Shown here: piece by piece, positions 1-27,362 of the stretch | Numbering within the stretch: the first letter of the stretch is position 1 | How the letters are laid out: each line of letters starts with the position of its first letter | Source: a bacterium | GTDB taxonomy: Bacteria; Sysuimicrobiota; Sysuimicrobiia; Sysuimicrobiales; Humicultoraceae | Length of the DNA stretch: 27,362 bases | NCBI GenBank assembly: GCA_041497675.1 | Contig: JBGQGY010000035.1 | Span: 1 to 27,362 of the forward strand | Direction: 5' to 3' | Notes under the pieces: generated by a model | Databases searched by the model: none | What the model saw: the letters and a program-made list of their open reading frames with translations, nothing else | What the model was told of the DNA's origin: nothing | Translations under genes and position numbers: made by a program

Positions 1-740
1 CGTGGTCGCTGTCCGATCTGATGATCGTCGCCGCCGCCCGCATGCTGACCGGCGCATCGACCGTGCTCGTCGGTATCGGGCAGCCGAACGTGGCGGCCAA
101 CCTGGCGCGGCGGGCGCACAATCCCAACGTTGTGCTGATCTATGAGTCGGGCGTCATCGGCGCGCGGCCTGAACGCATGCCGGTCTCCATTGGCGATCCG
201 GCGCTGGTCACGGGCGCGCAGTGCGTGCTGCCGATGATGGATCTCTTCTCGTTCGTGTTGCAGGGCGGGCACATCGACGTTGGATTCTTGGAAGGTGTAC
301 AGATCGACCGTTTCGGCAACATCAACACCACGGTGATCGGCCCGTACGAGCGCCCGACTGTGCGTCTGGCCGGCAGCGGTGGCGCGTGCGAGATCGCCTC
401 GCTGGCGCGGCGCACGATCATCATGGCCAAGCACGAGCGCCGGCGCTTTCCCGAACGCGTCGATTTTGTGACGAGTCCCGGCTATTTGGGTGGGAAAGCC
501 GAGCGGCGGCGGATCGGGCTTGGCGGTGGGCCCGATGCGGTGATCACCGACCTGGCGATCTTGCGCTTCGATGACGTGACGGGCGAGATGTGCCTCGACA
601 CCGTGCATCCCGGCGTGACCGTCGACAAGGTCCTGGCCGAGACCGGGTGGCCGCTTCGTCTTGCGGCGAGGATCGGCGAAACGCCGCCGCCAACCACCGC
701 CGAGTTGCAGGCCCTGAACCAGCTTCGGGGGTTATCGTAA
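1..740 (+). CDS. Family I CoA-transferase beta subunit (glutaconate CoA-transferase GctB-like), probably 5'-truncated by window edge
   Basis: Frame is open from position 3 (WSLSDLMIVAAAR). Motifs VLVGIGQP, IYESG (catalytic Glu position), QIDRFGNINTT, GSGGA, RRFPERVDFVTSPG, VITDLA. Confidence 0.88.
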   Translation, partial: WSLSDLMIVAAARMLTGASTVLVGIGQPNVAANLARRAHNPNVVLIYESGVIGARPERMPVSIGDPALVTGAQCVLPMMDLFSFVLQGGHIDVGFLEGVQIDRFGNINTTVIGPYERPTVRLAGSGGACEIASLARRTIIMAKHERRRFPERVDFVTSPGYLGGKAERRRIGLGGGPDAVITDLAILRFDDVTGEMCLDTVHPGVTVDKVLAETGWPLRLAARIGETPPPTTAELQALNQLRGLS

Positions 741-818
741 GCGTCAGGATCGGAGCGGGGCGCGGGCATCGTTGAGCGCGGCAGGGACTGCAGTATCCGG
801 CGGGTAATCTCTCGCTAC

Positions 819-1754
819 ATGGCCATCCCACACGGTATTTATGCCATCCTGGCGACGCCGTTTACCGACGACGGCGCCATCGATTTTGCCAGCCTCGACC
901 GTCTGGTCGATTTCGAAGTCGCCGCGGGCGTCCACGGCCTGACGATCCTCGGGATCCTCGGCGAGGCGCACAAGCTGACAGAGGATGAACGCGCGCAGGT
1001 CGTCGAGGCGATCATCCGGCGCGTGGGCGGACGGATCCCCATCGTCGTGGGCACCAGCGCGCCGGCCACCGACCTGGCCATCCGGTACAGCCGGCAGGCA
1101 CAGGATCTCGGCGCGACCGCGTTGATGGTGGCGCCGCCGACCAACCTGCGAAACCTCGATGCGGTCCGCGAGTACTACCGGCGCGTGCACGACGCCACGA
1201 CGGTGCCGATCGTGGTGCAGGATGAGCCGGTATTCTCAGGTGTAGTGATGCCGGCCGCGTTTCTCGCGTCGATCACCGACGCGCTGCCGCGGGCCCGGGC
1301 GATCAAGCTGGAGGAAATCCCGACACCGGTGAAGGCCTCCCAGGTCCTGGCGGCGGCAAAACAGCCCGTCGCCGTGTACGGCGGCATGGGTGGAGTGTAT
1401 TTCTATGAAGAACTGCTGCGGGGCGCGGTCGGCACGATGACCGGCTTCGCCTTCCCCGAAGTACTGGTCGCCCTCTATACGGCCTTCACATCGGGCGATC
1501 GCGTGGGCGCCCGCTCGATCTTCTTCCATTACCTACCGCTGATCAGCTATGAAGGTCAGCCGGTCGTCGGCCTGACGCTGCGCAAGGAGATCTTCCGCCG
1601 GCGCGGTATTATCGCGTCGGCCGCGCTCAGACATCCCGGCGCGGCGCTGGACCCCGGCAGCCGCGCTGAACTCGATGACATCCTGGCCGCGCTCGACCTG
1701 GCCCGCTCCGGCACCGCGCCGATCCGCGTCGGCACGGCCGCCGTGCGTTCGTGA
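819..1754 (+). CDS. Dihydrodipicolinate synthase (DHDPS/NAL) family protein, probably a keto-deoxy-acid dehydratase/aldolase rather than true DapA
   Basis: TPFTDDGAID, GVHGL..LG..GE, PIVVG, Schiff-base Lys in AIKLEE. GTTGE is replaced by GILGE and the catalytic Tyr by Gln (VVQD). Confidence 0.85.
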   Translation: MAIPHGIYAILATPFTDDGAIDFASLDRLVDFEVAAGVHGLTILGILGEAHKLTEDERAQVVEAIIRRVGGRIPIVVGTSAPATDLAIRYSRQAQDLGATALMVAPPTNLRNLDAVREYYRRVHDATTVPIVVQDEPVFSGVVMPAAFLASITDALPRARAIKLEEIPTPVKASQVLAAAKQPVAVYGGMGGVYFYEELLRGAVGTMTGFAFPEVLVALYTAFTSGDRVGARSIFFHYLPLISYEGQPVVGLTLRKEIFRRRGIIASAALRHPGAALDPGSRAELDDILAALDLARSGTAPIRVGTAAVRS

Positions 1755-2755
1755 CGCCGCAGACGCCTCCGCATCCCCGCGTTCTCATTACGGTACCCGG
1801 CTTCGGTCGCGCGGGCGCCGCGCCGCTCGAGCGGCTGGCGGCCGCCGGCTGCGTGGTGATCCCGAACCCCAAGGGCATCCGTCTCACCGAAGACGAGGTG
1901 CTTGGCCTCGTGGGTGACGTCGAGGCGATCATTGCCGGCACTGAGCCGCTGACCGCGCGCGTCATCGCGGCGGCCCCGCGGCTGAAGATCATCGCGCGGC
2001 GCGGTGTGGGGTTCGACGCGGTGGATGTCGAGGCGGCGACCGCCAACGGCATTGTCGTGTCAACCACGGTCGGCGTGCTGTCCGACGCCGTCGCGGATCA
2101 TACGTTTGGTTTGCTGTTGGCCGTGGCACGGCAGATCCCGCTGCTCGACCGGACGGTGAAGGCCGGGAGCTGGGACCGCTCGCCGGCCACGGACGTGCAC
2201 GGGAAAACACTGGGCATCATCGGTCTTGGGGCGATCGGCCGGGCCGTGGCCCGCCGCGGCGGGGGATTCGGCATGCGGCTGCTGGCATACGATGTGGCCC
2301 CGGATCACAACGCGGCGGCGGTGCTGGGGGTGACGCTGCGCGATCTGCCCGCCGTGCTGACGGAAAGCGACTTTCTGACCCTGCACGTCCCGCTGTCGCC
2401 TGCGACCCGCCATGTGATCAACGATGCAACGCTGCGGACCATGAAGCCGACGGCGTTCCTGATCAACACCAGTCGCGGCGACGTGGTCGATGAGGCTGCG
2501 CTGCTGCGCGCGCTGCAGCAAGACCGCCTGGCGGGCGCCGGGCTGGATGTGTTTCACGACGAGCCGGTGCGCGATCGGGCGCTGGTTGCCCTCGACCGGG
2601 TGGTCGCCACCCCGCACGTCGCCTCACACACGCGCGAGACGCTGGCGCTAATGGAGCAGTCGTGCGCCGATGCGGTGCTCGCGGTCCTGAACGGGGAACG
2701 CCCCAAGCACGTGGTCAATCCGGAAGCGTACAACCGACGAATGCCAACACGCTGA
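1751..2755 (+). CDS. D-isomer-specific 2-hydroxyacid dehydrogenase (phosphoglycerate dehydrogenase-like)
   Basis: RRGVGFDAVD, GIIGLGAIG (NAD binding), LHVPL, INTSRG, GAGLDVF..EP, TPHVA. GTG start overlaps the upstream TGA (GTGA). Confidence 0.9.
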   Translation: MTPQTPPHPRVLITVPGFGRAGAAPLERLAAAGCVVIPNPKGIRLTEDEVLGLVGDVEAIIAGTEPLTARVIAAAPRLKIIARRGVGFDAVDVEAATANGIVVSTTVGVLSDAVADHTFGLLLAVARQIPLLDRTVKAGSWDRSPATDVHGKTLGIIGLGAIGRAVARRGGGFGMRLLAYDVAPDHNAAAVLGVTLRDLPAVLTESDFLTLHVPLSPATRHVINDATLRTMKPTAFLINTSRGDVVDEAALLRALQQDRLAGAGLDVFHDEPVRDRALVALDRVVATPHVASHTRETLALMEQSCADAVLAVLNGERPKHVVNPEAYNRRMPTR

Positions 2756-2779
2756 ACAAGAAAAGGCGGCCCGGCCCGC

Positions 2780-3820
2780 ATGCCCAAATCCAAACCCGTC
2801 CACGCGATGATCTCAGAGATTCACGAGCAGCCGGCTGTGCTGACCGGCCTGCTGGCCGAGCACGCGACCGCCATCGGCGAGGTGGCCACCGCGCTGCGCC
2901 GGCGCAAGCCCGCGGTGGTCGTCTTCGTGGCACGCGGCACGTCGCACAATGCGGCCATCTACGGACAATACCTGGTCGAGACACTGCTGCGCGTCCCGGC
3001 GAGTTCGGCGATGCCGTCAGTCACCACGCTGTACGGTCGCGCCCCGGACTGGAGCGCCGGCGCCATCATTGCCATCTCCCAGTCGGGTCGCTCCATGGAC
3101 GTGGCCGAGGTCGTCGCCGAGGCACGCCGGCAGGGTGCGCTTACAGTTGCCCTGACGAATGACCCCGCGTCCCCCCTGGCGCAGGGCAGCGCCCATGTGC
3201 TACCGCTTGCGGCCGGCGAAGAGAAGAGCGTCGCGGCGACCAAGACGTTTACGTCATCGCTGGCGGTTCTGGCCACGCTTGTCACCGGGTGGGGACAGCA
3301 CAAAGACCTGGCGCGTGCCCTGCCCCGGCTGCCGGGAGCCGTCTCCGACGTGCTGGCCCAGGAAGCCACGATCAAAGCCCTCGCCAAGCGTCACGCGAAG
3401 CGCGAGCCTTGGGTGGTGACGACGCGGGGTTATATGCTCGGCGTGGCCGACGAAGCGGCGCTCAAGTTGAAGGAGACGTGTTACGCGGCGGCCGACTCGC
3501 TCTCGGCCGCGGAGATGCTGCACGGGCCGATCGCCGCTCTGGACAAACGCAGCACAGTGGTGATCCTGCTGCCGCCCGGCCGCAGCCGCGTGGGGCTCAT
3601 TGATCTCCGCGTCCAGCTGCGCGGCCGGTCGGTTCCCACGCTGACCTTTGCCTTCGGCGACGATCCCGGCGACGTCGCGATCAACTGCGGACTGCCCGAA
3701 TCGCTTGCGCCAATCGCCGCGGCTAGCGCCGTGCACCTCTTCGCGTACCATCTCTCCGTGGCTCGCGGCATCAATCCCGATCACCCGCGCGGATTGCAGA
3801 AGGTGACCGTAACGCGCTAG
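2780..3820 (+). CDS. Double-SIS-domain sugar-phosphate isomerase/deaminase (isomerising glucosamine-6-phosphate deaminase, NagB-II/GlmD type)
   Basis: M..EIHEQP, ARGTS.NAA, ISQSGRS, AGEEKSVAATK, EAALKLKE, HGP, C-terminal PDHPRGLQKVT. No N-terminal glutaminase domain. Confidence 0.85.
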   Translation: MPKSKPVHAMISEIHEQPAVLTGLLAEHATAIGEVATALRRRKPAVVVFVARGTSHNAAIYGQYLVETLLRVPASSAMPSVTTLYGRAPDWSAGAIIAISQSGRSMDVAEVVAEARRQGALTVALTNDPASPLAQGSAHVLPLAAGEEKSVAATKTFTSSLAVLATLVTGWGQHKDLARALPRLPGAVSDVLAQEATIKALAKRHAKREPWVVTTRGYMLGVADEAALKLKETCYAAADSLSAAEMLHGPIAALDKRSTVVILLPPGRSRVGLIDLRVQLRGRSVPTLTFAFGDDPGDVAINCGLPESLAPIAAASAVHLFAYHLSVARGINPDHPRGLQKVTVTR

Positions 3821-3835
3821 GCTGATCGTCGGACC

Positions 3836-4780
3836 ATGAGCTCGCCCGTTCTCGAGGCATCCGGCCTCACCAAGCGCTACGGTTCGCTTGCCGCCGTGGA
3901 TGGCATCTCCTTCGCCGTCGAACCCGGCGAGTGCTTTGGCTTCCTCGGCCCCAACGGCGCGGGCAAGACCACCACCATGAAAATGATCTACTGCGTGTTG
4001 CCCTCATCGTCGGGTACCCTGCGTGTCTTCGACATGGACGTGCGCGCGCAGCCGCGCGCCATCAAGGCCCGGCTCGGCGTCGTCACCCAGGGCAACACGT
4101 TGGATTCGGCGCTGACGGTGCGCGAGAACCTCATGATCTTCGCGCGCTACTTCGACCTGTCGTGGAGCGTCGCCCGCCGGCGTGCGGCGGAGCTACTGGA
4201 GTTCGCGTCGCTGTCCGATCGGGCCAACGCCAAGGTCGAGCATCTGAGCGGGGGCATGCGCCGGCGCCTGATGGTCGCGCGGGCTCTGGTCCCGCAGCCC
4301 GACCTGCTGATCCTCGACGAACCCACCACCGGCCTCGACCCGCAGGCACGACAGCTGGCATGGGAAAAACTGCGCCAACTCAAGCGCACCGGTGTGACGC
4401 AGATCCTGACCACCCACTATATGGAAGAAGCGGCCGCGCTGTGCGACCGAATCGTCATCGTTGACCAGGGACGGATCGTCGCCGAGGGATCACCCGCGGA
4501 CCTGGTGCGTACCCACGTCGGGCACGAGGTGGTCGAGCTCCGCGGCTTTGAAAGCGATGGCGTGGCGCGCGCGACGCTCGAACGCGTACTCGCGGTGGCC
4601 GGCGACCTCACCGACGCCCACGAGGCGCACGGAGACCTGGTGCTATTCCACACGCGGGACGGCGAAGCGTTGCTGCACCGCATCCGCGAGCATGCGGTGT
4701 CCATCGAAGCCGCCACGCTGCGCCGCGCCACGCTCGAAGACGTGTTCTTGAAACTCACCGGGAGGATGCTGCGCGAGTGA
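3836..4780 (+). CDS. ABC exporter ATP-binding subunit (NodI/DrrA-like)
   Basis: Walker A GPNGAGKTT, signature LSGGMRRRL, Walker B ILDEPTTGLD, TTHYMEEA, C-terminal TLEDVFLKLTG. Confidence 0.93.
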   Translation: MSSPVLEASGLTKRYGSLAAVDGISFAVEPGECFGFLGPNGAGKTTTMKMIYCVLPSSSGTLRVFDMDVRAQPRAIKARLGVVTQGNTLDSALTVRENLMIFARYFDLSWSVARRRAAELLEFASLSDRANAKVEHLSGGMRRRLMVARALVPQPDLLILDEPTTGLDPQARQLAWEKLRQLKRTGVTQILTTHYMEEAAALCDRIVIVDQGRIVAEGSPADLVRTHVGHEVVELRGFESDGVARATLERVLAVAGDLTDAHEAHGDLVLFHTRDGEALLHRIREHAVSIEAATLRRATLEDVFLKLTGRMLRE

Positions 4781-5547
4781 CAACGTTGTTCTGGCCCAAG
4801 GGCGCGTTCCGCTTCTGGCAGCGAAACGCCTTCATCTTCCGCCGCATCTTCCCCGAGTCGATCGCGGTCAACTTCCTTGAACCGGTCATCTACCTGCTGG
4901 CGATGGGGTTGGGGCTCGGCGCCTACCTGAGCACGATCGGTGGGTTGCCGTACCTGGTGTTCGTGGCCACGGGACTCGTTTCGACGTCGGCGATGTTCGG
5001 CGCGACCTTCGAGTGTACGTACAACGCGTACGTCCAGATGTACTATGAGAAGGCCTATGACGCGGTTATCACGACGCCGCTGGGCGTCGAGGACATCGTG
5101 GTCGGCGAGATCTTCTGGGGCGCGACCCGCAGCGTGATGTACGGATCGGTGTTTCTCATCGTCATCACGTTGTTTGGCGTCGTGCGATCGCCGCTCGCGT
5201 TGTTGATCCCGGTACTGTTCTTCGTGTCGGGGTTGATGTTTTCGGTGATCGCGATGATCTTTACGGCCGTAAATCCAAGCATCGACTACTTCACATTCTA
5301 TTTTGCCCTGTTCATCACCCCGATGTTCATGTTCAGCGGTGTCTTCTTTCCCCTTGATGCCCTGCCGGCGTGGGTGAGCACCGCGTCGTGGCTGACGCCG
5401 CTCTCGCACGTGGTGCGCCTGTCGCGCGCGCTGGCACTGGGGACGCTCGAGACCCGGCACCTTTGGGATGTGGCGTGGATGCTCGTCGTCACGGTCGCGC
5501 TCTTTCCGGCGCCGATCGTCTTGATGCGGAGGCGGCTGGTCCAGTAG
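4777..5547 (+). CDS. ABC-2 type permease (NodJ-like)
   Basis: About six hydrophobic segments; EPVIYLLAMGLGLG, FSGVFFPL..LP.W motifs; GTGA overlap with the ATPase gene. Confidence 0.9.
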   Translation: MTTLFWPKGAFRFWQRNAFIFRRIFPESIAVNFLEPVIYLLAMGLGLGAYLSTIGGLPYLVFVATGLVSTSAMFGATFECTYNAYVQMYYEKAYDAVITTPLGVEDIVVGEIFWGATRSVMYGSVFLIVITLFGVVRSPLALLIPVLFFVSGLMFSVIAMIFTAVNPSIDYFTFYFALFITPMFMFSGVFFPLDALPAWVSTASWLTPLSHVVRLSRALALGTLETRHLWDVAWMLVVTVALFPAPIVLMRRRLVQ

Positions 5548-6187
5548 CGCGCGCCCGGCGGCGGTTGTACTGCAACACCTTCGCCCGATTGCCGCAGCCT
5601 TTCATGCTGCACCATCGGCGGCTGAGGTTCTTGCTTCGGTCGAGAAATAGCCATCCGCAGCCTCGGTCGTCGGCACACTGCTTTACCCGGTGCAACTCGG
5701 TGGATGTCAGAAGATCCGCGGCGGACTTCAGCACCGGCCACAGGACACGGTCGAAGTCATCGATACGGCCCGCGATCTCCCAGCCAAACCACCCGGTGTC
5801 CGAACTGGCCCGGGCAGCGATTCGCGAACGTCGCAACGCTCCGGCAAGAGCCCGATTGAGCGCCGCCAGATCTCGACCGGCAGGCGCCTCGCTGTGCGCC
5901 GTACGCCTCATGATCCGATAGATCACCTCGCGCACCGTCACCGCGCGTGCGAGCGCCTCCCGCGCCCGGCGGGGCTGCGCTGAGGCCCGGCCCTTCAGCC
6001 GGGCGGCTTCGTGCCTCGACAGTAGGTTGCCGCGGACGCCCCAGACGACGAGATCTTGATAGTTTCCTAGGGATTCCTTTGGGCGCAGGCTGGCGTGCCA
6101 GTCCGCGGTGTTCGCGAACCGCAGGCACAAGGCCAACCACTCCAAGCCTTCTGCCGGCTGCTTCCACACAACAGTCGTGGTTCTCAC
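5489..6187 (-). CDS. ABATE / CGNR zinc-finger domain protein (putative transcription regulator)
   Basis: LCLRFANT N-terminal motif; C-terminal CADDRGCGWLFLDRSKNLSRRWCSMKGCGNRAK. Start uncertain: GTG 6187 preferred over TTG 6208. The 3' end overlaps the permease 3' end by 59 nt. Confidence 0.9.
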   Translation of the reverse strand: MRTTTVVWKQPAEGLEWLALCLRFANTADWHASLRPKESLGNYQDLVVWGVRGNLLSRHEAARLKGRASAQPRRAREALARAVTVREVIYRIMRRTAHSEAPAGRDLAALNRALAGALRRSRIAARASSDTGWFGWEIAGRIDDFDRVLWPVLKSAADLLTSTELHRVKQCADDRGCGWLFLDRSKNLSRRWCSMKGCGNRAKVLQYNRRRARATGPAASASRRSAPERARP

Positions 6188-6198
6188 GCTTCTATTCT

Positions 6199-6274
6199 TA
6201 ACCCCCAAATCAGCCTTGACAAGTTAATTCCCAGATCGGGATAATGTAACCATCAAACGATCATTAGCAGGTTA
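6199..6274. promoter_or_regulatory. Two copies of a TAACC-N18-RGTTA dyad (6199-6226, 6247-6274), candidate operators, interleaved with a TTGACA-N18-GATAAT promoter (6216-6245) for the dinB gene
   Basis: Read directly: TAACCcccaaatcagccttgacaAGTTA and TAACCatcaaacgatcattagcaGGTTA. AT-rich intergenic region between divergent genes; AGGAGG RBS at 6277-6282. Confidence 0.7.
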
Positions 6275-6288
6275 ACAGGAGGTCCATC

Positions 6289-6756
6289 ATGTCGATCGCG
6301 CGCGTGCTCGGTCACACCCTAAAGTATGCCAATGAAGAGGAAGGATGGATCCACCCGCTGGGGCAGGCCGTTGGAGGTCTGACCGCGGCCCAGGCGGCGT
6401 GGAAGCCGTCCCCGCAGCGCCACTCGATCTGGCAGATCGTCCGTCACGTCATCCACTGGAAGCAGCCCATGGTCGACCGGTGGGACGGCAAACCCGTCCT
6501 CAGCGGCGACGAGCTCAATGCGTCAGACTGGCAGGAGGCCTCCGGCGCTGATGCCGTTTGGCAAACCGACGTCCGCCGGCTACAGGAGCTGCACGAGCAG
6601 GTGCGCCGGCGGGTGGAAGCCGCCGACGATACGACGCTGATGAGTCCCTTCCCCGGGACCAAACAGCCGCGGGCACTGACTATTGGCGATATGACGGTTC
6701 ACGACGGGTACCACGCGGGGCAGATCCGCTACTTGAGGGCACTTCAGGGCGTGTGA
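6289..6756 (+). CDS. DinB/YfiT family putative metalloenzyme
   Basis: LTAAQAAWKP, HSIWQIVRH, HDGYHAGQI (His triad pattern); strong RBS. Confidence 0.88.
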   Translation: MSIARVLGHTLKYANEEEGWIHPLGQAVGGLTAAQAAWKPSPQRHSIWQIVRHVIHWKQPMVDRWDGKPVLSGDELNASDWQEASGADAVWQTDVRRLQELHEQVRRRVEAADDTTLMSPFPGTKQPRALTIGDMTVHDGYHAGQIRYLRALQGV

Positions 6757-6776
6757 ACGAGCGTCTGACCGAACAC

Positions 6777-7892
6777 CTAACCTAAGGGCACGTCGCCGAG
6801 CGCGATCCCCAACTCGCGCGCCGTGCGCACGAGCTCTCCACCCGGCGGGACGCGTTTGGGTTCGGCGATGGCTTCTGCCACCGGCACGTCGATGACGTTG
6901 ACCCCGCGCAGGGCCACCATCATGCCCAGCCGGCCTTCGACCGCGCACTCCACCGCGCGCACGCCAAACCGTGTGGCGAGCAGCCGATCAAACGGCGTGG
7001 GACTACCGCCTCGCTGCAGGTGGCCCAGCACGGTGCAGCGGGTCTCACGATCTGTCGTCTCGGCCAGCATCGTTGCCACCTGCTGCCCAATGCCGCCCAG
7101 ACGGGGCAGACGACCGGGCCCGCCGGCTTCCTGAAAGACCTGCACTCCATCGACCGGGCGGGCGCCCTCGGCGACCACCACGATCGAAAATGGCCGGCCG
7201 CGGCGCGCGCGATCGTCGATCGTCGATACCACGGCGTCCAATCGAAACGGGATCTCGGGAATGAGGACGGAGTTGGCGCCGCCGGCGATCCCTGACTCCA
7301 ACGCGATCCACCCGGCGTTGCGGCCCATCGTCTCCACGACCATCACCCGGTGGTGACTCTCGGCGGTGGAGTGTAGTTTGTCGATCGCCTCGGTGGCAGT
7401 CTCGCGGGCCGTGTCGAACCCAAAGGTCACGTCGGTCGCGGAAATATCGTTGTCGATCGTCTTGGGGATCCCTACGATCGGCGCCCCCATCTGATAGAGG
7501 CTGTGGGCGATGTGCAGCGTCCCGTCGCCGCCGATGACGATCAACGCATCGAGACGCAACGCCTCAAGCCGTTCGAGCACCGTCTTTGACGCGTCGATCA
7601 CCTCAGCGTGACCGTCGCGTGTGACCGTCCAGGCGAAGGGGTTCCCGCGATTCGAGGTCCCCAGAATCGTGCCGCCGTGGGTGAGGATGCCACGCACGTC
7701 ATCGAGATTCAACAGGCGCGTGCGCTGATTCAGCAGACCGTCGAATCCATCTTCGATGCCGATGACGTCGCAACGGTATTGCCGCACGGCCGATAGCACA
7801 ACCGCGCGGATGACCGCGTTGAGCCCGGGACAGTCGCCGCCGCCGGTGAGCAGCCCGATCCGCCGACGTTGTTGCACGGACGTCGGGGTCAA
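6777..7892 (-). CDS. pfkA: 6-phosphofructokinase, PfkA family (group III-like, predicted ATP-dependent)
   Basis: LTGGGDCPGLNAVIR, GGTILGTS, IGGDGT, PKTIDND, VETMGR, LGHLQRGG. Start is TTG 7892 (overlapping the pckA stop) or GTG 7877. Confidence 0.95.
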   Translation of the reverse strand: MTPTSVQQRRRIGLLTGGGDCPGLNAVIRAVVLSAVRQYRCDVIGIEDGFDGLLNQRTRLLNLDDVRGILTHGGTILGTSNRGNPFAWTVTRDGHAEVIDASKTVLERLEALRLDALIVIGGDGTLHIAHSLYQMGAPIVGIPKTIDNDISATDVTFGFDTARETATEAIDKLHSTAESHHRVMVVETMGRNAGWIALESGIAGGANSVLIPEIPFRLDAVVSTIDDRARRGRPFSIVVVAEGARPVDGVQVFQEAGGPGRLPRLGGIGQQVATMLAETTDRETRCTVLGHLQRGGSPTPFDRLLATRFGVRAVECAVEGRLGMMVALRGVNVIDVPVAEAIAEPKRVPPGGELVRTARELGIALGDVPLG

Positions 7893-9493
7893 CCGGCCCG
7901 AGGCGCCGCCGCGCGAACGGCCGGTGGGACGCTGGCCGCGAACTCGGCGAACGCCTTGGCGAACATGCGGGCCAGATCCCTGGCCTTGGCATCATAGGCC
8001 GACGGATCGGACCAGGTGGCGCGCGGATGCAGGACCTCGGGCGGCACACCGGGCACCTGGCTGGGAACCTGAATGCCGAACACGGCATCGGCAGTCGCCG
8101 GTATGCCGTCGAGCGCCCCGCTCAGCGCCGCGTGCACCATCGCGCGTGTGTGCGCCAGCCGGATACGCTCGCCACCCGCGCCCTGTGCGCCGCCACTCCA
8201 CCCGGTGTTGATCAGGTAGACGGCGGTCTTGTGTTGGTTGATCCTCTCGCCGAGCATCTGCGCGTAGACGGTCGGCCGCTGCGCCATGAACGGCGCGCCA
8301 AAACACGCGCTGAACGTCGCCTTCGGTGAGGTGACGCCCTTCTCGGTGCCGGCGACGATCGCCGTGTATCCCGACAGGAAATGGTACATCGCCTGATCGG
8401 GGGTCAGTCGCGCGATCGGCGGCATGATCCCAAACGCATCGCAGGTGAGAAACACGATTGTGTGCGGGTGCCCGGCGGCACCGCTGCGCCAGACGTTTGG
8501 CATGTAGGTGAGCGGATACGCCGCGCGCGTGTTCTCGGTGAGCGAGTCGTCGTCGAGATCGAGCCGGCGAGTCACCGAGTCCATCACGACGTTCTCGAGC
8601 ACGGTCCCAAACATACGCGTCGTGCCGTAGATCTGCGGCTCCCCTTCGAGGGAGAGCCTGATTGTCTTCGCGTAGGATCCACCCTCGAAGTTGAAGATCC
8701 CACCGTCCGACCAGCCGTGCTCGTCGTCGCCAATCAAGGCCCGATCGGGATCGATCGACAGAGTCGTTTTACCTGTGCCGGACAGACCAAAAAACAATGC
8801 CACGTCGCCGGCCGGTCCAACATTGGCCGAGCAGTGCATCGATAGGACGCCTTCCAATGGATACAGGTAGTTCAGCAGGGTGAAGATGGACTTCTTGATC
8901 TCCCCCCCGTACGTCGTCCCGCCGATCAAGACCAGCTTCTTCGCCAGGTTCATCAAGATGAAGACTTCGCTGCGCGTCCCCTCCTCCGCCGGCCTGGCGA
9001 GGAAGCTGGGCGCGTCAATGACGGTGAACTCCGGCATGTGCGTCGCCAGCGCGGCATCGTCGGGGACGATGAACATGATCCGTGCGAAGAGGCTGTGCCA
9101 GGCGTGTTCGGTAATCACGCGCACGTGCCGGCGGTACAGGGGATCGGCGCCGACGAAGAGATCCTGGACGAACAACTCCTTGCGGTACAGGTATTGCAGC
9201 ATGCGTTTGTGCAGTCGATCGAACGACGCGGGATCGATCGGTTTGTTGTGCGCCCCCCACCAGATATGCTGTTCGCTGGACGGCTCACGAACGACGAACT
9301 TGTCCTGCGGCGAGCGGCCGGTGTGGGGCACCGTGATCACGTTCAGCGGGCCGCCGTCGACGATCATGCCCTCGCGCCGCCGGACCGCGTGCTCATAGAG
9401 CGCCGGGGCCGTCAGATTCCACCCCACCATGTCGGGGTGGAGCCCGTGCATCTCCAGCCCGTGGCCGCTGCGCGTCCCTTCCTCGATCACCAC
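7889..9493 (-). CDS. pckA: Phosphoenolpyruvate carboxykinase (ATP)
   Basis: HTGRSPQDKF, YGGEIKKS, SMHCSAN, FFGLSGTGKTTLS, LIGDDEHGW, NFEGG.YAK, TENTR, FSACFGAPF, NTGW. GGAGG at 9506-9502 favours GTG 9493 over 9502. Confidence 0.97.
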   Translation of the reverse strand: MVIEEGTRSGHGLEMHGLHPDMVGWNLTAPALYEHAVRRREGMIVDGGPLNVITVPHTGRSPQDKFVVREPSSEQHIWWGAHNKPIDPASFDRLHKRMLQYLYRKELFVQDLFVGADPLYRRHVRVITEHAWHSLFARIMFIVPDDAALATHMPEFTVIDAPSFLARPAEEGTRSEVFILMNLAKKLVLIGGTTYGGEIKKSIFTLLNYLYPLEGVLSMHCSANVGPAGDVALFFGLSGTGKTTLSIDPDRALIGDDEHGWSDGGIFNFEGGSYAKTIRLSLEGEPQIYGTTRMFGTVLENVVMDSVTRRLDLDDDSLTENTRAAYPLTYMPNVWRSGAAGHPHTIVFLTCDAFGIMPPIARLTPDQAMYHFLSGYTAIVAGTEKGVTSPKATFSACFGAPFMAQRPTVYAQMLGERINQHKTAVYLINTGWSGGAQGAGGERIRLAHTRAMVHAALSGALDGIPATADAVFGIQVPSQVPGVPPEVLHPRATWSDPSAYDAKARDLARMFAKAFAEFAASVPPAVRAAAPRAG

Positions 9494-9659
9494 CGTACCC
9501 ACCTCCAGGGAGACCAGAACCCTCCCATATCATCAATCTACCCATGTACCCCTATCGCGGACCAGACCGGCGGCACACAAACCGCCTAGACGCATTTCGG
9601 CCCGCGGTCGCGATATTCCCGCCGCGAGGATGCACACAGGGCGCAACGAAGATAGTGTC

Positions 9660-10871
9660 GTGCCGCTTGACTGGATCTCGCCCGACGGCCGTCTCATCCT
9701 GAGCGCCCGCGCGGTTCGTACGTTCGCGTACGGCTTTCAGTCCGTGCTGTTGGGCGTCTATCTCGACGCCAACGGGTTCGCTCCGTGGCAGATCGGCGCC
9801 GTGTTGACGGCTACGCTGTTGGGTTCGGCTGTGTTGACGGCGATCTTTGCGACGACCGCCGACCGATACGGCCGCCGCCGGATGCTCCGGTTGAGCGCGC
9901 TGTTCATGGCCGCGAGCGGGGCCGCGTTTGCGATCACCACGTCGTACCCGCTGCTGTTCCTGGCCTCGCTCACCGGAACCGTCGGCGCCACCTCCGGCGA
10001 GGTCGGTCCGTTCCTCTCGTTGGAGCAGGCGATCCTCCCGCAGACCACGGCGCCCGAGTGGCGCACGCGCCTCTTCTCCCTCTACAACACCCTGGGTGCC
10101 CTTACCGGGGCGGCGGGCGCGCTCGCTGCCGGGACGCCGGCGCTGCTGCAACGCTGGGCGGGTCTGGCCGTCTCGGACGCCTACCGTGTGATGTTCGTCG
10201 CCTACGCAGTGCTGGCGGGCATCACGTTGTGGCTGTTCAGCCGTCTGAGCGACCGCGTCGAGGCGACCGATGGCTCTGGGCGCGGTCGCCTGAATCGCTC
10301 CCGCGGCGTGGTCATGCGGCTGGCCGGTTTGTTCAGCCTCGATTCGCTCGCCGGCGGCTTCGTCGTGCAGAGCCTGATCGCGTTTTACTTCCACCTGCGG
10401 TGGGGCGTCGGCCCCGAGGTGCTCGGACCGGTCTTCATGGGCGTCGGGCTTCTCCAGGCCGTGTCCTTCACCGTCGCCGCCCGAGTCGCTGAGCGCATCG
10501 GCCTGATCAACACGATGGTCTTCACGCACCTGCCGTCGAACGTGCTCCTGATGGCGATCCCGCTCGCCCCGACGCTCCCCTGGGCGATCGCGCTGCTCCT
10601 GGCGCGCCACGCCCTCTCGCAGATGGACGTGCCGGTCCGGCAGTCATACGTCGTGGCCGTCGTCGACCCCGACGAACGGATGGCGGCGGCGGGTGTCACC
10701 AACATCGCGCGCAACCTGGCGCAGTCCGTGACGCCCGTGATCGCCGGCGTGGTGATGCAGGTCGCCGGGTTGGGCGTCCCGTTCCTCCTCGGCGGGGGGC
10801 TCAAGATCGTCTACGATCTCTTGTTGCTTGGGATGTTTCGCACCGTGCGGCCGCCCGAGGAACAGCCATGA
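9660..10871 (+). CDS. Major facilitator superfamily transporter
   Basis: About 12 hydrophobic helices; MFS motif A ADRYGRRR; GPFLSLEQA, MVFTHLPSN, SQMDVPVRQSY. The ORF-track start 9429 overlaps pckA, so the true start is probably GTG 9660 or ATG 9630. Confidence 0.9.
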   Translation: MPLDWISPDGRLILSARAVRTFAYGFQSVLLGVYLDANGFAPWQIGAVLTATLLGSAVLTAIFATTADRYGRRRMLRLSALFMAASGAAFAITTSYPLLFLASLTGTVGATSGEVGPFLSLEQAILPQTTAPEWRTRLFSLYNTLGALTGAAGALAAGTPALLQRWAGLAVSDAYRVMFVAYAVLAGITLWLFSRLSDRVEATDGSGRGRLNRSRGVVMRLAGLFSLDSLAGGFVVQSLIAFYFHLRWGVGPEVLGPVFMGVGLLQAVSFTVAARVAERIGLINTMVFTHLPSNVLLMAIPLAPTLPWAIALLLARHALSQMDVPVRQSYVVAVVDPDERMAAAGVTNIARNLAQSVTPVIAGVVMQVAGLGVPFLLGGGLKIVYDLLLLGMFRTVRPPEEQP

Positions 10872-11767
10872 GGATCGTCTCGCTGCTGCCCAGCGCCACC
10901 GAAATCGTCTGCGCGCTGGGGCTCACGGACGATCTGGTCGGCGTGTCGCACGATTGCGACTATCCGCCCGCCATTGCCGGCAAGCGCGTCCTCAGCGACG
11001 CCCTGGTGTCGGCGACGATGCCCAGCCCGCAGATCGACGCCGCCATCCGCGGACATATCCACACCGGCAAGAGCGTCTATCACCTCGACGGCGAGCGACT
11101 TGCGGCGCTGCGGCCCGATCTGATCCTGACACAGGAACTCTGCCAGGTCTGCGCGCCGTCGTTCACCGACGTGCGCCGCGCGGCGCGCGTGCTCGAAGGC
11201 CGCACACGTATCGTGTCGCTCGAACCGCACGGCGTCGATGACATCCTGGACACGATTCTCGAGGTGGGCCGGCTGACCGACCTCGACGCGGTCGCCCGCG
11301 ACGTGGTTGCGCGTCTTCGCGTGCGGATCGACCGGGCCAGAAGGTTGTCGGCGCTGCAACCACGGCCACGCGTCCTCTGCCTCGAATGGCTCGATCCAAT
11401 GTTTGTCGCCGGCCACTGGGTGCCGGAAATGGTCGAGATGGCCGGCGGCGTCGATATCCTGGGGCACCCGCGCAAAGATTCCTACGTCATCGAATGGCCC
11501 CGAGTCATCGACGCGGCCCCGGACGTGATCGTGGTCATGCCCTGCGGGTTCGACATTGCCCGCACACACGACGAGATCCACCTGCTCACCAGGCGGCCGG
11601 GCTGGGCAGACATCCCCGCGGTCCAAAACGGGCGCGTGTATCTCACGGATGGGACGGCGTTCTTCAGCCGGCCCGGGCCACGGATCGTCCGCGGTCTCGA
11701 GATCCTGGCCGAAGTCTTTCGCGCGCCGGCCGGCCCATTCCGCGCCGAAGGCGTGGAGTCCGCGTGA
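10868..11767 (+). CDS. BtuF-like (class III helical-backbone) cobalamin/iron-complex binding protein without signal peptide
   Basis: MRIVSLLPSATEIVCALG, VGVSHDCDYP, PDLILTQ.LC.VCA, GHWVPEM, PAVQNGRVY, FSRPGPR; ATGA overlap with the MFS gene. Confidence 0.85.
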   Translation: MRIVSLLPSATEIVCALGLTDDLVGVSHDCDYPPAIAGKRVLSDALVSATMPSPQIDAAIRGHIHTGKSVYHLDGERLAALRPDLILTQELCQVCAPSFTDVRRAARVLEGRTRIVSLEPHGVDDILDTILEVGRLTDLDAVARDVVARLRVRIDRARRLSALQPRPRVLCLEWLDPMFVAGHWVPEMVEMAGGVDILGHPRKDSYVIEWPRVIDAAPDVIVVMPCGFDIARTHDEIHLLTRRPGWADIPAVQNGRVYLTDGTAFFSRPGPRIVRGLEILAEVFRAPAGPFRAEGVESA

Positions 11768-12603
11768 TCCGCACGAGTTATCACACCCACAACCGTTTCT
11801 GCGACGGCGCCGGTGAGGCGGAGGACTACGCGGAGGCGGCCGTGACGGCGGGGCTCGAGGCCTTGGGGATCTCGTGCCACGCACCGCTTACGTTCCCCGA
11901 CGAGGCCGCGATGAAGGCCGAAAGTCTCCCGGCGTACTGTGCCGAGGTGACGCGGCTCAAAGACGTGCACCGCGCGCGGCTGCGGGTCCACCTGAGCCTG
12001 GAATTTGACTACATTCCCGATCGGCACGCGGAGCTATGGTCGATCGTCGCCCCGCACGCGTTCGACTACTTGATTGGATCGGTGCACTTCGTCGGGCAGG
12101 ACGACCGCGGTATCCCCTGGCCGGTCGATCTGAGCCGATCGGGATTCGAGGACGGCCTGCGACGGTATTACGATGGCGACATCCGCCGGCTCGTCGGCGC
12201 GTACTACGAGCAGGTCCGCCGCCTGATCGGGTGGGGTGGCGTGGCCATCCTCGGCCATCTCGACCGTATCAAGAAGTGGAATGACGCCGGGCGTTACTTC
12301 AACGAGGACGACTCCTGGTACCGGAGTGACGTCGAAGCCACGCTGCAGGCGTGCGCGCGCTCGGCGTTGATCGTCGAGATAAATACCGTTGGCTGGCGCA
12401 ACGCCTGCCGGAGTCCGTATCCCAGTCCATGGATCGTCCGCCGCTGTCTCGACCTGAAGATCCCGCTGGTCGTCACGACGGACGCCCACGCGCCGCAGCG
12501 CGTGACCGACTTCCACCCCGAGGCCGAGGCGCTGCTCCGCGACGCCGGCTGCCGAGAGTTGGCCGTGCTGCGCGACGGCGGCTGGCGGATGGAGCCACTG
12601 TGA
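11764..12603 (+). CDS. PHP-family histidinol-phosphatase (HisJ/HisK-like)
   Basis: YHTHNRFCDG, SCHAP, LEFDY, DYLIGSVH, GHLDRIKK, EINT.G, TDAH. GTG start at 11764 (GTGA overlap), not 11386. Confidence 0.88.
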   Translation: MIRTSYHTHNRFCDGAGEAEDYAEAAVTAGLEALGISCHAPLTFPDEAAMKAESLPAYCAEVTRLKDVHRARLRVHLSLEFDYIPDRHAELWSIVAPHAFDYLIGSVHFVGQDDRGIPWPVDLSRSGFEDGLRRYYDGDIRRLVGAYYEQVRRLIGWGGVAILGHLDRIKKWNDAGRYFNEDDSWYRSDVEATLQACARSALIVEINTVGWRNACRSPYPSPWIVRRCLDLKIPLVVTTDAHAPQRVTDFHPEAEALLRDAGCRELAVLRDGGWRMEPL

Positions 12604-13697
12604 CGCTCATCAGCGGTGAACAGAATTTGCTACATTGGCGTGCACCAGTCATTTTGCTCATACTACTGTTGCTCTGGTTGTCTCTTCCTTTCGCGATGGC
12701 TGGAAGTCCGGGAGATCAAGAGATCTCTGTGGGGAGCTTCTACGGTGCGGTAGGTGCCCGTTGGTGTGGGAAGGCAGCATTGCTGATCGAAGGCGAGGCC
12801 GGACTGGAGTGGCTAGACGTGCTGCAAGGTCGGCGGGTGACCGTTACGACGACCCGCGGCGACCATGCAATGAATTGCAGTTTTGATGGCAAGTGGGTAG
12901 TGTATACTACCCGGCCAGCGGAACCGATTGTTGACACATACCCATCGAAGGATTCTGCGTGGGACCGACTTATCGACTTCCTCTGGCGTTTCGAAGTGTC
13001 AAGCGGCGTCAGGCAGCGATTCGCTGCTGTCCGCTCTCCTTATGTGTACGACGCTATGGCTCCCAGCATGATGCGTGTGTTTCTGGGCGGGCCGGTCAAT
13101 ACGCAGGTTCGCATGCCAGCCCCGAGATGGGAAGCTGTTCGATTCCGGCAGGATCGAACCCAAGGTCCGATTGTGTGGTTCCGAGACTCTTCGGGAGTTC
13201 TTGATGTTGCCCGTGATCCCGGAACTCGGGTTTTCATTGAGGTGTTCGGGAGGAACGGAACGAGCAAGACGGTCGACCCAGGTCTAGGGCAACTCTCCGG
13301 CACGGCAACCGACCGCGGCGGTCGAATCTACCTCCGAACTGTTGACCGGCAGCCTCCTACCGTGGCTGTACTCCATCGATGCGAGTTCCAGGGCAATCGT
13401 CTCGTATGTAGGCAGCTTCTCAAGGGCCTCTTTGCGTTTGATGTTGCCCCCGACGGTGGAATTGTCCTCGCGGAGGAAGGTGCGACATGCGTTCGATACA
13501 TCCCCGCGGGGCGGACGGATGGGGAATGTATCGTGCGTAGCTTTCCGTCTCGTTTCCCGTTACTCGAGCCGATGGGTGTTTCGCCTGACGGCAGGTGGCT
13601 CGTCTTTGTTCGGAGAGTGGTTAGACCGTTCTCCCCGGGAATTCAACGACCGGTCGAACGAACCCACATTTTCTTGAGAAGGCTTCCGAGTTGGTGA
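12600..13697 (+). CDS. Hypothetical secreted protein, possibly TolB/PD40-like beta-propeller
   Basis: Open frame from GTG 12600; hydrophobic signal-like segment ending AMA; repeated SFDGKWVVY / APDGGIV / SPDGRWLVF motifs; lower GC and atypical codon usage. Confidence 0.62.
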   Translation: MTLISGEQNLLHWRAPVILLILLLLWLSLPFAMAGSPGDQEISVGSFYGAVGARWCGKAALLIEGEAGLEWLDVLQGRRVTVTTTRGDHAMNCSFDGKWVVYTTRPAEPIVDTYPSKDSAWDRLIDFLWRFEVSSGVRQRFAAVRSPYVYDAMAPSMMRVFLGGPVNTQVRMPAPRWEAVRFRQDRTQGPIVWFRDSSGVLDVARDPGTRVFIEVFGRNGTSKTVDPGLGQLSGTATDRGGRIYLRTVDRQPPTVAVLHRCEFQGNRLVCRQLLKGLFAFDVAPDGGIVLAEEGATCVRYIPAGRTDGECIVRSFPSRFPLLEPMGVSPDGRWLVFVRRVVRPFSPGIQRPVERTHIFLRRLPSW

Positions 13698-13860
13698 GAT
13701 CAGCGCTTGTGAGGGAGGGTGACGACCGATGCCCTCTAGATTCCTACCTCCACTGAATTGGAACGGCCACGCGGTGAGCATGACTAGCTGTCTGGGGCAG
13801 ATCAGCCAAGGTGACCTGCCAAAACTTCTCCTGTGATGACAAAGGCGACGCGTCGAAAGC

Positions 13861-14679
13861 CTACACGGCCGGCTTTGTCGCCTTCAACGAAAAGCTCAGC
13901 GGCAGTTCGCCGGGGAAGTCGGCGGGCAGCCACCAGGTGCCGTCCTCCCGGCGCTCGAGAAACGGCAGCATCGGATAGAAGAGAAAGGGAAATTCGTGAA
14001 GGAAGTCGATCCGCAGTCCCGCCTCGGCGATGGCGGTCACGATCTCTCCCATGCTGTGGGGCCACGCGTACTGGACAGACTGCGTCACGTGGGCGTCGCG
14101 GTCCGCGTACGACCCCCGCACCGGGAACGGCAGCGGATCCGTCCGGTCGAAGTATGGGTAGAGCAGCCGAAGATCTTTTGCATCGTCCCCGTCATCCCAC
14201 GGGTACAAGATGGGATGTTGCTCTGTGATGTAGAAGAAGCCTCCGGGCCGGAGAAAACGCGCGATCACGCGCGCCCAGCGGCGCAGGTCGGGCAGCCAGC
14301 CCAGCACGCCGCGTGACGTGTAGACGACGTCGAACTCACCGCCAAGCGCCTCGGGCAGATCCAGCACGTCGGACCGGATGAAACGCGCGTCGATCACCAG
14401 TTCAGCGGCAAGCGATCGCGCGAGATCGATCGCCCGCTCTGAAAAATCGACACCGGTGACCCGGGCTCCGAGCCGAGCCCACGACAGCGTGTCGTCCCCG
14501 ATGTGGCATTGCAGGTGCAGCAGCGACTTCCCGGCGACATCGCCCACTTCAGCGATCTCGTGAGGCTTGAGACAGATGCCGCCCTTCTTGAACCCTTCCA
14601 GATCGTAGAACGTCGACTGTGCGTTGATGACCGCCCACTCGTCCCACAGGGCGCGGTTGGTCACTCGGAATATATCCAT
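13861..14679 (-). CDS. Class I SAM-dependent methyltransferase
   Basis: GKSLLHLQCHIG, VTGVDFS, FDVVYTSRGVLGWLPDL, LRPGG. Confidence 0.9.
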   Translation of the reverse strand: MDIFRVTNRALWDEWAVINAQSTFYDLEGFKKGGICLKPHEIAEVGDVAGKSLLHLQCHIGDDTLSWARLGARVTGVDFSERAIDLARSLAAELVIDARFIRSDVLDLPEALGGEFDVVYTSRGVLGWLPDLRRWARVIARFLRPGGFFYITEQHPILYPWDDGDDAKDLRLLYPYFDRTDPLPFPVRGSYADRDAHVTQSVQYAWPHSMGEIVTAIAEAGLRIDFLHEFPFLFYPMLPFLERREDGTWWLPADFPGELPLSFSLKATKPAV

Positions 14680-14750
14680 GCATCCACTGTAGCAGCCGAC
14701 GGACCTATCGCGGGAGGTGCGTTGCTTCAGGTGTCGAACGCGCGCGTGGG

Positions 14751-15122
14751 ATGCGGATCGTCATCTTCGTGTTGAGCGCGGCGGTGATCGTGTCCGGCTG
14801 CGGACCGCGGGCCGCCGACGTCGCCGGTATCTGGCAGGGCACCTGGACAGGCGCGGATGGGCAATCCTCAGGCGACTTTCGCGTCGACGTGCAGCAGCGC
14901 GGCAAGACGATCGGCGGCGAGATTACCCTCAGCCTGGACTGGCTTGCCAAGGCGCGCATCGCAGGCGTCGTCGAAGGTCAAAAGGTCCGCTGGGGCGTGC
15001 TCCGCGAGAACCTGGTCGTCCTCACGTTCGAGGGCCAGGTCGACGGAGACACGGCGCGCGGGACGTACACGATCGGCGCAACTGCGCAGGGACGCTGGAA
15101 CGCCCGCCGCGCGGCGCGCTGA
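14751..15122 (+). CDS. Hypothetical small lipoprotein, beta-rich
   Basis: MRIVIFVLSAAVIVSG-C lipobox; G.W.G.W and G.W.A.R patterns of small beta-barrel domains. Confidence 0.72.
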   Translation: MRIVIFVLSAAVIVSGCGPRAADVAGIWQGTWTGADGQSSGDFRVDVQQRGKTIGGEITLSLDWLAKARIAGVVEGQKVRWGVLRENLVVLTFEGQVDGDTARGTYTIGATAQGRWNARRAAR

Positions 15123-15131
15123 AGACGACGG

Positions 15132-15902
15132 CTAGAAGTAGTTGGACGTGATCCCGCCGTCGGCCACCATCACCGCGCCGTTTGTCCACGTCGATTCGTC
15201 TGACGCCAGGTAAAGCGCCAAATTCACGATGTCTTCGGGGCGGCCAAAGCGTCCCATCGGGATGCGCGCGAGCCGCAGCGCCTTCGCGTCGGGATTCGTG
15301 AGCAGCCACGAGGTCAGCAGCGGCGTCTCGATCGGCCCGGGGCAGATGGCGTTGGTGCGGATGTTCTTCGAGCCGAACTGCACGGCGAGCGACTTGGTGA
15401 GTGCGATGACCCCACCCTTGCTGGCGGTGTAGGCATCCTGGGGCACGGTGCACCCCACCAGCGCCACGAACGACGCGATGTTGACGATCGACCCGCCGCC
15501 CGCCCGCATGAGCGCCGGGATCCCGTGCTTGCACACCAGGAAGATACTCTTGAGGTTGACGTTCATGACACGATCCCAGATCGCCTCGTCCACGTCGATG
15601 ACCGACCCATCCTCGGCGGGAAAGATGCCGGCGTTGTTGTAGAGCACGTTGACGCGGCCAAAGGCCTGCTCGCCGGCGCGCACGACGGCGGCCACATCGG
15701 CCTCTTTGGACACATCGGTGCGGACAAAGACGGCCTCACCCCCGGCCTTGCGGACCGCCGCCACCGTTTCCTGACCGGGCGGCTCGGCGATTTCGCTGAC
15801 GACGACCTTCGCGCCCTCTTTCGCGAATACCACCGACGCCAGCCGCCCCATCCCGCTGCCCGCGCCGGTGATCAATGCCACTTTGCCCGTGAGACGTCCC
15901 AT
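15132..15902 (-). CDS. Short-chain dehydrogenase/reductase (classical SDR)
   Basis: TGAGSGMG, NNAGI, catalytic S (IASF) and YTASK, ICPGPIETP, DGG; GGAGG RBS upstream. Confidence 0.93.
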   Translation of the reverse strand: MGRLTGKVALITGAGSGMGRLASVVFAKEGAKVVVSEIAEPPGQETVAAVRKAGGEAVFVRTDVSKEADVAAVVRAGEQAFGRVNVLYNNAGIFPAEDGSVIDVDEAIWDRVMNVNLKSIFLVCKHGIPALMRAGGGSIVNIASFVALVGCTVPQDAYTASKGGVIALTKSLAVQFGSKNIRTNAICPGPIETPLLTSWLLTNPDAKALRLARIPMGRFGRPEDIVNLALYLASDESTWTNGAVMVADGGITSNYF

Positions 15903-15926
15903 CGTGATCCCTCCGTGGTCCCGCGC

Positions 15927-17234
15927 TCACAGCGCCAGACCACCGATCAAGCCGGCGACGCCTCCCTTTCGAAAGAGCGCCACCGTCCGATCAGCCGGCA
16001 GTTTCCGGCTCTCGAGCCGCCGGCGAATCGGCAACAAGAAGCGTTCCTCCGCCCGCCCGCGCCGCCGCAGGGCTTCTTCGCACAGATCGACGATCCCCGC
16101 AAGAAACCCCGGGGCAGGTTCGGGCGCGCGCAGACCCAGCCGGATCACCTCGCGGCGATATCCCGCCATGGCCGGCCACGGATCCGATCCCACACGGTCC
16201 TGCACGTATGTCATGACGCTGGGCATCGCCTCAACGAGCGCGAGCGACAGCGCCGCGGCGGCCAGCGGCTCGTCCGGCGGTTGCTGGCAGGCGGGGCGGA
16301 TCTCGATCGTGGCGTTCTTCACGCGGGGTCTCGCGCTGTTCCAGGTGTAGTGCTCGTGCCAGAGAAACATCTCGTAGTCGGATCCGTGCGTCGCCAGGTA
16401 GGCAGTGAACGGCCGGCTGTATTGGACGAAGCGGTGGCCCCGGCGCAGTGAATAACACCGCTGCGCGCACACGAACGCCACGTAGTCCTCGAGGGACGTG
16501 AACCGCCGGGGTGTCATGCCGTGCCGGTGCTCCCCGAGACCCCCAAGCAACCCTTCGCGCCCAGAGACATACTGCCCCACGCGTCCCGCGTAAACCGATG
16601 AGTTCGCGGTCAACGCGATGATCGGCCCCGACACGAGATTCATCACGTTGATCGCGTCAACCAGCTCGCCCCGCGCGACGTCCACCTGCACCTGGTCGCT
16701 GGCCGTCGTGGTGAAGTGCAGCCACGGGCGGCCGATCGCCCGACAGAGCGGAGCGTATCGCCGCTTTGGCGTCATCAATGCCAGGGTCCCACGCGTGCGG
16801 GGCTGGATGCCATACCCCAGCACCCGCATGCCGCGCGATGCCGCGAGCCGGCTCAGACGCGACACCGCCGGCCCCGACAGCGCCTCCAGTTGGTGCAGAT
16901 CATCGGCGGGCGGGAAGACGATCTCGGCCGTGGCCCGTCCGACCTCCACCTCGTAGCCGATCCGCCCCAGGTCGATGCGCACGATCATCCCGCGGCGCGC
17001 CGGATCATCATAGGTGACGTTCTGCCCACCTTCCTCCAGCAGCGGCTCCCAGAGCCGCGAGGTCTCGCCGGCGCGGCCGTCCGGCAGGACCAACGGAAAC
17101 TCGGCCTCGCGCCCGATTTTTCTCGGACCGCGCAGGGACAAAGGAAAATCATTCCTCATCCGCTGCGCCAGACGGTCGATGGCCGCCTGCACGCGTGCGC
17201 TCAGAACGACGGGTAGTTGGACGCGTCCGGGCAC
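15927..17234 (-). CDS. Glutamate-cysteine ligase family 2 (GCS2)-like carboxylate-amine ligase
   Basis: KIGREAEF, EVEVG...E, G.GIQP, TTTASDQVQVD, ALTANS, WNSARPR...TIEIR. Start uncertain (GTG 17234, GTG 17192 or ATG 17159). Confidence 0.78.
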   Translation of the reverse strand: MPGRVQLPVVLSARVQAAIDRLAQRMRNDFPLSLRGPRKIGREAEFPLVLPDGRAGETSRLWEPLLEEGGQNVTYDDPARRGMIVRIDLGRIGYEVEVGRATAEIVFPPADDLHQLEALSGPAVSRLSRLAASRGMRVLGYGIQPRTRGTLALMTPKRRYAPLCRAIGRPWLHFTTTASDQVQVDVARGELVDAINVMNLVSGPIIALTANSSVYAGRVGQYVSGREGLLGGLGEHRHGMTPRRFTSLEDYVAFVCAQRCYSLRRGHRFVQYSRPFTAYLATHGSDYEMFLWHEHYTWNSARPRVKNATIEIRPACQQPPDEPLAAAALSLALVEAMPSVMTYVQDRVGSDPWPAMAGYRREVIRLGLRAPEPAPGFLAGIVDLCEEALRRRGRAEERFLLPIRRRLESRKLPADRTVALFRKGGVAGLIGGLAL

Positions 17235-17860
17235 AGGCGGTACACCCGGTGGCCGATCAGGCGGCCGTCGGCGTCCAGGTGAAACTGGTTCAATTCAAGG
17301 TTGACGATGTCGTCGCGCAGCGACGCGTAAGGATCCAGCCCGCGCAGCTCGCCGTGCAGTTGCTGCATGAAGTTCTGGTGAGACGAGACGAGCACGCGCT
17401 TGCCCCGGTGCGCGCCGAGGGTCCGAGTGAGGAACGCGCGCGCCCGGGCCCGCAACGTCTCGAACGACTCGCCGCCCGGTGGGTTGAGCGAGTACCGGAC
17501 GTGTTCGATCGGCAGGTAGATCACGGATGGAAACTTCTCACGAATCTCGTCCTGGGTCAGCCCTTCCATCTCGCCGAAGCTGCGTTCGATGGCCAGATCG
17601 TCGATGAGCATCTGCTCGCGCGTCCAGCCGGTGACGATCTCGGCCGTCTCGATCGCGCGGCGTAGGCTGGACGCGATCACCACGTCGATCGGCGTCCCGT
17701 CGAAGTTGCCGCGGGCGTCCTGGGCCTGCTGACGGCCCACGTCGAGCAAGGGGGCATCGAGCCGGCCCCCGGTGCGTTTCGAGCGGTTGAGCTCGGTGAG
17801 CCCGTGTCGCAGCGTATAGAGCAGCGTCTGGCCGGGAGCAAGAACGGGTTGATCGATCAT
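17201..17860 (-). CDS. Histidine phosphatase (phosphoglycerate mutase) family protein
   Basis: LRHGLTELN, SSLRRAIETA, ERSFGEMEG, PPGGES, LVSSH. Confidence 0.9.
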   Translation of the reverse strand: MIDQPVLAPGQTLLYTLRHGLTELNRSKRTGGRLDAPLLDVGRQQAQDARGNFDGTPIDVVIASSLRRAIETAEIVTGWTREQMLIDDLAIERSFGEMEGLTQDEIREKFPSVIYLPIEHVRYSLNPPGGESFETLRARARAFLTRTLGAHRGKRVLVSSHQNFMQQLHGELRGLDPYASLRDDIVNLELNQFHLDADGRLIGHRVYRLCPDASNYPSF

Positions 17861-17874
17861 CCCTCAGGCGTCTC

Positions 17875-19821
17875 CTACAGATTCCTGATCTGGACGGGCC
17901 GAGCGGGTTCGGCCGCATCGAACCCGAAGACGCGCGAGTAGAAGTAGAGCTCGGCATCCAGCGCCTGCCTGATGTTCTCTGCGCGGCGGAACCCGTGCTG
18001 CTCGCCCTCAAAAGGCACATAGGCCACCGGGATGCCCCTTTCGCGCAGCGCGGCAAACATTCGCTCCGCCTGGTTGGGCGGCACGACCTTGTCCTCGAGC
18101 CCTTGGAACAAGATCAGCGGGCACGAGACGCGGTCCACAAAGTGGATCGGCGATCGCTGCACGTACAGGTCGCGGCGCTCCGGATAGGGCCCGACCAGCC
18201 GGTCGAGATAGCGCGACTCGAACTTGTGTGTCTCGGTGGCCAGGGCCTCGAGATCGCTGACCCCATAGTAGCTGGCCCCCGCCGTGAAGACGTGACGAAA
18301 CGCCAGCGCCGCCAGCGTCGTGTAGCCGCCCGCGCTGCCCCCGCGGATCGCGAGCCGCCTCCCGTCTACCTGGCCGCGCTCCACGAGGTACCGCGTCCCG
18401 TTGACACAATCGTCGATGTCGACGATGCCCCACTGGCCGTTGAGCCGCTCTCGATAGGCCCGGCCGTATCCCGTGCTGCCACCGTAGTTCACATCCAGCA
18501 CGGCAAAGCCGCGGCTCGTCCAGAACTGGATACTGAGACTCAGCGTGTTCGATGTCGCGCCCGTCGGCCCGCCGTGGCTGATCACTAGCAGCGGGGGCCG
18601 TTCTCCTGCCGGGGCGGCATAGTCCGTGTTCCTCGGAGCATAGAAGAATGCGTGCGCGGTGTTGCCCTGTTCGGTCGGGAACTCAATCGCCTGGGGGATC
18701 GACAGATAGCCGGAATCGATCGGATGCTCCCAGCTGCGGCGCAGCACTTTGACATCACCTGTGGTCGTGTCCACTGTGACAATCGAGGGGGCTTCTGTAG
18801 GCGACCCACCCAGGAAGACGGCTCGCCCGGGCGCGGCACGGACACTGGCAATCTCGGTGTAGGGCACATCGATCGGTCGCAGCGTTCGAGTGGTGAGATC
18901 CAGCTCGGCCAGGTGCCAGATCCCACGCTGAGTATACGAACAGATGATGCGAGCGGGTGACGCGAACGCGTAGGTCGACATCCCAAAGACCCATTGGGGC
19001 CCGCCGAATTCAGCCTCCAACTCGATAAGGATGTCGGCGCGTCCGCCGTGCAGGCGGTAAAGGTTCCACCACCCGGTCCGATCCGACACGAAGTGCAAGA
19101 TCCCGTCGGGCGACCACTCGGGTTGGAAGATGGACTCGTCGGTGCCACCCGCCACGAGTTCCGCCCGGGCCACGGAGCCGTCGCCGGCGAGTTCGCCCAC
19201 CCACAGGTCGGTGCCGTCCCACGGCATGTTGGGATGGTTCCACGCGAGCCAGGCCAGACGCGACCCATCGGGGCTGAGACGAGGAGATGAATAGAAATCG
19301 TATCCGGAGGCCAGCACCCGGACCGGTCCGCGTCCTTCGATATCGAGGCTCACCAGCGTGTTGACGGCTTCGCGTGCTCCGGCCGTGTGATCTTCGCGAA
19401 CGCAGATGATTCTCTCGCGGCGCCGGTCGATCCCGCCGTCGGCATAGCGCAGGGTCCGCCCGGGAGCGCGGGGGGGCACGTGCTCGGGCAGCGGGGAGAT
19501 GGGTCGCGGTGCCGCGCCGGGATCCTGGCGGTAGAGCCGCTGGTCGGCAAAGTGTGAAAAGTAGACCACGTCGCGGTCGGCGATGTAGGCGCCGCCCCCG
19601 TATTCATTGGCCAGCGTGCGGGCGTTGAAACCCGGCGGCGTCACGTCGACCGTGCGGCCGTCGGGAGTGCGCCGGACCACGACGGAACGACCCTCCTCCG
19701 CCGGCCGTGTCTCCAGCCAGCAGACTTCGTCCCCGTCAAGGACGACTCGCTCCAGGCGGACGGCAGCCGTCGCGATCAGATCGGCGGTGATCGGCGACTT
19801 CCAGGAGCCGTACGACGCCAC
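17875..19821 (-). CDS. S9 family serine peptidase (dipeptidyl/acylaminoacyl peptidase-like)
   Basis: YGSWKSPI N-terminus, [30 protein letters not shown], nucleophile GGSAGG, QGLED, EQHGF. Confidence 0.95.
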
Positions 19822-19825
19822 GATG

Positions 19826-21184
19826 CTATCCTTCCACTTCCGTCAGCGACGCGTCCAAGATGTCCAGGGCGCGGTCCATCTCGTCGCGCGTGACCACCAG
19901 CGGGGGGCTCAGCAGGATGACGTTGCCCATCGTCAGTTTGAAGCTCAACCCTTTCGACAACGCGCAGTACATCACGGTTTCGGCCTGCGCCGTCGCGCGG
20001 GCGCGTGTGACGCGGTCGGTCACGAGCTCGATTCCCAAGAGCAGCCCCAGGCCTCTCACGTCACCGATCAACGGGTGCCGGTCTTTCATCGCGGTGAGAC
20101 GATCGAGGGCGTATCGGCCCAGATCTCGCGCGTGCGCCAGGAGCCCGTGTTGTTCGATGTAGCGGATCGTGGCGAGCGCCGCGGCAGCGGCGACCGGGTT
20201 TTTCTCGTGCGTATAGTGGCCCAGCGCCATCTCACCGGCGACGTCGAACCGCTCACGGGCGATCAGCGCCGCCAGAGGGAAGACCCCTCCGCCCAGACCC
20301 TTTCCGAGGACCAGCATGTCCGGGACGACGCCGTAGTGCTCGCAGGCGAACATCGCGCCCGTCCGCCCCAACGCCGTGGGAATCTCATCGAGAATCAACA
20401 ACGCGTTGTGTCGGTCACACGCGCGCCGGACGACCTGCCAATAGTCGCGCGACGGGATCACCGGGACGCTTCGCACCGTCTCGGCCACAACCGCCGCGAC
20501 GTCGCCTTCCTGTTCCAGCACGTATTCGATGTGCGACGCGCACTTGAGGTCGCACCCGCCCCGGTGATGACAATCCCACTGGCACCGATAGGGATCCGGC
20601 GGCGGCACGTGTTCTGCGCCCGGCATAAGCGGGCCCATGTCGCGCCGGAACAGCTCCTCTCCCCCGACGGAAATCGCGTCGAGCGAGGCGCCGTGAAACG
20701 AATCCCACATGGAGATGGTCTTGTACCGGCCGGTGACGACGCGAGCGAGCTTCAGCGCCATGCCAATGGCGCCGGTCCCGCTGGGACACAACAAGACTTT
20801 GTTGAGATCGCCCGGTGCCAGTTCGACGAGTGTTCTGGCCAGGTCCACGGCGACCCGATTCGTGTAACGGCGTGGGCTGAAGGACAACTCGTCGAGCTGC
20901 GTCTTGATGGCCGCCAGGACGTCGGGATTCCCGAACCCGACCTGATGCACGCTGTTGCCGTGGAAGTCCATGTAGCGGCGGCCCTGGAGGTCTTCGATGA
21001 AGATCCCGTCGCACCGCCGCAACGCGTTCAGACACGGCGTCGACAGCGACTGGTGGAGGAAGTAGCGCGCATCGTCCTCGAGCAGCGCGCGCGTCTGACC
21101 ATCGAGCGCGGCCGCCTGCCAGGCGGCGCGCTGAGCAGACACGTTGACGTCGCCCTCGGACTGCGTGCGCGGAGTCTCGCTCAT
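19826..21184 (-). CDS. pbfA: (R)-1-hydroxy-2-aminoethylphosphonate ammonia-lyase (class III aminotransferase fold, PLP)
   Basis: Motifs I recognise from Pbf[58 protein letters not shown] Lys in [17 protein letters not shown]. An aepX homologue lies about 5 kb away. Confidence 0.88.
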
Positions 21185-22113
21185 GCAGACCTTGGTGGTT
21201 CCCGCCGCTGCGCGAAACTCCTGCCCGCGCGATGCCTCTCCGGTATCGCGGCCAGAAAGGCCGCCAGCAGAGGAGAGAGCACGCGGTCGGCGTGGTAGAC
21301 GAGCGCGAAATCCAGGCTGAGCGGCTCGCGCAGCCGGCGGCCGATCAGGCGGCCGGCGGCGAGTTCCTGCGCGACCGCGGCGTGGGCCATGATCGCGACC
21401 CCAAGACCGTCGGCCACCGCGCTCTTGATCGCCTCGTTGCTTTCCAATTCCATCGATGGCTCCGCGCTGAGGCCGTGCGCCTGAAACGCCTGCTCGATCA
21501 GGCGCCGCGTGGTGGAGCCGGGCTCGCGCAGAATCAGCGGGGACCCGCGGAGATCCTGGATCGACACGATCGACTTTCGCGCGAGGCGGTGATCGGGCGG
21601 GAGCACAACCAGCATCCGGTCGCGGATCAACGGCCGGGAGATCAAGTGTGGATCATCCGGCCGGCCGGCGATGAGGCCAGCGTGCAGCGTAAAGTCCACG
21701 ATGCCGGTCAGGATCATCTGCGAGTTGCCTACCGACAGGCTGACTTTGACCCCAGGGTACCGGCGCTTGAAACGGTCGAGCAGGTCGGATACGTAGTAGG
21801 CGCCAGCCGTGCGGCTGGCGCCTATTTTGAGGTGCCCCGTCTGCAGAGCCGCCGCACCCTCCAGCGCGTCACGAGCGGCATCCACCAAATGGAAGATGCG
21901 CCCGGCAAACGCCTCCAGGGTCTGTCCGGCCTCGGTCAGGGCCAGCCGCCGGCCGTTCCGGTGGAAGAGTTTCAGCCCGACCGCCTGCTCCAGACGGCGA
22001 ATCTGCTGCGTGACCGCGGGCTGGGTGATCCCGAGCGCGCGCGCAGCCTTGTTGACACCCTGGTGGCTCACCACCTGATGAAATGTTCTCAACGGAACGA
22101 GTAGTATGTCCAT
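21181..22113 (-). CDS. LysR-family transcriptional regulator, probable aminophosphonate-responsive activator
   Basis: HTH AARALGITQPAVTQQIRRLE, LTEAG, LKIGAS, REPGSTTR, SNEAIKSAV..GLG. Stop overlaps the pbfA start (ATGA). ATG 22113 is preferred over 22131. Confidence 0.93.
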   Translation of the reverse strand: MDILLVPLRTFHQVVSHQGVNKAARALGITQPAVTQQIRRLEQAVGLKLFHRNGRRLALTEAGQTLEAFAGRIFHLVDAARDALEGAAALQTGHLKIGASRTAGAYYVSDLLDRFKRRYPGVKVSLSVGNSQMILTGIVDFTLHAGLIAGRPDDPHLISRPLIRDRMLVVLPPDHRLARKSIVSIQDLRGSPLILREPGSTTRRLIEQAFQAHGLSAEPSMELESNEAIKSAVADGLGVAIMAHAAVAQELAAGRLIGRRLREPLSLDFALVYHADRVLSPLLAAFLAAIPERHRAGRSFAQRREPPRSA

Positions 22114-22123
22114 GTGCGAAAAG

Positions 22124-22140
22124 CATAACATGATTTTATG
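22124..22140. promoter_or_regulatory. LysR-type recognition site CATAA-N7-TTATG (T-N11-A)
   Basis: Perfect 5-bp dyad in the divergent intergenic region. It overlaps the putative lysR -10 (TATGCT, minus strand 22127-22122) and lies 21 nt upstream of the TTGACA of the divergent promoter. Confidence 0.75.
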
Positions 22141-22161
22141 ATTTGGACCAGAATACCTTAT

Positions 22162-22191
22162 TTGACATTATGAAACGCGACGTCCGATAAT
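22162..22191 (+). promoter_or_regulatory. Sigma70-type promoter TTGACA-N18-GATAAT for the CoA-transferase operon, likely leaderless
   Basis: TTGACA 22162-22167, GATAAT 22186-22191, in-frame ATG at 22199 with no SD sequence. Confidence 0.7.
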
Positions 22192-22198
22192 GCTCGTG

Positions 22199-23116
22199 AT
22201 GCCTCCTAACAAGGTCATGACCGCCGCCGAGGCGGTCGCGCGCTTCGTCCATCCGGGCAACGTACTCGGGATGGGTGGACAGAACATCGGCCGCTGCCCG
22301 ATGGCCCTCACCCACGAGATCATCCGCCAGCGCGTCGGGGGCCTGACCGTGGTGGGTTGTAACCTCTCCCTGTCGATGGATCAACTCGCCGCGGCCGGTC
22401 TCATCCGGCGGACCGAGTGCGGCACGGGCAACCTGGAGCGATTTGGGACGACGTTCAGCTGGCGCCGGGGCATCGAAAACGGCACGATCGAGATCGAGGA
22501 CTACAGCCACCTGGCGATGGTCAGCCGTTTCCTGGCCGGCGAGATGGGTCTCCCGTTCATGCCGGTACGCAGCCTGCTTGGGTCGGATATCCTGTGGGCC
22601 CCGGACGGCGCGCCGAAGCCCGGCAAGGCCGTCATCACCGAGAACCCGTGGGATCCGGCCGAGCGTGTGGTGCTGGTCCGGGCGCTGCAGCCGGACGTGT
22701 CGATCGTCCACGCGCAACGCGCCGATGCGGTCGGGAACGTCATCATCGAAGGGTTCGCGACGCACGAGCCGGAGATGATGCGCGCGTCCCAGCACGTGAT
22801 CGTCTCGTGCGAAGAGTTGGTCACGACCGACGAGATCCGCGCGCACCCCGAACGCACGACCATCCCGTTCATGTACGTTCACGCAGTCGTTGTCCAGCGG
22901 TACGGTGCGTTTCCGACGTCAACGTACGCCTACTACGACTACGACGGCGGCCAGATCGGCGCGTATCAAGACGCCGCCCGGACCGGGTCGCCGGCGATCG
23001 ACGAGTACCTGCGGCGTCACGTCTGGGGATGCGGCACGTTCGACGACCACCTCCATCTGGCCACGGACGCCGATCGCCTCACGACCCTCACCCATGCGAT
23101 GCAGGAGTTGATGTGA
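22199..23116 (+). CDS. Family I CoA-transferase alpha subunit (GctA-like)
   Basis: KVMTAAEAVARFV..G, R.PMAL.HEIIRQ, EDYSH, AGEMGLPFMP.RSLLGSD, PDVSIVHAQRAD..GN, VIVSCEE, GAFPT. Confidence 0.9.
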   Translation: MPPNKVMTAAEAVARFVHPGNVLGMGGQNIGRCPMALTHEIIRQRVGGLTVVGCNLSLSMDQLAAAGLIRRTECGTGNLERFGTTFSWRRGIENGTIEIEDYSHLAMVSRFLAGEMGLPFMPVRSLLGSDILWAPDGAPKPGKAVITENPWDPAERVVLVRALQPDVSIVHAQRADAVGNVIIEGFATHEPEMMRASQHVIVSCEELVTTDEIRAHPERTTIPFMYVHAVVVQRYGAFPTSTYAYYDYDGGQIGAYQDAARTGSPAIDEYLRRHVWGCGTFDDHLHLATDADRLTTLTHAMQELM

Positions 23117-23931
23117 TGTCGCGCGAGACGCCGCACCTTGCGCCGTTTTCCCGTCAGGAGCTGATGGTGATCGAAGCGGCCCGGCAGCTGCGGGACGGCG
23201 ACATCGTGTTCGTCGGCACCGGTCTGCCGATGCTGGCGACCACCCTGGCCCAACGCACGCACGCGCCCGACGTGGTCATGGTCATCGAAAGCGGCGTCAT
23301 CGCGCCCCAGGTGCGTCCAACGCCGATCTCGGTTTCGGACCCCAAAGCCATGTACCGGGCGATGAAGCTCGGCACGCTGCGCGAGGTCCTGGGGTGTCTG
23401 CTGCAGCGCGGGTTGATCGACGTGGGCTTTGTCGGCGGCGCTCAGATCGACCGGTATGCCAACATCAACTCGACGCAGATCGGGCCCCCCGGCGCGATGA
23501 AACGGCGGCTGCCTGGGAGCGGCGGCGCGAACGACATGGCGTCGCACTGCCGGCGTCTGCTGATCATCACCCACCACGAGAAGCGGCGCTTCCCCGAGCG
23601 GTGCGATTACGTCACCAGCCCAGGGTTTCTCGATGGACCCGGCGGCCGCGCGCGCGTCGGATTGAACCCGGACTTCGCTGTGACCGTCGTGACCGATCTC
23701 GCCGTGATGGAGAACGACCCGCGCACCTGCGCGCTGCGCATCGTCCGGCTCATGCCCGGCATCACGGTTGAGGACGTGCGTGCCGAAACCGGGTTCCGCC
23801 CCGACGTGGCGCCGGATCTTCGCGAGGTCCCTCCGCCGGACGCGGAGGTGTTGGACAGGCTCCGGCACGACGTGGATCCGGGGCGCGTATATCTGAAATC
23901 GGAAGACGCCGTACCAACGGCCGGGAGGTAA
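23116..23931 (+). CDS. Family I CoA-transferase beta subunit (GctB-like)
   Basis: ATG overlaps the alpha-subunit stop (TGATG) with a GGAG RBS; VFVGTGLP, IESG (catalytic Glu retained), GGAQIDRYANINST, GSGGAND, VTSPG. Confidence 0.9.
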   Translation: MSRETPHLAPFSRQELMVIEAARQLRDGDIVFVGTGLPMLATTLAQRTHAPDVVMVIESGVIAPQVRPTPISVSDPKAMYRAMKLGTLREVLGCLLQRGLIDVGFVGGAQIDRYANINSTQIGPPGAMKRRLPGSGGANDMASHCRRLLIITHHEKRRFPERCDYVTSPGFLDGPGGRARVGLNPDFAVTVVTDLAVMENDPRTCALRIVRLMPGITVEDVRAETGFRPDVAPDLREVPPPDAEVLDRLRHDVDPGRVYLKSEDAVPTAGR

Positions 23932-23934
23932 CCA

Positions 23935-24789
23935 ATGGACGCGAAGGCCGTGAAAGAACGCGAGCCGTTTCACTGGCAGACATCGATCGCCTACAAGAAC
24001 AAGGACAAGATCGTCGTCCGCGGCTACGACAACAACGACCTCACGGGCAACGTGACGTTCACCGAGATGGCCTACCTGGTCTGGCGGGGCGACCTGCCGC
24101 CGGCGAACCACGCCCGCATGCTTGACGCGCTGCTGGTCAGCATGGCCGAGCACGCGTTCTCACCGTCGTCGGCCGCCTGCCGCTTTGTCGCGTCGGGCGG
24201 GGTGCCCCTCCACGTCGGTGTGGCGGGCGGGATGCTGGCCATCGGCTCGCTGCACGGCACGGCCGACCGCCCGGCGCAACTCTTCACAGACGCGGTCGAG
24301 CGGATGCGGACGGACGGTCTGACCATGCCGGAAGCGGCGTACAAGGTCGCGGGAGAAGCGCGCGCCGCGGGCCGCCGCCTGCCCGGGTACCACCACGCGC
24401 AGCACATCATCGACCCACGGACGGCGCGCATACTGGGGTTGTCCGACGAGTACGGCATCTCGGGCGCGTACGTCGCGATGGCCAGAGCCATCGAGGCCGC
24501 CACGGAGGAGTTCTGGGGGCGGCGGATCTACCTCAACGGCCCAGGGGCCATGGGCGCGGTCTGCCTGGACATGGGGTTTGACGTGGAACTGATCAAGGGT
24601 GTGTTCTTGCTGTCGCGCACCGTCTCGCTGATCGCGCACACGTACGAAGAGATGCACCGAGAGAAGGGCTGGCGGGCGTCGACCAACTCGCCTATTGTCC
24701 AACCCCTGGATCTGTCGTTGCAGAAGCCGGAATTCTACGACGGGCCGCGCGACCGCCCGCTGCCGAAGTCGCAGGGCGGCGGACGGTGA
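23935..24789 (+). CDS. Short citrate-synthase-family / citryl-CoA-lyase-like protein with altered active site
   Basis: W.TSI......I.VRGY...DL.G N-terminus, L...G.LP, AEH..SPS, G.LHG, LPGYHH..H..DPR, LNGPGA, SR...L.AH..EE; GGAGG RBS. Confidence 0.82.
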   Translation: MDAKAVKEREPFHWQTSIAYKNKDKIVVRGYDNNDLTGNVTFTEMAYLVWRGDLPPANHARMLDALLVSMAEHAFSPSSAACRFVASGGVPLHVGVAGGMLAIGSLHGTADRPAQLFTDAVERMRTDGLTMPEAAYKVAGEARAAGRRLPGYHHAQHIIDPRTARILGLSDEYGISGAYVAMARAIEAATEEFWGRRIYLNGPGAMGAVCLDMGFDVELIKGVFLLSRTVSLIAHTYEEMHREKGWRASTNSPIVQPLDLSLQKPEFYDGPRDRPLPKSQGGGR

Positions 24790-26249
24790 GCGCGCGCGCG
24801 GCGCTGCTCGAAGGGATCCCGCAGGGCCTGTTCATCGGCGGGCGGTGGGAAGAGAGTCGATCCGGCCGCACGATCCCAACCCACAATCCGGCAACCGGCG
24901 AACTCCTCGCGCAGGTGCCGCTTGCAGACGCGGCGGACGTCGATCGCGCTGTCCAGGCGGCCGCTGCCGCGTTCCCCGCGTGGTCGGAGATGCCCGGCCC
25001 GCAGCGGGGAGAGCGCCTCCGCGCGGTGGCGGCTGCGCTCCGCGAGCACCGTGAGGCGCTGGCGCATCTCGACGCCGTCAACTCAGGCAACATCATCGCC
25101 GGGATGCGCCGCGACGTCGATTGGGCCATCGACTCCCTCGAATACTTCGCCGGGCTCATCCCCGAGATCAAAGGCGAGACGCTCCCGTCGGACGCCGCCC
25201 TCTTCCACTATACGGTGCGTGAACCGTTCGGCGTCGTCGCCAAGATCAATCCTTACAACCACCCGGTGCGGTTCGCCGCCGAAAAGCTGGCGGCCCCGCT
25301 GGCGGCCGGCAACACCGTTGTGATGAAGCCACCGGAGCAGGCGCCCCTCTCGTCGCTGGTGCTCGGGCGGCTGCTGCAGACGATTCTCCCGCCCGGCGTG
25401 GTGAACATCGTCACCGGTGACGGGCCGACCACCGGCGCCTCGCTCGTCCACCACCCGCTCGTGCGGCGCATCGCGCTCATCGGATCGGTCGAAGCCGGGC
25501 GCGCGGTCATGCGCGCGGCCAGCGACGACCTCAAGACCGTGACGCTCGAACTGGGCGGCAAGAACCCACTCATCTTGTTCCCCGACGTCGACCCTGCCGA
25601 GGCCGCTGACGCGGCCGTCGGCGCCATGAACCTCAACCGTGCCGGCCAATCGTGCAGCAGCACGTCGCGCGTGTTTGTGCACCGCCACCTGCACGACGCG
25701 TTCGTCGAGGCGCTGCTGGCCCGGCTGCGAAACCTGCGGGTCGGGCTGCCGGACGCCGACGACAGCCAGATGGGCTGTCTGATCTCGAGGGAACAGCACG
25801 AGAAGGTGCTGTCGTACATTGAGGCAGGCAAGCGCGAGGGCGCGCGGCTGCTCTTCGGCGGCGGCGTGCCCGATGACCCGGGGCTGCGGCGGGGGTTTTT
25901 CGTCCAGCCCACGTTGTTTGACGGCGTGCGGCCGGAGATGAAGATCGCGCAAGAAGAGATCTTTGGCCCGGTGATCAGCCTCCTGACATGGGACGATGAG
26001 GAGGAGATGCTCCGTCAGGTGAACAGCGTGATCTACGGCCTGAGCGCAGCAGTATACACTCATGACTATGCGAAGGCCCACCGGATCGCGCGGCGGATCG
26101 AGGCGGGGTATATCTGGGTGAACATCCCCGGCGGCCACGTGCTGGGTTCACCCTACGGCGGCATCAAGCAGAGCGGCATCGGCCGGGAAGAGTGCCTGGA
26201 CGAACTGTTGTCCTACACGCAAGTCAAGAGCGTCCGGATGCGGCTGTAG
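24786..26249 (+). CDS. NAD(P)-dependent aldehyde dehydrogenase, PhdK-like subfamily; candidate phosphonoacetaldehyde dehydrogenase
   Basis: REPFGVV, PYNHP, KPPEQAP, IALIGS, LELGGKNP (Glu), GQSCSSTSR (Cys), EEIFGPV, PYGGIKQSGIGRE; GTGA overlap with the upstream gene. Confidence 0.93.
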   Translation: MSARAALLEGIPQGLFIGGRWEESRSGRTIPTHNPATGELLAQVPLADAADVDRAVQAAAAAFPAWSEMPGPQRGERLRAVAAALREHREALAHLDAVNSGNIIAGMRRDVDWAIDSLEYFAGLIPEIKGETLPSDAALFHYTVREPFGVVAKINPYNHPVRFAAEKLAAPLAAGNTVVMKPPEQAPLSSLVLGRLLQTILPPGVVNIVTGDGPTTGASLVHHPLVRRIALIGSVEAGRAVMRAASDDLKTVTLELGGKNPLILFPDVDPAEAADAAVGAMNLNRAGQSCSSTSRVFVHRHLHDAFVEALLARLRNLRVGLPDADDSQMGCLISREQHEKVLSYIEAGKREGARLLFGGGVPDDPGLRRGFFVQPTLFDGVRPEMKIAQEEIFGPVISLLTWDDEEEMLRQVNSVIYGLSAAVYTHDYAKAHRIARRIEAGYIWVNIPGGHVLGSPYGGIKQSGIGREECLDELLSYTQVKSVRMRL

Positions 26250-26310
26250 CAAGGGTTTGGGGCACGGCCGGGGAAATACTGCGCGGAACGCCCACATGAG
26301 GGGGTGCGCT

Positions 26311-27362
26311 ATGCCGCAAGGCGTGAAAGCGACAGGCAAGTTGGCAGTGGCCCTGGTGGCCATTGTGATCCTCGCGATAGGTTTGGCTCCCCAGGCTATC
26401 GCTCAGGCGCCGACGCGATTGACCGTCTACACCGCCATTGAGAATGACCAGTTAGGCTACTTCAAGTCGTCGTTCGAGGCGGACACCCCCGGGGTCATCA
26501 TCGACTGGGTGCGTGACTCGACCGGGGTCATCACGGCCCGCATCCTCGCCGAGCGGGCAAACCCCCGCGCCGACGCCATCTGGGGACTGGCCGTCACCAG
26601 CCTGTTGATCTTCGAAGACCAGAACATGCTCCAGCCGTACACACCTCGAGGCGCGGATGCTCTCAAACCCGCGTTCCGCGACAGCAAGAACCCCATGAAC
26701 TGGACGGGTATGGACGCCTTCCTGTCTGTGATCTGCTACAACACCGTGGAGGCGAAAAAGCGGGGTCTGCGCGCCCCCTTCTCCTGGCAAGACCTGCTCA
26801 GCCCTGCCTACAAGGGACGGATCGTGATGCCCAACCCGGCATCGTCCGGTACCGGTTATCTCACGATCGCGGCGTGGCTGCAGATGATGGGTGAGCAGAA
26901 GGGTTGGGCGTTTATGGACAAGATCCACGAGAACATCGGTATCTACCTCCACTCCGGCTCGGCGCCGTGCGTGCGGGCGGCGCAGGGGGAGTTCTCGATG
27001 GGCATCGGGTTCGACGGGCGCGGCGCGCTCCTGAAGCAGCAGGGGGCGCCGATCGAAGTCATCATTCCGAAGGAAGGCGCCGGCTGGGACATGGAGGCGA
27101 CCGGCATCATCCGCGGGACGCGCAACCTGGCGGCCGCGCAGCGCCTGGCGGACTTTGCGGTCAGCCGCAAGGCCAACGAGATATACAACGGCGTCGGCGG
27201 GCCGGACCGGACGTCGTACGCGATCGTGGCGCTGCCCGGCATGACCAATGTGCCGCCTTTCTACCCACCGAACGCTGAGAAACAGATGTTCAAGAACGAC
27301 TTCGCGTGGATGGCGAAGAATCGGGACCGCATCCTCCAGGAGTGGGCAAAGCGCTACGACGC
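26311..27362 (+). CDS. aepX: 2-aminoethylphosphonate ABC transporter substrate-binding protein (AepX), 3'-truncated by window edge
   Basis: Not in the ORF track because it has no stop in the window; translated by hand from ATG 26311. Signal peptide, then LTVYTAIE, WVRDSTGVITARILAE, ADAIWGLA, WTGMDA, MPNPASSGTG, YLHSGSAPC, GWDMEA, KNDFAWMAKNRDRILQEWAKRYD. Confidence 0.9.
   Translation, partial: MPQGVKATGKLAVALVAIVILAIGLAPQAIAQAPTRLTVYTAIENDQLGYFKSSFEADTPGVIIDWVRDSTGVITARILAERANPRADAIWGLAVTSLLIFEDQNMLQPYTPRGADALKPAFRDSKNPMNWTGMDAFLSVICYNTVEAKKRGLRAPFSWQDLLSPAYKGRIVMPNPASSGTGYLTIAAWLQMMGEQKGWAFMDKIHENIGIYLHSGSAPCVRAAQGEFSMGIGFDGRGALLKQQGAPIEVIIPKEGAGWDMEATGIIRGTRNLAAAQRLADFAVSRKANEIYNGVGGPDRTSYAIVALPGMTNVPPFYPPNAEKQMFKNDFAWMAKNRDRILQEWAKRYD

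What the first reader, a model, noticed from the sequence alone, without database searches (positions are those of the whole stretch)
19826..27362. Candidate new aminophosphonate catabolic pathway: CoA-dependent C-P cleavage in place of PhnX or PhnY/PhnA
Seen: pbfA and lysR are divergent from a tightly coupled operon of CoA-transferase A, CoA-transferase B, citrate-synthase-like protein, ALDH and aepX (junctions: 1-nt overlap, 3-nt gap, 4-nt overlap, 61-nt gap). No phnX, phnA, phnY, phnZ or C-P lyase gene is in the window. Known: AepX binds 2-AEP; PbfA converts R-HAEP to phosphonoacetaldehyde, which is normally cleaved by PhnX, or oxidised by PhnY and hydrolysed by PhnA. Inference: the ALDH makes phosphonoacetate, the CoA-transferase makes phosphonoacetyl-CoA, and the citrate-synthase-fold protein breaks the C-P bond to give acetyl-CoA + Pi. 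The thioester would stabilise the leaving enolate, as in citryl-CoA lyase retro-Claisen chemistry and analogous to the PhnX Schiff-base electron sink. I know of no described C-P-cleaving enzyme of this fold.
Basis: partly seen in the sequence, partly recalled or inferred. Interest (0 to 1): 0.93.

Follow-up and report, generated by a model that had tools for sequence, protein, structure and literature searches.

The report
CoA-dependent phosphonate breakdown gene cluster
A conserved gene cluster for consuming aminophosphonates lacks the usual carbon-phosphorus-cleaving enzymes and instead carries a CoA-transferase and an altered citrate-synthase-like protein that may break that bond in a way not yet described.

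Summary
The genes are present as described. On the minus strand lie lysR and pbfA. On the plus strand lie Gct-type CoA-transferase A and B, a citrate-synthase-fold protein, an ALDH and aepX, which is cut by the window end. Relatives with longer contigs continue aepV-aepW-phnW, with no phnX or phnA.

In the window plus 80 related loci, 65 carry the transferase beside the CS-fold gene. Of those 65, 55 also carry an aldehyde oxidiser: two distant ALDH types or a tungsten-type AOR. Thirty carry model-confirmed phosphonate genes, and these differ between lineages. A PhnA-like sequence was found in 0 of 81 sequences and PhnGHIJ in 0 of 81. A PhnX-like gene was found in 2 of 81, one of them in a transferase-linked locus.

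The CS-fold protein is not a canonical citryl-CoA lyase. It keeps the two catalytic His and two Arg but replaces the catalytic Asp (NVDG becomes NGPG), and it gains an invariant HH[AP]QH motif and HGTxDR.

My best reading is phosphonoacetaldehyde to phosphonoacetate to phosphonoacetyl-CoA to acetyl-CoA plus Pi. The context supports a phosphonate role well. The C-P cleavage step is inferred and untested, and whole genomes could not be checked. No paper describing this was found.

The parts
19826..21184 (-). [quoted passage not shown]
   Evidence: NF049939 716.7 bits against a cut-off of 525; PF00202. It overlaps lysR by 4 nt, so the two are probably co-transcribed.
21181..22131 (-). LysR-family regulator, divergent from the CoA operon
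   Evidence: PF00126 plus PF03466. Its best NCBIfam model is the AEP-catabolism-associated phn_lysR TIGR03339, at 233.6 bits, below the 341.1 cut-off. A LysR gene sits in the same position in L002, L003, L006, L007, L010, L012, L014, L015, L016, L018, L019, L023 and L026.
22132..22189 (.). 58-nt AT-rich divergent control region
   Evidence: Sequence. A promoter-like TTGACA-18-GATAAT (11 of 12 matches) lies at 22162-22191(+). This is 1 site found against 0.7 expected, so it is a consensus match only.
22190..23116 (+). CoA-transferase subunit A (family I, glutaconate-CoA-transferase type)
   Evidence: PF01144 101.3 bits. It is adjacent to the B subunit in 61 sequences (cluster 2).
23116..23931 (+). 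CoA-transferase subunit B, with the catalytic Glu in an ESG motif (E58)
   Evidence: PF01144 93.3 bits. 1POI_B glutaconate CoA-transferase beta at E 5.5e-51; the window's 'viESGvi' aligns with 'ivESGlm'.
23935..24789 (+). Citrate-synthase-fold, citryl-CoA-lyase-like protein lacking the catalytic Asp; proposed C-P-cleaving enzyme
   Evidence: PF00285 106.9 bits. It scores below the cut-offs of all NCBIfam citryl-CoA lyase models (best 222.5 against 245). PDB 6HXP at E 3.3e-40. AF2 model pLDDT 90.3, Foldseek TMq 0.72-0.74 to CCL and ACLY modules. H107, H154, R162 and R228 are kept. NVDG becomes N201-G-P203-G. New features are H153, Q156, H157, T109, D111 and R112.
24786..26249 (+). NAD(P)-dependent aldehyde dehydrogenase (not a PhnY orthologue); proposed phosphonoacetaldehyde to phosphonoacetate step
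   Evidence: PF00171 527.7 bits. The best model is BADH at 487 bits, below its 668.6 cut-off. The PhnY model scores 256.5 against a cut-off of 635.65. The ELGGK and GQSCSS motifs are present in the translation.
26311..27362 (+). aepX/phnS2, 2-AEP ABC-transporter substrate-binding protein (3' end cut by the window)
   Evidence: TIGR03261 448.1 bits against a cut-off of 392.75, covering profile positions 6-330 of 334. In relatives it is followed by an ABC ATPase, a PhnU2 permease (TIGR03262 774.7 against 593) and PhnW (TIGR03301 390.7 against 360.8).

Best explanation
This is a substrate-inducible, LysR-controlled locus for catabolism of 2-aminoethylphosphonate and (R)-1-hydroxy-2-AEP.

Shown by model matches:
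- AepX, with AepV and AepW just beyond the window, imports the aminophosphonate.
- PbfA, and PhnW just beyond the window, convert the substrates to phosphonoacetaldehyde.

Inferred from conserved gene context and active-site anatomy:
- The ALDH oxidises phosphonoacetaldehyde to phosphonoacetate.
- The glutaconate-type CoA-transferase A/B exchanges CoA from acetyl-CoA (or succinyl-CoA) onto phosphonoacetate, giving phosphonoacetyl-CoA.
- The citrate-synthase-fold protein cleaves the C-P bond hydrolytically, releasing phosphate and acetyl-CoA.
- The transferase then reuses the acetyl-CoA. This is an acyl-exchange cycle like that of citrate lyase.

Proposed mechanism of the cleavage step:
- The retained citrate-synthase His pair (H107 and H154) polarises the thioester and activates the attacking water, or H154 itself accepts the phosphoryl group.
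- The retained Arg residues (R162 and R228), together with the family-specific R112 and the HH[AP]QH cluster, hold the phosphonate where oxaloacetate would sit.
- The acetyl-CoA enolate is the leaving group.
- The Asp that citrate synthase uses to deprotonate acetyl-CoA is not needed to form the enolate, and it has been lost.
For: 1. Gene identities and tight coupling.

2. Recurrence. I examined 81 sequences: the window plus the best 80 of 87 relatives found in GTDB species genomes.
- 65 of 81 have CoT-A and/or CoT-B beside the CS-fold gene.
- 55 of those 65 also encode an aldehyde oxidiser in the locus: 53, plus a partial ALDH in L005 and an AOR in L023.
- Of the other 10, five are contigs that end within about 400 nt after the CS-fold gene.

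3. Three different enzymes supply the oxidiser.
- A BADH-like ALDH in the window lineage.
- A GucD-like ALDH in 40 actinomycete loci, only 34-38% identical to the window ALDH.
- A tungsten-type aldehyde:ferredoxin oxidoreductase in L023 and L080.
This argues that the order aldehyde to acid to acyl-CoA is what is conserved.

4. Phosphonate genes. 30 of 65 transferase-linked loci carry genes that I call phosphonate markers, and the kinds differ by lineage.
- Window lineage: PbfA, AepX, PhnU2 and PhnW.
- Methylomirabilota (L023): PbfA, PhnW and PhnU2. Rokuibacteriota (L021): PhnW.
- Catenulispora: PhnS, PhnU and PhnV.
- Streptosporangiaceae: PhnW.
- Sciscionella: a TIGR03364 PbfD-type oxidase.
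- L073: PhnU, PhnV and PhnW.
The count becomes 52 of 65 if two weaker markers are accepted: a weak PhnS-like binding protein, and an FAD oxidoreductase that is 45-70% identical to the one beside phnW-phnA-phnY on S. meliloti pSymB.

5. Known C-P enzymes near these loci.
- PhnA: 0 of 81 sequences by tblastn.
- PhnG/H/I/J: 0 of 81.
- PhnX-like: 2 of 81.
- Pfam and NCBIfam tables of 307 singleton ORFs and of cluster representatives list no C-P lyase or PhnZ-type family.

6. In the four close relatives whose contigs run on (L003, L006, L007, L019), the operon continues aepX, ATPase, PhnU2, PhnW and then unrelated genes.

7. The CS-fold protein.
- It has the fold of CCL and ACLY modules.
- It keeps the equivalents of His274, His320, Arg329 and Arg401.
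- None of 79 family members has Asp at the catalytic position. The motifs there are NGPG, NAPG, NAVG or NDPG.
- 82 of 132 wider relatives do have that Asp.
- PDB entries hold citryl-CoA in ACLY D1026A and D541A mutants (titles listed).
- All three transferase-linked clades share [LIV]HGT[AFS]DRP.

8. The CoT-B catalytic Glu is conserved.

9. Chemistry, from established knowledge: PhnX, PhnA and PalA all cleave phosphonates that have a carbonyl beta to phosphorus. A thioester is a stronger electron sink than a carboxylate.

10. Literature. 'Phosphonoacetyl-CoA' occurs in one work only, as a predicted product that was not observed. No paper linking AEP catabolism to a CoA-transferase or a PF00285 protein was found (with passages read).
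Against: - There is no biochemical evidence for any of the three inferred steps.
- Whole genomes could not be searched, so phnX, phnA or a C-P lyase may lie elsewhere in these genomes.
- L021, a transferase-linked Rokuibacteriota locus, has a PhnX-like gene. It scores 157.6 bits on TIGR01422, below the 220 cut-off, but keeps the PMG..K motif. It sits next to phnW, beside the module.
- L074 has a PhnM-like gene, 35% identical to E. coli PhnM, at the edge of the locus.
- PF01663 (alkaline-phosphatase superfamily) proteins of unknown function occur in L010 and in 12 actinomycete loci. They could be the real C-P hydrolases. However, they do not match the PhnA model, on which the control PhnA scores 536 bits, and the actinomycete ones carry a surface-anchor-type domain.
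- Five informative transferase-linked loci lack an aldehyde oxidiser: L014, L017, L018, L022 and L044.
- 13 of 65 transferase-linked loci have no phosphonate marker, though 6 of these are contigs of 5.1 kb or less.
- In 22 loci the only marker is a binding protein that scores 75.7 bits against cut-offs of 310-395.
- The ALDHs are not PhnY orthologues.
- Homologues 54-61% identical but without a transferase lie beside pepM-ppd biosynthetic genes (L052, L055, L071, L079), beside a true PhnX (L050), or in unrelated contexts (L020, L025). Chloroflexi homologues lie beside a 2-oxoacid dehydrogenase. These carry a different active-site signature, but they show that the family is not tied to one pathway.
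- No replacement has been identified for the acid that must protonate the enolate.
Confidence: 0.5

Rival explanations
1. The C-P bond is cleaved by an unlinked PhnX, PhnA or C-P lyase, or by the PF01663 proteins. The ALDH, CoA-transferase and CS-fold module only handles the carbon product or a look-alike. One version is acetaldehyde to acetate to acetyl-CoA. Another is malonate semialdehyde to malonate to malonyl-CoA, with the CS-fold protein acting as a decarboxylase that makes the acetyl-CoA enolate.
For: - Whole genomes were not examined.
- L021 has a PhnX-like gene and phnW next to the module.
- PF01663 proteins occur in 13 loci.
- One variant of the cluster (L010, L011, L014, L015, L017, L018) pairs the module with a class-III aminotransferase only 36-39% identical to PbfA. 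In L010, L015 and L018 a Liv-type ABC transporter is also present. Neither is specific for phosphonates.
- Phosphonoacetate and malonate are isosteres (established knowledge).
Against: - The module sits inside one operon with aepX, aepV, aepW and phnW, and opposite pbfA, with overlapping or 3-nt junctions.
- It has been joined independently to different kinds of phosphonate genes in different lineages.
- An acetate-activating role leaves the CS-fold protein without a function, because it lacks the base needed to use acetyl-CoA.
- No malonate or beta-alanine genes were seen in any table.
- The PF01663 proteins do not match the PhnA model.
Confidence: 0.2
2. The CS-fold protein is a C-C lyase or synthase acting on a phosphonate-bearing acyl-CoA. 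One possibility is phosphonomethylmalyl-CoA to acetyl-CoA plus phosphonopyruvate, since phosphonopyruvate is an oxaloacetate analogue. Another is 3-hydroxy-4-phosphonobutyryl-CoA to acetyl-CoA plus phosphonoacetaldehyde. In this reading it does not touch the C-P bond.
For: - Every known member of the fold makes or breaks a C-C bond next to an oxo-acid.
- The equivalents of the oxaloacetate-binding Arg329 and Arg401, and of His320, are kept.
- Spirochaete homologues lie directly beside pepM-ppd.
- Chloroflexi homologues lie beside a 2-oxoacid dehydrogenase, which could consume an oxo-acid product.
- Condensation of phosphonopyruvate with acetyl-CoA is a known reaction, but it is done by homocitrate-synthase-type FrbC (passages of PMC8942020).
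Against: - The catalytic Asp that all characterised C-C-forming or C-C-cleaving members use is absent in 79 of 79 family members.
- This reading does not explain the conserved aldehyde oxidiser or the link to enzymes that make phosphonoacetaldehyde.
- No PEP-mutase-family hydrolase (PalA type) or other C-P enzyme is found in transferase-linked loci.
- The spirochaete and Chloroflexi proteins have a different signature from the transferase-linked clades.
Confidence: 0.12
3. The CS-fold protein has lost catalysis. It serves as an accessory or regulatory subunit of the CoA-transferase, or as a binding protein.
For: The catalytic Asp is lost. The 3-nt gap to CoT-B suggests translational coupling.
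Against: - The remaining active-site residues are strictly conserved, and new polar residues have appeared at active-site positions: H153, Q156, H157, D111 and R112.
- Spirochaetes have the gene on its own, without a transferase.
Confidence: 0.05
4. It is an ordinary citryl-CoA lyase or citrate-metabolism operon that merely neighbours phosphonate genes.
For: Public records name relatives 'citryl-CoA lyase' or 'citrate synthase'. The best solved relative is H. thermophilus CCL.
Against: - It scores below the cut-offs of all six NCBIfam citryl-CoA lyase models.
- The catalytic Asp is absent.
- There is no citryl-CoA synthetase or other citrate gene nearby.
- The link to phosphonate genes recurs in several phyla.
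Confidence: 0.03

Closest known systems
PhnW-PhnY-PhnA route (AEP to phosphonoacetaldehyde to phosphonoacetate to acetate + Pi), e.g. S. meliloti pSymB (annotated locus L083)
   Same: Same transporter type (AepX/phnS2), same entry enzymes (PhnW, PbfA), the same recurrent 826-aa FAD oxidoreductase in some loci, and the same proposed intermediate, phosphonoacetate.
   Different: - There is no PhnA: 0 of 81 sequences.
- The ALDH is not a PhnY orthologue.
- Cleavage is proposed to act on the CoA thioester, by a citrate-synthase-fold protein, rather than on the free acid by a zinc enzyme of the alkaline-phosphatase superfamily.
PhnX phosphonatase route (phnWX)
   Same: Same substrates and the same intermediate, phosphonoacetaldehyde. 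Same chemical logic: an electron sink beta to phosphorus.
   Different: PhnX is a HAD-fold enzyme that uses a lysine Schiff base, with no CoA. A true PhnX was found only in L050, which has no transferase. A divergent PhnX-like gene was found in L021.
Citryl-CoA lyase of Hydrogenobacter thermophilus (PDB 6HXP) and the CCL module of ATP-citrate lyase
   Same: Same truncated citrate-synthase fold (E 3.3e-40; Foldseek TMq 0.72-0.74). Conserved equivalents of His274, His320, Arg329 and Arg401.
   Different: The catalytic Asp (NVDG) is replaced by NGPG. GH becomes HH, with an added Q and H, giving HH[AP]QH. HGGAN becomes HGTAD-R. Model scores fall below the cut-offs. The partner is a CoA-transferase rather than a citryl-CoA synthetase, and the neighbourhood is phosphonate genes.
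Citrate lyase (CitDEF) and malonate decarboxylase acyl-exchange cycles (established knowledge, not tested here)
   Same: Same logic. A transferase loads the substrate acid onto a thiol in exchange for acetate, and a lyase then regenerates the acetyl-thioester.
   Different: Those systems use an ACP-bound prosthetic group and unrelated lyase folds. They cleave C-C or release CO2, not C-P.
Sulfoacetate pathway SauT/SauS/Xsc (established knowledge, not tested here)
   Same: The heteroatom analogue of malonate is activated as a CoA thioester before the C-heteroatom bond is broken.
   Different: That pathway uses an AMP-forming ligase, reduces the thioester back to the aldehyde, and cleaves it with a ThDP enzyme. 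Here no ligase, acylating dehydrogenase or ThDP enzyme lies in the operon.
Glutaconate CoA-transferase GctAB (PDB 1POI)
   Same: Two-subunit family-I CoA-transferase. The beta subunit matches at E 5.5e-51, and the catalytic Glu in the ESG motif is conserved.
   Different: There are no glutamate-fermentation genes nearby, and the acceptor acid is unknown.

Membership tests
Citryl-CoA lyase / citrate synthase family | Citrate-synthase fold (PF00285) | tested here: met
   PF00285 106.9 bits, covering the C-terminal half of the profile only. AF2 model pLDDT 90.3. Foldseek: 6HXP at E 1.1e-16, and ACLY CCL modules at TMq 0.72-0.74.
Citryl-CoA lyase / citrate synthase family | Score above the curated cut-off of an NCBIfam citryl-CoA lyase model | tested here: not met
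   222.5 against 245, 207.9 against 212, 190.8 against 193, 168.2 against 261, 103.1 against 409, and 86.8 against 323.
Citryl-CoA lyase / citrate synthase family | Catalytic His pair (pig CS His274 and His320; numbering recalled) | tested here: met
   H107 lies in LHG and H154 aligns with the GH of CCL and CS (alignments). Both are at least 90% conserved in A2.
Citryl-CoA lyase / citrate synthase family | Catalytic Asp of the NVD motif (pig CS Asp375, ACLY Asp1026; numbering recalled) | tested here: not met
   The window has N201-G-P203-G where 6HXP has NVDG and the citrate synthases have PNVD. None of 79 family members has Asp at that column. 82 of 132 wider representatives do have it.
Citryl-CoA lyase / citrate synthase family | Oxaloacetate-binding Arg residues (Arg329 in DPR, Arg401; numbering recalled) | tested here: met
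   R162 (DPR) and R228 are invariant in A1 and A2.
Family-I CoA-transferase, glutaconate CoA-transferase type | Separate A and B subunits with PF01144, and the catalytic Glu in the beta subunit | tested here: met
   PF01144 on both subunits. 1POI_B at E 5.5e-51, with ESG aligned (E58). The identity of that Glu as the catalytic residue is recalled.
PbfA, (R)-HAEP ammonia-lyase | Score above the cut-off of NF049939 | tested here: met
   716.7 bits against 525.
AepX / phnS2 AEP-binding protein | Score above the cut-off of TIGR03261 | tested here: met
   448.1 bits against 392.75. The gene is cut at the window end.
PhnY phosphonoacetaldehyde dehydrogenase | Score above the cut-off of TIGR03250 | tested here: not met
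   256.5 bits against 635.65. 30.5% identity to S. meliloti PhnY by tblastn. It is an ALDH-superfamily member with ELGGK and GQSCSS motifs.
PhnA phosphonoacetate hydrolase | Presence of a TIGR02335-type protein in the locus | tested here: not met
   tblastn with S. meliloti PhnA found 0 of 81 sequences. The PF01663 proteins of L010 and L039 do not hit TIGR02335 at E 0.01, while the control PhnA scores 536 bits.
Phosphonoacetyl-CoA C-P hydrolase (proposed, no described family) | Phosphate release from phosphonoacetyl-CoA | not testable with these tools
   This needs enzymology. The only support is context and active-site anatomy.

The most novel reading that the evidence does not exclude
The HH[AP]QH/NGPG citrate-synthase-fold protein is a phosphonoacetyl-CoA phosphonohydrolase. 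It would be the first C-P-cleaving enzyme that works on a CoA thioester and the first of this fold, possibly acting through a phospho-histidine. Together with a glutaconate-type CoA-transferase and any aldehyde oxidiser, it forms a third hydrolytic route for aminoethylphosphonate. That route is spread over Sysuimicrobiota/Armatimonadota-type soil lineages, Methylomirabilota, Rokuibacteriota and many cultured Streptosporangiales and Catenulisporales.
Probability: 0.45. Interest if true: 0.93.

Novelty: new variant of a known kind. Interest (0 to 1): 0.85.

Why it matters
Only a few ways of breaking the C-P bond are known: PhnX, PhnA, PalA, PhnY*/PhnZ and C-P lyase. Surveys of phosphonate turnover in soils and oceans count only those genes.

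A CoA-dependent route that uses a repurposed citrate-synthase fold would have several consequences.
- It would add a new enzyme class.
- It would explain how organisms that have pbfA, phnW and aepX but no known cleavage gene use aminophosphonates.
- It would correct the 'citryl-CoA lyase' annotation of this family.
- It would point to a large, uncharacterised set of Asp-less relatives: 50 of 132 representatives.

The hypothesis can be tested directly, because the module occurs in cultured Nonomuraea, Streptosporangium, Actinomadura, Spirillospora, Catenulispora and Sciscionella strains.

Tried and rejected
- My first two ORF callers mis-handled overlapping high-GC frames and were replaced by a GC3-guided caller. 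That caller still missed the L021 PhnX-like gene and the L023 AOR, which tblastn recovered. The ORF-based census is therefore incomplete.
- A plasmid search with the CS-fold protein found only relatives of 38% identity or less, from other subfamilies. I did not pursue them.
- The PhnY structure paper, PMC4313731, is not held. I therefore did not compare phosphonate-binding residues in the ALDHs.
- Rfam and tRNA scans of the window found nothing.
- The ESM Atlas gave only generic 'citrate synthase' clusters.
- A terminator and promoter scan gave one promoter-like site, against 0.7 expected by chance.
- The genome-wide test of exclusivity with phnX, phnA and phnJ could not be run.
- Seven of the 87 relatives found were not returned and remain unseen.
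- Supplementary tables of the PbfA, PbfB-D and PbfF papers, which list gene clusters, are closed. They might mention clusters of this type.
- I ran no complex prediction, because no binding claim is made.

Full report
**The observation.** The window is high in G+C (0.59-0.70).
- On the minus strand, lysR (21181-22131) overlaps pbfA (19826-21184) by 4 nt. PbfA scores 716.7 bits on NF049939, whose cut-off is 525.
- A 58-nt AT-rich spacer separates lysR from a plus-strand block.
- The block holds CoA-transferase A (22190-23116), CoA-transferase B (23116-23931), a citrate-synthase-fold protein (23935-24789), an ALDH (24786-26249) and aepX/phnS2 (from 26311, running off the window). AepX scores 448.1 bits against a cut-off of 392.75.
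- The junctions are a 1-nt overlap, a 3-nt gap, a 4-nt overlap and a 61-nt gap, as stated.
- Nothing in the window resembles PhnX, PhnA, PhnZ or C-P lyase (Pfam on 29 ORFs; tblastn).
- The ALDH is not a PhnY orthologue: 256.5 bits against a cut-off of 635.65.

**Beyond the window.** A scan of one genome per GTDB species with an alignment of the CS-fold protein found 87 relatives, of which 80 were returned.
- The scan used the peptide patterns G[FY]HH[PA]QHI and [AT]EM[AV]YLVW. Presence of the first motif in these loci is therefore partly by construction.
- The closest loci, L001-L019, are 75-95% identical in the CS-fold protein. They are MAGs labelled Armatimonadota, Candidatus Sysuimicrobiota, 'Bacillati bacterium ANGP1' or unnamed.
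- In L003, L006, L007 and L019, whose contigs reach far enough, the operon continues aepX, an ABC ATPase, a PhnU2 permease (774.7 against 593) and PhnW (390.7 against 360.8), followed by unrelated genes.
Neither is there.

**Recurrence.** I called ORFs in all loci, clustered them and annotated cluster representatives and singletons.
- 65 of the 81 sequences have CoT-A and/or CoT-B beside the CS-fold gene.
- 55 of those 65 also have an aldehyde oxidiser: 53, plus a partial ALDH in L005 and an AOR in L023.
- Of the 10 without one, five contigs end just after the CS-fold gene (L004, L008, L013, L016, L026). Five truly lack one in the sequence held (L014, L017, L018, L022, L044).
- The oxidiser takes three forms. 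One is the BADH-like ALDH of the window lineage. The second is a GucD-like ALDH, placed first in the operon in all 40 actinomycete loci and only 34-38% identical to the window ALDH. The third is a MoaD-like protein plus an aldehyde:ferredoxin oxidoreductase in L023 and L080.
- What is conserved is the function 'aldehyde to acid', not one enzyme. This is the pattern expected if the acid is the transferase's substrate.

**Link to phosphonates.**
- 30 of the 65 transferase-linked loci carry genes that I call phosphonate markers.
- The count is 52 of 65 if two weaker markers are accepted. One is a weak PhnS-like binding protein, at 75.7 bits, far below cut-offs. The other is an FAD oxidoreductase that is 45-70% identical to the one beside phnW-phnA-phnY on S. 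meliloti pSymB.
- The markers differ by lineage:
  - window lineage: AepX, PhnU2, PhnW and PbfA;
  - L023: PbfA, PhnW and PhnU2; L021: PhnW;
  - five Catenulispora loci: true PhnS (502.5 against 310) with PhnU and PhnV;
  - 10 of 40 actinomycete loci: PhnW;
  - Sciscionella: a TIGR03364 (PbfD-type) oxidase plus an MFS transporter.
- Such different partners argue for repeated recruitment, not a single inherited accident.
- The 13 loci with no marker include six contigs of 5.1 kb or less, and the L015, L017 and L018 variant.
- That variant pairs the module with a class-III aminotransferase 36-39% identical to PbfA. L015 and L018 also have a Liv-type ABC transporter and, upstream, a GlnA-like gene and an arsinothricin/phosphinothricin-type N-acetyltransferase. 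Its substrate is unclear.

**Known C-P enzymes near the module.**
- tblastn with S. meliloti PhnA found nothing in 81 sequences. E. coli PhnG, H, I and J found nothing. PhnM found one 35%-identical gene at the edge of L074.
- PhnX queries found two loci. L050 has a true PhnX (317.8 against 220) but is a spirochaete locus without a transferase. L021 is transferase-linked. There a divergent PhnX-like gene (157.6 bits, below cut-off, PMG..K motif kept) sits with phnW next to the module.
- PF01663 proteins occur in L010 and in 12 actinomycete loci. They do not hit the PhnA model, on which the control scores 536 bits, and the actinomycete ones end in a choice-of-anchor J domain.
- Exclusivity therefore holds in the neighbourhood for nearly all loci but is not absolute. 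Whole genomes stayed unchecked.

**The CS-fold protein.**
- Its best solved relative is the citryl-CoA lyase of Hydrogenobacter thermophilus (6HXP, E 3.3e-40).
- An AlphaFold model (pLDDT 90.3) matches CCL and the CCL module of ATP-citrate lyase at TMq 0.72-0.74.
- It scores below the cut-off of every NCBIfam citryl-CoA lyase model.
- Aligned to CCL and citrate synthases, it keeps the His of LHG (H107), the His of GH (H154), the Arg of DPR (R162) and the later Arg (R228).
- The catalytic Asp of NVDG is replaced: the window reads N201-G-P203-G. This is the residue mutated in the ACLY D1026A and D541A structures that hold citryl-CoA (titles).
- None of the 79 family members has Asp at that column. 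Chloroflexi have an Asp one residue earlier.
- New conserved residues appear at active-site positions. GH becomes HH, followed by [AP]-Q-H, and HGGAN becomes HGT[AFS]D-R.
- Among 132 representatives of the wider family (50% identity clusters), 82 keep the Asp and only 5 have the HH pair.
- The protein is therefore a distinct, compact subfamily with a rebuilt active site. The name 'citryl-CoA lyase', which public records give it, fails a defining feature.

**Sub-clades.**
- A tree (quick method) puts the transferase-linked proteins in three groups: the window lineage (19), a Rokuibacteriota, Methylomirabilota and Myxococcota group (5), and actinomycetes (40).
- Ten spirochaete proteins without a transferase form a separate group (SH-aLRT 96), and three Chloroflexi proteins form another.
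- The three transferase-linked groups share [LIV]HGT[AFS]DRP. The spirochaete and Chloroflexi proteins read [RK]H[AG][SV]A[DE][VI], so the Arg has moved.
- The spirochaete genes lie beside pepM-ppd biosynthetic clusters (L052, L055, L071, L079), beside AepX, PhnU2 and GntR (L051, L068), beside PhnX (L050), or in unrelated contexts (L020, L025, L062).
- The Chloroflexi genes lie beside lipoamide dehydrogenase and E1 alpha and beta.
- These relatives may well have another activity. They remain unexplained, and they count against a simple one-family, one-reaction view.

**Mechanism.**
- Shown: import and deamination functions (by model matches), a Gct-type transferase with its catalytic Glu, and a CS-fold protein with a rebuilt active site.
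- Inferred: the ALDH or AOR oxidises phosphonoacetaldehyde to phosphonoacetate. The transferase forms phosphonoacetyl-CoA. The CS-fold protein cleaves it to acetyl-CoA and Pi, and the transferase reuses the acetyl-CoA.
- The chemistry is sound on established grounds. All hydrolytic C-P enzymes need a carbonyl beta to phosphorus, and the CS fold is built to stabilise the acetyl-CoA enolate.
- Losing the Asp fits a reaction in which the enolate arises by bond cleavage rather than by deprotonation. A proton donor for the enolate still has to be found. D111 or one of the new His residues are candidates.
- I put 0.5 on this full reading. I put about 0.75 on the weaker claim that the module processes the phosphonate-derived acid.

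**Literature.**
- 'Phosphonoacetyl-CoA' occurs in one work in the library, a 2026 preprint on flavophos, where it is a predicted product of a BKACE enzyme and was not observed (search; passages).
- Searches combining phosphonoacetate, AEP or phosphonate with CoA-transferase, citryl-CoA lyase or citrate-synthase-like returned nothing relevant.
- In PMC8942020 and PMC9088020, 'citrate synthase-like' refers to FrbC/Psf2 (described in PMC8942020 as homocitrate synthase homologs), which condense phosphonopyruvate with acetyl-CoA (passages).
- The PbfA paper (PMC8154272), the PbfF paper (PMC12366243) and the PbfB-D paper (PMC10590968) have no relevant mention of CoA or citrate (term searches).
- Their supplementary cluster tables could not be read.

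**Verdict.** The route would be a new variant of the hydrolytic AEP pathways, and its cleavage enzyme would be of a new kind. It deserves bench work, which is feasible in cultured actinomycetes.

Noticed in passing
window 15927-19821 (-): Three genes lie downstream of pbfA on the same strand: a GCS2 carboxylate-amine ligase (15927-17234), a histidine-phosphatase-superfamily protein (17201-17860, no equivalog model) and an S9 peptidase (17875-19821). The phosphatase and ligase also follow pbfA in L003, L006, L007, L012, L016 and L019. They may belong to the pathway, for example through gamma-glutamylation or phosphoryl handling.
   Followed up: partly
window 3-3820 (+): A second Gct-type CoA-transferase B-like gene (5' end cut) is followed by a DHDPS-family aldolase, a D-2-hydroxyacid dehydrogenase and a SIS/NagB-II-like protein. 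A pair of DHDPS-family genes also precedes the CS-fold homologue in spirochaete locus L020.
   Followed up: no
L010 4142-8013; L015 and L018, same positions: The variant of the cluster with a class-III aminotransferase has three extra genes upstream of lysR: an arsinothricin/phosphinothricin-type N-acetyltransferase (ArsN1, 218.8 bits against a 170 cut-off), an SDR and a GlnA-like ligase. A Liv-type ABC transporter lies downstream. This hints at a phosphinate or other aminophosphonate substrate.
   Followed up: partly
L010 13729-14856; L039 16740-18287 (cluster of 12 actinomycete loci): PF01663 (alkaline-phosphatase superfamily) proteins lie near the module. They do not match the PhnA model. 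The actinomycete ones carry a choice-of-anchor J C-terminal domain and sit near a DUF47/PhoU-like gene, a PHO4 phosphate transporter and phnW.
   Followed up: partly
L052, L055, L071, L079 (about 10001-10850 in each): Spirochaete homologues of the CS-fold protein have no CoA-transferase and lie within pepM-ppd phosphonate biosynthesis and glycan clusters. In L050 the homologue is divergent from a true phnX. These homologues have an Arg at position 106 instead of 112.
   Followed up: partly
L029, L035, L044: Chloroflexi homologues (motif INDPG) are followed by lipoamide dehydrogenase, and in L029 and L035 also by 2-oxoacid dehydrogenase E1 alpha and beta. L044 also has CoT-A and CoT-B.
   Followed up: no
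L023 5687-7976; L080 about 5130-7467: A MoaD-like small protein and a tungsten-type aldehyde:ferredoxin oxidoreductase follow the CS-fold gene where other lineages have an ALDH. The L023 copy appears in two tblastn pieces, which may reflect a frameshift.
   Followed up: yes
window 22162-22191 (+): A promoter-like TTGACA-18-GATAAT (11 of 12 matches) has a -10 box that overlaps the annotated CoT-A start. If it is used, the transcript would be leaderless and start at the ATG at 22199.
   Followed up: no
P0124-P0266 (wider family): 50 of 132 representatives of the 'citryl-CoA lyase-like' family lack the catalytic Asp, and many also lack the His of LHG. This looks like a large set of mis-named proteins of unknown activity.
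   Followed up: partly
window 12603-13861: This stretch has lower G+C (0.59) and no confident gene. The long ORF 12351-13697(+) has no Pfam match, and there is no Rfam or tRNA hit.
   Followed up: no
L074 437-1474: A PhnM-like amidohydrolase, 35% identical to E. coli PhnM, lies at the edge of the Sciscionella locus. No PhnG-J is within the sequence held, so a C-P lyase operon might lie just outside.
   Followed up: no

Follow-up and report, generated by a model that had tools for sequence, protein, structure and literature searches.

A gene block encoding a two-subunit CoA-transferase (ctA and ctB) and a protein of the citryl-CoA-lyase fold probably provides a third way of completing hydrolytic aminophosphonate breakdown, in which phosphonoacetyl-CoA + H2O would yield acetyl-CoA + Pi. 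Judged from sequence and gene context, this reading is given a probability of roughly 0.7. CCL is used here as shorthand for the 284-aa citryl-CoA-lyase-fold ORF at 23935-24789 and its clade, an Asp-less citrate-synthase-fold family that likely hydrolyses the C-P bond of phosphonoacetyl-CoA and would form a CoA-dependent C-P-cleaving class with three feeder routes. The original prediction made from this DNA, that CoA-dependent C-P cleavage replaces PhnX or PhnY/PhnA, was favoured overall by the genomic checks.

Few types of C-P-breaking enzyme are known, and none was found that uses a CoA thioester or a citrate-synthase fold. If true, the reading would bring new C-P-cleaving chemistry and a function for a clade mislabelled citryl-CoA lyase or citrate synthase. 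It would also mean that 25 of 94 genomes (about a quarter) in an uncultured phylum of wide occurrence could complete the degradation of aminophosphonates with neither phnX nor phnA, that soil and sediment phosphonate mineralisation has been overlooked by phnA, phnX, phnJ and phnZ surveys, and that the acylating aldehyde dehydrogenase (ALDH) route keeps carbon as acetyl-CoA in anaerobes. Within the literature searched (main texts of open-licence PMC papers and bioRxiv), no CoA-dependent C-P cleavage was found, nor any link of PbfA, phosphonate or CoA-transferase with citryl-CoA lyase. CoA goes unmentioned in the PbfA and PbfF papers and has one word-start occurrence in a 2023 review (PMC10574752); two CSP1-3 papers make no mention of phosphonate. 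Phosphonoacetyl-CoA does appear in the accessible part of the flavophos preprint, as the predicted product of BsfD, which was not obtained.

Gene layout and a gap at C-P cleavage

The window, meaning the whole stretch of DNA analysed, is one entire contig (JBGQGY010000035.1, 27,362 nt) from a genome of 98.6% completeness. The genes and junctions described in the original prediction were all recovered on checking the sequence, and the features are as follows.

19826-21184, minus strand: pbfA (NF049939, 716.7 bits, above the equivalog cut-off of 525; function from the accessible part of PMC8154272)
21181-22131, minus strand: LysR-type regulator, AepR-like (best match TIGR03339, aminoethylphosphonate-associated LysR, 233.6, below 341.1)
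22124-22140, no strand: predicted palindromic LysR-type box CATAA-N7-TTATG (T-N11-A), with the predicted start of the ctA transcript about 65 nt downstream
22162-22191, plus strand: predicted sigma70-like promoter TTGACA-18-GATAAT (11 of 12 matches; 1.0 expected by chance)
22190-23116, plus strand: ctA, family I CoA-transferase subunit A, glutaconate CoA-transferase-like (PF01144; best PDB match 1POI_A, E 4.9e-43)
23116-23931, plus strand: ctB, family I CoA-transferase subunit B (PF01144; best PDB match 1POI_B, E 5.5e-51)
23935-24789, plus strand: CCL, 284 aa, proposed phosphonoacetyl-CoA C-P hydrolase from gene context (best PDB match by sequence 6HXP, E 3.3e-40)
24786-26249, plus strand: ALDH of non-acylating type, proposed to convert phosphonoacetaldehyde to phosphonoacetate (best match betaine-aldehyde dehydrogenase, 487 vs 668.6)
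26311-27362, plus strand: aepX, 2-aminoethylphosphonate-binding protein, truncated by the contig end (TIGR03261, 448.1 vs 392.75)

On the minus strand lysR and pbfA share 4 nt and point away from the ctA operon. In that operon ctA and ctB share 1 nt (TGATG), ctB and CCL are 3 nt apart, CCL and the ALDH overlap by 4 nt (GTGA), and a 61-nt gap leads to aepX, which starts at ATG 26311 and is open at the contig end. A second contig, C116, matches window positions 26230-27362 at 95.1% identity and carries aepX-aepV-aepW-phnW, with aepV/aepW scoring 507.4 (TIGR03265) and 808.7 (TIGR03262), all over cut-off, and phnW at 6338-7411 (TIGR02326, 493.3 bits vs 400.8). Because C116 is a strain variant or second copy, we can only infer its join to the window. 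The full order ctA-ctB-CCL-ALDH-aepXVW-phnW is found on single contigs in relatives (L010, L019, L076, L078, L130, L148 and L155).

None of the 26 window proteins scanned matches the models for phnX, phnA, phnZ or C-P lyase, in line with the original prediction. Its proposed search of the rest of the genome revealed neither phnX nor phnA, whether past the window's edge or in the remainder of the assembly. Across the whole 98.6% complete genome, phnX, phnA, phnJ, phnZ and palA all lack a match at curated cut-offs. The best scores were 45.6 bits against 220 for phnX, 60.1 against 218.9 for a PhnX-like model and 119.1 against 374.4 for palA, while phnA had no match at E 0.001 and PF01663 a single weak one. 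As controls, the phnA model detects phnA in 12 of 94 relatives, and the phnX model gives partial matches of 173-178 bits in two relatives. There was no match in the genome to phnJ, whose model does detect the E. coli control; phnJ occurs in 2 of 94 relatives, both phnA-positive and clade-negative. For phnZ the genome has no match, and TIGR03276 matched 0 of 94 genomes at E 1e-15, but no positive control matched either. With pbfA, aepXVW and phnW present and none of these C-P enzymes matched at cut-off, the pathway appears to have a hole. Some loci have a phosphodiesterase-like gene adjoining pbfA; as a candidate C-P enzyme it was rejected here, since tblastn finds no match to it in the genome.

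The CoA-transferase and the citryl-CoA-lyase-fold clade

The ctA-ctB pair resembles GctAB (PDB 1POI) in its two-subunit architecture and in carrying the catalytic Glu in subunit B. This residue, Glu58 of ctB, is retained in an ESG motif that aligns to the ESG of 1POI_B and is conserved in 59 of 59 related B subunits. The pair differs from GctAB in its proposed acceptor, which would be phosphonoacetate.

The citrate-synthase helical fold is found for CCL by a match to PF00285, by sequence to 6HXP and, via its 59%-identical relative P0119, by structure: 6HXP is the top Foldseek match (E 5.3e-12) of a P0119 model whose mean pLDDT of 69.6 supports the fold only. CCL falls below all PRK06224 'citryl-CoA lyase' cut-offs (222.5 vs 245, 207.9 vs 212, 190.8 vs 193 and 168.2 vs 261). 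At the catalytic-Asp motif it reads N-G-P-G for N-V-D-G, with Pro203 at the Asp position. With a support of 0.998, the clade (51 of 175 sequences) is monophyletic, and Asp occupies position 203 in 0 of its 51 sequences, which have Pro, Leu, Val or Ala instead, against 86 of 124 outside it. His73, Arg162 and Arg228 are each conserved in 51/51 and His107 in 50/51, while the canonical second His, His154, is present in 35/51, the window CCL included, and is Gln in 16/51. Features specific to the clade include Phe12-His13, Lys21, His153, Gln156, Trp246 and a C-terminal L-D-L-x-L-Q-x-P insert.

The His and Arg residues of this fold presumably bind citryl-CoA/oxaloacetate or citrate and stabilise the enolate, and we take the catalytic Asp of N-V-D to be Asp375 of pig citrate synthase and D1026 of ACLY. 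In the accessible part of PMC10115795, ACLY D1026 is called essential and its role debated. Lacking the catalytic Asp, the clade would therefore fail as a citryl-CoA lyase. The original idea of C-P cleavage in the manner of citryl-CoA lyase is consequently kept in part: gene context favours the cleavage, whereas plain citryl-CoA lyase chemistry falls with the lost Asp. CCL resembles the citryl-CoA lyase of Hydrogenobacter thermophilus (6HXP) and the CCL module of ATP citrate lyase in fold, length and the residues His73, His107, His154, Arg162 and Arg228, and in the proposed loss of a group from acyl-CoA C2 to leave acetyl-CoA. It differs from them in the missing Asp, the residues and C-terminal insert of its clade, and the setting among phosphonate genes.

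It is extremely improbable that an ordinary citryl-CoA lyase and citrate CoA-transferase were placed in a phosphonate cluster by chance. The closest solved structure is indeed the Hydrogenobacter enzyme, and in databases these proteins go under the names of citryl-CoA lyase or citrate synthase. However, such an enzyme would be expected neither to lack the N-V-D-G Asp in 51 of 51 clade sequences nor to score under every PRK06224 cut-off, and the genes around the phylum's Asp-type homologues are unrelated, none of the 16 loci having markers. All hosts of the clade are incomplete metagenome assemblies, and database searches identified no cultured host. A plasmid collection holds distant CCL homologues only, at no more than 38% identity among the 15 listed and below 60% for all 102.

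Exchange with phnA and the feeder routes

The survey covered 94 genomes of the phylum, including the unpublished G017 and G024, with an orthologue defined by at least 75% identity. Mutual exclusion, raised in the original prediction as a check, was borne out: a CCL orthologue is found in 23 of 94 genomes, phnA in 12 and both in 0. Of 29 pbfA genomes, 19 carry the orthologue and another 2 have, beside pbfA, a sister gene of 39% identity (21 with the clade), while 6 have phnA, 1 a phnX-like gene and 1 none of these. Either pbfA or phnW is present in 22 of 25 clade genomes against 8 of 69 others. There are genomes outside this pattern: 6 of the 12 phnA genomes are without pbfA and phnW, G020 (79% complete) has pbfA-aepXVW-phnW without the ctA-ctB-CCL block, and G054 (93%) has pbfA and no C-P-cleaving candidate. 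In the Latescibacterota-labelled phylum the clade occurs in 3 of 168 genomes, too few for a co-occurrence test.

Genus g21 has phnA in all six of its genomes, flanked on one side by a glnA-like/SDR pair and on the other by a class III aminotransferase with liv transporter genes after it. The same slot in sister genera holds lysR-ctA-ctB-CCL(-ALDH), with flanks 66-81% identical. Since this swap is a single evolutionary event among related genomes, the counts overstate independence. The gene beside phnA in the swapped g21 loci was considered as lysR and rejected as CysK-like. A functional match between the ctA-ctB-CCL core and PhnA is supported by these gene arrangements. Recurrence, another check raised in the original prediction, also held: the block is found beside pbfA, aepX and phnW in other genomes. 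Of the four genes originally grouped, ctA-ctB-CCL proved to be the conserved core; the ALDH is not always present, and elsewhere other oxidising enzymes take its place. Of 45 clade loci of at least 8 kb, 28 have phosphonate markers and 17 are without one; markers are absent from all 16 loci with remoter homologues. When the clade is grouped at 70% identity, 5 of 7 groups have markers. In two loci (L097 and L108) CCL directly precedes pepM, a biosynthetic setting.

It is improbable that CCL is instead a thioesterase, CoA-handling protein or accessory subunit, with the C-P bond cut by ctAB, by the histidine phosphatase at 17201-17860, or by a phnX or phnA missing from the assembly. IpdAB is a CoA-transferase-type pair with non-transferase chemistry; ctB, however, retains the transferase Glu. 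Family f1, the block-less G020 included, retains the histidine phosphatase downstream of pbfA, but family-f4 and distant loci do not have it. The assembly is in 272 contigs, yet gaps are unlikely to hide phnA or phnX in all 23 genomes. Two of 99 loci (L117 and L120) combine an acylating ALDH and CCL with a PhnA-like gene in the CCL operon (227 bits vs 407.55; 32% identical to PhnA), which could be read as thioester to free acid to PhnA. Against this, a futile cycle would arise if a thioesterase worked next to a CoA-transferase and a non-acylating ALDH, and G007 (96% complete) has CCL, an acylating ALDH, pbfA and phnW while lacking a CoA-transferase in that locus as well as phnA, phnX and phnJ.

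The window ALDH lies outside the PhnY family (TIGR03250, 256.5 vs a cut-off of 635.65) and is 34% identical over 356 aa to S. meliloti PhnY, with which it has a P-F/Y-N-H-P motif in common. Its His159 is present in all 28 orthologues and in none of the 8 paralogues listed from this genome. Hydrolysis by CCL would probably be fed by three routes, namely ALDH with CoA-transferase, ferredoxin oxidoreductase with CoA-transferase, and acylating ALDH. For the first, a 56-57% identical ALDH and ctAB occur with pbfA in L106 and L134; for the second, aldehyde:ferredoxin oxidoreductase and ctAB with pbfA in L092-L094 and L107. Acylating ALDHs are found with pbfA, phnW or hpnZ in L023, L116, L117, L120, L136, L137, L146 and L147. 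Other lineages thus appear to make phosphonoacetyl-CoA through an acylating ALDH, and in distant loci this enzyme, or ferredoxin oxidoreductase with CoA-transferase, is a plausible route to the thioester. The acylating partners match sulfoacetaldehyde dehydrogenase best (490-503 bits vs a cut-off of 600). Like SauS (NF047625), they would be acylating dehydrogenases that tie an anionic acetaldehyde to a CoA ester, and such SauS-like genes adjoin CCL in distant loci; they differ in their phosphonate neighbours and in scoring under the SauS cut-off. We know of no sulfoacetyl-CoA route with C-S cleavage at the CoA-ester stage.

This likeness bears on a very improbable alternative in which the substrate is a carboxylate or sulfonate analogue, either malonyl-CoA derived from beta-alanine and giving off CO2 or sulfoacetyl-CoA derived from taurine and giving off sulfite, while the block merely travels with phosphonate genes. 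Alongside the block, family-f4 loci carry class III omega-aminotransferases and a liv-type transporter, and in two Spirochaete-labelled genomes a SauS-like gene lies among purine/pyrimidine catabolic genes, with amidohydrolases as the subgroup's neighbours. However, the window's group has the block within the aepXVW-phnW operon and divergent from pbfA, the block swaps with phnA itself, and hpnZ, pbfA, phnW and pepM recur beside five groups. Among the scanned neighbours no taurine or sulfonate family is a best match, the SauS-like ALDH excepted. The alternative remains mainly for the feeder-less subgroup, a 15-locus group (including Spirochaete-labelled records) with no feeder gene and no phosphonate marker at the thresholds used; two such genomes are without phnW.

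Proposed chemistry and regulation

In the hydrolytic pathway, AepXVW would import 2-aminoethylphosphonate and its 1-hydroxy form, which PhnW and PbfA, whose genes were identified here, would convert to phosphonoacetaldehyde by reactions taken from the literature. The ALDH would oxidise this to phosphonoacetate, the CoA-transferase would form phosphonoacetyl-CoA with acetyl-CoA or succinyl-CoA as donor, and the Asp-less CCL would cut the C-P bond to give acetyl-CoA + Pi. Speculatively, phosphorus may stand where C3 of citryl-CoA would, with His73, Arg162 and Arg228 gripping the phosphonate oxygens and His107 stabilising the thioester enolate as phosphorus departs, either as metaphosphate trapped by water or via phospho-His. 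Loss of the Asp may remove a negative charge that would otherwise adjoin the dianion. The usual enolate acid/base is gone with the Asp and CCL sequences have no evident proton donor; the proton might come from His153, His157, Lys21 or the released phosphate.

With acetyl-CoA as donor, the net reaction of the transferase and CCL would equal that of PhnA. As far as the accessible parts of PMC10574752 and PMC8154272 go, the PhnW-PhnY-PhnA pathway of Sinorhizobium meliloti is alike in AepXVW uptake, PhnW and PbfA entry, a LysR-type regulator, the step from phosphonoacetaldehyde to phosphonoacetate and, given that donor, equal net products. It differs in its PhnY-family dehydrogenase and in PhnA, a Zn-dependent enzyme of the alkaline-phosphatase fold, in whose place the window genome has a CoA-transferase and CCL. 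PhnW-PhnX (phosphonatase), in the accessible part of PMC10574752, likewise hydrolyses the C-P bond with the aid of a beta-carbonyl electron sink, a Schiff base in PhnX. The genome is without PhnX, a CoA thioester would serve as the sink, and acylating-ALDH variants would yield acetyl-CoA where PhnX yields acetaldehyde.

CCL could also use phosphonoacetyl-CoA otherwise, by condensation of the acidic C2 with a carbonyl co-substrate such as oxaloacetate or glyoxylate followed by phosphate elimination, much as in a Horner-Wadsworth-Emmons (HWE) reaction, or by phosphoryl transfer to an acceptor other than water. This is unlikely, although it fits all the gene context equally, the presumed oxaloacetate/citrate-binding residues His73, Arg162 and Arg228 are kept, and a doubly activated C2 with no need of a strong base would explain the lost Asp. 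Across 99 loci there is no conserved neighbour gene for co-substrate supply or product processing, the one-for-one exchange with phnA is simplest with an identical net reaction, and free phosphonate dianions are poor HWE reagents.

The stretch is present in 20 DNA sequencing runs, with no RNA run among those listed, and a terminator scan found 9 against 7.0 expected. The true start of lysR, which is divergent from ctA in many related loci, may be its second ATG at 22113. When the LysR-type box is relaxed to a looser pattern taken from the window, 22 of the 33 regions that have lysR as a neighbour (not de-duplicated) show it upstream of ctA, against a mean of 0.55 and a maximum of 4 in shuffles that keep base composition only. 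The sigma70-like site is the sole promoter-like site within 14500-27362, and a similar one lies upstream of ctA in 6 of 32 other regions. It overlaps ATG 22190, and ctA may therefore be leaderless from ATG 22199.

The gene cluster and its proposed C-P step

On re-reading the sequence, the gene set and the junctions between positions 19826 and 27362 proved to be as the original prediction had described them, and the assignments of pbfA and aepX stand, both scoring above curated family cut-offs. The closest family to the LysR gene is the aminoethylphosphonate-associated LysR, with a score under the cut-off. Profile searches identify the four central genes as a family I CoA-transferase pair (subunits ctA and ctB), a 284-aa citrate-synthase-fold protein (here CCL) and an aldehyde dehydrogenase (ALDH).

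19826-27362, both strands: pbfA and lysR, divergent from ctA, ctB, CCL, ALDH and aepX
23935-24789, forward strand: CCL
26230-27362: overlap with contig C116 of the same assembly (G000:C116:10307-11439)

The window is the entire contig C35 of a 3.97 Mb assembly that is 98.6% complete and 3.6% contaminated. Its last 1133 bases match C116 at 95.1% identity. This imperfect match probably reflects a mixture of two strains, or two copies, in the assembly, and it makes the join between the contigs one that we infer. C116 extends the order to aepX-aepV-aepW-phnW; beyond phnW lie GcvT-like FAD oxidoreductases in convergent orientation and a class III aminotransferase. The full order is found on single contigs in relatives (L010, L019, L076, L078, L130, L148, L155), where neither phnX nor phnA follows phnW. 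Between lysR and ctA lie a LysR-type palindrome and a sigma70-like promoter, both recurring in relatives, in line with the induction by substrate described for AepR-type regulators (PMC8316502). Elsewhere on the contig, four ORFs scanned across about 4 kb (9552-13697) had zero Pfam or NCBIfam matches.

The proposal that CCL would cut the C-P bond of phosphonoacetyl-CoA, in place of PhnX or of PhnY and PhnA, survived a search for phnX and phnA elsewhere in the genome and downstream of aepX, in which neither reached its cut-off. Genome-wide, the best scores were 45.6 for phnX (cut-off 220), 60.1 for a PhnX-like model (218.9) and 119.1 for phosphonopyruvate hydrolase (374.4); phnA and phnJ had zero matches, as did the phnZ model, searched without a positive control. 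Phosphonoacetaldehyde is the product of PbfA and PhnW and is usually handled by PhnX or by PhnY and PhnA (PMC8154272, PMC12366243, PMC10574752). With none of the known C-P enzymes found, a gap is left in the pathway where the C-P bond should be cut.

Distribution in the phylum and a slot shared with phnA

All 94 genomes of the phylum survey were searched. CCL orthologues (at least 75% identity) occur in 23 of them, and a 39% sister gene adjoins pbfA in 2 more; just upstream of the sister gene in G004 and G007 is an HD-domain gene with zero match to the PhnZ model at E 1e-10. The expected mutual exclusion with phnA was also seen, as the 12 genomes with phnA above cut-off include 0 of the 25 that carry the clade, meaning CCL and its Asp-less relatives. 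No genome (0/94) has phnX above cut-off, and phnJ is present in 2, both phnA-positive. Partial phnX hits (173-178 bits) came from G006 and G020, both without the clade; the gene there (L158; L157:6538-7359) encodes a divergent phnX-like HAD protein, at about 175 bits against a cut-off of 220, and has a LysR, an ABC transporter and a class III PLP enzyme of its own.

Among the 29 genomes with pbfA, 19 carry the orthologue, 2 the sister gene, 6 phnA, 1 (G020, 79% complete) the phnX-like gene and 1 (G054) nothing. The clade is present in 12 of 13 phnW genomes, and pbfA or phnW in 22/25 clade genomes versus 8/69 others, a comparison among kin, hence non-independent, genomes for which no p-value is relied upon. 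Removing the unpublished G017 and G024, which are counted in the 23, the 19/29 and the 22/25, alters no conclusion. An ALDH orthologue occurs in 17 of the 94 genomes, 16 of them clade-positive; it is absent from several clade loci (L013, L015, L016, L018, L085, L088, L089, L091) and likewise from the phnA loci, with one phnA genome, G067, holding the orthologue alone, elsewhere in the genome. In G023, an in-frame TAG interrupts pbfA (L184:4849-6114), with the CoA block, aepXVW and phnW intact.

Family f4 offers a same-place exchange. Its order is ArsN1, an SDR and a glnA-like gene on one strand, a variable slot, a class III aminotransferase, a liv-type ABC transporter and, further on, pbfA. 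Clade genera have lysR and ctA-ctB-CCL in that slot, with ALDH optional (L012, L017, L018, L149, L191), and genus g21 has phnA there in 6/6 genomes (L143, L145, L183, L192, L193, L194), with a CysK-like PLP enzyme directly upstream in 5 (L143:14123-15097, L183:12231-13232). Flanking proteins of the two forms are 66-81% identical. Though a single event, this swap suggests that the trio takes phosphonoacetate as its starting compound.

PRK06062-type class III aminotransferases and the liv-type transporter adjoin both the CoA block and phnA (L012:12407-13732, L149, L143, L145). With phnW nearly absent from f4 (1/23 genomes), they are candidates for a second 2-aminoethylphosphonate transaminase and importer. 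In the window, a histidine phosphatase, a GCS2 (glutamate-cysteine-ligase-family) gene and a PRK06057-type SDR (15132-17860, reverse strand) lie downstream of pbfA and an S9 peptidase, and the three travel with pbfA in family f1; f4 has the glnA-like gene and a similar SDR at the matching place. The GCS2 and glnA-like genes thus represent distinct gamma-glutamyl ligase folds that fill a single role; ethanolamine or an aminophosphonate may be what is gamma-glutamylated.

Residue pattern and proposed reaction

The closest solved structure to CCL, by sequence and, for the fold, by a relative's model, is citryl-CoA lyase 6HXP, and the clade (51 of 175 non-redundant sequences; FastTree support 0.998, and 0.89 in a smaller tree) retains His73, His107, Arg162, Asn201 and Arg228. 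An ordinary citryl-CoA lyase is nevertheless scarcely credible. Position 203, the Asp of the N-V-D motif, is Pro, Leu, Val, Ala, Ile, Met or Ser in 51/51 clade sequences, versus Asp in 86/124 outside. This Asp has a catalytic role in citrate synthase. In ATP citrate lyase, D1026 is indispensable, although what it does there is disputed (PMC10115795). As the Asp is missing from all clade members, CCL falls outside the citryl-CoA lyases. Lys21 (50/51 versus 0/124 outside), His153 (46/51 versus 0/124), Gln156, Trp246 and a C-terminal insert are specific to the clade.

The partners keep their own residues. The catalytic Glu of ctB is found in 59/59 related B subunits. ALDH retains Glu255 and Cys290 and shares an N-H-P motif with S. 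meliloti PhnY; its His159, invariant in 28 orthologues and missing from 8 paralogues examined, has a PhnY counterpart that binds phosphonate. The opposite contig end (21-2755, forward strand) encodes another CoA-transferase B subunit, which shares 44% identity with ctB and is followed by genes for a DapA-family aldolase and a 2-hydroxyacid dehydrogenase, and no link from there to the phosphonate cluster was seen.

In the scheme that we infer for every reaction of the four central genes, Asp-less CCL would catalyse phosphonoacetyl-CoA + H2O -> acetyl-CoA + Pi, a reading to which we give a probability of about 0.72. The proposed likeness to citryl-CoA lyase lies in the loss of a substituent from C2 of an acyl-CoA, with acetyl-CoA left behind. 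No description of CoA-dependent C-P cleavage was found in the literature searched, which leaves out most subscription journals, and the sole publication found naming phosphonoacetyl-CoA presents it as a product that had been expected but did not form. We regard the system as a form of hydrolytic phosphonate catabolism centred on an undescribed enzyme.

Distant clade members and their partners

The mapped set comprised 19 loci from genomes and, out of 162 confirmed metagenome loci, the best 80. Annotation relied on an in-house gene caller and on BLAST against reference proteins that had been verified with HMMs; markers were pbfA, phnW, aepX, hpnZ and pepM, each at a fixed identity threshold. 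The block does recur beside phosphonate genes, with markers in 38/99 clade loci and 28/45 of those of at least 8 kb, versus 0/16 in a control set built on 32-36% homologues within this phylum. Once loci had been merged at 95% identity and 7 more from the phylum included, a marker is present in 27/37 long clusters, and in 5/7 groups at 70% identity.

Partner genes vary by group. One set is ctAB with ALDH; another pairs ctAB with an aldehyde:ferredoxin oxidoreductase, which in most cases is accompanied by a ThiS/MoaD-like gene (L092-L094, L107). An acylating SauS-like aldehyde dehydrogenase accompanies pbfA, phnW or hpnZ in L023, L116, L117, L120, L136, L137, L146 and L147, and occurs together with ctAB in L122 and L124. 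Each set could supply phosphonoacetyl-CoA, the only compound that we can place at their meeting point. Other chemistry on that thioester is unlikely. Counting against the main reading, a clade gene directly precedes pepM (L097, 7992-13119; L108, 2166-3479) in polysaccharide/phosphonate biosynthesis clusters, where L097 also has ppd and genes for a nucleotidyltransferase and an Fe-alcohol dehydrogenase; the clade gene could serve there in overflow disposal or as a biosynthetic step.

An accessory role for CCL, with C-P cleavage elsewhere, is a still weaker prospect. L117 and L120, likewise counting against the main reading, have a PhnA-like gene inside the clade operon (227 bits against a cut-off of 407.55; 32% to PhnA); its product might act on free phosphonoacetate in loci without ctAB, or might itself be what cuts the C-P bond in these two. 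Across the mapped clade loci, no protein is at least 45% identical to PhnA, and no phnX was found, judged solely by BLAST to the divergent phnX-like protein. Malonyl- or sulfoacetyl-CoA as the substrate is less probable again. A 15-locus group has neither marker nor feeder (enzymes proposed to supply phosphonoacetyl-CoA) at threshold; in one member, L064, a PhnW/AepZ-like fragment scoring 302 bits lies upstream. Two genomes of the group lack phnW, phnX and phnA, and their SauS-like genes sit in purine/pyrimidine surroundings; the group's substrate may therefore be a different one, for instance malonyl-CoA.

Two FAD proteins of the GcvT/dimethylglycine-dehydrogenase type converge on phnW in C116 (L005:1-1923, 3856-6306), and likewise in L010, L078, L150 and L155; speculatively, they might demethylate N-methylated aminoethylphosphonates. 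A glutamate-1-semialdehyde-aminomutase-like class III PLP enzyme lies in or beside several clusters (L005:1931-3226 on C116, L092-L094, L106, L116, L134, L137). Enzymes of this type from phosphonate clusters are 58-81% identical across lineages, a candidate further factor in phosphonate breakdown.

Follow-up and report, generated by a model that had tools for sequence, protein, structure and literature searches.

The 27,362-nt stretch of DNA analysed here (the window) carries a gene for a protein with the fold of citryl-CoA lyase (CCL), which on balance is probably a C-P hydrolase converting phosphonoacetyl-CoA into acetyl-CoA and phosphate. We infer this reaction and its substrate from the fold of the CCL-like protein, the residue changes in its active site, its gene neighbourhoods and its phyletic complementarity with PhnA.

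The CCL-like gene and its operon

The portion of the window surrounding the gene contains the following features.

19826..21184, minus strand: ORF matching NF049939 (716.7, above the cut-off of 525)
21181..22131, minus strand: divergent LysR-type regulator, closest to the aminoethylphosphonate-catabolism LysR model (TIGR03339; 233.6, below the cut-off of 341.1)
22190..23116, plus strand: CoA-transferase alpha subunit, glutaconate CoA-transferase type (Pfam CoA_trans, 6.6e-29; 1poi_A, 4.9e-43)
23116..23931, plus strand: CoA-transferase beta subunit (Pfam CoA_trans, 1.8e-26; 1poi_B, 5.5e-51)
23935..24789, plus strand: CCL-like gene, 284 aa, no internal stops, citryl-CoA-lyase fold; putative phosphonoacetyl-CoA C-P hydrolase
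24786..26249, plus strand: NAD(P)-aldehyde dehydrogenase, betaine-aldehyde-dehydrogenase-like (Pfam Aldedh, 2.8e-158)
26257..27360, plus strand: PhnS2, substrate-binding protein of a 2-aminoethylphosphonate-type ABC importer (TIGR03261; 447.8, above the cut-off of 392.75), cut by the contig end

The CCL-like ATG is preceded, 7 nt upstream, by GGAGG. The beta subunit of the CoA-transferase starts either at the ATG at 23116, with AGGAG upstream, or at the GTG at 23113, and overlaps the stop codon of the alpha subunit (TGA, 23114-23116); at the other end, the GTG start of the aldehyde dehydrogenase overlaps the CCL-like stop (GTGA). The beta subunit, the CCL-like gene and the aldehyde dehydrogenase are translationally coupled. 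PbfA, the LysR-type regulator (conserved in the loci of relatives) and PhnS2 lie beside these coupled genes. A copy of PhnS2, 98% identical, is found on contig C116, where it is followed by an unscanned stretch (the place of PhnT2 in relatives) and then by PhnU2 and PhnW; the order S2-T2-U2-PhnW recurs in relatives L005, L014, L042, L044 and L052. The closest solved relative of the CoA-transferase is glutaconate CoA-transferase, which presumably takes acetyl-CoA as donor, and the glutamate of the ESG motif is conserved in the beta subunit ("vESG" in the alignment with 1poi_B). The aldehyde dehydrogenase falls below the cut-offs of both the BADH model (487 against 668.6) and the PhnY model (256.5 against 635.65) and is not a PhnY orthologue.

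Matches of the CCL-like protein are confined to models of the citrate-synthase family. The Pfam PF00285 match (1.5e-30, 106.9 bits against a cut-off of 27) places it in the citrate synthase/citryl-CoA lyase superfamily, with the citrate-synthase C-terminal domain fold, and no membership of the HAD, alkaline-phosphatase or PEP-mutase superfamilies was found. Its AF2 model (pLDDT 93.8) has citryl-CoA lyase 6hxp as top Foldseek match (2.3e-17, TM 0.75/0.83), the CCL modules of ACLY being also among the top matches, and phmmer (HMMER) aligns the protein to 6hxp with an E value of 3.3e-40. All six citryl-CoA lyase models (NCBIfam PRK06224; EC 4.1.3.34) nevertheless stay under cut-off, the best scoring 222.5 against 245 and others 207.9 against 212 and 190.8 against 193. 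No succinyl-CoA-synthetase-like gene, which could provide a citryl-CoA synthetase partner, was seen in the scanned ORFs of the window. The initial annotation had considered a normal citrate synthase or lyase unlikely. At the level of sequence and comparative genomics, this is corroborated by the model scores and by the clade-wide lack of the catalytic Asp (see below); on these grounds and on the gene context, we reject an identity as a normal citryl-CoA lyase.

Active-site residues and the clade signature

Translation of 23935..24789 gives the motif residues H13-W14, E72-H73, H107-G-T-A, Y152-H153-H154-A-Q-H157, D160-P-R162, N201-G202-P203-G-A and R228, in agreement with the numbering of the initial annotation at every position. 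Three of these motifs depart from the family pattern:

24253..24264, plus strand: H107-G-T-A, with H107 aligned to the His of citrate synthase LHGGA
24388..24405, plus strand: Y152-H153-H154-A-Q156-H157, clade signature HHxQH in the alignment (G-H in the family)
24535..24549, plus strand: N201-G-P203-G-A, replacing the family N-V-D-G-A (DNA AAC GGC CCA GGG GCC)

In the HMMER alignment, LNVDGA, PGYGH and HGGA of 6hxp face LNGPGA, PGYHH and HGTA of the CCL-like protein. P203 falls under the Asp of NVD in the alignments with 6hxp and with two citrate synthases, as the annotation had proposed in reporting the catalytic Asp as missing. Conservation was examined in 87 unique homologues (44-95% identity) drawn from 99 loci. 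Residue 203 is Pro in 55 of them, Val in 14, Ala in nine, Ser in nine and Asp in none, while H73, H107, H153, H154, Q156, H157, R162 and R228 are invariant (87/87). Since no homologue has Asp at this position and all keep the pocket residues, the replacement can be attributed neither to chance nor to sequencing error. The catalytic His pair of the family (LHGGA and GxGH motifs) and the substrate-binding Arg residues of the DPR and S/P-R motifs are present as H107, H154, R162 and R228; the His of LHGGA to which H107 corresponds is, we assume, the one that stabilises the enolate.

Loss of the Asp does not in itself distinguish the clade, for the short citrate-synthase-like family lacks it in 50 of its 132 representatives. 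Nor does NGPG, which together with GYHH had been put forward as a defining motif: position 202 can be G, A, V, I or D and position 203 P, V, A or S, so that only HHxQH is constant. Only H153 is clade-specific (Gly in 124/132 representatives). H154, H157, DPR, R228 and E72-H73 are all ordinary for the family; E72-H73 is not unusual because citrate synthases and canonical representatives can likewise have Glu before this His. Q156 is fixed in the clade and variable across the wider family. The signature is therefore HHxQH plus a conserved C-terminal tail (QPLDL..YDGP), with no Asp in N-x-x-G. In a FastTree analysis, the only tree method used, the HHxQH clade separates from the Asp-bearing representatives with a support of 92, which becomes 97 when a sister clade is included. 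In the latter, 38% identical, Gly-Gln replaces His-His and the gene adjoins PbfA and an acylating dehydrogenase; occurrence in the same kind of context suggests that the His pair may not be essential. A 190-aa ORF that overlaps in L118, considered as a second citrate-synthase-like paralogue next to the sister-clade gene, shows no similarity (E 0.64).

We take D1026 of ACLY to be the equivalent of the catalytic Asp. Excerpts of PMC10115795 report that wild-type ACLY forms acetyl-CoA and that ACLY-D1026A does not. The same excerpts argue that the citrate-synthase-homology module of ACLY is allosteric and CoA-binding rather than essential for catalysis, and a protein that has lost the Asp, in a family where this loss is frequent, might likewise be a degenerate CoA-binding module, non-catalytic or accessory, with a regulatory or scaffolding role towards the CoA-transferase or dehydrogenase or with a function as acyl-CoA sensor. 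This we judge improbable. Invariance of H73, H107, H154, R162 and R228, and of the new H153 and Q156, down to 44% identity is consistent with selection on an active site; the protein goes with two unrelated partner enzymes (see below); and an accessory role would deprive the pathway in carrier genomes of its C-P cleaving step.

Gene neighbourhoods and distribution of known C-P enzymes

Neighbourhoods were scored in 36 unique loci having at least 2 kb on both sides of the CCL-like gene. An enzyme forming CoA esters is adjacent in 31 of these, a CoA-transferase in 24 and an acylating aldehyde dehydrogenase in seven, and 20 also contain a phosphonate marker (tblastn). The acylating dehydrogenase takes the place of the CoA-transferase in a 48%-identical clade, in which PhnW and PbfA are again present. 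Two clades of the tree thus go with two unrelated thioester-making enzymes. Loci L104 and L111 read GntR, MFS, PhnW (487.3, above 400.8), PbfA (711.5, above 525), HemL-like, CCL-like and acylating dehydrogenase, and an additional HpnZ-like alcohol dehydrogenase (326.8 and 313 against a cut-off of 328.1) occurs in L018, L106, L113 and L116. This gene context points to phosphonoacetyl-CoA as the probable substrate.

Other loci fit this substrate less well. In several close ones, a PRK06062 class-III aminotransferase and a glutamine-synthetase-like ligase replace PhnW and the PhnS2T2U2 importer, and the fetched flanks of close loci L007, L012, L051, L059 and L060 show no phosphonate marker. A 15-sequence subclade (SH-like support 99) has neither CoA-transferase nor acylating dehydrogenase nearby: four of its loci (L016, L017/L066, L078; L015 is truncated) have HAD, HisC-like and class II aldolase genes together with a PhnS2/T2/U2-like importer; the setting of L088 and L092 is biosynthetic, with adjoining genes of PEP mutase and phosphonopyruvate decarboxylase-like type; L074 and L070 adjoin a nitrilase-family gene and have no phosphonate marker. 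The annotation had named a predominance of NGPG-type homologues outside phosphonate contexts as evidence against its proposal; no such predominance was found in the loci surveyed.

The same fold and chemistry might serve a different acyl-CoA: sulfoacetyl-CoA (C-S cleavage to acetyl-CoA and sulfite), malonyl-CoA (decarboxylation), another phosphonate CoA ester or, depending on the clade, several compounds of the form X-CH2-CO-SCoA. The best model of the acylating dehydrogenase beside the 48% clade is indeed sulfoacetaldehyde dehydrogenase SauS (490.3 and 493.4 bits), the loci with PRK06062 aminotransferase and ligase would also suit catabolism of other omega-amines, and the aldehyde dehydrogenase of the window is not PhnY-like. 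However, the SauS matches are under the cut-off of 600, and dehydrogenases of this type share operons with PhnW and PbfA that exceed theirs. Moreover, PbfA (76-77% identity) is kept within 8 kb in type-B loci L046, L055 and L057, the neighbourhoods scanned revealed no genes for malonate or for the handling of sulfite, and complementarity with PhnA is specific to phosphonoacetate. A different acyl-CoA thus appears unlikely.

This complementarity emerged from a survey of 94 genomes of the phylum, whose counts are clustered by genus and do not represent independent events. The CCL-like protein is present in 26 genomes, about a quarter, and PhnA in none of these 26; no genome of the 94 has both. 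PhnW or PbfA occurs in 21 of the 26 carriers against 8 of the 68 non-carriers. The resulting 29 genomes divide into 21 with the CCL-like protein, six with PhnA, none with both and two with neither, one of the latter having a sub-cut-off PhnX-like match. Leaving out two unpublished genomes (G022 and G029) reduces the 29 to 27, split 19, 6, 0 and 2. In the genome from which the window derives (98.6% complete), the best PhnX match scores 45.6 bits against a cut-off of 220, and PhnA and PhnJ give no match. The CCL-like protein is also found in at least three other lineages, and neither PhnX nor PhnA exceeds its cut-off in any of five other carrier genomes. Carrier lineages are uncultured, from soil and sediment, with records labelled Armatimonadota, Bacillota, Spirochaetota and Latescibacterota.

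The active site of citrate synthases also hydrolyses citryl-CoA, and the CCL-like protein might accordingly be a thioesterase releasing free acid and CoA from phosphonoacetyl-CoA or another acyl-CoA; combined with the acylating dehydrogenase, such an activity would amount to a PhnY-type oxidation. We rank this reading lowest, as highly improbable, because next to a CoA-transferase a thioesterase would run a futile cycle burning acetyl-CoA, and because phosphonoacetate would be left without PhnA in all 26 carriers of the phylum and all five other carrier genomes. Altogether, the presence of thioester-making neighbours of two kinds, the operons with PhnW or PbfA and the complementarity with PhnA favour the annotation's view of the CCL-like protein as the best candidate for a phosphonoacetyl-CoA hydrolase.

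Proposed reaction and comparison with known systems

In the proposed pathway, PhnW, PbfA or, in some relatives, the HpnZ-like alcohol dehydrogenase would yield phosphonoacetaldehyde. The aldehyde dehydrogenase of the window operon would oxidise this compound to phosphonoacetate, to which the glutaconate-type CoA-transferase would pass CoA from acetyl-CoA; in the second clade, the CoA-acylating dehydrogenase would form phosphonoacetyl-CoA in one step. The citrate-synthase-fold site would then handle the C-P bond as it does the C-C bond of citryl-CoA. The phosphonate might occupy the retained oxaloacetate pocket (H73, H154, R162, R228, plus the clade-specific H153 and Q156), with the acetyl-CoA enolate, stabilised by H107, as leaving group and water or a His as phosphoryl acceptor. 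A bolder variant has the phosphoryl group pass through a phospho-histidine on the HH motif. By closing the cycle, the transferase would allow phosphonoacetate and water to be converted into acetate and phosphate at no ATP cost.

All phosphonate hydrolases known to us depend on a beta-carbonyl as electron sink. Compared with the acetate dianion, a thioester enolate leaves far more readily, and stabilising such an enolate is what citrate-synthase sites are built for. Against a hydrolase stand, among other points, the protonation that the enolate requires once the C-P bond is broken, a task of the Asp that the clade has lost; the subclade with no CoA-forming neighbours; and the types of the dehydrogenases, betaine-aldehyde-like in one case and closest to SauS in the other.

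Alternatively, C-P cleavage might itself yield the acetyl-CoA enolate that the Asp would otherwise form by deprotonation, in a dephosphonylative Claisen condensation analogous to decarboxylative condensations with malonyl thioesters. The enolate would attack bound oxaloacetate or glyoxylate, the products would be phosphate and citryl-CoA or malyl-CoA, and the CoA-transferase would recycle the CoA. Such a reaction would explain why the base is dispensable and why every oxaloacetate-binding residue of citrate synthase is kept. Still, hydrolysis of the thioester by citrate synthase also uses the Asp, the acylating-dehydrogenase clade usually lacks a CoA-transferase that could free CoA from the product, and the scheme is less parsimonious than simple hydrolysis, all of which makes it very unlikely.

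Organic phosphorus includes a large pool of phosphonates, for which few C-P-cleaving enzymes are known. If phosphonoacetyl-CoA hydrolysis is correct, which we consider somewhat more probable than its being wrong, the clade would be a new class of such enzymes, with no precedent for a CoA thioester in the role of electron sink or for the citrate-synthase fold, and would complete a third hydrolytic route. This route would cover 2-aminoethylphosphonate, hydroxy-aminoethylphosphonate and hydroxyethylphosphonate by way of phosphonoacetaldehyde and phosphonoacetyl-CoA, in two versions (transferase cycle or acylating dehydrogenase), and would replace PhnA and PhnX in carrier lineages. A literature search returned no description of a phosphonoacetyl-CoA or citrate-synthase-fold route of C-P cleavage. 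In the excerpts of the literature searched, "phosphonoacetyl-CoA" appears only in passages on a biosynthetic enzyme found not to produce this compound, and CoA, thioester and citrate-synthase terms are absent from the main text of a 2023 review (PMC10574752). Were the proposal true, surveys that count phnX, phnA, phnZ and phnJ would miss a whole route; a citrate-synthase active site would have been reused for C-P instead of C-C chemistry; the pathway would give acetyl-CoA directly from a phosphonate; and operons with PhnW or PbfA and no downstream enzyme would be explained.

The CCL-like protein shares the short citrate-synthase fold with Hydrogenobacter thermophilus Ccl (6hxp) and the CCL/citrate-synthase-homology module of ACLY (6qcl, 6hxl, 6z2h). 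As in these proteins, the pocket His and Arg residues are kept, an acyl-CoA substrate is expected and release of an acetyl-CoA enolate is proposed. Unlike them, the CCL-like clade has Pro, Val, Ala or Ser in place of the Asp, an extra His before the conserved one, a fixed Gln, HGT for HGG and a conserved C-terminal tail; the gene sits in a phosphonate catabolism context with no citryl-CoA synthetase nearby, and the bond proposed to be broken is C-P, not C-C.

PhnA, PhnX and phosphonopyruvate hydrolase cleave C-P bonds by means of a beta-carbonyl electron sink, a principle shared with our proposal, and would correspond to the CCL-like protein as the last step after PhnW or PbfA. Their folds (alkaline-phosphatase, HAD and PEP-mutase superfamilies) are unrelated to the CCL-like fold, there is no sequence similarity, and, unlike what is proposed for the CCL-like protein, they are not known to act on CoA thioesters.

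In the citrate lyase and malonate decarboxylase cycles, an acetyl thioester is swapped for the substrate acid, cleavage follows and the acetyl thioester is regenerated without ATP. The proposed cycle would share this logic. However, those systems employ unrelated catalytic subunits together with an acyl carrier protein of their own, and the bonds they cleave are C-C, whereas free CoA, a glutaconate-type transferase and a citrate-synthase-fold enzyme would be used here.

Finally, the PhnW and PbfA entry enzymes, both above cut-off, are shared with the phnWYA pathway and its PbfA-extended variants, in which phosphonoacetaldehyde is likewise oxidised; the pathway outline in excerpts of PMC12366243 agrees with this entry and oxidation. 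Unlike in phnWYA, the enzyme oxidising the aldehyde would not be orthologous to PhnY, and PhnA is missing, its place being taken by the CoA-transferase and the CCL-like protein.

Fold and active-site residues

The ORF at 23935-24789 (+) encodes a 284-aa protein, hereafter the CCL-like protein (for its citryl-CoA-lyase fold). Profile searches matched Pfam PF00285 over residues 58-247 (1.5e-30) and no models outside the citrate-synthase family. Its best NCBIfam models are six citryl-CoA lyase models, all scoring below the curated cut-off (222.5 bits against 245, 207.9 against 212, 190.8 against 193, the rest lower). The nearest solved structure is 6hxp, the citryl-CoA lyase of Hydrogenobacter thermophilus (3.3e-40), in whose alignment LNVDGA is read as LNGPGA, PGYGH as PGYHH and HGGA as HGTA. 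A confident AlphaFold2 model, built on a 100-sequence alignment (mean pLDDT 93.8, pTM 0.90), has as its top Foldseek matches 6hxp (2.3e-17) and the citryl-CoA-lyase modules of ATP-citrate lyases. By fold, the protein is a member of the citrate synthase/citryl-CoA lyase superfamily. The initial annotation had reported loss of the catalytic Asp, and this is confirmed: P203 lies under the Asp of the NVD motif in alignments to 6hxp and to two citrate synthases. The residue numbers and DNA coordinates given there proved exact when rechecked on the translation and the DNA. Unlike a citryl-CoA lyase, the protein thus lacks the catalytic Asp and scores below the model cut-offs, two defining tests of that enzyme, and it should therefore not be classified under that name.

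Absence of the Asp is in itself nothing unusual among short citrate-synthase-like proteins. When the protein was aligned with 132 representatives of at least 220 aa, taken from the best 150 (50% identity clusters), the Asp was present in 82 and absent in 50. His-His in place of Gly-His is rare, occurring in 5 of the 132, all without the Asp. Relatives were collected from 99 loci (19 from species genomes and 80 from metagenomes), yielding 87 distinct sequences that are 230 aa or longer, at 44-95% identity. All 87 keep H153, H154, Q156, H157, H73, H107, R162 and R228, and none has Asp at position 203 (Pro in 55, Val in 14, Ala in 9, Ser in 9); a single one, from locus L094, has Asp at position 202 instead. 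Conserved REPFHW at the N-terminus and a C-terminal QPLDL..YDGP tail further mark this HHxQH clade. In a FastTree tree, which is quick rather than careful, the window's sequence and the 87 locus sequences form one group (support 92); five representatives in which Leu or Ile occupies the Asp site join it as its sister (support 97).

Gene contexts in the window and among relatives

Genes around the CCL-like gene; the (+) genes, in this same-strand order, were assigned from model matches.
19826-21184 (-), PbfA
21181-22131 (-), LysR
(+), CoA-transferase alpha
(+), CoA-transferase beta
23935-24789 (+), CCL-like gene
(+), aldehyde dehydrogenase
26257-27360 (+), PhnS2 (447.8 bits against 392.75), cut by the contig end

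Translational coupling links the four enzyme genes, from CoA-transferase alpha to the aldehyde dehydrogenase: the beta start overlaps the TGA that ends alpha, the CCL-like ATG lies four bases past the beta stop with GGAGG upstream, and the CCL-like TGA overlaps the dehydrogenase GTG. Among solved structures the CoA-transferase comes closest to 1poi, a glutaconate CoA-transferase (alpha 4.9e-43, beta 5.5e-51), and its ESG glutamate falls in register. The aldehyde dehydrogenase is of betaine-aldehyde type and not a PhnY orthologue (256.5 against 635.65 with the PhnY model). Another contig of the same assembly (C116, locus L037) has at its start a PhnS2 gene 98% identical to the window's; beyond a stretch that was not scanned lie PhnU2 (808 bits) and PhnW (493.4 against 400.8). 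This contig most likely continues the operon or is a strain variant of it. Both PhnS2 genes (26257-27360 in the window, 10288-11412 in L037) sit at contig ends, which suggests that strain heterogeneity broke the assembly within the operon. Beside PhnW on L037 are two GcvT-type aminomethyltransferase-domain proteins (25-1923 (+) and 3856-6306 (+)), one of them (816 aa) fused to an FAD amine-oxidase-like domain, as in dimethylglycine and sarcosine dehydrogenases; they may serve tetrahydrofolate-linked demethylation of N-methylated aminoethylphosphonates. Elsewhere in the window, 15132-17860 (-), upstream of PbfA, holds an SDR, a GCS2-family carboxylate-amine ligase and a histidine-phosphatase-superfamily gene, in an order shared with L005 and L042 and partly with L048, L052 and L014; in another locus type a glutamine-synthetase-like ligase stands at the corresponding place. 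Positions 21-3820 (+) form a separate small cluster, unrelated to the CCL-like finding. Its first gene, truncated by the window start, is a second one of CoA-transferase beta type, and after it come a DapA-family aldolase or synthase, a D-2-hydroxyacid dehydrogenase and an SIS sugar isomerase.

Neighbours of the relatives were surveyed by tblastn with reference proteins taken from the collected loci. Counts were made on 36 unique loci whose flanks reach 2 kb or more on both sides. Of these, 31 have an adjacent CoA-ester-forming enzyme, either a CoA-transferase pair directly upstream (24) or a CoA-acylating aldehyde dehydrogenase directly downstream (7). A phosphonate marker occurs in the fetched flanks of 20, and two (L074 and L092) have neither kind of neighbour. 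Longer contigs (L005, L014, L042, L044, L052) carry the complete order: PbfA and LysR, then CoA-transferase alpha and beta, CCL-like, aldehyde dehydrogenase, PhnS2, PhnT2, PhnU2 and PhnW. In L104 and L111 the order is GntR, PgtP-like MFS transporter, PhnW (487.3 against 400.8), PbfA (711.5 against 525), HemL-like PLP enzyme, CCL-like and acylating dehydrogenase. L018, L106, L113 and L116 have in addition an HpnZ-like alcohol dehydrogenase (326.8 and 313 against 328.1), whose model is labelled 'putative phosphonate catabolism associated'; L101 has both transferase and acylating dehydrogenase. The tree split follows context, with a transferase-linked superclade (54 rows including the window's own, support 85, three starred subclades), an acylating-dehydrogenase-linked clade (18 rows, support 100) and a clade with neither (15 rows, support 99). 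Two unrelated putative routes to a phosphonoacetyl thioester are thus found beside the same protein, and three entry enzymes would supply phosphonoacetaldehyde to them.

Several close loci have a glutamine-synthetase-like ligase and a PRK06062-family class-III aminotransferase replacing the Phn importer and PhnW; in three of this type (L046, L055, L057) PbfA, at 76-77% identity, is still within 8 kb. The available flanks of L007, L012, L051, L059 and L060 yielded no phosphonate marker. In L007, L012, L013 and L011 the CCL-like gene, or the aldehyde dehydrogenase gene that accompanies it, is directly followed by a PRK06062 aminotransferase (551-606 bits, cut-off 472; 36-39% identical to PbfA), which might be an alternative aminophosphonate transaminase or lyase.

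Loci of the 15-row subclade, marked by N-[AG]-P-G and RH[AG]S, have no CoA-forming neighbour and vary in context. In four loci (L015-L017 and L078) the gene faces HAD hydrolase and HisC-like aminotransferase genes. L015 is truncated; in the Spirochaetota-labelled L016 and L017 (8808-16553 (-)) and in L078 the operon goes on with class II aldolase and GntR regulator genes and a PhnS2/T2/U2-like importer. This operon, whose GntR is PhnF-like and whose HAD is of beta-phosphoglucomutase type, is convergent with the CCL-like gene and may encode an undescribed phosphonate pathway. In L088 (2166-3479) and L092 (8908-13128) the gene is immediately upstream of a PEP mutase fused to a cytidylyltransferase, followed in L092 by a thiamine-diphosphate enzyme, a nucleotidyltransferase and an Fe-alcohol dehydrogenase, a setting of phosphonate biosynthesis, not degradation. 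L070 and L074 have an adjoining nitrilase-family gene and no phosphonate marker. Members of this subclade may have a different function; phosphonopyruvate, for one, is described as an oxaloacetate analogue in a passage of PMC8942020. The phosphonate link also reaches beyond the HHxQH clade: in G012, a genome of the window's own family, locus L118 (contig C7, 5674-11082) encodes a sister-clade protein, 38% identical, in which Gly-Gln replaces the His pair and Ile occupies the Asp site. Its gene is flanked by PbfA, LysR and an acylating dehydrogenase that shares 69% identity with the one in L018. The His pair may thus be dispensable.

C-P cleavage enzymes across genomes

Onward from phosphonoacetaldehyde, the known steps are those of PhnX, or of PhnY plus PhnA. 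The aldehyde itself is formed by both PhnW and PbfA in the pathway outline of PMC12366243. In the window's own genome (98.6% complete, 272 contigs) no PhnX exceeded the cut-off (best match 45.6 bits against 220), and neither PhnA nor PhnJ of C-P lyase had any match. Five other carrier genomes (completeness not given) had neither PhnX nor PhnA over cut-off. The PhnA search gave clear matches in related genomes; a true PhnX was found in none of 14 control genomes, so these say nothing on the sensitivity of the PhnX search.

Among 94 genomes of the phylum, own included, the CCL-like protein occurs in 26 (with an identity of at least 76% in 23 of them and of 36-39% in the other 3), PhnA over cut-off in 12, all within two genera of one family, and PhnX over cut-off in none (two lower matches, 178 and 173 bits). 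PhnW exceeds the cut-off in 13, and PbfA is found at E <= 1e-130 in 28, 27 of them over cut-off. At least one of PhnW and PbfA occurs in 29 genomes, of which 21 carry the CCL-like protein and 6 carry PhnA; none carries both, and two carry neither (G025, which has a sub-cut-off PhnX-like match, and G059). PhnW or PbfA is present in 21/26 CCL-like carriers versus 8/68 non-carriers. Leaving out the unpublished G022 and G029, the 29 become 27, split 19, 6, 0 and 2. Clustering by genus means that these counts reflect few independent events; the pattern is still as expected from non-orthologous displacement of PhnA.

Proposed reaction

From its sequence and surroundings, the CCL-like protein is probably a phosphonoacetyl-CoA C-P hydrolase, which would take PhnA's functional place. 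The initial annotation had named it the best candidate for this activity, and contexts and phyletic pattern support that reading at the level of comparative genomics. To our knowledge, phosphonate hydrolases all depend on a beta-carbonyl electron sink. A carboxylate serves poorly as such a sink, hence the metal-ion requirement of PhnA, and a thioester serves well. Both citrate synthase and citryl-CoA lyase stabilise the acetyl-CoA enolate with the LHGGA His (H107 here) and bind the oxaloacetate or citryl moiety through the DH/EH His (H73), the GxGH His (H154), the DPR Arg (R162) and the S/P-R Arg (R228), all of them invariant in this clade. The phosphonate of phosphonoacetyl-CoA would fill this anion pocket, enlarged by H153 and Q156, and the C-P bond would break in the manner of citryl-CoA's C-C bond, with water or a His as phosphoryl acceptor. 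The enolate would then have to be protonated by a group other than the lost Asp.

The Asp missing from the protein probably corresponds to D1026 of ACLY. That the citrate-synthase-like protein is non-catalytic seems to us very improbable, though that reading draws some support from passages of PMC10115795, in which the citrate-synthase-homology module of ATP-citrate lyase is held to be allosteric rather than catalytic. These passages also report acetyl-CoA formation by wild-type ACLY but none by its D1026A mutant.

No description of CoA-dependent C-P cleavage or of this gene set was found in a search, with subscription journals mostly outside it, that included terms in PMC10574752, PMC8154272, PMC12366243, PMC10590968 and PMC8942020. 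A phosphonoacetyl-CoA hydrolase would add a new functional clade to the citrate-synthase fold and give the hydrolytic phosphonate pathways a new last step that relies on thioester activation. In its transferase version acetyl-CoA would be regenerated, so that CoA would be needed only catalytically, a logic that the proposed cycle would have in common with citrate lyase and malonate decarboxylase.
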